Shown piece after piece: positions 1-26,294 of a stretch of 26,294 bases of DNA. Position numbers and translations under genes: made by a program. The stretch covers positions 1 to 26,294 of IMG/VR virus record IMGVR_UViG_2695420728_000009, one strand, 5' to 3'. This DNA comes from a virus. Taxonomy: Duplodnaviria > Heunggongvirae > Uroviricota > Caudoviricetes. The notes under the pieces are model-generated. The model did no database searches and was not told the origin of the DNA. It saw only the letters and a program-made list of their open reading frames with translations. Within the stretch, counting starts at the first letter, position 1. The number at the start of each line of letters is the position of its first letter.

Positions 1-10
1 TCAGGAACAT
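1..10 (-). CDS. G: First codons of tail assembly chaperone gene G, running off the window edge
   Basis: Reverse complement of 1..25 reads GGAGAG, spacer, ATG TTC CTG (M-F-L), the expected lambda G start directly downstream of V. Too short to judge alone. Confidence 0.3.
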
Positions 11-25
11 CTCTGACTCTCCGGA

Positions 26-766
26 TTAACTGGCGGTGACGGTGATTTCTGCAACCGCAGCAAACTCACCATTACCGGATACGACCGGAATGTTGACCTT
101 ACCTGCAGCAACGCCATTCACGGTGATGGTCATACCACTGACCGACACGGTGGCTTTTGTTTTATCCGCTGACACCGCACGGAAGCTCTTGTCGGTTGCG
201 CCTTCCGGCTGGAATGCCACGGTCAGCGTGGTGCTCTGCCCTTTCACCACCGAAGTGCTGGCAGGCGTCACGGTCATGCCGGTTGCCGCTGTTACCGTGC
301 TGCGATCTTCTGCCATCGACGGACGTCCCACATTGGTGACCTTCACCGTGCGGGTAATCACTTCCTTCGCCGTCACCGCCTTACCGATACTGCTGACCCA
401 GCCACGGAACACATCGACCGTGCCGTTCGGGAAGCGGATTTTATAGGCACGGGTATCACCTTCATTAAACCACGCCAGCAGCGCCTGCTGCCCCTGCTCT
501 CCGGGCATCCACGCCAGCGTGAAGCTGGTATCTCCGGCAGATTTCTGCCCCTGCCCGGTCGCAGTCCAGTCTGCATCTTTATCATCGAGATAGCTGTCGT
601 CATAGGACTCAGCGGTCAGTTCGCCGGGCGTCAGGTCTTTAACTTTTGCCAGACGCGACCAGTCAACGTCTGAAAGCGGGTTCGCATAAGGGTCACCGCT
701 CCCCTTATAAACCCACAGGGTGGTCCCGGCACCTTTCACCGGCATTGTAGGATTTGGTACAGGCAT
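26..766 (-). CDS. V: Major tail tube protein V with C-terminal Ig-like domain
   Basis: ORF 26..796 matches lambda gpV ([22 protein letters not shown]...EITVTAS) essentially end to end. Start moved to the internal ATG at 764..766 (MPVPNPT); the 10 upstream codons are ORF-caller extension. Confidence 0.93.
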
Positions 767-773
767 AGCGTCC

Positions 774-1169
774 TCACATTTCATAGGTAATGACATAAGT
801 CAGATCGGCTGAACTCCACAGGCCCGCATCATCGTCGCGCCGGTAGTCATAGCCACTGGCCACCATACTGGTGATCAAATCTGACAGTGCCGGGATATCG
901 CTCATCACCGGATAAATCCGGGACTCCATCCACGCATCCAGCTCTGAATCCGGCACCTGAGCAGGCAGGAAAACTTCAATATGCAGCTCCGCCTGCCAGG
1001 TATCGCTGTCCAGCTCTTCGCCCGTGTATTCAGCGCCGGTGAGATAAACGGCAATTGCCGGAAAATCTTCCTCATCAAAAACAGCGGGGCGACCATCAAA
1101 AAGCGTCGCCCCGGTGTCATGCTTCTCCAGTGCATCCAGTACGGCTGCACGGAGTTCAGTATGTTTCAT
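774..1169 (-). CDS. U: Tail terminator protein U
   Basis: 131-aa translation ([22 protein letters not shown]...) matches lambda gpU in length and sequence; sits in the expected Z-U-V order. Confidence 0.93.
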
Positions 1170-1744
1170 CGCTTTATTACCATCCTCAGTTGATGCTGCA
1201 GCGCATAGCCCAGCTCTTTCGGAAGACGCTCACGCCGTATCCGCTCAATATTCTGTTTAAACGCCGTGGTCAGCGGCACCGCCATCGGGATTTTCACCAC
1301 ATCAATGGGGTAACGGTTTTTCCCGGCCACACGCTGCATGACATGCCAGCGGCCATGTTTCAGTTGCTGAATAAACGCGCCGGGAATACGACGGTTTCCC
1401 ACCACAAGCACGCTGCCGCCACCTTTCAGGGCTGAACGCTGCCCCTTTTTACGACGCCTGCGTCGGGACAGGACAATCCGCGCGTTACCCAGCTTTATTA
1501 CGGGCAAATCCCCCCGGTTAACCTTGATTCTGGCCTGCGGATTTTTGACCGTGGCCCTTTTCAGCCTGGCCCTTTCCTTTACCAGTTTCCGGCGTACCTT
1601 TGTCTCACGGGCAACCTGTGACGCCGACTGCGATATCGCGGATGAAGCAACGCGGTTAATGGCCATTGCGGCGGCACCGGGCACCGCCGCTCTGCTGATA
1701 CGACTGAGGTTTTCAACGGCCTGCTCAAGACCTTTTATGGCCAT
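1166..1744 (-). CDS. Z: Tail completion protein Z
   Basis: 192-aa translation (MAIKGLEQAVENLSRISRAAVPG...) matches lambda gpZ; 4-nt overlap with U typical of the lambda late operon. Confidence 0.93.
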   Translation of the reverse strand: MAIKGLEQAVENLSRISRAAVPGAAAMAINRVASSAISQSASQVARETKVRRKLVKERARLKRATVKNPQARIKVNRGDLPVIKLGNARIVLSRRRRRKKGQRSALKGGGSVLVVGNRRIPGAFIQQLKHGRWHVMQRVAGKNRYPIDVVKIPMAVPLTTAFKQNIERIRRERLPKELGYALQHQLRMVIKR

Positions 1745-1755
1745 ACATCCCCCTT

Positions 1756-2109
1756 TCAGCGGCGACGGTTAACGGCAGGCGGTACGCCCCGCCCAAGCCA
1801 GAGATGACAGCTTCCGCCATCATCCGGCGAAATCCGGTCTATCCAGAAGTTTTCCTCACCGATGGTCAGCGTGTCGCCGCGCCGCAGCTGCCGCACATCA
1901 TCAGTCCGGACAAACAGGGACGGGCTGGAGCCTTCAACGCGCACGCCCTGTCCGGCATAGCTGATATTTTCAGGGTCATCAAAAACACCACGTATCACAG
2001 CACCGGACTGCTCACCGGATGTCATGGTGGCTGACGTTCCCATGTACCCGCGTATCGTTTCATCGGCGCGGGCAATGGCAGCATCGAACAGGTTATCGAA
2101 ATCAGCCAC
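1756..2109 (-). CDS. FII: Head-tail joining protein FII
   Basis: 117-aa translation (MADFDNLFDAAIARADETIRGYMG...) matches lambda gpFII. Confidence 0.93.
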   Translation of the reverse strand: MADFDNLFDAAIARADETIRGYMGTSATMTSGEQSGAVIRGVFDDPENISYAGQGVRVEGSSPSLFVRTDDVRQLRRGDTLTIGEENFWIDRISPDDGGSCHLWLGRGVPPAVNRRR

Positions 2110-2120
2110 AGCGCCTCCCG

Positions 2121-2516
2121 TTATTGCATTCTGGCCAGGCCGCGCTCTGTCATTTCAGCTGACACACCGGCAGAGACACGGAACGCCGTTCCCGGCAGCA
2201 CAAATGCCACAGCCTCATCCCGCGTGGCGTGAAGTGCATCAGTATGCAGCGTCACCAGTGCCACAACCGTGACCAGATCAGCCGTATCAGTCACGGTATC
2301 CGGCTGCGCTGATACAACCTCATTTTCATGTCCGGTCAGCGCATTTTCCGGGCTGACAGATGTGTCCTGACCGGCAGCGTCATCCGTGTCATCAAGCTCC
2401 TCTTCCAGCTCTGCCACACGGAGCACCAGTTCTTCTTTCGTCCCCGTCAGGCTGACATCACGGTTCAGTTGCTCACCCAGCACCTGAAGACGGGCAATCA
2501 GTTCATCTTTCGTCAT
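2121..2516 (-). CDS. FI: DNA packaging / head completion protein FI
   Basis: ORF 2121..2555 contains lambda gpFI (MTKDELIARL...ERGLARMQ). True start taken as the ATG at 2514..2516, preceded by GGAGGAG; the 13 upstream codons are extension. Confidence 0.88.
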   Translation of the reverse strand: MTKDELIARLQVLGEQLNRDVSLTGTKEELVLRVAELEEELDDTDDAAGQDTSVSPENALTGHENEVVSAQPDTVTDTADLVTVVALVTLHTDALHATRDEAVAFVLPGTAFRVSAGVSAEMTERGLARMQ

Positions 2517-2557
2517 AGACTCCTCCACAGAGAGAAAATGGCCCCGAAGGGCCATGA

Positions 2558-3348
2558 TTACGCCAGTTGTACGGACACGAACGCATCAGGGTCAGCCAGC
2601 AGCATCAGCGGTGCTGACTGAATCATGGTGAACTCACGCGCCGGATCGCCGGTGGTCACCCAGTTTTTCGGGTAGCGGGCAGAGGCGTTAATACCTTCGC
2701 GCTGTGCGTCCGCATCCTGAATGCAGCCATAGGTGCGCAGACCGCGTGCCTGAGAGTTCCCCAGCACCATCGTGTTGTCCGGAAGGAAGTTCTTTTTGAC
2801 GTCGTTTTCCACGTACTGTCCGGAATACACGACGATCGCCGTATCGCCATACATCCCCTTATAGGACACCGCTTCGCCCAGGTCTTTTACCGCTGTCTCC
2901 AGCTCGGAATTAGAGCCGCGACGGGTATCCAGCTTCTCCTTGACGGCTTTGAAGGAACGGAACAGCGCCCAGCCTTTCGGATCAAACACGATGATATTCA
3001 CCACTCCGCTGGCGTTCAGCGCATAGGCTTCGATATCGTCGGTCGGGTCATACGTGGACTTGTCACGCTTGCTCCACTCCGTACCACCGGACTGTGTGAT
3101 GTTGTTCGCCGCACTGCGGCCCATATCCACCTCAACCGGATCGAAGGCTTCACCGGTCATGGTGTATTTGCCCTTAAGCACAGCAGAAACTGCCTGCATC
3201 TCTTCGACCTGAGCAATGGCCAGCTCTTCGTCTCGCATGTTCTGCATGATGATGCGACGGCGGCGGTAAGCCGGGTCCGCCAGATTCTGCGGATCTTCAT
3301 CCGGCAGGCGACGCAGGGTCATCTGCGGATTCACCTCATGCTTCGGCT
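2558..3348 (-). pseudogene. E: 3' fragment of major capsid gene E (codon ~83 to native stop), separated from its 5' part by the inserted element
   Basis: Translation (V)NPQMTLRRLPDEDPQNLADPAYRRRR...FVSVQLA matches lambda gpE residues ~83-341. In-frame upstream codons give P-K-H-E-V and then a TAG at 3347..3349 where E should continue. The ORF caller's start is a GTG inside E. Confidence 0.9.
3339..3348. repeat. Left copy of the 10-bp direct repeat TGCTTCGGCT (attL-type core) at the element/E junction
   Basis: Exact 10-mer at 3339..3348 and 14528..14537, each precisely where E homology breaks; its reverse complement lies within the E codons K-P-K-H. Confidence 0.75.
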
Positions 3349-3424
3349 ACATGAGTCAAATATGAAAGGATGTGAATGATTTGATTACGTTTTAGCTATA
3401 GAATTGAAATGGAAAATCCTTGAA

Positions 3425-3445
3425 TGCAATACAACGTGCAATACA
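3425..3445 (+). promoter_or_regulatory. Tandem pair of TGCAATACA motifs (12-bp period) near the left end; candidate integrase arm-type sites
   Basis: TGCAATACA at 3425..3433 and 3437..3445. The same tandem pair in the same orientation occurs at 14380..14399 near the other end, between the int start and the right junction. Confidence 0.35.
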
Positions 3446-3482
3446 TGGATGAAAACCATCACTCATTTAACAAGAGGAATCT

Positions 3483-4388
3483 ATGCGCTCACCCAACAGA
3501 ATGCATGAACGCTCAACATTTTATAAGTATATGTCGTTGAATACCGCGAAGATTGTTCTTGATTCATGCAGCCTTAGATGGAGTTCTCCGGTCCTATTTA
3601 ATGACCCTTTTGATGTTCCAAGAGAAGTTATGCCTGGTATTAACGAAATTAATATTGGCAAAGCTTTAGCCCGCAAGTTAATAGCGGAGTTGATTACCCC
3701 CAGAGAAGACATACAAAATTTAAACCCTAGAATTAGAACAATGCTAAGTGATTTCCAAAAGTCATTTCCTTTAGGCATACCCGCAGGATTAATTGAAAGA
3801 TTTCAAGAAATGGTAAACATTCCACCAGTTGGGATTGGCGCTCCTGCGGCAATACAAGAAATGAAAGATGTCTGGCGAGGAATGCTTAATAACAGAAGGA
3901 TTTTGTGTTTATCTGAGAGCCCTATAATCACTCCTATGTGGAATCACTATGCCGATAAATATAAAGGTATAGTTATCGAATTGGATTGTGTAGACTTTCT
4001 GGATAGCGCTTGGTTAATAGCCAAACCTATGAAATACACAGATGAAATGCCTCTAACTCACACTGCTGAAGGGATGGCCGAGTTGCTTTTCATGCCAGAC
4101 AATAAGTCAATTGAATATATCAATAATGAGATAATATTCATAAAAACAGAAGAATGGGCATATGAAAGAGAGTGGAGAATTTCAACCTACGCTAGGCCAA
4201 ATAGCACTGGTCAATATAGCGACTTAAAATTTCACCCTTTTGAGTTAAAATCTGTAATACTTGGTCCTCTTTTTGATGCCAGCGAGTTCGATGAAGTCGC
4301 ATCACTAGTTAAAATGTATCCAAGAGCGAAATTATTTAAAAGTTCATTTGGGAACGACAGAAAAATATCCATAGTACCACTACCTTAA
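3483..4388 (+). CDS. DUF2971-like protein (function unknown), AT-rich cargo gene
   Basis: 301-aa ORF with N-terminal FYKY...LFNDPFD and C-terminal EREWR motifs that I recall as DUF2971 hallmarks. Markedly AT-rich relative to neighbours; convergent with the packaging module. Confidence 0.55.
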   Translation: MRSPNRMHERSTFYKYMSLNTAKIVLDSCSLRWSSPVLFNDPFDVPREVMPGINEINIGKALARKLIAELITPREDIQNLNPRIRTMLSDFQKSFPLGIPAGLIERFQEMVNIPPVGIGAPAAIQEMKDVWRGMLNNRRILCLSESPIITPMWNHYADKYKGIVIELDCVDFLDSAWLIAKPMKYTDEMPLTHTAEGMAELLFMPDNKSIEYINNEIIFIKTEEWAYEREWRISTYARPNSTGQYSDLKFHPFELKSVILGPLFDASEFDEVASLVKMYPRAKLFKSSFGNDRKISIVPLP

Positions 4389-4419
4389 AAGGTCAAATGC
4401 TTTTGACAAATAAAATCTA

Positions 4420-4445
4420 TCGCCAGTTTTACTGGCGACTTTTAA
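4420..4445. terminator. Hairpin between convergent genes (DUF2971-like and Nu1-like); likely bidirectional terminator
   Basis: TCGCCAGT-TTT-ACTGGCGA perfect 8-bp stem at 4420..4438 followed by CTTTTAA, with an A/T run on the other side. Confidence 0.5.
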
Positions 4446-4494
4446 GCAACAAAGAACCACCTAAGCACTCTTCCTACCTATGGTTTCATTTGTT

Positions 4495-5046
4495 TTAACT
4501 TCGCTGATTATCCTTGATATACCTTTCAGCCATATCTGGAATGTTATCTGAGATCTGGTAAGCTCGAATAAATGCTTTACTGACCTCCATCTTAATGAAG
4601 TCCTGATACCGTTTTTCCATGCCAGGAAACTGTCGACAGATCGCAAGTGGAAGACTATCAATGATTGCTCCAACTTCCCCAGTTAATTTCGACAAGGCAT
4701 AAGTCGCAAATGCAGTGTCAATTACCTCACCTGTTTCGCTGGCATTCTTCAGTTCCTGTGCGTCGGCCTGCGCACGCGTAAGTCGATGGCGTTCGTACTC
4801 AATAGTCCCTGGCTGGAGATCTGTCTCGCTGGCCTGCCGCAGTTCTTCAACTTCCCGGCGCAGCTTTTCGTTCTCAATTTCAGCATCCCTTTCGGCATAC
4901 CATCTTATAACGGCGGCAGAGTCATAAAGCACCTCATTACCCTTGCCACCGCCTCGCAGAACGGGCATTCCCTGTTCCTGCCAGTTCTGAATGGTACGGA
5001 TACTCGCACCGAAAATGTCAGCCAGCTGCTTTTTGTTGACTTCCAT
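4495..5046 (-). CDS. Satellite small terminase subunit, Nu1-like: N-terminal ~100 aa near-identical to helper Nu1, C-terminal domain diverged
   Basis: 183-aa translation MEVNKKQLADIFGASIRTIQNWQEQGMPVLRGGG... differs from the helper Nu1 (20171..20716) at 2 of the first ~100 residues, then diverges (NASETGEVIDTAF... versus NARDSAEVVETAF...). No large terminase gene follows. Confidence 0.85.
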   Translation of the reverse strand: MEVNKKQLADIFGASIRTIQNWQEQGMPVLRGGGKGNEVLYDSAAVIRWYAERDAEIENEKLRREVEELRQASETDLQPGTIEYERHRLTRAQADAQELKNASETGEVIDTAFATYALSKLTGEVGAIIDSLPLAICRQFPGMEKRYQDFIKMEVSKAFIRAYQISDNIPDMAERYIKDNQRS

Positions 5047-5270
5047 TGTTCATTCCACGGACAAAAACAGAGAAAGGAAACGACAGAGGCCAAAAAGCTC
5101 GCTTTCAGCACCTGTCGTTTCCTTTCTTTTCAGGGGGTATTTTAAATAAAAACATTAAGTTACGACGAAGAAGAACGGAAACGCCTTAAACCGGAAAATT
5201 TTCATAAATAGCGAAAATCCGCGCGCCTGACGCCCCGTAGCCTGTCAGATCGCCGGAAAGGACCCGCCAG
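5047..5270 (-). other. cos-like packaging site of the satellite: cosB copy with variant cosN
   Basis: 5047..5220 is identical to helper 20717..20890 apart from a single base in the R3 element. R-type TerS sites seen at 5071..5086, 5114..5129 and ~5192..5203. The cosN-equivalent 12-mer (5224..5235, CGCCTGACGCCC) differs from the helper's AGGTCGCCGCCC at 5 of 12 positions. Confidence 0.7.
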
Positions 5271-5291
5271 CCAGAGCGGGCCCTAATTTCA

Positions 5292-5675
5292 TCAACCAAT
5301 CAGCTTATAGCGACCATCCCGTGCATTGCGGCGTACACGCTCAATCTTGAGGCATAGCGCCGCATCTGGCTTTTTTGGGACAGGTACGCGGCAATATTCA
5401 GAAGCGCGAGGAATATTATTTATCCAGTCGATCACTTCACTTAAATACCAGGCCTTACGCCCTTCCGTAACCTGCACACGCTCCGGGAACTCTCCACTAG
5501 CCTCAAGGTTTAGCAGTGTACGCCGACTCAGGGTTGTAATTTCCATCACCTGATTCATATCAACAAGGCGCTCGCTTAAACACATTTTGTCAGCGATAGC
5601 TTTTAATTCCTCTACAGCTGGATTCGGGTACATCATTTCGGCAATTGGCTTAAGGTCATTGTAATCATTTTGCAT
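5292..5675 (-). CDS. AlpA/Xis-family HTH protein with N- and C-terminal extensions
   Basis: 127-aa ORF; core MNQVMEITTLSRRTLLNLEASGEFPERVQVTEGRKAWYLSEVIDWI matches the AlpA (MerR-like winged HTH) pattern. Ends 2 bp from the cos region. Confidence 0.55.
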   Translation of the reverse strand: MQNDYNDLKPIAEMMYPNPAVEELKAIADKMCLSERLVDMNQVMEITTLSRRTLLNLEASGEFPERVQVTEGRKAWYLSEVIDWINNIPRASEYCRVPVPKKPDAALCLKIERVRRNARDGRYKLIG

Positions 5676-5686
5676 TGTATCCCCCT

Positions 5687-6028
5687 TTACACACGAGCCA
5701 GCGGCTGAACAGAAATACCTGAGCCAACAAACGCTGCAATCTTTACTGACAGTTCTTTTACAGACTCAGGCCAGTTCAGAGCATCAACATTTAAGACACC
5801 TGTCTTATAGACCTGAGCCTGTGTTTTTTTCGCGGTGTCGATTTGTACAGCGGAAACATAAACCGCTTTACCTACGCTCGAACCATCCCATACCACCAGT
5901 GCACCTGTTGCATCTTCCTGCATCAGTGGCGTAAATGCAGGAATTACCCCTTTATTAGCTGAAAATATCCCCAGCGTAGTCACCAGTGCTTCAGTGCCAG
6001 CCATGAGTTCAGTGTAATGAGTAGCCAT
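5687..6028 (-). CDS. Head decoration protein, lambda gpD-like (diverged)
   Basis: 113-aa ORF; PLMQEDATGALVVWDGSS...YKTGVLNVDALNWPE...AAFVGSGISV aligns with lambda gp[19 protein letters not shown]...[15 protein letters not shown]...[10 protein letters not shown]. Confidence 0.75.
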   Translation of the reverse strand: MATHYTELMAGTEALVTTLGIFSANKGVIPAFTPLMQEDATGALVVWDGSSVGKAVYVSAVQIDTAKKTQAQVYKTGVLNVDALNWPESVKELSVKIAAFVGSGISVQPLARV

Positions 6029-6037
6029 TGCTCCCCC

Positions 6038-7084
6038 TTAGCCAATGCGAACGGTAACAAAACGATTGATGCGGGCCGGTATTGGCTGTGGTGCTGAATG
6101 TGTCTGCACATATTCAATAGCCGGATCACCAGGCACAATATAGTTTTTCGGTGCAAGTTCGGCTTTAGTCAGCCCCATTCGGATTAGCTCCGGATCCTGA
6201 ATACCGCCATAGGCGACAATCCCCTGAAGAGCCGTATTGCCAAGCACCATCAAATCAGGATCAAGGAAATGTTTTTCAGTTCCGTCCTCGTCGGTATAAC
6301 GCCCGCTGTAAACAACAATCGCAACATCGCCCATATATCCTTTAAAACTCACCGAATCACCAAGGTCTTTAAGGGCCGTTTCCAGTTCGGAATTAGAACC
6401 ACGACGGGTATCCAGAGCCTCTTTTATCGCTCTGAATGAACGGTATTTCTTCCATACATTACCGCCCATAATGATGATATTAGTGACGCCCTCACTAAAT
6501 TCTGCGTAGCTCTCAATATCATCATTTGGATCAAAAGTTTCTTTATCCTTACCTGACCACTCAGTACCGCCAGACTGAGTGATGATATTTTGTGGTTTAA
6601 TATTCCAGTCCAGCTCATAACGTTCAATACCATCGCCCTCAATGATATTTTTCCCCGTTGTGATTGCCTGAACGGCAAGCCATTCAATACGTGCACGAAT
6701 AGCTTTAGCTTGATTTACAATCGCCTGTTTAACTTTAATATTACGCGCCCCAAAAGCATTGTATTGCTCAGGTGATACACCAGCAGGGCGCACAGCTAAC
6801 TTATTTGGATCAATGCTGCTTTTCGGCTTCATATAGCCTGGACGAATTGTTTTTGATTCGTACCCTTCGTCACGTGAAACTTTACTACCCACCATAGGAG
6901 AACAAAACGCTGCAATTGGGATATTTGGATCGTCGATTGTATCAAGAATAATATCGCGCGATCCAAACATTACCGAGCGAGTAAAAAACAAACTGGTAAA
7001 CAACGCATTTAGTTGTTTTTGTACATCTACAGCATTAACCACCTGTACAAGCTGGGTAGGCGAATATAAATCAACCATACGCAT
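6038..7084 (-). CDS. Major capsid protein, lambda gpE-like (diverged; roughly half identical by eye in the C-terminal region)
   Basis: ORF 6038..7291 aligns with lambda gpE over most of its length (e.g. ITQSGGTEWSGKDKETFDPNDDIESYA... versus ITQSGGTEWSKRDKSTYDPTDDIEAYA...; TRRGSNSELETA in both). Start set at ATG 7082..7084 (MRMVDLY, matching lambda MSMYTT). Starts at 7078 or 7099 are also possible; the longer N-terminal extension has no homology. Confidence 0.85.
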   Translation of the reverse strand: MRMVDLYSPTQLVQVVNAVDVQKQLNALFTSLFFTRSVMFGSRDIILDTIDDPNIPIAAFCSPMVGSKVSRDEGYESKTIRPGYMKPKSSIDPNKLAVRPAGVSPEQYNAFGARNIKVKQAIVNQAKAIRARIEWLAVQAITTGKNIIEGDGIERYELDWNIKPQNIITQSGGTEWSGKDKETFDPNDDIESYAEFSEGVTNIIIMGGNVWKKYRSFRAIKEALDTRRGSNSELETALKDLGDSVSFKGYMGDVAIVVYSGRYTDEDGTEKHFLDPDLMVLGNTALQGIVAYGGIQDPELIRMGLTKAELAPKNYIVPGDPAIEYVQTHSAPQPIPARINRFVTVRIG

Positions 7085-7252
7085 CCTCTTTGCATTCATT
7101 AAAAATAATTGTGGATATATGCTATCACCGATATTTGTCATGCGAACACATGCAACCGAGTGCAATGTTGTATAAAGTTTTGGGGTGACAACTTCAGTGC
7201 GGACAATTAGTGTTAATATCTTCACTCCCTTTGGTCGGGATTTATGTAGCAT

Positions 7253-7283
7253 GCCGGAAAATTTATTTTTTCCGGCTTTTTTT
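7253..7283 (+). terminator. Strong hairpin followed by a T-tract, oriented antisense to the surrounding minus-strand operon
   Basis: GCCGGAAAA-TTTATT-TTTTCCGGC (9-bp stem) followed by TTTTTTT at 7277..7283. No plus-strand gene lies upstream, so its role is unclear. Confidence 0.4.
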
Positions 7284-7294
7284 ATTGGCAATAT

Positions 7295-7744
7295 TTAAAA
7301 CGGGATATCATCTCCCCATTGCTCATTATCTCCCTCTGGTGGCTGGCTTCCTTGCTGATCTGCCTGTTGTTTTGCTCTGTTCAGTGCGTCAGTAGCCTGC
7401 CCCTGTTGGCCTTTTTTGCCGCCCGGTCGCACCGATCGCGCACTGATTACGCTGTCTGCGATAACCTGCCAGCCCTGCCGCGTTTCGCCGTTCTGTCCAG
7501 TCCACTGGCTCATCTGCATGTTACCCGCCACGCTCAGGAGTTCGCCTTTGTGATGCTTTGCCAGCGCGTCGGCTTGTCTGCCAAACGCCAGGACAGATAA
7601 CCACAACGTCGCCAGACCGTCATCCGACTGACTGCAGGGCAGTGATACCGCCATACGCGCCAGCGTCATGGGGGTGCCCTTGCTGGTCTGTTTTGTCTGC
7701 GGGTCGTCCACCAACCGCCCGTAAACTGATATTTGCGCCGTCAT
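7295..7744 (-). CDS. ssb: Single-stranded DNA-binding protein (SSB)
   Basis: 149-aa ORF with OB-fold-like N-terminus, Gly/Gln-rich linker and the characteristic acidic C-terminal tail ...DDIPF. Confidence 0.85.
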   Translation of the reverse strand: MTAQISVYGRLVDDPQTKQTSKGTPMTLARMAVSLPCSQSDDGLATLWLSVLAFGRQADALAKHHKGELLSVAGNMQMSQWTGQNGETRQGWQVIADSVISARSVRPGGKKGQQGQATDALNRAKQQADQQGSQPPEGDNEQWGDDIPF

Positions 7745-7998
7745 GCTGCCTGCTCTCCGGACTTAATATTGATTGTTGTCACTTCCTCCGCTTCAGCAAT
7801 CTCCCGTTCGGTCAGCGTGGCAAAGTTTGCAGCCGCCGTTGTCATGAATGCGCTTATCAGTTCGGGATGTGCTTTCGCGTATCCTTCCCCGGCGTTGCGG
7901 TCTATTGCCTTAATCGCCACCCTTAGCCAGTGTTCAGCCATATCAAGGGCGCGGTAATGTGGCTTTATATGTTTGTTCAGTTTTCCTGATGTGTGCAT
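7741..7998 (-). CDS. Hypothetical protein (85 aa), translationally coupled to ssb
   Basis: ORF overlaps the ssb start by 4 nt in the same operon; no family recognised. Confidence 0.45.
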   Translation of the reverse strand: MHTSGKLNKHIKPHYRALDMAEHWLRVAIKAIDRNAGEGYAKAHPELISAFMTTAAANFATLTEREIAEAEEVTTINIKSGEQAA

Positions 7999-8043
7999 TT
8001 TTATTTTTACCCCCTCGTTTAAAAAGTTTTTTGTGCACCACCA

Positions 8044-8274
8044 CCTTGTCTACCTTGTCTACCTGATTAGTTATCAGGCCAGTAATGGCGCGGGTTTCAG
8101 GGAGGTAGACAGCCCCAAATAGCTGTCTACCTCATCTCTACCCGTCTCCTTACCTGTCTACAAAAATGGGTAGATAAGGTAGATAACAGGTAGACAGTGA
8201 AAAATAGTTATCTACCTGCATTAATACATTGAAATAAAAGTATTTTCTTTCAGTCAGGTAGACAAGGTAGATAA
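8044..8274. repeat. Iteron array, GGTAGA(C/T)A in both orientations (10 or more copies); putative satellite origin of replication
   Basis: Copies of TGTCTACC / GGTAGACA / GGTAGATA at ~8046, 8055, 8103, 8123, 8153, 8169, 8178, 8190, 8208, 8257 and 8266, in a non-coding stretch immediately 3' of the primase-helicase gene. Confidence 0.7.
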
Positions 8275-8287
8275 CCATTGCCATTTT

Positions 8288-10039
8288 TTATAAAAACGCA
8301 TCGCAATCATCAGTAGTCGTTGCGTTGGTCTGCGTGACTCCCTTAACTTTTCGCGTAATATATTCATATCCGTAAACTTTCGCCGCTGACCTCATAGCCT
8401 TTCCGAACTCATTCACGCTCAAACATTTCCCCTTTCCTGTGTATGCCATGAAGGCCATATAGACACGGTAAAGGCTGTTTCTGGTCGTGTACTTCACGGT
8501 GTCACCACCACCGCCCATCATTAGCCCACGAGCTTCCTCCAGAAACTCCAGCGCCGCGCAAAGCTCAACAACCGGATCCGTTTGCTGCTTTATTGCCAGA
8601 GCTTCATCACCGTCACGCTGTTCCAGTAATAAAGCCCGTGCCTTTTCAGGGGCAGCAAAATTAGCCAGCAAGCGGCGGATAATTACGGGGATTTCTGCCG
8701 CTATCTTTTCCGGTAATTCCTTGTCTTTTTCGTCCTCCCTTACAATGTTGTCGAACCGGAAAATCACCCGACGGCGTGACACACCTCCGGCCCGTTCGGT
8801 AAAGATCATCGGGTCGTTATTGGTTGCCAGTACCACCGCCCTTATTATCGTCGTGAATCGCTTCTCATATTTCGGGTTAATTTCAACGGGATCGCCTCCC
8901 GTGATTTTCTTGATGCCCGTGCCTTCCCCCGTATATTTCGGCTGATCGGCAAGGACGATAAGACGACTCCCGACAACCTGCGCGCGCCCTCCTGCATCAT
9001 CGAGTGATGTCATCTCCGCGCTTACGGTGTTCTGTTTGCCAGCAAGCAGGGTGGCAATATGGGTAAATGTACTCTTACCGCTTCCCCCGTCTCCGGTGGC
9101 CTCAATGAACATCTGCCAGTCGTAGCGGTTCGCCATAATCATGTATAACGCGGCACATATACGCATCATCTTACGCGGGTCTTTTCTTGCAGCATGTTCA
9201 AGCCATTTATGGAAATTTGGCGCATTATCGCGGATGTTTTCCCCTGCTACTGGTGGCGTGTACTCAATGCCATTGTGCGTGGTGCTCCAGTGCTCCGGCG
9301 AGTGCGGAGAAAATTCCCCCGTTTTCAGGTTAAGCACACCATTAGTGAACGGTAGCAAATCACCGGACGGCTCCCCCATGGGGTCGGCAATAACTTTTAA
9401 CGCTTCCACGGCGTTATTGATTACACGTTTGCTGAACGTGGCCCTGTGCTCTGAATAGATCGCCACCATTTCGCGGCTCAGCTCCATTGTGCTGACCGGA
9501 CACCATACCCCGCCGCGCCATACGTGGACGATTTCACTTTCTGCATGAACACACACACCATCAAAGCGATCGGCAAGTAGTTGTGCACGTTCACTGTCTG
9601 CCATCTGTGAAAGTTGCGCCTTTTGCTTCGTCGGAAGATTAAGCACCAGACTTTCCCCACGCTCGCATTCCTCTTTGAGTCGCGGCAACTGCTCGGATAA
9701 ATCCACTGGGCTGGTGTCAGTAATCCCCGCGTATTCGTGTACGGTCTTCACTCCAGCCACAGCCAGTAACGTAACAATCTGCGTCATGCTGTGCTCTGTG
9801 ATATGTCCTGCGCGGTAAACACGCACACACTGACGATCTTCATCAATGATCCGGTAATCGGTGATATTTTTCAGTTGCTCATCAGCCAGCACGACAGGCG
9901 GCACATCGTCGGCGGCAATATGTTTACCCGCCCATTCCCGCCACTCTTTCGCATGGCTCCACGCATCACTACCTGCAAAGATGATTACCTCTGTCAGTCT
10001 GTCGCGTGGCTGTTTTTTTAAGTTCGGTGCCAGTTTCAT
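8288..10039 (-). CDS. Replication initiation protein: primase-helicase (P4 alpha-like C-terminal / D5_N-SF3 helicase type)
   Basis: 583-aa ORF with Walker A EATGDGGSGKST and the overall pattern of phage/plasmid primase P4-family C-terminal domains; N-terminal region resembles a toprim-like domain. Confidence 0.85.
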   Translation of the reverse strand: MKLAPNLKKQPRDRLTEVIIFAGSDAWSHAKEWREWAGKHIAADDVPPVVLADEQLKNITDYRIIDEDRQCVRVYRAGHITEHSMTQIVTLLAVAGVKTVHEYAGITDTSPVDLSEQLPRLKEECERGESLVLNLPTKQKAQLSQMADSERAQLLADRFDGVCVHAESEIVHVWRGGVWCPVSTMELSREMVAIYSEHRATFSKRVINNAVEALKVIADPMGEPSGDLLPFTNGVLNLKTGEFSPHSPEHWSTTHNGIEYTPPVAGENIRDNAPNFHKWLEHAARKDPRKMMRICAALYMIMANRYDWQMFIEATGDGGSGKSTFTHIATLLAGKQNTVSAEMTSLDDAGGRAQVVGSRLIVLADQPKYTGEGTGIKKITGGDPVEINPKYEKRFTTIIRAVVLATNNDPMIFTERAGGVSRRRVIFRFDNIVREDEKDKELPEKIAAEIPVIIRRLLANFAAPEKARALLLEQRDGDEALAIKQQTDPVVELCAALEFLEEARGLMMGGGGDTVKYTTRNSLYRVYMAFMAYTGKGKCLSVNEFGKAMRSAAKVYGYEYITRKVKGVTQTNATTTDDCDAFL

Positions 10040-10335
10040 TTTTTGCCCCTGAATGCGTTAATCATGCTTTTCATTTTCTGGATGTTTCCCCGCGCTTTTT
10101 CCCTGCTGATGGGCTTACTGCGGGGTGCGGCATATACCAGGGAAAAATCACGCCGGAACTGATAAACAGGCATCACGCAGTCATAGCTATACCCCTCACG
10201 GCGGTAAGTGATGCGCCGTTCTGCCACGCCTTTAATCGTTACCGTGCCGCCGTATTTATCGCGGTAAATATCGCCGTTCATAAATTCAGGCCGAGCGGGG
10301 CCGCTGGCAATAAAGCCAGAATTTTTCATTTCCAT
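10036..10335 (-). CDS. Hypothetical protein (99 aa), coupled to the primase-helicase gene
   Basis: 4-nt overlap with the primase start, same strand; no family recognised. Confidence 0.5.
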   Translation of the reverse strand: MEMKNSGFIASGPARPEFMNGDIYRDKYGGTVTIKGVAERRITYRREGYSYDCVMPVYQFRRDFSLVYAAPRSKPISREKARGNIQKMKSMINAFRGKK

Positions 10336-10352
10336 ATTATTTATTCCTCGAC

Positions 10353-10574
10353 TTAACTCGACTTATTTGATAGCAGGGCACTATTTATTGCGTCATTGAG
10401 TTTTTCTGCTGATTCATCAATAAGTGACAACAGGCCATAAGCAATATTTGCATCTTCATTGTCATTTATGCAATCAAGCCACATATTTAATATTGCTTTT
10501 GCTGAATTATTTAAAGTTAATGAACTTTCTGCACATGCTAACAATTTAAAAAAGACTTCCCGTTCTGTATTCAT
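10353..10574 (-). CDS. Hypothetical small protein (73 aa), AT-rich
   Basis: Compact in-operon ORF; no recognisable motif. Confidence 0.4.
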   Translation of the reverse strand: MNTEREVFFKLLACAESSLTLNNSAKAILNMWLDCINDNEDANIAYGLLSLIDESAEKLNDAINSALLSNKSS

Positions 10575-10766
10575 TTAATCCCCCACCAGCTTACTTTCTT
10601 CCTCAATCAGGAAACTAGCGACACTTCCCGAAAGGCGCGCCAGTAGGCTCGCCAGCGCGGATATATCAGCATCTGTAATTTTGTTCGGGTATACCTCAAG
10701 AAGGCGGCAAATAATTTCTGTCTGGTGCGCACGTTCAGCGGCTTCGTGTAATGTGATTTCCTGCAT
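10575..10766 (-). CDS. Hypothetical small protein (63 aa)
   Basis: Abuts the neighbouring ORFs with no gap; no recognisable motif. Confidence 0.4.
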   Translation of the reverse strand: MQEITLHEAAERAHQTEIICRLLEVYPNKITDADISALASLLARLSGSVASFLIEEESKLVGD

Positions 10767-10951
10767 TAATGCACCTCTTTTAATTCATACACTGCTGAAA
10801 TAATGACTTGTGATAAGCCATATTCTGATGATTCGCTTCTCACCGCAGCAATAGCCGTCTGAACATTAACAGCCTTCACGTTCTGAGTGATACCAATTGT
10901 GTGGCCCAGTGGGTTAACAGCTCGGGCAAATACACGGAAGGTTTTAAGCAC
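10766..10951 (-). CDS. Hypothetical small protein (61 aa)
   Basis: Tightly packed in the same operon; no recognisable motif. Confidence 0.35.
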   Translation of the reverse strand: MLKTFRVFARAVNPLGHTIGITQNVKAVNVQTAIAAVRSESSEYGLSQVIISAVYELKEVH

Positions 10952-11207
10952 GGCACACCTCCTGACGAATACGGGCGGCGAATATCATCACGTAGCCAGT
11001 TGGGGATTGCTGGCGGGCTTCCTGTTCGCTGGCGGCCTCGATGTGTATTACGCGTGGTTGTGCGGTGCTCAGGGCGATAAAACGCCAGATGTATTTATTC
11101 AGGTTGTGCGAATCCCGCCCTTGCGGGTGTGTGGTATGATTTCTCATAGCTACCTCGATACTGTTGCTATCGTTGGTGGTTAGACGCCCTGTATGTGTTG
11201 CGAGCAC
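10944..11207 (-). CDS. Hypothetical protein (87 aa or shorter), first gene of the leftward operon
   Basis: ORF begins just downstream of the divergent promoter region 11208..11286; an internal start (MRNHTTHP...) is possible. Confidence 0.35.
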   Translation of the reverse strand: MLATHTGRLTTNDSNSIEVAMRNHTTHPQGRDSHNLNKYIWRFIALSTAQPRVIHIEAASEQEARQQSPTGYVMIFAARIRQEVCRA

Positions 11208-11243
11208 TGCAGGGCGTTGTTATATAGCAATAAAACATGATAA

Positions 11244-11286
11244 GGTGTGTACCTATCAAGAATCATACTAAGCAATAGGTACACAC
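11244..11286. promoter_or_regulatory. Perfect 12-bp inverted repeat (GTGTGTACCTAT ... ATAGGTACACAC) in the divergent promoter region; candidate operator
   Basis: Arms at 11245..11256 and 11275..11286 separated by 18 bp; the right arm ends at the ATG of the RHH gene and overlaps its ribosome-binding site. Confidence 0.45.
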
Positions 11287-11481
11287 ATGTCAACTATCAT
11301 TCAACGTGATAAACAACCGAAAGGTGCAGGTAAAGCACCAGCATTCCAAGTCCGTATTAACCCAGAATTAAAAGAACAAATGGTTAATGTCGCTGCCAAA
11401 GAAGGGATGAGCTTAGGTAACTGGCTAAAAGAACTGGCTCGTGCCGAACTAATAAAACAAGGAATAACACCTAAAGGCTGA
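11287..11481 (+). CDS. Small ribbon-helix-helix-like DNA-binding protein (YlcI/YnfO-like pattern)
   Basis: 64-aa ORF; FQVRINPELKEQMVNVAAKEGMSLGNWLKELARAEL fits a beta-strand-helix-helix (Arc/MetJ-like) pattern and resembles the helper moron 21105..21338 (IRFPNQMIEQINIALDQKGYGNFSAWVIEACRRRL). Confidence 0.55.
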   Translation: MSTIIQRDKQPKGAGKAPAFQVRINPELKEQMVNVAAKEGMSLGNWLKELARAELIKQGITPKG

Positions 11482-11504
11482 TAATTTGCATAAAGGATTC
11501 TTCT

Positions 11505-12854
11505 ATGACAACAAGTCACAAAATGCTAGAAATCAGTAAAGAACAATTTGATGTATTTTTCTATGGTCGTACACCATACGTAAAAACCTTTTCGGAGGAA
11601 ATCTGTTGGTTCAAATTTATAAAGGATGATGTCACGATCTTAGCAACAATTGTTTTTTGTAAAATAGATAATGATTACAACGCTATATTTCTAGGTAGGG
11701 ATTTAGATAAAAAATTTAGAGCGATTAAAGTAATTGTATCCCGTGAATCTAAAGATGATTTAATTACTGATATGGAAAAAGCCATACCAGAGCTATTATC
11801 ACTACACAAGAACGGTTGTTTTATACAGGGTGACGAATCAGAGTCGGCATTTTCAATATTCCTAGCCAAAGTTCCAGAACATAAAAAAAACGTTTATCTA
11901 AGAATGCTACTTGAGGAACCCAAACACTATCCTGCATTTATTGTTATGCAAGAGTTAGCTTATTGGTGTAAAGATCCTGATGGAATATTCATCAGAGATT
12001 TCCAGAGTGCTTCATTTAACTCTCGCTTATTCGAACTTTATCTAAACGCAGTTTTCTACGAAATGGATTTCGTAATATGCAGAGATTATGCTCAACCTGA
12101 TTATATTATCTCAAAAAATGGCATTGATATTGCTGTAGAAGCTGCCACAGTTGCAGAACAAGAGGAACCTACCGAGAAATTGATACTTGATCATGAGGCA
12201 GTAGAAGATCTTCAGAGATATGTAAAAGAACAAATGCCATTCAAATTTGCCCGCACTCTATTAAAGAAAGTTAGGCATAAACCTGAACCCTTAAAATTAT
12301 GCTATTGGGAACTAGATCATACAAAAGGAAAGCCTTTCATTATTGCTTTACACGATTACTCACGCAGATTTTCGATGAGTATATCAATGCCAGCACTACA
12401 AAGCTATCTGTATGGTGTAGATATGGATTCTGGAAGTAAAATTGAACAACATTTATTTGAAAATCGAAGTATACAATCTAATTTTTTCGGCTCTAATAAA
12501 AATGAGAATGTCTCAGCCATATTACTTGCGACACATGCCACCATCCCAAAATTTGATAGGATGGGAGTAGTGGCAGGGATTGAACAAAAAAATGTCAAAT
12601 CCATCGTTAGAGGTATTAAAACTGATGAAGGCTGTACCCCAATGCCTTTTACTGCTCTTGTCAATGCACCTTCATATCAAGAACCATGGTGTACAGCAAT
12701 ATACATGTTTCATAATCCGAAGGCATTAAATCCTATACGCCCTGAATTATTCCCAAGAGTTATTCATATTTTTGAAGAAGATGGAGAAATAGTTCAATAC
12801 TTACCACCTAATTATATAATCTCATCAACTACGCACGTATTTGAATTTAAGTGA
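11505..12854 (+). CDS. Large unknown protein (449 aa), AT-rich cargo; candidate defence or toxin effector
   Basis: Long clean ORF 23 bp downstream of the RHH gene; very low GC compared with flanking satellite genes. No family recognised by eye; a weak PD-(D/E)xK-like stretch (QPDYIISKNGIDIAVEAA) is noted without confidence. Confidence 0.7.
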   Translation: MTTSHKMLEISKEQFDVFFYGRTPYVKTFSEEICWFKFIKDDVTILATIVFCKIDNDYNAIFLGRDLDKKFRAIKVIVSRESKDDLITDMEKAIPELLSLHKNGCFIQGDESESAFSIFLAKVPEHKKNVYLRMLLEEPKHYPAFIVMQELAYWCKDPDGIFIRDFQSASFNSRLFELYLNAVFYEMDFVICRDYAQPDYIISKNGIDIAVEAATVAEQEEPTEKLILDHEAVEDLQRYVKEQMPFKFARTLLKKVRHKPEPLKLCYWELDHTKGKPFIIALHDYSRRFSMSISMPALQSYLYGVDMDSGSKIEQHLFENRSIQSNFFGSNKNENVSAILLATHATIPKFDRMGVVAGIEQKNVKSIVRGIKTDEGCTPMPFTALVNAPSYQEPWCTAIYMFHNPKALNPIRPELFPRVIHIFEEDGEIVQYLPPNYIISSTTHVFEFK

Positions 12855-12859
12855 TTTCA

Positions 12860-12886
12860 AATCCTATGGGTTTACCCCATAGGATT
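12860..12886. terminator. 11-bp perfect-stem hairpin between convergent genes (449-aa cargo and alpA)
   Basis: AATCCTATGGG-TTTA-CCCATAGGATT at 12860..12886, 6 bp after the cargo stop codon. Confidence 0.5.
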
Positions 12887-12905
12887 ACATCCACTGTCTA
12901 AATTC

Positions 12906-13127
12906 TTACCACTCTCCCCTAATCCATGCCTGCACTTCTGAAAGACGATATGCAACAGCAGTGGAACCAATCTTGATCCGCTTAGGAAATTTTCCTTCCT
13001 TCTCCAGCTTCCAGCGTGTGCTGTTCGCAAGAGTGGTTAGCTCCCGACATTCTTTCTCACGGATCATACGATCGATATTAGGAATGTACTCCAGACCCTT
13101 TTTATCGACAATTGCCATTTTTTTCAT
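12906..13127 (-). CDS. alpA: AlpA-family transcriptional regulator / excisionase-like protein
   Basis: 73-aa ORF; RELTTLANSTRWKLEKEGKFPKRIKIGSTAVAYRLSEVQAWI matches the AlpA HTH signature; immediately downstream of int on the same strand. Confidence 0.85.
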   Translation of the reverse strand: MKKMAIVDKKGLEYIPNIDRMIREKECRELTTLANSTRWKLEKEGKFPKRIKIGSTAVAYRLSEVQAWIRGEW

Positions 13128-13128
13128 G

Positions 13129-14364
13129 TTAACCAGCCTTTTGTTTGAGGATTGTCACTTTTGAATCAGCACCTGCGATGCTATTGAGATATGTAGTCCA
13201 GAGTTCCAGAGCATCCAGTTTTTTAGCCATAAACTTACTCCGGTTGTAAACACCTGCCACGCCAGGTAGCGCATGGCCTAACAGTTGTTCTACTACATAA
13301 AATTCAACACCGAGATCACTTAGATGAGTAGATAGCGTTCTTCTAAGGTCGTGTAGTGACCATTGTTTTTCATGGCCCAAACGTTTACCGATTTTCCCCC
13401 CAATCTTGCTTACGCTTTCTCTAATTCGCAGACTTCCCAGCACATAACCAGTATGTTTTGTCTCTTCGTGAACATCCGTTACCCACTGTCGTAGAATTTC
13501 AGGTACTGGTCTGACGATTTCAACACCAGTTTTTGAGTGATCTTTTGGTACAGTCCAAACCCAACTTTCGAGATCCCATTCGCTCCATTCTGATAATCGG
13601 GCTTCACTCATTCGACATCCAAATACTGTACAAAGCACAAACATTTTTCGCGTGTATTCAGACATTAGTTTTAAATCAGGCTCGACAAAAATTGCCTTCC
13701 AGAGCTGGCCGAGTTCGGCTTCATCCAGAACCCGATCCCGCTTACCTGCAATCTGCCCCACATCACTCATGCGCAAATCCTTTAAAGCATCACACGTCGC
13801 GTACTGGCGTACCCGACAAAAACGAAGAGCTAATTTAGTGTCAGAAAAAACATACGCCGCCATAACTGGTGCATTACGTTTAATTCGGTCAAAACAGTCC
13901 AGCCATTCATATAGGTGAGTGTCATTTACGGGCAAATGACCGATATAGGGAAAGATATGCTTTCGAAATCTGCCAAGCGTTACAGCATGAGTTTTACGAC
14001 GCACCTTACAGTAATTTTCATACCAGTAATTTAGTGCATCCTCCACTGTGACCGGCTTTAAGCGTTCTTCAGCCTGAATCTTAATCTGGATACGCGGATC
14101 ACGTTTGTCAGCCAACCAACCACGGCACTCGTCGCGCTTTTCCCTTGCCTGTTTGAGTGACATATCAGGATATTTACCCAACGTTAGCCAGACCGGAGCA
14201 GCCCGGCCACCTGCTAACCTGTAGAAGAAAACAAAGCTCACAGCCCCTTTAGTACTCACACGAATAGAAAGCCCCTTTCCATCAGCAATGGTGATCTGCT
14301 TTTCTCTGGGTTTCCCCAGATATCCTTTAAGCGCTTTGTCGCTCAGTTTGTTCTCGCCAGCCAT
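13129..14364 (-). CDS. int: Tyrosine site-specific integrase (P4-type)
   Basis: N-terminus MAGENKLSDKALKGYLGKPREKQITIADGKGLSIRVSTKG... typical of the P4-integrase N-terminal domain; C-terminal catalytic region with HDLRRT and LLGH motifs and a Tyr-containing tail. Start set at ATG 14362..14364; the 17 upstream codons are extension. Confidence 0.9.
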   Translation of the reverse strand: MAGENKLSDKALKGYLGKPREKQITIADGKGLSIRVSTKGAVSFVFFYRLAGGRAAPVWLTLGKYPDMSLKQAREKRDECRGWLADKRDPRIQIKIQAEERLKPVTVEDALNYWYENYCKVRRKTHAVTLGRFRKHIFPYIGHLPVNDTHLYEWLDCFDRIKRNAPVMAAYVFSDTKLALRFCRVRQYATCDALKDLRMSDVGQIAGKRDRVLDEAELGQLWKAIFVEPDLKLMSEYTRKMFVLCTVFGCRMSEARLSEWSEWDLESWVWTVPKDHSKTGVEIVRPVPEILRQWVTDVHEETKHTGYVLGSLRIRESVSKIGGKIGKRLGHEKQWSLHDLRRTLSTHLSDLGVEFYVVEQLLGHALPGVAGVYNRSKFMAKKLDALELWTTYLNSIAGADSKVTILKQKAG

Positions 14365-14379
14365 TTTTAGCCCCAAAAA

Positions 14380-14399
14380 GCAATACAAGCTGCAATACA
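14380..14399 (+). promoter_or_regulatory. Second tandem pair of GCAATACA motifs (12-bp period); candidate integrase arm-type sites / int promoter region
   Basis: GCAATACA at 14380..14387 and TGCAATACA at 14391..14399; same motif, spacing and orientation as the pair at 3425..3445. Confidence 0.35.
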
Positions 14400-14526
14400 G
14401 AGATGATTGCAACACACAGATAACGAGGAAAATTCAGTGAAAGCACCAGATAAACTTATTCTTTATTATCAAAAGATTAAGTGTAAAAACCAGCAACTAC
14501 ACGAAAGCCTCAGAAAGCCATGCTAA

Positions 14527-14772
14527 GTGCTTCGGCTTGACATATCCCGGTGTAAATTCAGAGGTGGAGCCGCCACGGGAGCGGATAACCTCACCGGAAA
14601 CAATCGGCGAAACGTACAGCGCCATGTTTACCAGTCCCGGAATTTGTGAGAGATAGACTTTCTCCGTGGTGAAGGGATAGCTCTCACGGAAAAAGAGACG
14701 CAGAAACAGCGGATCAAACTTAAATTTCTTCTCATTTGCCGCCAGCAGCTGGGCGGTTGTGTACATCGACAT
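14527..14772 (-). pseudogene. E: 5' fragment of major capsid gene E (codons 1-82), truncated by the element
   Basis: From ATG 14770..14772: MSMYTTAQLLAANEKKFKFDPLFLRLFFRESYPFTTEKVYLSQIPGLVNMALYVSPIVSGEVIRSRGGSTSEFTPGYVKPKH matches the lambda gpE N-terminus, then reads into element sequence (LAWLSEAFV, stop at 14497). Confidence 0.9.
14528..14537. repeat. Right copy of the 10-bp direct repeat TGCTTCGGCT (attR-type core)
   Basis: Exact match to 3339..3348; E homology ends at 14527. Confidence 0.75.
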
Positions 14773-14827
14773 AAAAAAATCCCGTAAAAAAAGCCGCACA
14801 GGCGGCCTTTAGTGATGAAGGGTAAGG

Positions 14828-15160
14828 TTAAACGATGCTGATTGCCGTTCCGGCAAACGCGGTCCGTTTTTTCGTCTCGTCGCTGGCAGCCTCCGGCCAG
14901 AGCACATCCTCATAACGGAACGTGCCGGACTTGTAGAACGTCAGCGTGGTGCTGGTCTGGTCAGCATCAACCGCCAGAATGCCAACGGCAGTACCGTCGG
15001 TGGTGCCATCCCACGCAACCAGCTTACGGGTGGAGGTGTCCAGCATCAGCGGGGTCATTGCAGGCGCTTTCGCACTCAATCCGCCGGGCGCGGTTGCCGT
15101 ATGTGCCGGGTCACTGTTGCCCAGCGGCTGGTAATGGGTAAAGGTTTCTTTGCTCGTCAT
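14828..15160 (-). CDS. D: Head decoration protein D
   Basis: Matches lambda gpD ([12 protein letters not shown]...AGTAISIV, 110 aa); start at the third ATG of the called ORF. Confidence 0.93.
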
Positions 15161-15169
15161 AAACATCCC

Positions 15170-16469
15170 TTACACTGGTGTGTTCAGCAAATCGTTAACG
15201 GCATCAGATGCCGGGTTACCTGCAGCCAGCGGTGCCGGTGCCCCCTGCATCAGACGATCCAGCGCAGTGTCACTGCGCGCCTGTGCACTCTGTGGTGCAG
15301 CTGCCAGAATGCGGCGGGCCGTTTCCACGGTCATACCGGGGGTTTCTGCCAGCACGCGGGCCTGTTCTTCGCGTCCGTGAGCCTCCTCACAGTTGAGGAT
15401 CCCCATAATGCGGCTATTTTCTGCCGCAACCGCAGCGGTGATCTGCGCGTTCACGTCCGGCTGCGCCGCGCTGGCGTTTTCGCCCTCCGTCGCTGGCACC
15501 ACGTCAGTAACGTCAGTCTGCGAAGCAGTGGCTGAAACAGTTGTTGATTGAGTCTCTTTGGTCATTCGTCCTCCTGAGAGACGGGATTTACGCGCATCCA
15601 GTGCATCACGCATGACGGTGATCGCATCGGTGCTGTTAACAAGTTCATCAGCCAGTCCGGCATCAATGGCCTCCTGACCGCTGTACACTGCAGCCTCGGT
15701 ATCCAGCACAGCCTGCACAGACAGGCCGGTATATGCCGACACCTTCTGCGCAAACATCTGGCGGGTTGCGTCCATCCGGGACTGCAGTGTCTCCCGGACG
15801 TCATCCGGAAGATGGCTGTAGGGATTGCCATCCACCTTATGGCTGCCGCTGTAAATCAGCGTGATTTCCACACCCTGTTTCTCCAGGGCAGCACCGTAAT
15901 TACTGTGAGCCATCATGACGCCGATGGAGCCTGTCCGGGCGGTCTGCGTGACCAGACGCCGGGAGGCGGCACTGGCAAGCAGCTGACCTGCACTGCAGTT
16001 CATGTCGTTGGCCAGCGCCCATACCGGTTTTATGTCTCGCACACGGGCGATGATGTCAGCGCAGTCAAATGCCCCCGCCACCATTCCGCCTGGCGTGTCC
16101 ATATCGAGCAGAATGCCGTCCACCATCGGGTCGCTGGCAGCCTGTTGCAGACGGGCGATAATGCCGTTGTAACCGGTCATCCCCGAGTACGGCTGCAGCG
16201 CCCGCGTCCGGCTGACCAGCGTGCCGGACACCGGCAGCACGGCGATGCCGTTCATGACCTGATAACTGCGGGCCTGTCGTGGTCCGTCATCATCACCGGA
16301 TAATGCCAGCGTCGCGAGTGCCTCCTGGGCAGTCAGGCTGTCGCCGGACACCGCATCCGTCAGGCGGCTGATCCCAAGCTGGCCTGCAAGCGCACAAAAG
16401 AAAACCCGCGCATAGGCGGGTTCAAGCATCAGCGGCTCATTAAAGGCCATGCTGGCAATATGCGGGAGA

Positions 16470-16489
<20 letters not shown>
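15170..16489 (-). CDS. C: Head protease/scaffold protein C (Nu3 scaffold presumably nested in-frame in its 3' portion, as in lambda)
   Basis: Matches lambda gpC (TAELRNLPHIASMAFNEPLMLEPAYARVFF...). Start assigned to GTG 16487..16489 preceded by GGAGGAGAAGA; the upstream part of the called ORF overlaps the end of B. Confidence 0.88.
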
Positions 16490-20170
<3,681 letters not shown>

Positions 20171-20196
<26 letters not shown>

Positions 20197-20716
20197 TCAG
20201 CAACCCCGGTATCAGTTCATCCAGCGCGGCTGCTTTGTTCATGGCTTTGATGATATCCCGTTTCAGGAAATCAACATGTCGGTTTTCCAGTTCCGGAAAA
20301 CGCCGCTGCACCGACAGGGGGATCCCGTCGAGAATACTGGCAATTTCACCTGCGATCCGCGACAACACGAAAGTACAGAATGCGGTTTCCACCACTTCAG
20401 CGGAGTCTCTGGCATTCTTCAGTTCCTGTGCGTCGGCCTGCGCACGCGTAAGTCGATGGCGTTCGTACTCAATAGTCCCTGGCTGGAGATCTGCCTCGCT
20501 GGCCTGCCGCAGTTCTTCAACCTCCCGGCGCAGCTTTTCGTTCTCAATTTCAGCATCCCTTTCGGCATACCATTTTATGACGGCGGCAGAGTCATAAAGC
20601 ACCTCATTACCCTTGCCACCGCCTCGCAGAACGGGCATTCCCTGTTCCTGCCAGTTCTGAATGGTACGGATACTCGCACCGAAAATGTCAGCCAGCTGCT
20701 TTTTGTTGACTTCCAT
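20171..20716 (-). CDS. Nu1: Terminase small subunit Nu1 (helper copy)
   Basis: 181-aa translation matches lambda Nu1 throughout (MEVNKKQLADIFGASIRTIQNWQEQGMPVLRGGGKGNEVLYDSAAVIKWYAERD...SEYIEQSG). Confidence 0.95.
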
Positions 20717-20940
20717 TGTTCATTCCACGGACAAAAACAGAGAAAGGAAACGACAGAGGCCAAAAAGCTCGCTTTCAGCACCTGTCGTTTCCTTTCTTTT
20801 CAGGGGGTATTTTAAATAAAAACATTAAGTTACGACGAAGAAGAACGGAAACACCTTAAACCGGAAAATTTTCATAAATAGCGAAAACCCGCGAGGTCGC
20901 CGCCCCGTAACCTGTCGGATCGCCGGAAAGGACCCGCAAA
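20717..20940 (-). other. cos: cos site of the helper prophage (cosB R-sites plus cosN cohesive-end sequence at 20894..20905)
   Basis: Reverse complement of 20894..20905 is GGGCGGCGACCT, the lambda 12-nt cohesive end, flanked by ...CGCG and CGTAACCTGTCGGATCGCC... as at the lambda genome ends. R-type sites (CTGTCGTTTCCTTTCT, AGAAAGGAAACGACAG) lie between cosN and the Nu1 start. Confidence 0.88.
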
Positions 20941-21104
20941 ATGATAATAATTATCATCTGCATGTCACAACGTGCATCTACGCCATCAAACCACGTCAAA
21001 TAATCAATTATGACGCAGGTATCATATTAATTGATCTGCATCAACTTAACGTAAAAACAACTTCAGACAATACAAATCAGCGACACTAAATACGGGACAA
21101 CCTC

Positions 21105-21338
21105 ATGTCAACGAAGAACAGAACCCGCAGAACAACAATCCGCAACATCCGCTTTCCTAACCAAATGATTGAACAAATTAACATCGCTCTTGATCAAAAA
21201 GGGTACGGGAATTTCTCAGCCTGGGTCATTGAAGCCTGCCGCCGGAGACTGTGCTCAGAAAAAAGAGTTTCTCCTGAAGCAAACAAAGAAAAGAGTGACA
21301 TTACTGAATTGCTCAGAAAACAGATCAGACCAGATTGA
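21105..21338 (+). CDS. YlcI/YnfO-family small protein (RHH-like), prophage moron
   Basis: 77-aa ORF MSTKNRTRRTTIRNIRFPNQMIEQINIALDQKG... resembles E. coli cryptic-prophage YnfO/YlcI proteins as I recall them; opposite strand to the late operon, at the bor-like position next to cos. Confidence 0.6.
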   Translation: MSTKNRTRRTTIRNIRFPNQMIEQINIALDQKGYGNFSAWVIEACRRRLCSEKRVSPEANKEKSDITELLRKQIRPD

Positions 21339-21394
21339 AGCAATTTAGATAATCGTGCAGACTACGCCCCTCATATCACATGGAAGGTACTACA

Positions 21395-21805
21395 ATGGCT
21401 CAGGTTGCCATTTTTAAACAAATATTCGATAAAGTGCGAAATAATTTAAACTATCACTGGTTTTATTCTGAACTAAAACGTCACAATGTCTCACATTACA
21501 TTTACTATTTAGCTACAGAGAATATTCATCTTGTTCTTGAAAACGATAATACGGTTTTAATAAAAGGACAGGGTAAGGTTGTAAATGTAAGATTTTCAAA
21601 AAATAAATGCCTTATAGAAGCCACCTTAAAAGGATTCAAATCAGGAGAGTTATCATTTTACGAATACAGGAAAAATCTTGCTACAGCAGGGGTTTTCAGA
21701 TGGATTACAAATATCCACGAAAACAAAAGGTATTACTATACCTTTGATAATTCATTACTCTTTACTGAGAACATTCAGAACACTACACAAATATTTCCGC
21801 ACTAA
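21395..21805 (+). CDS. YdfO-like protein (DUF1398 family), prophage moron
   Basis: Translation ...[55 protein letters not shown]...[25 protein letters not shown] closely resembles E. coli Qin-prophage YdfO as I recall it. Start placed at the second ATG (21395), which has a GGAAGG ribosome-binding site; 21380 is the alternative. Confidence 0.62.
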
Positions 21806-22061
21806 ATCATAACGTCCGGTTTCTTCCGTGCCAGAACCGGACTCGCTGGCATGATGAAATATGTGTACCCGGTAACCCCGGTGTGCATCGTTTTTGATTA
21901 TTCCCGCACACTCGCGCAGAAGGAGTTCCCCGTCGGGCTACGGTCTCTGTTAATACGGGAATACGGCGACGATACAGCGCATGATGTGTCAGGCTTGAAT
22001 ACCTTTATCCTTTAAAAGGGATATCAGTTAAGTTATCCCGTGTAGGGTATAAACCATTATC

Positions 22062-22090
22062 AAAGCCACTCTGTAGGAAGTGGCTTTTGT
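22062..22090 (+). terminator. Rho-independent terminator downstream of the YnfO-like/YdfO-like pair
   Basis: AAGCCACT-CTGTAGGA-AGTGGCTT hairpin followed by TTGT. Confidence 0.45.
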
Positions 22091-22296
22091 AATGGCAATA
22101 AAAAGCCCCGCGAATGCGAGGCTAAATCCTGGTATTTGTAATGACTGGCTCTTATCTCAACGCAGCCCCTTACCGCGCGCAAAATGCTCAATATCAAGCA
22201 TCAGCAATGAGATGTTTAATCTGGATTCACTCCAGAAGTGAGCACCACCCTGTCTACAGAGCCAGATGTGAAGGATGATGAGTAAAATTATCGCTA

Positions 22297-22764
22297 TCAT
22301 CGAAGGCATTGCGTCCTGATGTATTCCTGAAGCGTTCTCAGTGCTGTTTGGTCGCGGATAATTCCGTCCCGGACACCGAGAACGTTTCGTCCAGCAACTG
22401 GAGAGAGTTCGACGGTGGCATCATTGCCCATGCCGGAGGCGCTGGAGGTTTCGGCTGAGGATGGCACAGGGCATTTTCCTTTGACGAACACCCGACCACC
22501 ATTATCAAGCTTGCGCCGAAGAGCATCATTTTCAGCTTTCGCATCAGCTAACTCCTTCGTGTATTTATCATCGAGTGCATCAGCATCACGCTGGCGCTGC
22601 TGCATGTCAGTAATGGTGGCGTTCGCCTTCTCCAGTTCACTGGCCTTGTTATCGCGCTGTTCTTTGTAGGCGATTGCATTATCACGGTAATGATTAACAG
22701 CCCATGACAGGCAGACGATGATGCAGATAACCAGAGCGGAGATAATCGCGGTTACCCTGCTCAT
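22297..22764 (-). CDS. Rz: Rz i-spanin (inner-membrane spanin subunit)
   Basis: N-terminal transmembrane segment ([19 protein letters not shown]) followed by a coiled-coil periplasmic domain; its start ATG overlaps the endolysin stop (ATGA). Position is canonical, downstream of the endolysin. Confidence 0.85.
22338..22544 (-). CDS. Rz1: Rz1 o-spanin (outer-membrane lipoprotein), embedded out of frame within Rz
   Basis: 68-aa ORF wholly inside Rz in another frame; signal peptide with lipobox-like ...MVVGCSS and a proline-rich mature region ([16 protein letters not shown]) as in lambda Rz1. Confidence 0.7.
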
Positions 22765-23258
22765 TGTTGCCCCCACAAACAGACCTCACGCTCAATCTCA
22801 CGACGAGTCATCAGGCCTTTCCATTGCTTACCGCCAGCGTATGCCCAGCGACGTAGCTGGTCACATGCGCCCTTGATATCGCCCTGGTTTATTTTGCGAA
22901 GAAGAGTAGATGTTCTGAAATTGCCTGCGCCCACGTTATAGACGAACGAGTAAAGAGCGCCGCGCGTTGTTTCCGGTATATCGACTTTGATGTACGGGTT
23001 AATTTGTCTGGCTACCGTGGCAAGGTCTTTATTCAGGAGGGCTTTGCATTCTGCTTCGGTATACGTTTTACCGGGAATGATGTCTTTTCCTGTATGCCCG
23101 TGACATACAGTCCATACGCCAACGATATCTTTGTATGGTATGTAGCTGACACCTTCCAGACCATCGTTACCACTTGGGCCAGTGATTAACACTGATGCTA
23201 TAGCAATTGCTCCGCCACCAATAGCAGCAGCAACGGCTTTTCGTAATGATGGAGGCAT
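22761..23258 (-). CDS. R: SAR endolysin (phage-21 R-type lysozyme)
   Basis: 165-aa ORF with an N-terminal Gly/Ala-rich signal-anchor-release segment ([18 protein letters not shown]) followed by a T4-lysozyme-like catalytic region ([10 protein letters not shown]...[11 protein letters not shown]). Confidence 0.88.
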
Positions 23259-23389
23259 TATTCACCTCTCGCAGCCTTGCGCTTATCTTCTTTAATCTTG
23301 AAATAAAGGTTTGTCAGGTACGTCAGCAGGCCAAATACCAAGCTACCCAGCACACCTATTGCTGCCCACTGTGAGGGCGTGACTTTATC
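23258..23389 (-). pseudogene. 3' remnant (C-terminal ~43 codons) of a pinholin gene (S21/EssD-like), truncated at the IS66 left end
   Basis: In-frame translation [43 protein letters not shown] matches the C-terminal two-thirds of EssD/S21-type pinholins as I recall them; its stop overlaps the endolysin start (TAATG). Homology ends exactly at the IS terminus 23390. Confidence 0.72.
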
Positions 23390-23474
23390 GTAAGCGTAAA
23401 CTGACCGCCGTATGTAGCCATCAGACGAGAATTGGTAACTTAGACGCCCATCTGATATAGACGGACATCTAAGT

Positions 23475-23900
23475 ATGGAATTACAGGACTGGCGAAAAGA
23501 ACCTCGTAAAAACTATTCGAATGAATTCAAACTTCGTATGGTGGAACTGGCATCACAACCTGGAGCTTGTGTTGCACAGATTGCACGTGAAAATGGCGTC
23601 AATGATAATGTTATTTTCAAATGGCTCAGGCTCTGGCAGAACGAAGGGCGTGTTTCGCGGCGTCTTCCGGTAACGACCTCTTCTGACACTGGCGTTGAAT
23701 TATTACCTGTAGAAATAACGCCGGATGAGCAGAAAGAACCTGTGGCGGCCATTGCGCCGTCTTTATCCACTTCCACTCAGACCAGAGTCAGTGCCAGTTC
23801 CTGCAAGGTGGAATTCCGTCACGGTAACATGACGCTGGAAAATCCATCGCCAGAGCTGCTCACAGTGTTGATCCGTGAACTGACCGGGAGGGGAAGATGA
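23475..23900 (+). CDS. tnpA: IS66-family orf1 (TnpA, HTH protein)
   Basis: 141-aa ORF; first of three IS66 ORFs; stop overlaps the tnpB start (ATGA). Confidence 0.8.
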
Positions 23901-24247
23901 TCTCACTCCCATCAGGTACCCGTATCTGGCTCGTTGCCGGCGTTACCGATATGCGTAAATCCTTCAACGGACTGGGAGAACAGGTACAACATGTGCTGAA
24001 TGATAATCCCTTCTCCGGTCACCTGTTTATCTTCCGTGGCCGACGGGGTGACACCGTCAAAATTCTTTGGGCTGATGCTGATGGTCTGTGCCTGTTCACC
24101 AAACGCCTGGAGGAAGGCCAGTTTATCTGGCCTGCGGTACGTGACGGCAAGGTATCCATTACCCGCTCGCAACTGGCAATGCTCCTCGATAAGCTGGACT
24201 GGCGTCAGCCAAAAACATCCAGCCGTAACTCACTGACAATGTTGTAA
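23897..24247 (+). CDS. tnpB: IS66-family orf2 (TnpB accessory protein)
   Basis: 116-aa [55 protein letters not shown]... typical of IS66 Orf2. Confidence 0.85.
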   Translation: MISLPSGTRIWLVAGVTDMRKSFNGLGEQVQHVLNDNPFSGHLFIFRGRRGDTVKILWADADGLCLFTKRLEEGQFIWPAVRDGKVSITRSQLAMLLDKLDWRQPKTSSRNSLTML

Positions 24248-24277
24248 AAAACTCCTGACCGCATTATAAAAACGGTC

Positions 24278-25891
24278 ATGAGTCAGAAATACCTCATTCG
24301 CATCGCAGAGCTGGAAAGGTTGCTCTCTGAGCAGGCTGAAGCCCTCCGTCAGAAAGACCAGCAACTGAGTCTGGTTGAAGAGACGGAAGCCTTCCTGCGC
24401 TCTGCACTGACACGTGCCGAAGAAAAGATCGAAGAAGATGAACGGGAAATAGAACATCTGCGGGCTCAGATAGAAAAACTGCGCCGGATGCTGTTCGGTA
24501 CCCGTTCTGAAAAACTGCGTCGTGAAGTTGAACTGGCTGAGGCTCTGCTGAAACAACGTGAACAGGACAGCGATCGTTACAGTGGGCGGGAAGACGATCC
24601 TCAGGTTCCCCGCCAGTTGCGACAGTCGCGCCATCGTCGTCCGTTACCGGCACACCTTCCCCGTGAAATACACCGCCTGGAGCCAGAAGAAAGCTGTTGC
24701 CCGGAGTGTGGCGGTGAGCTGGATTATCTGGGGGAAGTCAGCGCTGAACAGCTGGAACTGGTGAGCAGTGCCCTGAAAGTGATCCGCACAGAACGGGTAA
24801 AAAAAGCCTGTACAAAATGTGACTGTATTGTTGAAGCACCGGCGCCGTCCCGCCCGATAGAGCGTGGTATCGCGGGCCCCGGATTACTTGCCCGCGTGTT
24901 AACGGGAAAATACTGCGAACATCTGCCACTGTATCGTCAGAGTGAAATCTTTGCCCGCCAGGGTGTCGAACTGAGCCGGGCCTTACTCTCCAACTGGGTT
25001 GACGCGTGCTGCCAGTTAATGACACCGGTGAATGATGCCCTGTACCGTTATGTAATGAACACCCGCAAGGTTCACACTGATGACACACCGGTAAAGGTAC
25101 TGGCACCGGGTCAGAAAAAGGCGAAAACAGGGCGTATCTGGACGTATGTCCGGGATGATCGCAATGTGGGTTCGTCATCTCCTCCAGCGGTCTGGTTCGC
25201 GTACTCGCCGAACCGGCAGGGGAAACACCCGGAGCAACACCTCCGCCCCTTCCGGGGTATCCTGCAGGCGGATGCGTTCACAGGTTACGACAGGTTGTTC
25301 AGTGCAGAACGTGAAGGTGGTGCACTGACAGAAGTTGCGTGCTGGGCCCATGCCCGGCGAAAAATCCACGATGTATACATCAGCAGCAAAAGTGCGACGG
25401 CAGAAGAAGCCCTGAAGCGAATCAGTGAACTGTACGCCATCGAGGATGAAATACGGGGATTACCGGAGTTAGAGCGTCTTGCCGTCAGGCAGCAGCGAAG
25501 CAAAGTGTTACTGACGTCGCTGCATGAATGGATGGTGGAGAAGAATGGTACGCTGTCGAAAAAATCCAGACTGGGCGAAGCGTTCAGCTATGTACTGAAT
25601 CAGTGGGATGCCCTCTGTTATTACAGTGATGACGGTCTGGCGGAGGCGGATAATAATGCTGCGGAAAGAGCGCTTCGTGCAGTCTGTCTCGGAAAGAAAA
25701 ACTTTATGTTCTTTGGCAGCGATCACGGCGGCGAGCGTGGAGCACTGTTGTACGGGCTGATCGGCACCTGCCGTCTGAACGGTATCGATCCGGAAGCGTA
25801 TCTGCGCCATATCCTGAGCGTACTGCCGGAATGGCCTTCCAACCGAGTTGATGAACTCCTGCCATGGAACGTAGTACTCACCAATAAATAA
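24278..25891 (+). CDS. tnpC: IS66-family transposase (orf3, TnpC)
   Basis: 537-aa ORF with N-terminal coiled-coil/leucine-zipper region, CxxC...CxxC zinc-finger-like motif (CPECGG...CTKCDC) and DDE-type catalytic core typical of IS66 transposases. Confidence 0.9.
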   Translation: MSQKYLIRIAELERLLSEQAEALRQKDQQLSLVEETEAFLRSALTRAEEKIEEDEREIEHLRAQIEKLRRMLFGTRSEKLRREVELAEALLKQREQDSDRYSGREDDPQVPRQLRQSRHRRPLPAHLPREIHRLEPEESCCPECGGELDYLGEVSAEQLELVSSALKVIRTERVKKACTKCDCIVEAPAPSRPIERGIAGPGLLARVLTGKYCEHLPLYRQSEIFARQGVELSRALLSNWVDACCQLMTPVNDALYRYVMNTRKVHTDDTPVKVLAPGQKKAKTGRIWTYVRDDRNVGSSSPPAVWFAYSPNRQGKHPEQHLRPFRGILQADAFTGYDRLFSAEREGGALTEVACWAHARRKIHDVYISSKSATAEEALKRISELYAIEDEIRGLPELERLAVRQQRSKVLLTSLHEWMVEKNGTLSKKSRLGEAFSYVLNQWDALCYYSDDGLAEADNNAAERALRAVCLGKKNFMFFGSDHGGERGALLYGLIGTCRLNGIDPEAYLRHILSVLPEWPSNRVDELLPWNVVLTNK

Positions 25892-25921
25892 GCGTCAATA
25901 CGGTGCTCCGTTGACGCTTAC

Positions 25922-26075
25922 GAGCAGCCGGATAATGTTCCAGGAACTGCCAGTGAAATTTTGCTCGAGCACGGCGTTCGTCGCCAGCTTCAATGGCTGT
26001 GGCTACAGCCACAGCGCCTTCTTCCCTTGTTGCCAGTTCGTCAGGAATAGCGGCGCAAATAAAGACTTTACTCAT
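25922..26075 (-). pseudogene. 5' fragment (51 codons) of an unidentified prophage gene, interrupted at the IS66 right end
   Basis: From ATG 26073..26075 the frame reads MSKVFICAAIPDELATREEGAVAVATAIEAGDERRARAKFHWQFLEHYPAA and then runs into the IS terminal repeat. Family not recognised. Confidence 0.4.
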
Positions 26076-26168
26076 TTTGTTTTAACCTCATGACAGATTT
26101 AAGGATGAACAAATCCCTGCCATTGCTGGCATATAAGAATGAAACCGGATATTTATTACGGAACTGTT

Positions 26169-26294
26169 TTAAAGACCTGCCGGGATTTCGATATTATCCT
26201 GGTGAATAACTTTATCGACCGGGTAACAGTTACCGGGAATTTTCTGTTCGGTTGCTGCAGTCACACACTCCTGCATTGTCCTGTGAACACTGAC
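26169..26294 (-). CDS. 3' end of an unidentified gene entering from the right window edge
   Basis: Only open frame on the minus strand at the window edge (...CVTAATEQKIPGNCYPVDKVIHQDNIEIPAGL, stop at 26169..26171). Partial and unidentified. Confidence 0.3.
   Translation of the reverse strand, partial: VSVHRTMQECVTAATEQKIPGNCYPVDKVIHQDNIEIPAGL

Follow-up and report, generated by a model that had tools for sequence, protein, structure and literature searches.

An ISEc23 copy lacking a target duplication at a split prophage holin gene probably reflects two insertions linked in a draft assembly

In a draft prophage record, a full-length insertion sequence (IS) separates the 3' part of a holin gene from the 5' end of an unrelated gene, and no target duplication flanks it. 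This arrangement raises the question of whether the element rearranged the DNA around it or whether the record joins pieces that lie apart in the chromosome. Here, we present an analysis of the window, i.e., the entire 26,294-bp short-read draft record CYAF01000042.1 of GCA_001285745.1. We conclude, with a probability of about 0.77, that the record unites two distinct canonical ISEc23 insertions, which scaffolding connected across a collapsed repeat. The biological weight of the case is small, and its lesson is methodological: for an IS without target duplication in a short-read draft contig, a linkage artefact should be suspected first, and the ancestral state is settled by a closed genome that has the same insertion in its simple form.

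Results

Based on its ORFs, Pfam matches, terminal repeats, and near-identical RefSeq-annotated copies, from which it differs at only 2 nt, the element (23390..25921, plus strand, 2532 bp) is ISEc23 of the IS66 family, an insertion sequence common in E. coli. It contains tnpA (HTH_Tnp_1; 23475-23900), tnpB (TnpB_IS66; 23897-24247), and tnpC (LZ_Tnp_IS66, zf-IS66, and DDE_Tnp_IS66; 24278-25891), all identified as ORFs with Pfam matches. Its first letters are GTAAGCGTAAAC and its last letters GTTGACGCTTAC; the terminal repeats lie at 23390-23413 and 25898-25921, and the inverted repeats are imperfect (26 nt, 85%) and start with GTAAGCG. In its length of 2532 bp, its GTAAGCG...CGCTTAC ends, and its tnpA, tnpB, and DDE-type tnpC, the element is like known ISEc23 copies.

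On the left side of the IS lies a lysis cassette on the minus strand that is 99.8% identical to the essD-rrrD-Rz cassettes of complete genomes and has the same gene order as the phage 21/DLP12-type cassette (S21 pinholin essD, SAR endolysin rrrD, Rz rzpD). The rzpD-like gene for an Rz-type spanin (22297..22776) is an ORF with a Pfam Phage_lysis match and is annotated as "lysis protein" in the 99.8%-identical complete genomes. The rrrD-like endolysin gene (22761..23258; 165 aa; Pfam Phage_lysozyme; rrrD annotation in relatives) is intact, and the Ala/Gly-rich N-terminus of its product resembles that of signal-anchor-release endolysins such as phage 21 R. Unlike in the phage 21/DLP12-type cassette, the holin gene is split by ISEc23 after TMD1, and only the part for TMD2 and the C-terminus adjoins the endolysin gene. 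This 3' remnant of essD, which encodes an S21-family class II holin (pinholin), spans 23258..23389 (minus strand; Pfam Phage_holin_2_1, PF04971) and comprises codons 29-71 and the stop codon; its 43 codons are 100% identical to residues 29-71 of the 71-aa EssD, and EssD homology ends at 23389/23390, exactly at the IS border. TMD1 (residues 1-28) and the start codon are missing from the window, and the remnant is not a complete ORF with two transmembrane segments.

To the right of the IS lie the first 51 codons of a lambdoid prophage gene for an 823-aa exonuclease (25922..26075, minus strand; YdfE_N domain; annotated as "exonuclease" or "exonuclease VIII") and then the 3' part of ydfD (26169..26294, minus strand; Pfam DUF1482; ydfD annotation in relatives), which is cut by the contig end. 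As assembled, the exonuclease 5' end reads into the IS and forms a 65-aa exo'-IS ORF (25878-26075, minus strand). Over its whole 373 bp (25922-26294), this flank matches the intact exonuclease 5' end and ydfD 3' end of 8 complete genomes with 100% identity. The octamers at the IS borders differ, with ACTTTATC on the left (23382..23389) and GAGCAGCC on the right (25922..25929). The latter is native to the exonuclease gene, which in its intact form reads ...GTCCT GAGCAGCC GGATAATG around the breakpoint. The flanks on the two sides of the IS belong to different prophages in the complete genome NZ_CP027140.1, where they map to ~0.56 Mb and ~4.32 Mb.

The description of the window in an earlier note stands after these comparisons: an IS66-family element at whose left terminus pinholin homology stops with the C-terminal ~43 codons left; a first transmembrane segment and start codon that do not adjoin the remnant (the break falls after codon 28-31); unlike 8-bp flanks without a duplication; the start of an unrelated gene beyond the other IS end; and flanks that are not contiguous, as they are in no reference.

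In complete RefSeq genomes, ISEc23 is flanked by perfect 8-bp duplications at 8/8 sites. Mis-set IS ends were considered as the source of the missing duplication and rejected, because the 8 RefSeq copies and the copy in CP010238.1 have the same ends together with perfect duplications. CP010238.1 is a complete genome that was found via a junction ORF and lies outside the set of 5,426 complete RefSeq E. coli genomes, among which neither of the two junctions nor the predicted reciprocal holin junction was detected. It is 99.96% identical to positions 13258-25921 of the window and holds the same holin insertion as a simple one with a perfect ACTTTATC duplication, of which the octamer at 23382..23389 is the left copy; directly beyond the IS follow the holin N-terminus, morons, and the Q antiterminator. 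CP010238.1 and the window diverge at 25921/25922, i.e., at the exact right end of the IS. Because the same insertion in CP010238.1 has ACTTTATC on both sides, the failure to show a duplication is tied to the record and not to the element; it concerns the draft record rather than ISEc23 itself, and a linkage artefact is its most likely cause.

The earlier note had explained the window by an IS-associated deletion or rearrangement that took away the 5' end of the holin gene and probably also the late-control region upstream. Intramolecular transposition, or an adjacent deletion promoted by the IS, starting at its right end and fusing the IS to the exonuclease gene, would account for the missing duplication and for the unrelated gene that lies beyond the IS. 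However, the two flanks come from different prophages, the exo' junction occurs detached from the holin in sister assemblies, and in CP010238.1, the upstream region is intact and both copies of the duplication are present. Moreover, hundreds of contigs on record encode an N-terminal remnant peptide that ends at the IS. The predicted 31-aa N-terminal holin remnant ends with DKV, its stop codon being provided by GTAA of the IS end; this peptide is present on 24 contigs and its V11I variant on 496, and the alternative holin peptide expected without a duplication is absent. A deletion is therefore very improbable, and the earlier proposal finds no support: the 8-bp duplication and the holin 5' end nearby, which the note had named as evidence against it, are both present in the closest complete relative. 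The protein accessions of the V11I remnant belong to the same CTT series as the exo' ORF of the window, some being only ~1,400-2,400 numbers apart; we regard this closeness as weak evidence.

Both junctions of the window recur in other draft assemblies, and they do so independently of each other. The holin-IS junction ORF is present on 23-27 contigs, and the other holin-junction contigs listed all stop inside the IS (8/8; 65-590 nt in). Eight contigs have the exo'-IS junction; sister assemblies show it as a mini-contig of 333-593 bp that stops after 64-87 nt of the IS. CYEE01000083.1 instead has the exo' junction joined over an identical IS to nleB, with TGGAGGTT as the flank and again without a duplication. 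Across the sister assemblies, at least three different flanks thus adjoin the same IS sequence, and contigs break inside it. The IS copies of the window and of all sister contigs have 0 mismatches; therefore, no SNPs were available to guide the assembly path, and the path of the window across this multi-copy, sequence-identical IS is untrustworthy. Single-N joins connect prophage segments that overlap or are duplicated in the sister records CYGP01000061.1 and CYFA01000056.1, which shows that records of this set were scaffolded and gap-filled. In these respects (a full-length multi-copy IS, unrelated short flanks, and partners that vary by assembly), the window is like the collapsed-repeat and scaffolding chimeras of short-read drafts; unlike them, it shows no N or other visible join at the IS borders.

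Discussion

We infer that the two sides of the IS in CYAF01000042.1 were linked artificially. According to this model, two independent ISEc23 insertions would exist in this E. coli lineage. One would lie at the target ACTTTATC in essD, the holin gene of a lambda-like prophage, and the other at the target GAGCAGCC in a different, Qin/Rac-like prophage, whose early-left operon contains the exonuclease gene hit at codon 51; the window most likely retains the right copy of the GAGCAGCC duplication. Consistently, the flank CC|GGATAATG fits the right-flank pattern of other ISEc23 sites. The ISEc23 next to each junction is invariant within the lineage and, at 2.5 kb, longer than the typical insert of the short-read library that we assume. 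The assembly and scaffolding pipeline would then have set its IS sequence between a flank from the holin side and a mini-contig of 373 bp from the exonuclease side, and the outcome would be a record that resembles a single IS without target duplication. The reciprocal junctions predicted by this model are CGCTTAC|ACTTTATCGAGCAGCTG (IS followed by ACTTTATC and the holin N-terminal part) and GTCCTGAGCAGCC|GTAAGCG (the rest of the exonuclease gene and GAGCAGCC followed by the IS). An exact-pattern scan of the JGI metagenomes and GTDB representatives for the reciprocal junction gave 0 matches. A predicted IS-exonuclease fusion protein had no match by homology search or exact look-up, its exact guess being unreliable because exonuclease sequences are variable (67 differences between two genomes).

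If the contig were correct, its hybrid flanks would be the exact product of real homologous recombination between the essD and exonuclease copies of ISEc23, and the window would represent an inversion, translocation, or duplication junction, with the reciprocal hybrid exoRest-GAGCAGCC-IS-ACTTTATC-holinN elsewhere in the chromosome. IS-rich E. coli pathotypes rearrange at IS copies, both junctions co-occur in at least four sister assemblies, and the lack of an N or visible join in the window also fits this explanation. However, short reads are unable to link sequences over a 2.5-kb identical repeat, and the contig accordingly says little about the true linkage; a sister assembly ties the same exo' junction to nleB; and CP010238.1, which alone among complete genomes has the holin insertion, shows the simple form. 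In addition, the flanks in NZ_CP027140.1 are co-oriented and ~1 Mb (or 3.8 Mb) apart, so that recombination there would require either a deletion that is not viable or a duplication of very large size, an argument drawn from the layout of this one genome. Altogether, we consider such recombination unlikely, although clearly less so than a deletion.

Two separate insertions leave one observation unaccounted for. In the window, the IS is followed on its right by GAGCAGC, and the same 7 nt come directly after the breakpoint in the intact holin gene: the sequence is ACTTTATC|GAGCAGCTG in the intact holin gene, GTCCT|GAGCAGCCGG in the uninterrupted exonuclease gene, and IS|GAGCAGCCGG in the window. 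With two insertions, this match is an unexplained coincidence with a naive probability of ~6e-5. A target-site preference was considered as its cause and rejected: a loose ISEc23 consensus exists, and its register does not fit. These sequences would be compatible with a single event guided by the GAGCAGC shared by the two genes, either by microhomology-assisted joining or by flank-influenced target choice of the IS66 transposase. However, no simple one-step model that we tried fits, each leaving an extra copy of ACTTTATC or GAGCAGC; the other ISEc23 sites are canonical (8/8); and a GC-rich, codon-like 7-mer is commoner in coding DNA than 4^-7 suggests. The literature on ISEc23 and the IS66 mechanism contained nothing on insertions that lack a target duplication. 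We therefore regard a single guided event as the least probable of the explanations considered here, and hold it just as improbable that the contig is correct and the GAGCAGC identity mechanistic, i.e., that an ISEc23 rearrangement influenced by flank homology fused two prophages. Were this the case, the dicB-ydfD-exo' early operon of one prophage would be joined to the late region ('essD-rrrD-Rz) of a second prophage that carries a satellite.

The exonuclease-side insertion, as part of the two-insertion model, has a parallel in the Qin prophage of E. coli K-12, in which ydfE is an exonuclease gene fragment adjoining an IS. In both cases, an IS cuts the exonuclease gene (Pfam YdfE_N) of the dicB-ydfD-exonuclease operon near its 5' end; unlike in Qin, the IS here is ISEc23, and it lies at another position, codon 51, with the target GAGCAGCC.

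The holin is broken whether the linkage is an artefact or a product of recombination. The split after TMD1 leaves the prophage without holin-timed lysis, and the proposed loss of function of the lysis cassette is correct in the sense that normal lysis timing is lost with the holin. The case is ordinary and adds a further prophage gene that an IS has knocked out, here in a prophage that is defective anyway: in the same lambda-like prophage, a satellite inserted in the capsid gene is a second disabling lesion.

ISEc23 between parts of two prophages in a draft contig

The window carries an IS66-family element of 2,532 bp (23390-25921), which starts with GTAAGCGTAAAC, ends with GTTGACGCTTAC, and has imperfect terminal inverted repeats. 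Its genes, tnpA (23475-23900), tnpB (23897-24247), and a gene for a 537-aa DDE transposase (24278-25891), are all ORFs matching the expected Pfam families. Near-identical copies are named ISEc23 in RefSeq, and the window copy differs from three RefSeq-annotated copies at only two positions. To the left, the element borders the late region of a lambda-like prophage whose lysis cassette is of the DLP12 type. Here, a holin remnant on the minus strand (23258-23389; DKVTPSQW...KAARGE; Pfam Phage_holin_2_1) shares 100% identity with residues 29-71 of EssD (71 aa); downstream of it are an rrrD-type endolysin gene (22761-23258), which is intact, and an Rz gene (22297-22776). The right flank (25922-26294) comprises the first 51 codons of the gene for an 823-aa prophage "exonuclease" with a YdfE_N domain (minus strand, start at 26075) and the 3' end of ydfD. 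Eight complete genomes have intact int-xis-exo-ydfD-dicB regions to which it is 100% identical, and it represents the dicB-ydfD-exo operon on the pL side of a Qin/Rac-like prophage. The two flanks come from different prophages; in NZ_CP027140.1, they are located at 0.56 Mb and 4.32 Mb. The element is bordered by the octamer ACTTTATC on its left and by GAGCAGCC on its right. The earlier note had described the element, the holin remnant, the differing octamers, and an unrelated gene on the far side, and we confirmed every detail. Its conclusion that holin function is lost also holds, because the gene is broken after the first transmembrane segment, whichever linkage is correct, and a functional holin no longer precedes the endolysin and Rz genes.

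The holin insertion has a target-site duplication in a complete genome

The earlier note had further pointed out that the insertion lacks a target-site duplication, and had proposed a deletion or rearrangement that removed the holin 5' end and probably the late-control region. Through a 72-aa member of the cluster of holin-IS fusion proteins, which is also encoded in the window, we arrived at the complete genome CP010238.1 (4.80 Mb). It matches window positions 13258-25921 with 99.96% identity, and the match ends exactly at the right end of the element. In CP010238.1, the element occupies the same site, is likewise oriented, and is flanked by a perfect duplication of ACTTTATC; in the orientation of the window, its junctions read GTGACTTTATC followed by GTAAGCG...CGCTTAC and then ACTTTATCGAGCAGCTGTAAAA. 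Directly past the element lies the holin N terminus, followed by three moron genes and the Q antiterminator, ylcG, rusA, and nin genes. The ancestral state is therefore a simple insertion, by which neither the 5' end of the holin gene nor the region of late control is lost, and an IS-promoted deletion is very improbable.

The predicted N-terminal holin remnant ends in ...LLDKV, with the stop codon supplied by GTAA of the IS end. This peptide is recorded on 24 contigs, and a V11I variant, which is the one that CP010238.1 encodes, on 496 contigs; the peptide that a duplication-free junction would encode gave no record in the protein look-up. These records are consistent with a simple insertion as the ancestral state. 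Some V11I entries have ENA accessions (CTT34386 and CTT45031) numerically near those of an ORF spanning the exonuclease-IS junction (CTT35756 and CTT47408), which is weak evidence that both occur in one assembly.

An incorrectly set IS boundary was ruled out as the source of the missing duplication in the window, because ISEc23 copies with the same termini are flanked by a perfect 8-bp direct repeat in each of eight complete RefSeq genomes. In many cases, the last bases of the duplicated octamer are TTAC(C), resembling the IS terminus ...CTTAC, and GGAT(A/G) often directly follows, e.g., CGTTTACC followed by GGATAATG. Based on only 9-10 sites (loci L001-L004 and L026-L029 in complete genomes, and the window), this pattern suggests a target preference. 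In three of these genomes (L002, L003, and L004), independent ISEc23 copies, each with its own 8-bp duplication, lie in or just upstream of the lysis cassettes of other lambdoid prophages, i.e., one within a DUF1327 gene between essD and rrrQ and two upstream of holin genes. On the exonuclease side of the window, GAGCAGCC followed by GGATAATG matches the loose right-flank pattern of the other sites and is consistent with a normal, separate transposition into that gene.

The linkage in the window is probably an assembly chimera

The window is the draft contig CYAF01000042.1 in its full length (26,294 bp), from the assembly GCA_001285745.1. A 65-aa ORF spans its exonuclease-IS junction, and seven further contigs share this junction. 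It forms a mini-contig of 333-593 bp that ends 64-87 nt into the element in four sister assemblies, whereas in one further assembly it extends 1.5 kb into the element. In CYEE01000083.1 (3,390 bp), the same junction is linked over the full element to an nleB/sseK gene fragment with the flank TGGAGGTT, likewise without a duplication. The fragment (3310-3390) terminates in what we take, from its end sequence, to be an IS1 end, so that this small flank is also repeat-bounded on both sides. The ORF at the holin-IS junction occurs on 23-27 contigs from several projects and, among the contigs listed with this junction, all eight besides the window break off 65-590 nt into the element. Because the IS sequence is identical in the window, CYEE01000083.1, and every partial copy, no copy-specific variant is available to guide an assembler over 2.5 kb. 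Moreover, the sister records CYGP01000061.1 and CYFA01000056.1, from the same accession series, contain single-N joins (positions 4513 and 6028 of L017; 4119 and 8050 of L018) between overlapping or repeated, including triplicated, terminase-region segments with 98-99% identity, showing that these records are mis-scaffolded, gap-filled mixtures of different prophage copies.

We conclude, with a probability of roughly three in four, that the linkage in the window is an assembly chimera. In the most economical account, two canonical ISEc23 insertions, one in the holin gene and one in the exonuclease gene, would have been represented by one collapsed IS sequence placed between two flanking contigs, thereby linking the outer halves of both. 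A real homologous exchange between two ISEc23 copies would yield the same four junction sequences; we regard it as unlikely, and because the contig is essentially without linkage information, we rate it only at its prior probability. Least probable are the deletion proposed in the earlier note and a single event linked by microhomology. The first seven bases of the exonuclease flank (25922-25928), GAGCAGC, are identical to intact essD past the insertion point (13094-13100 of L022), where the holin reads ACTTTATC followed by GAGCAGCTG versus GTCCT followed by GAGCAGCCGG in the exonuclease gene; no one-step model that we tried needs this identity or yields the observed structure with it. We treat it as a coincidence, although none of the models tried explains it. 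Nothing in the present case departs from what is already well known of ISEc23, S21-type holins, IS knock-outs of prophage genes, and repeat-induced assembly chimeras.

A satellite interrupts the capsid gene

An integrase-bearing satellite of 11,179 bp (3349-14527), bordered by the 10-bp repeats TGCTTCGGCT (3339-3348 and 14528-14537), lies within E, the major capsid gene of the prophage, separating the N-terminal 83 codons, which end near 14537, from the C-terminal part (2558-3334). The prophage is therefore defective in any case. Gene E is intact in an island-free relative (L016), and the satellite junction is found in 172 complete E. coli genomes. The satellite encodes an integrase, two AlpA-family proteins, a D5_N primase-helicase, DUF4222, and SSB, together with its own homologues of capsid E and decoration D and a Nu1-like small terminase, and matches the published helper-embedded PICI "11capE" (PMC10111431). 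It also carries anti-phage cargo genes on the plus strand: a 449-aa ORF (11505-12854) matches PD-T7-1 in PADLOC (E=1e-153) and has no Pfam match, and a 301-aa DUF2971 protein (3483-4388) matches the candidate system PDC-S31. A direct repeat of 532 bp with 97% identity connects the nu1-like region of the satellite (4736-5267) with the nu1/cos region of the prophage (about 20406-20937). The sister contig L019 skips across this repeat, leaving out about 15 kb, either because recombination truly deleted this segment or because the assembly took a further shortcut.
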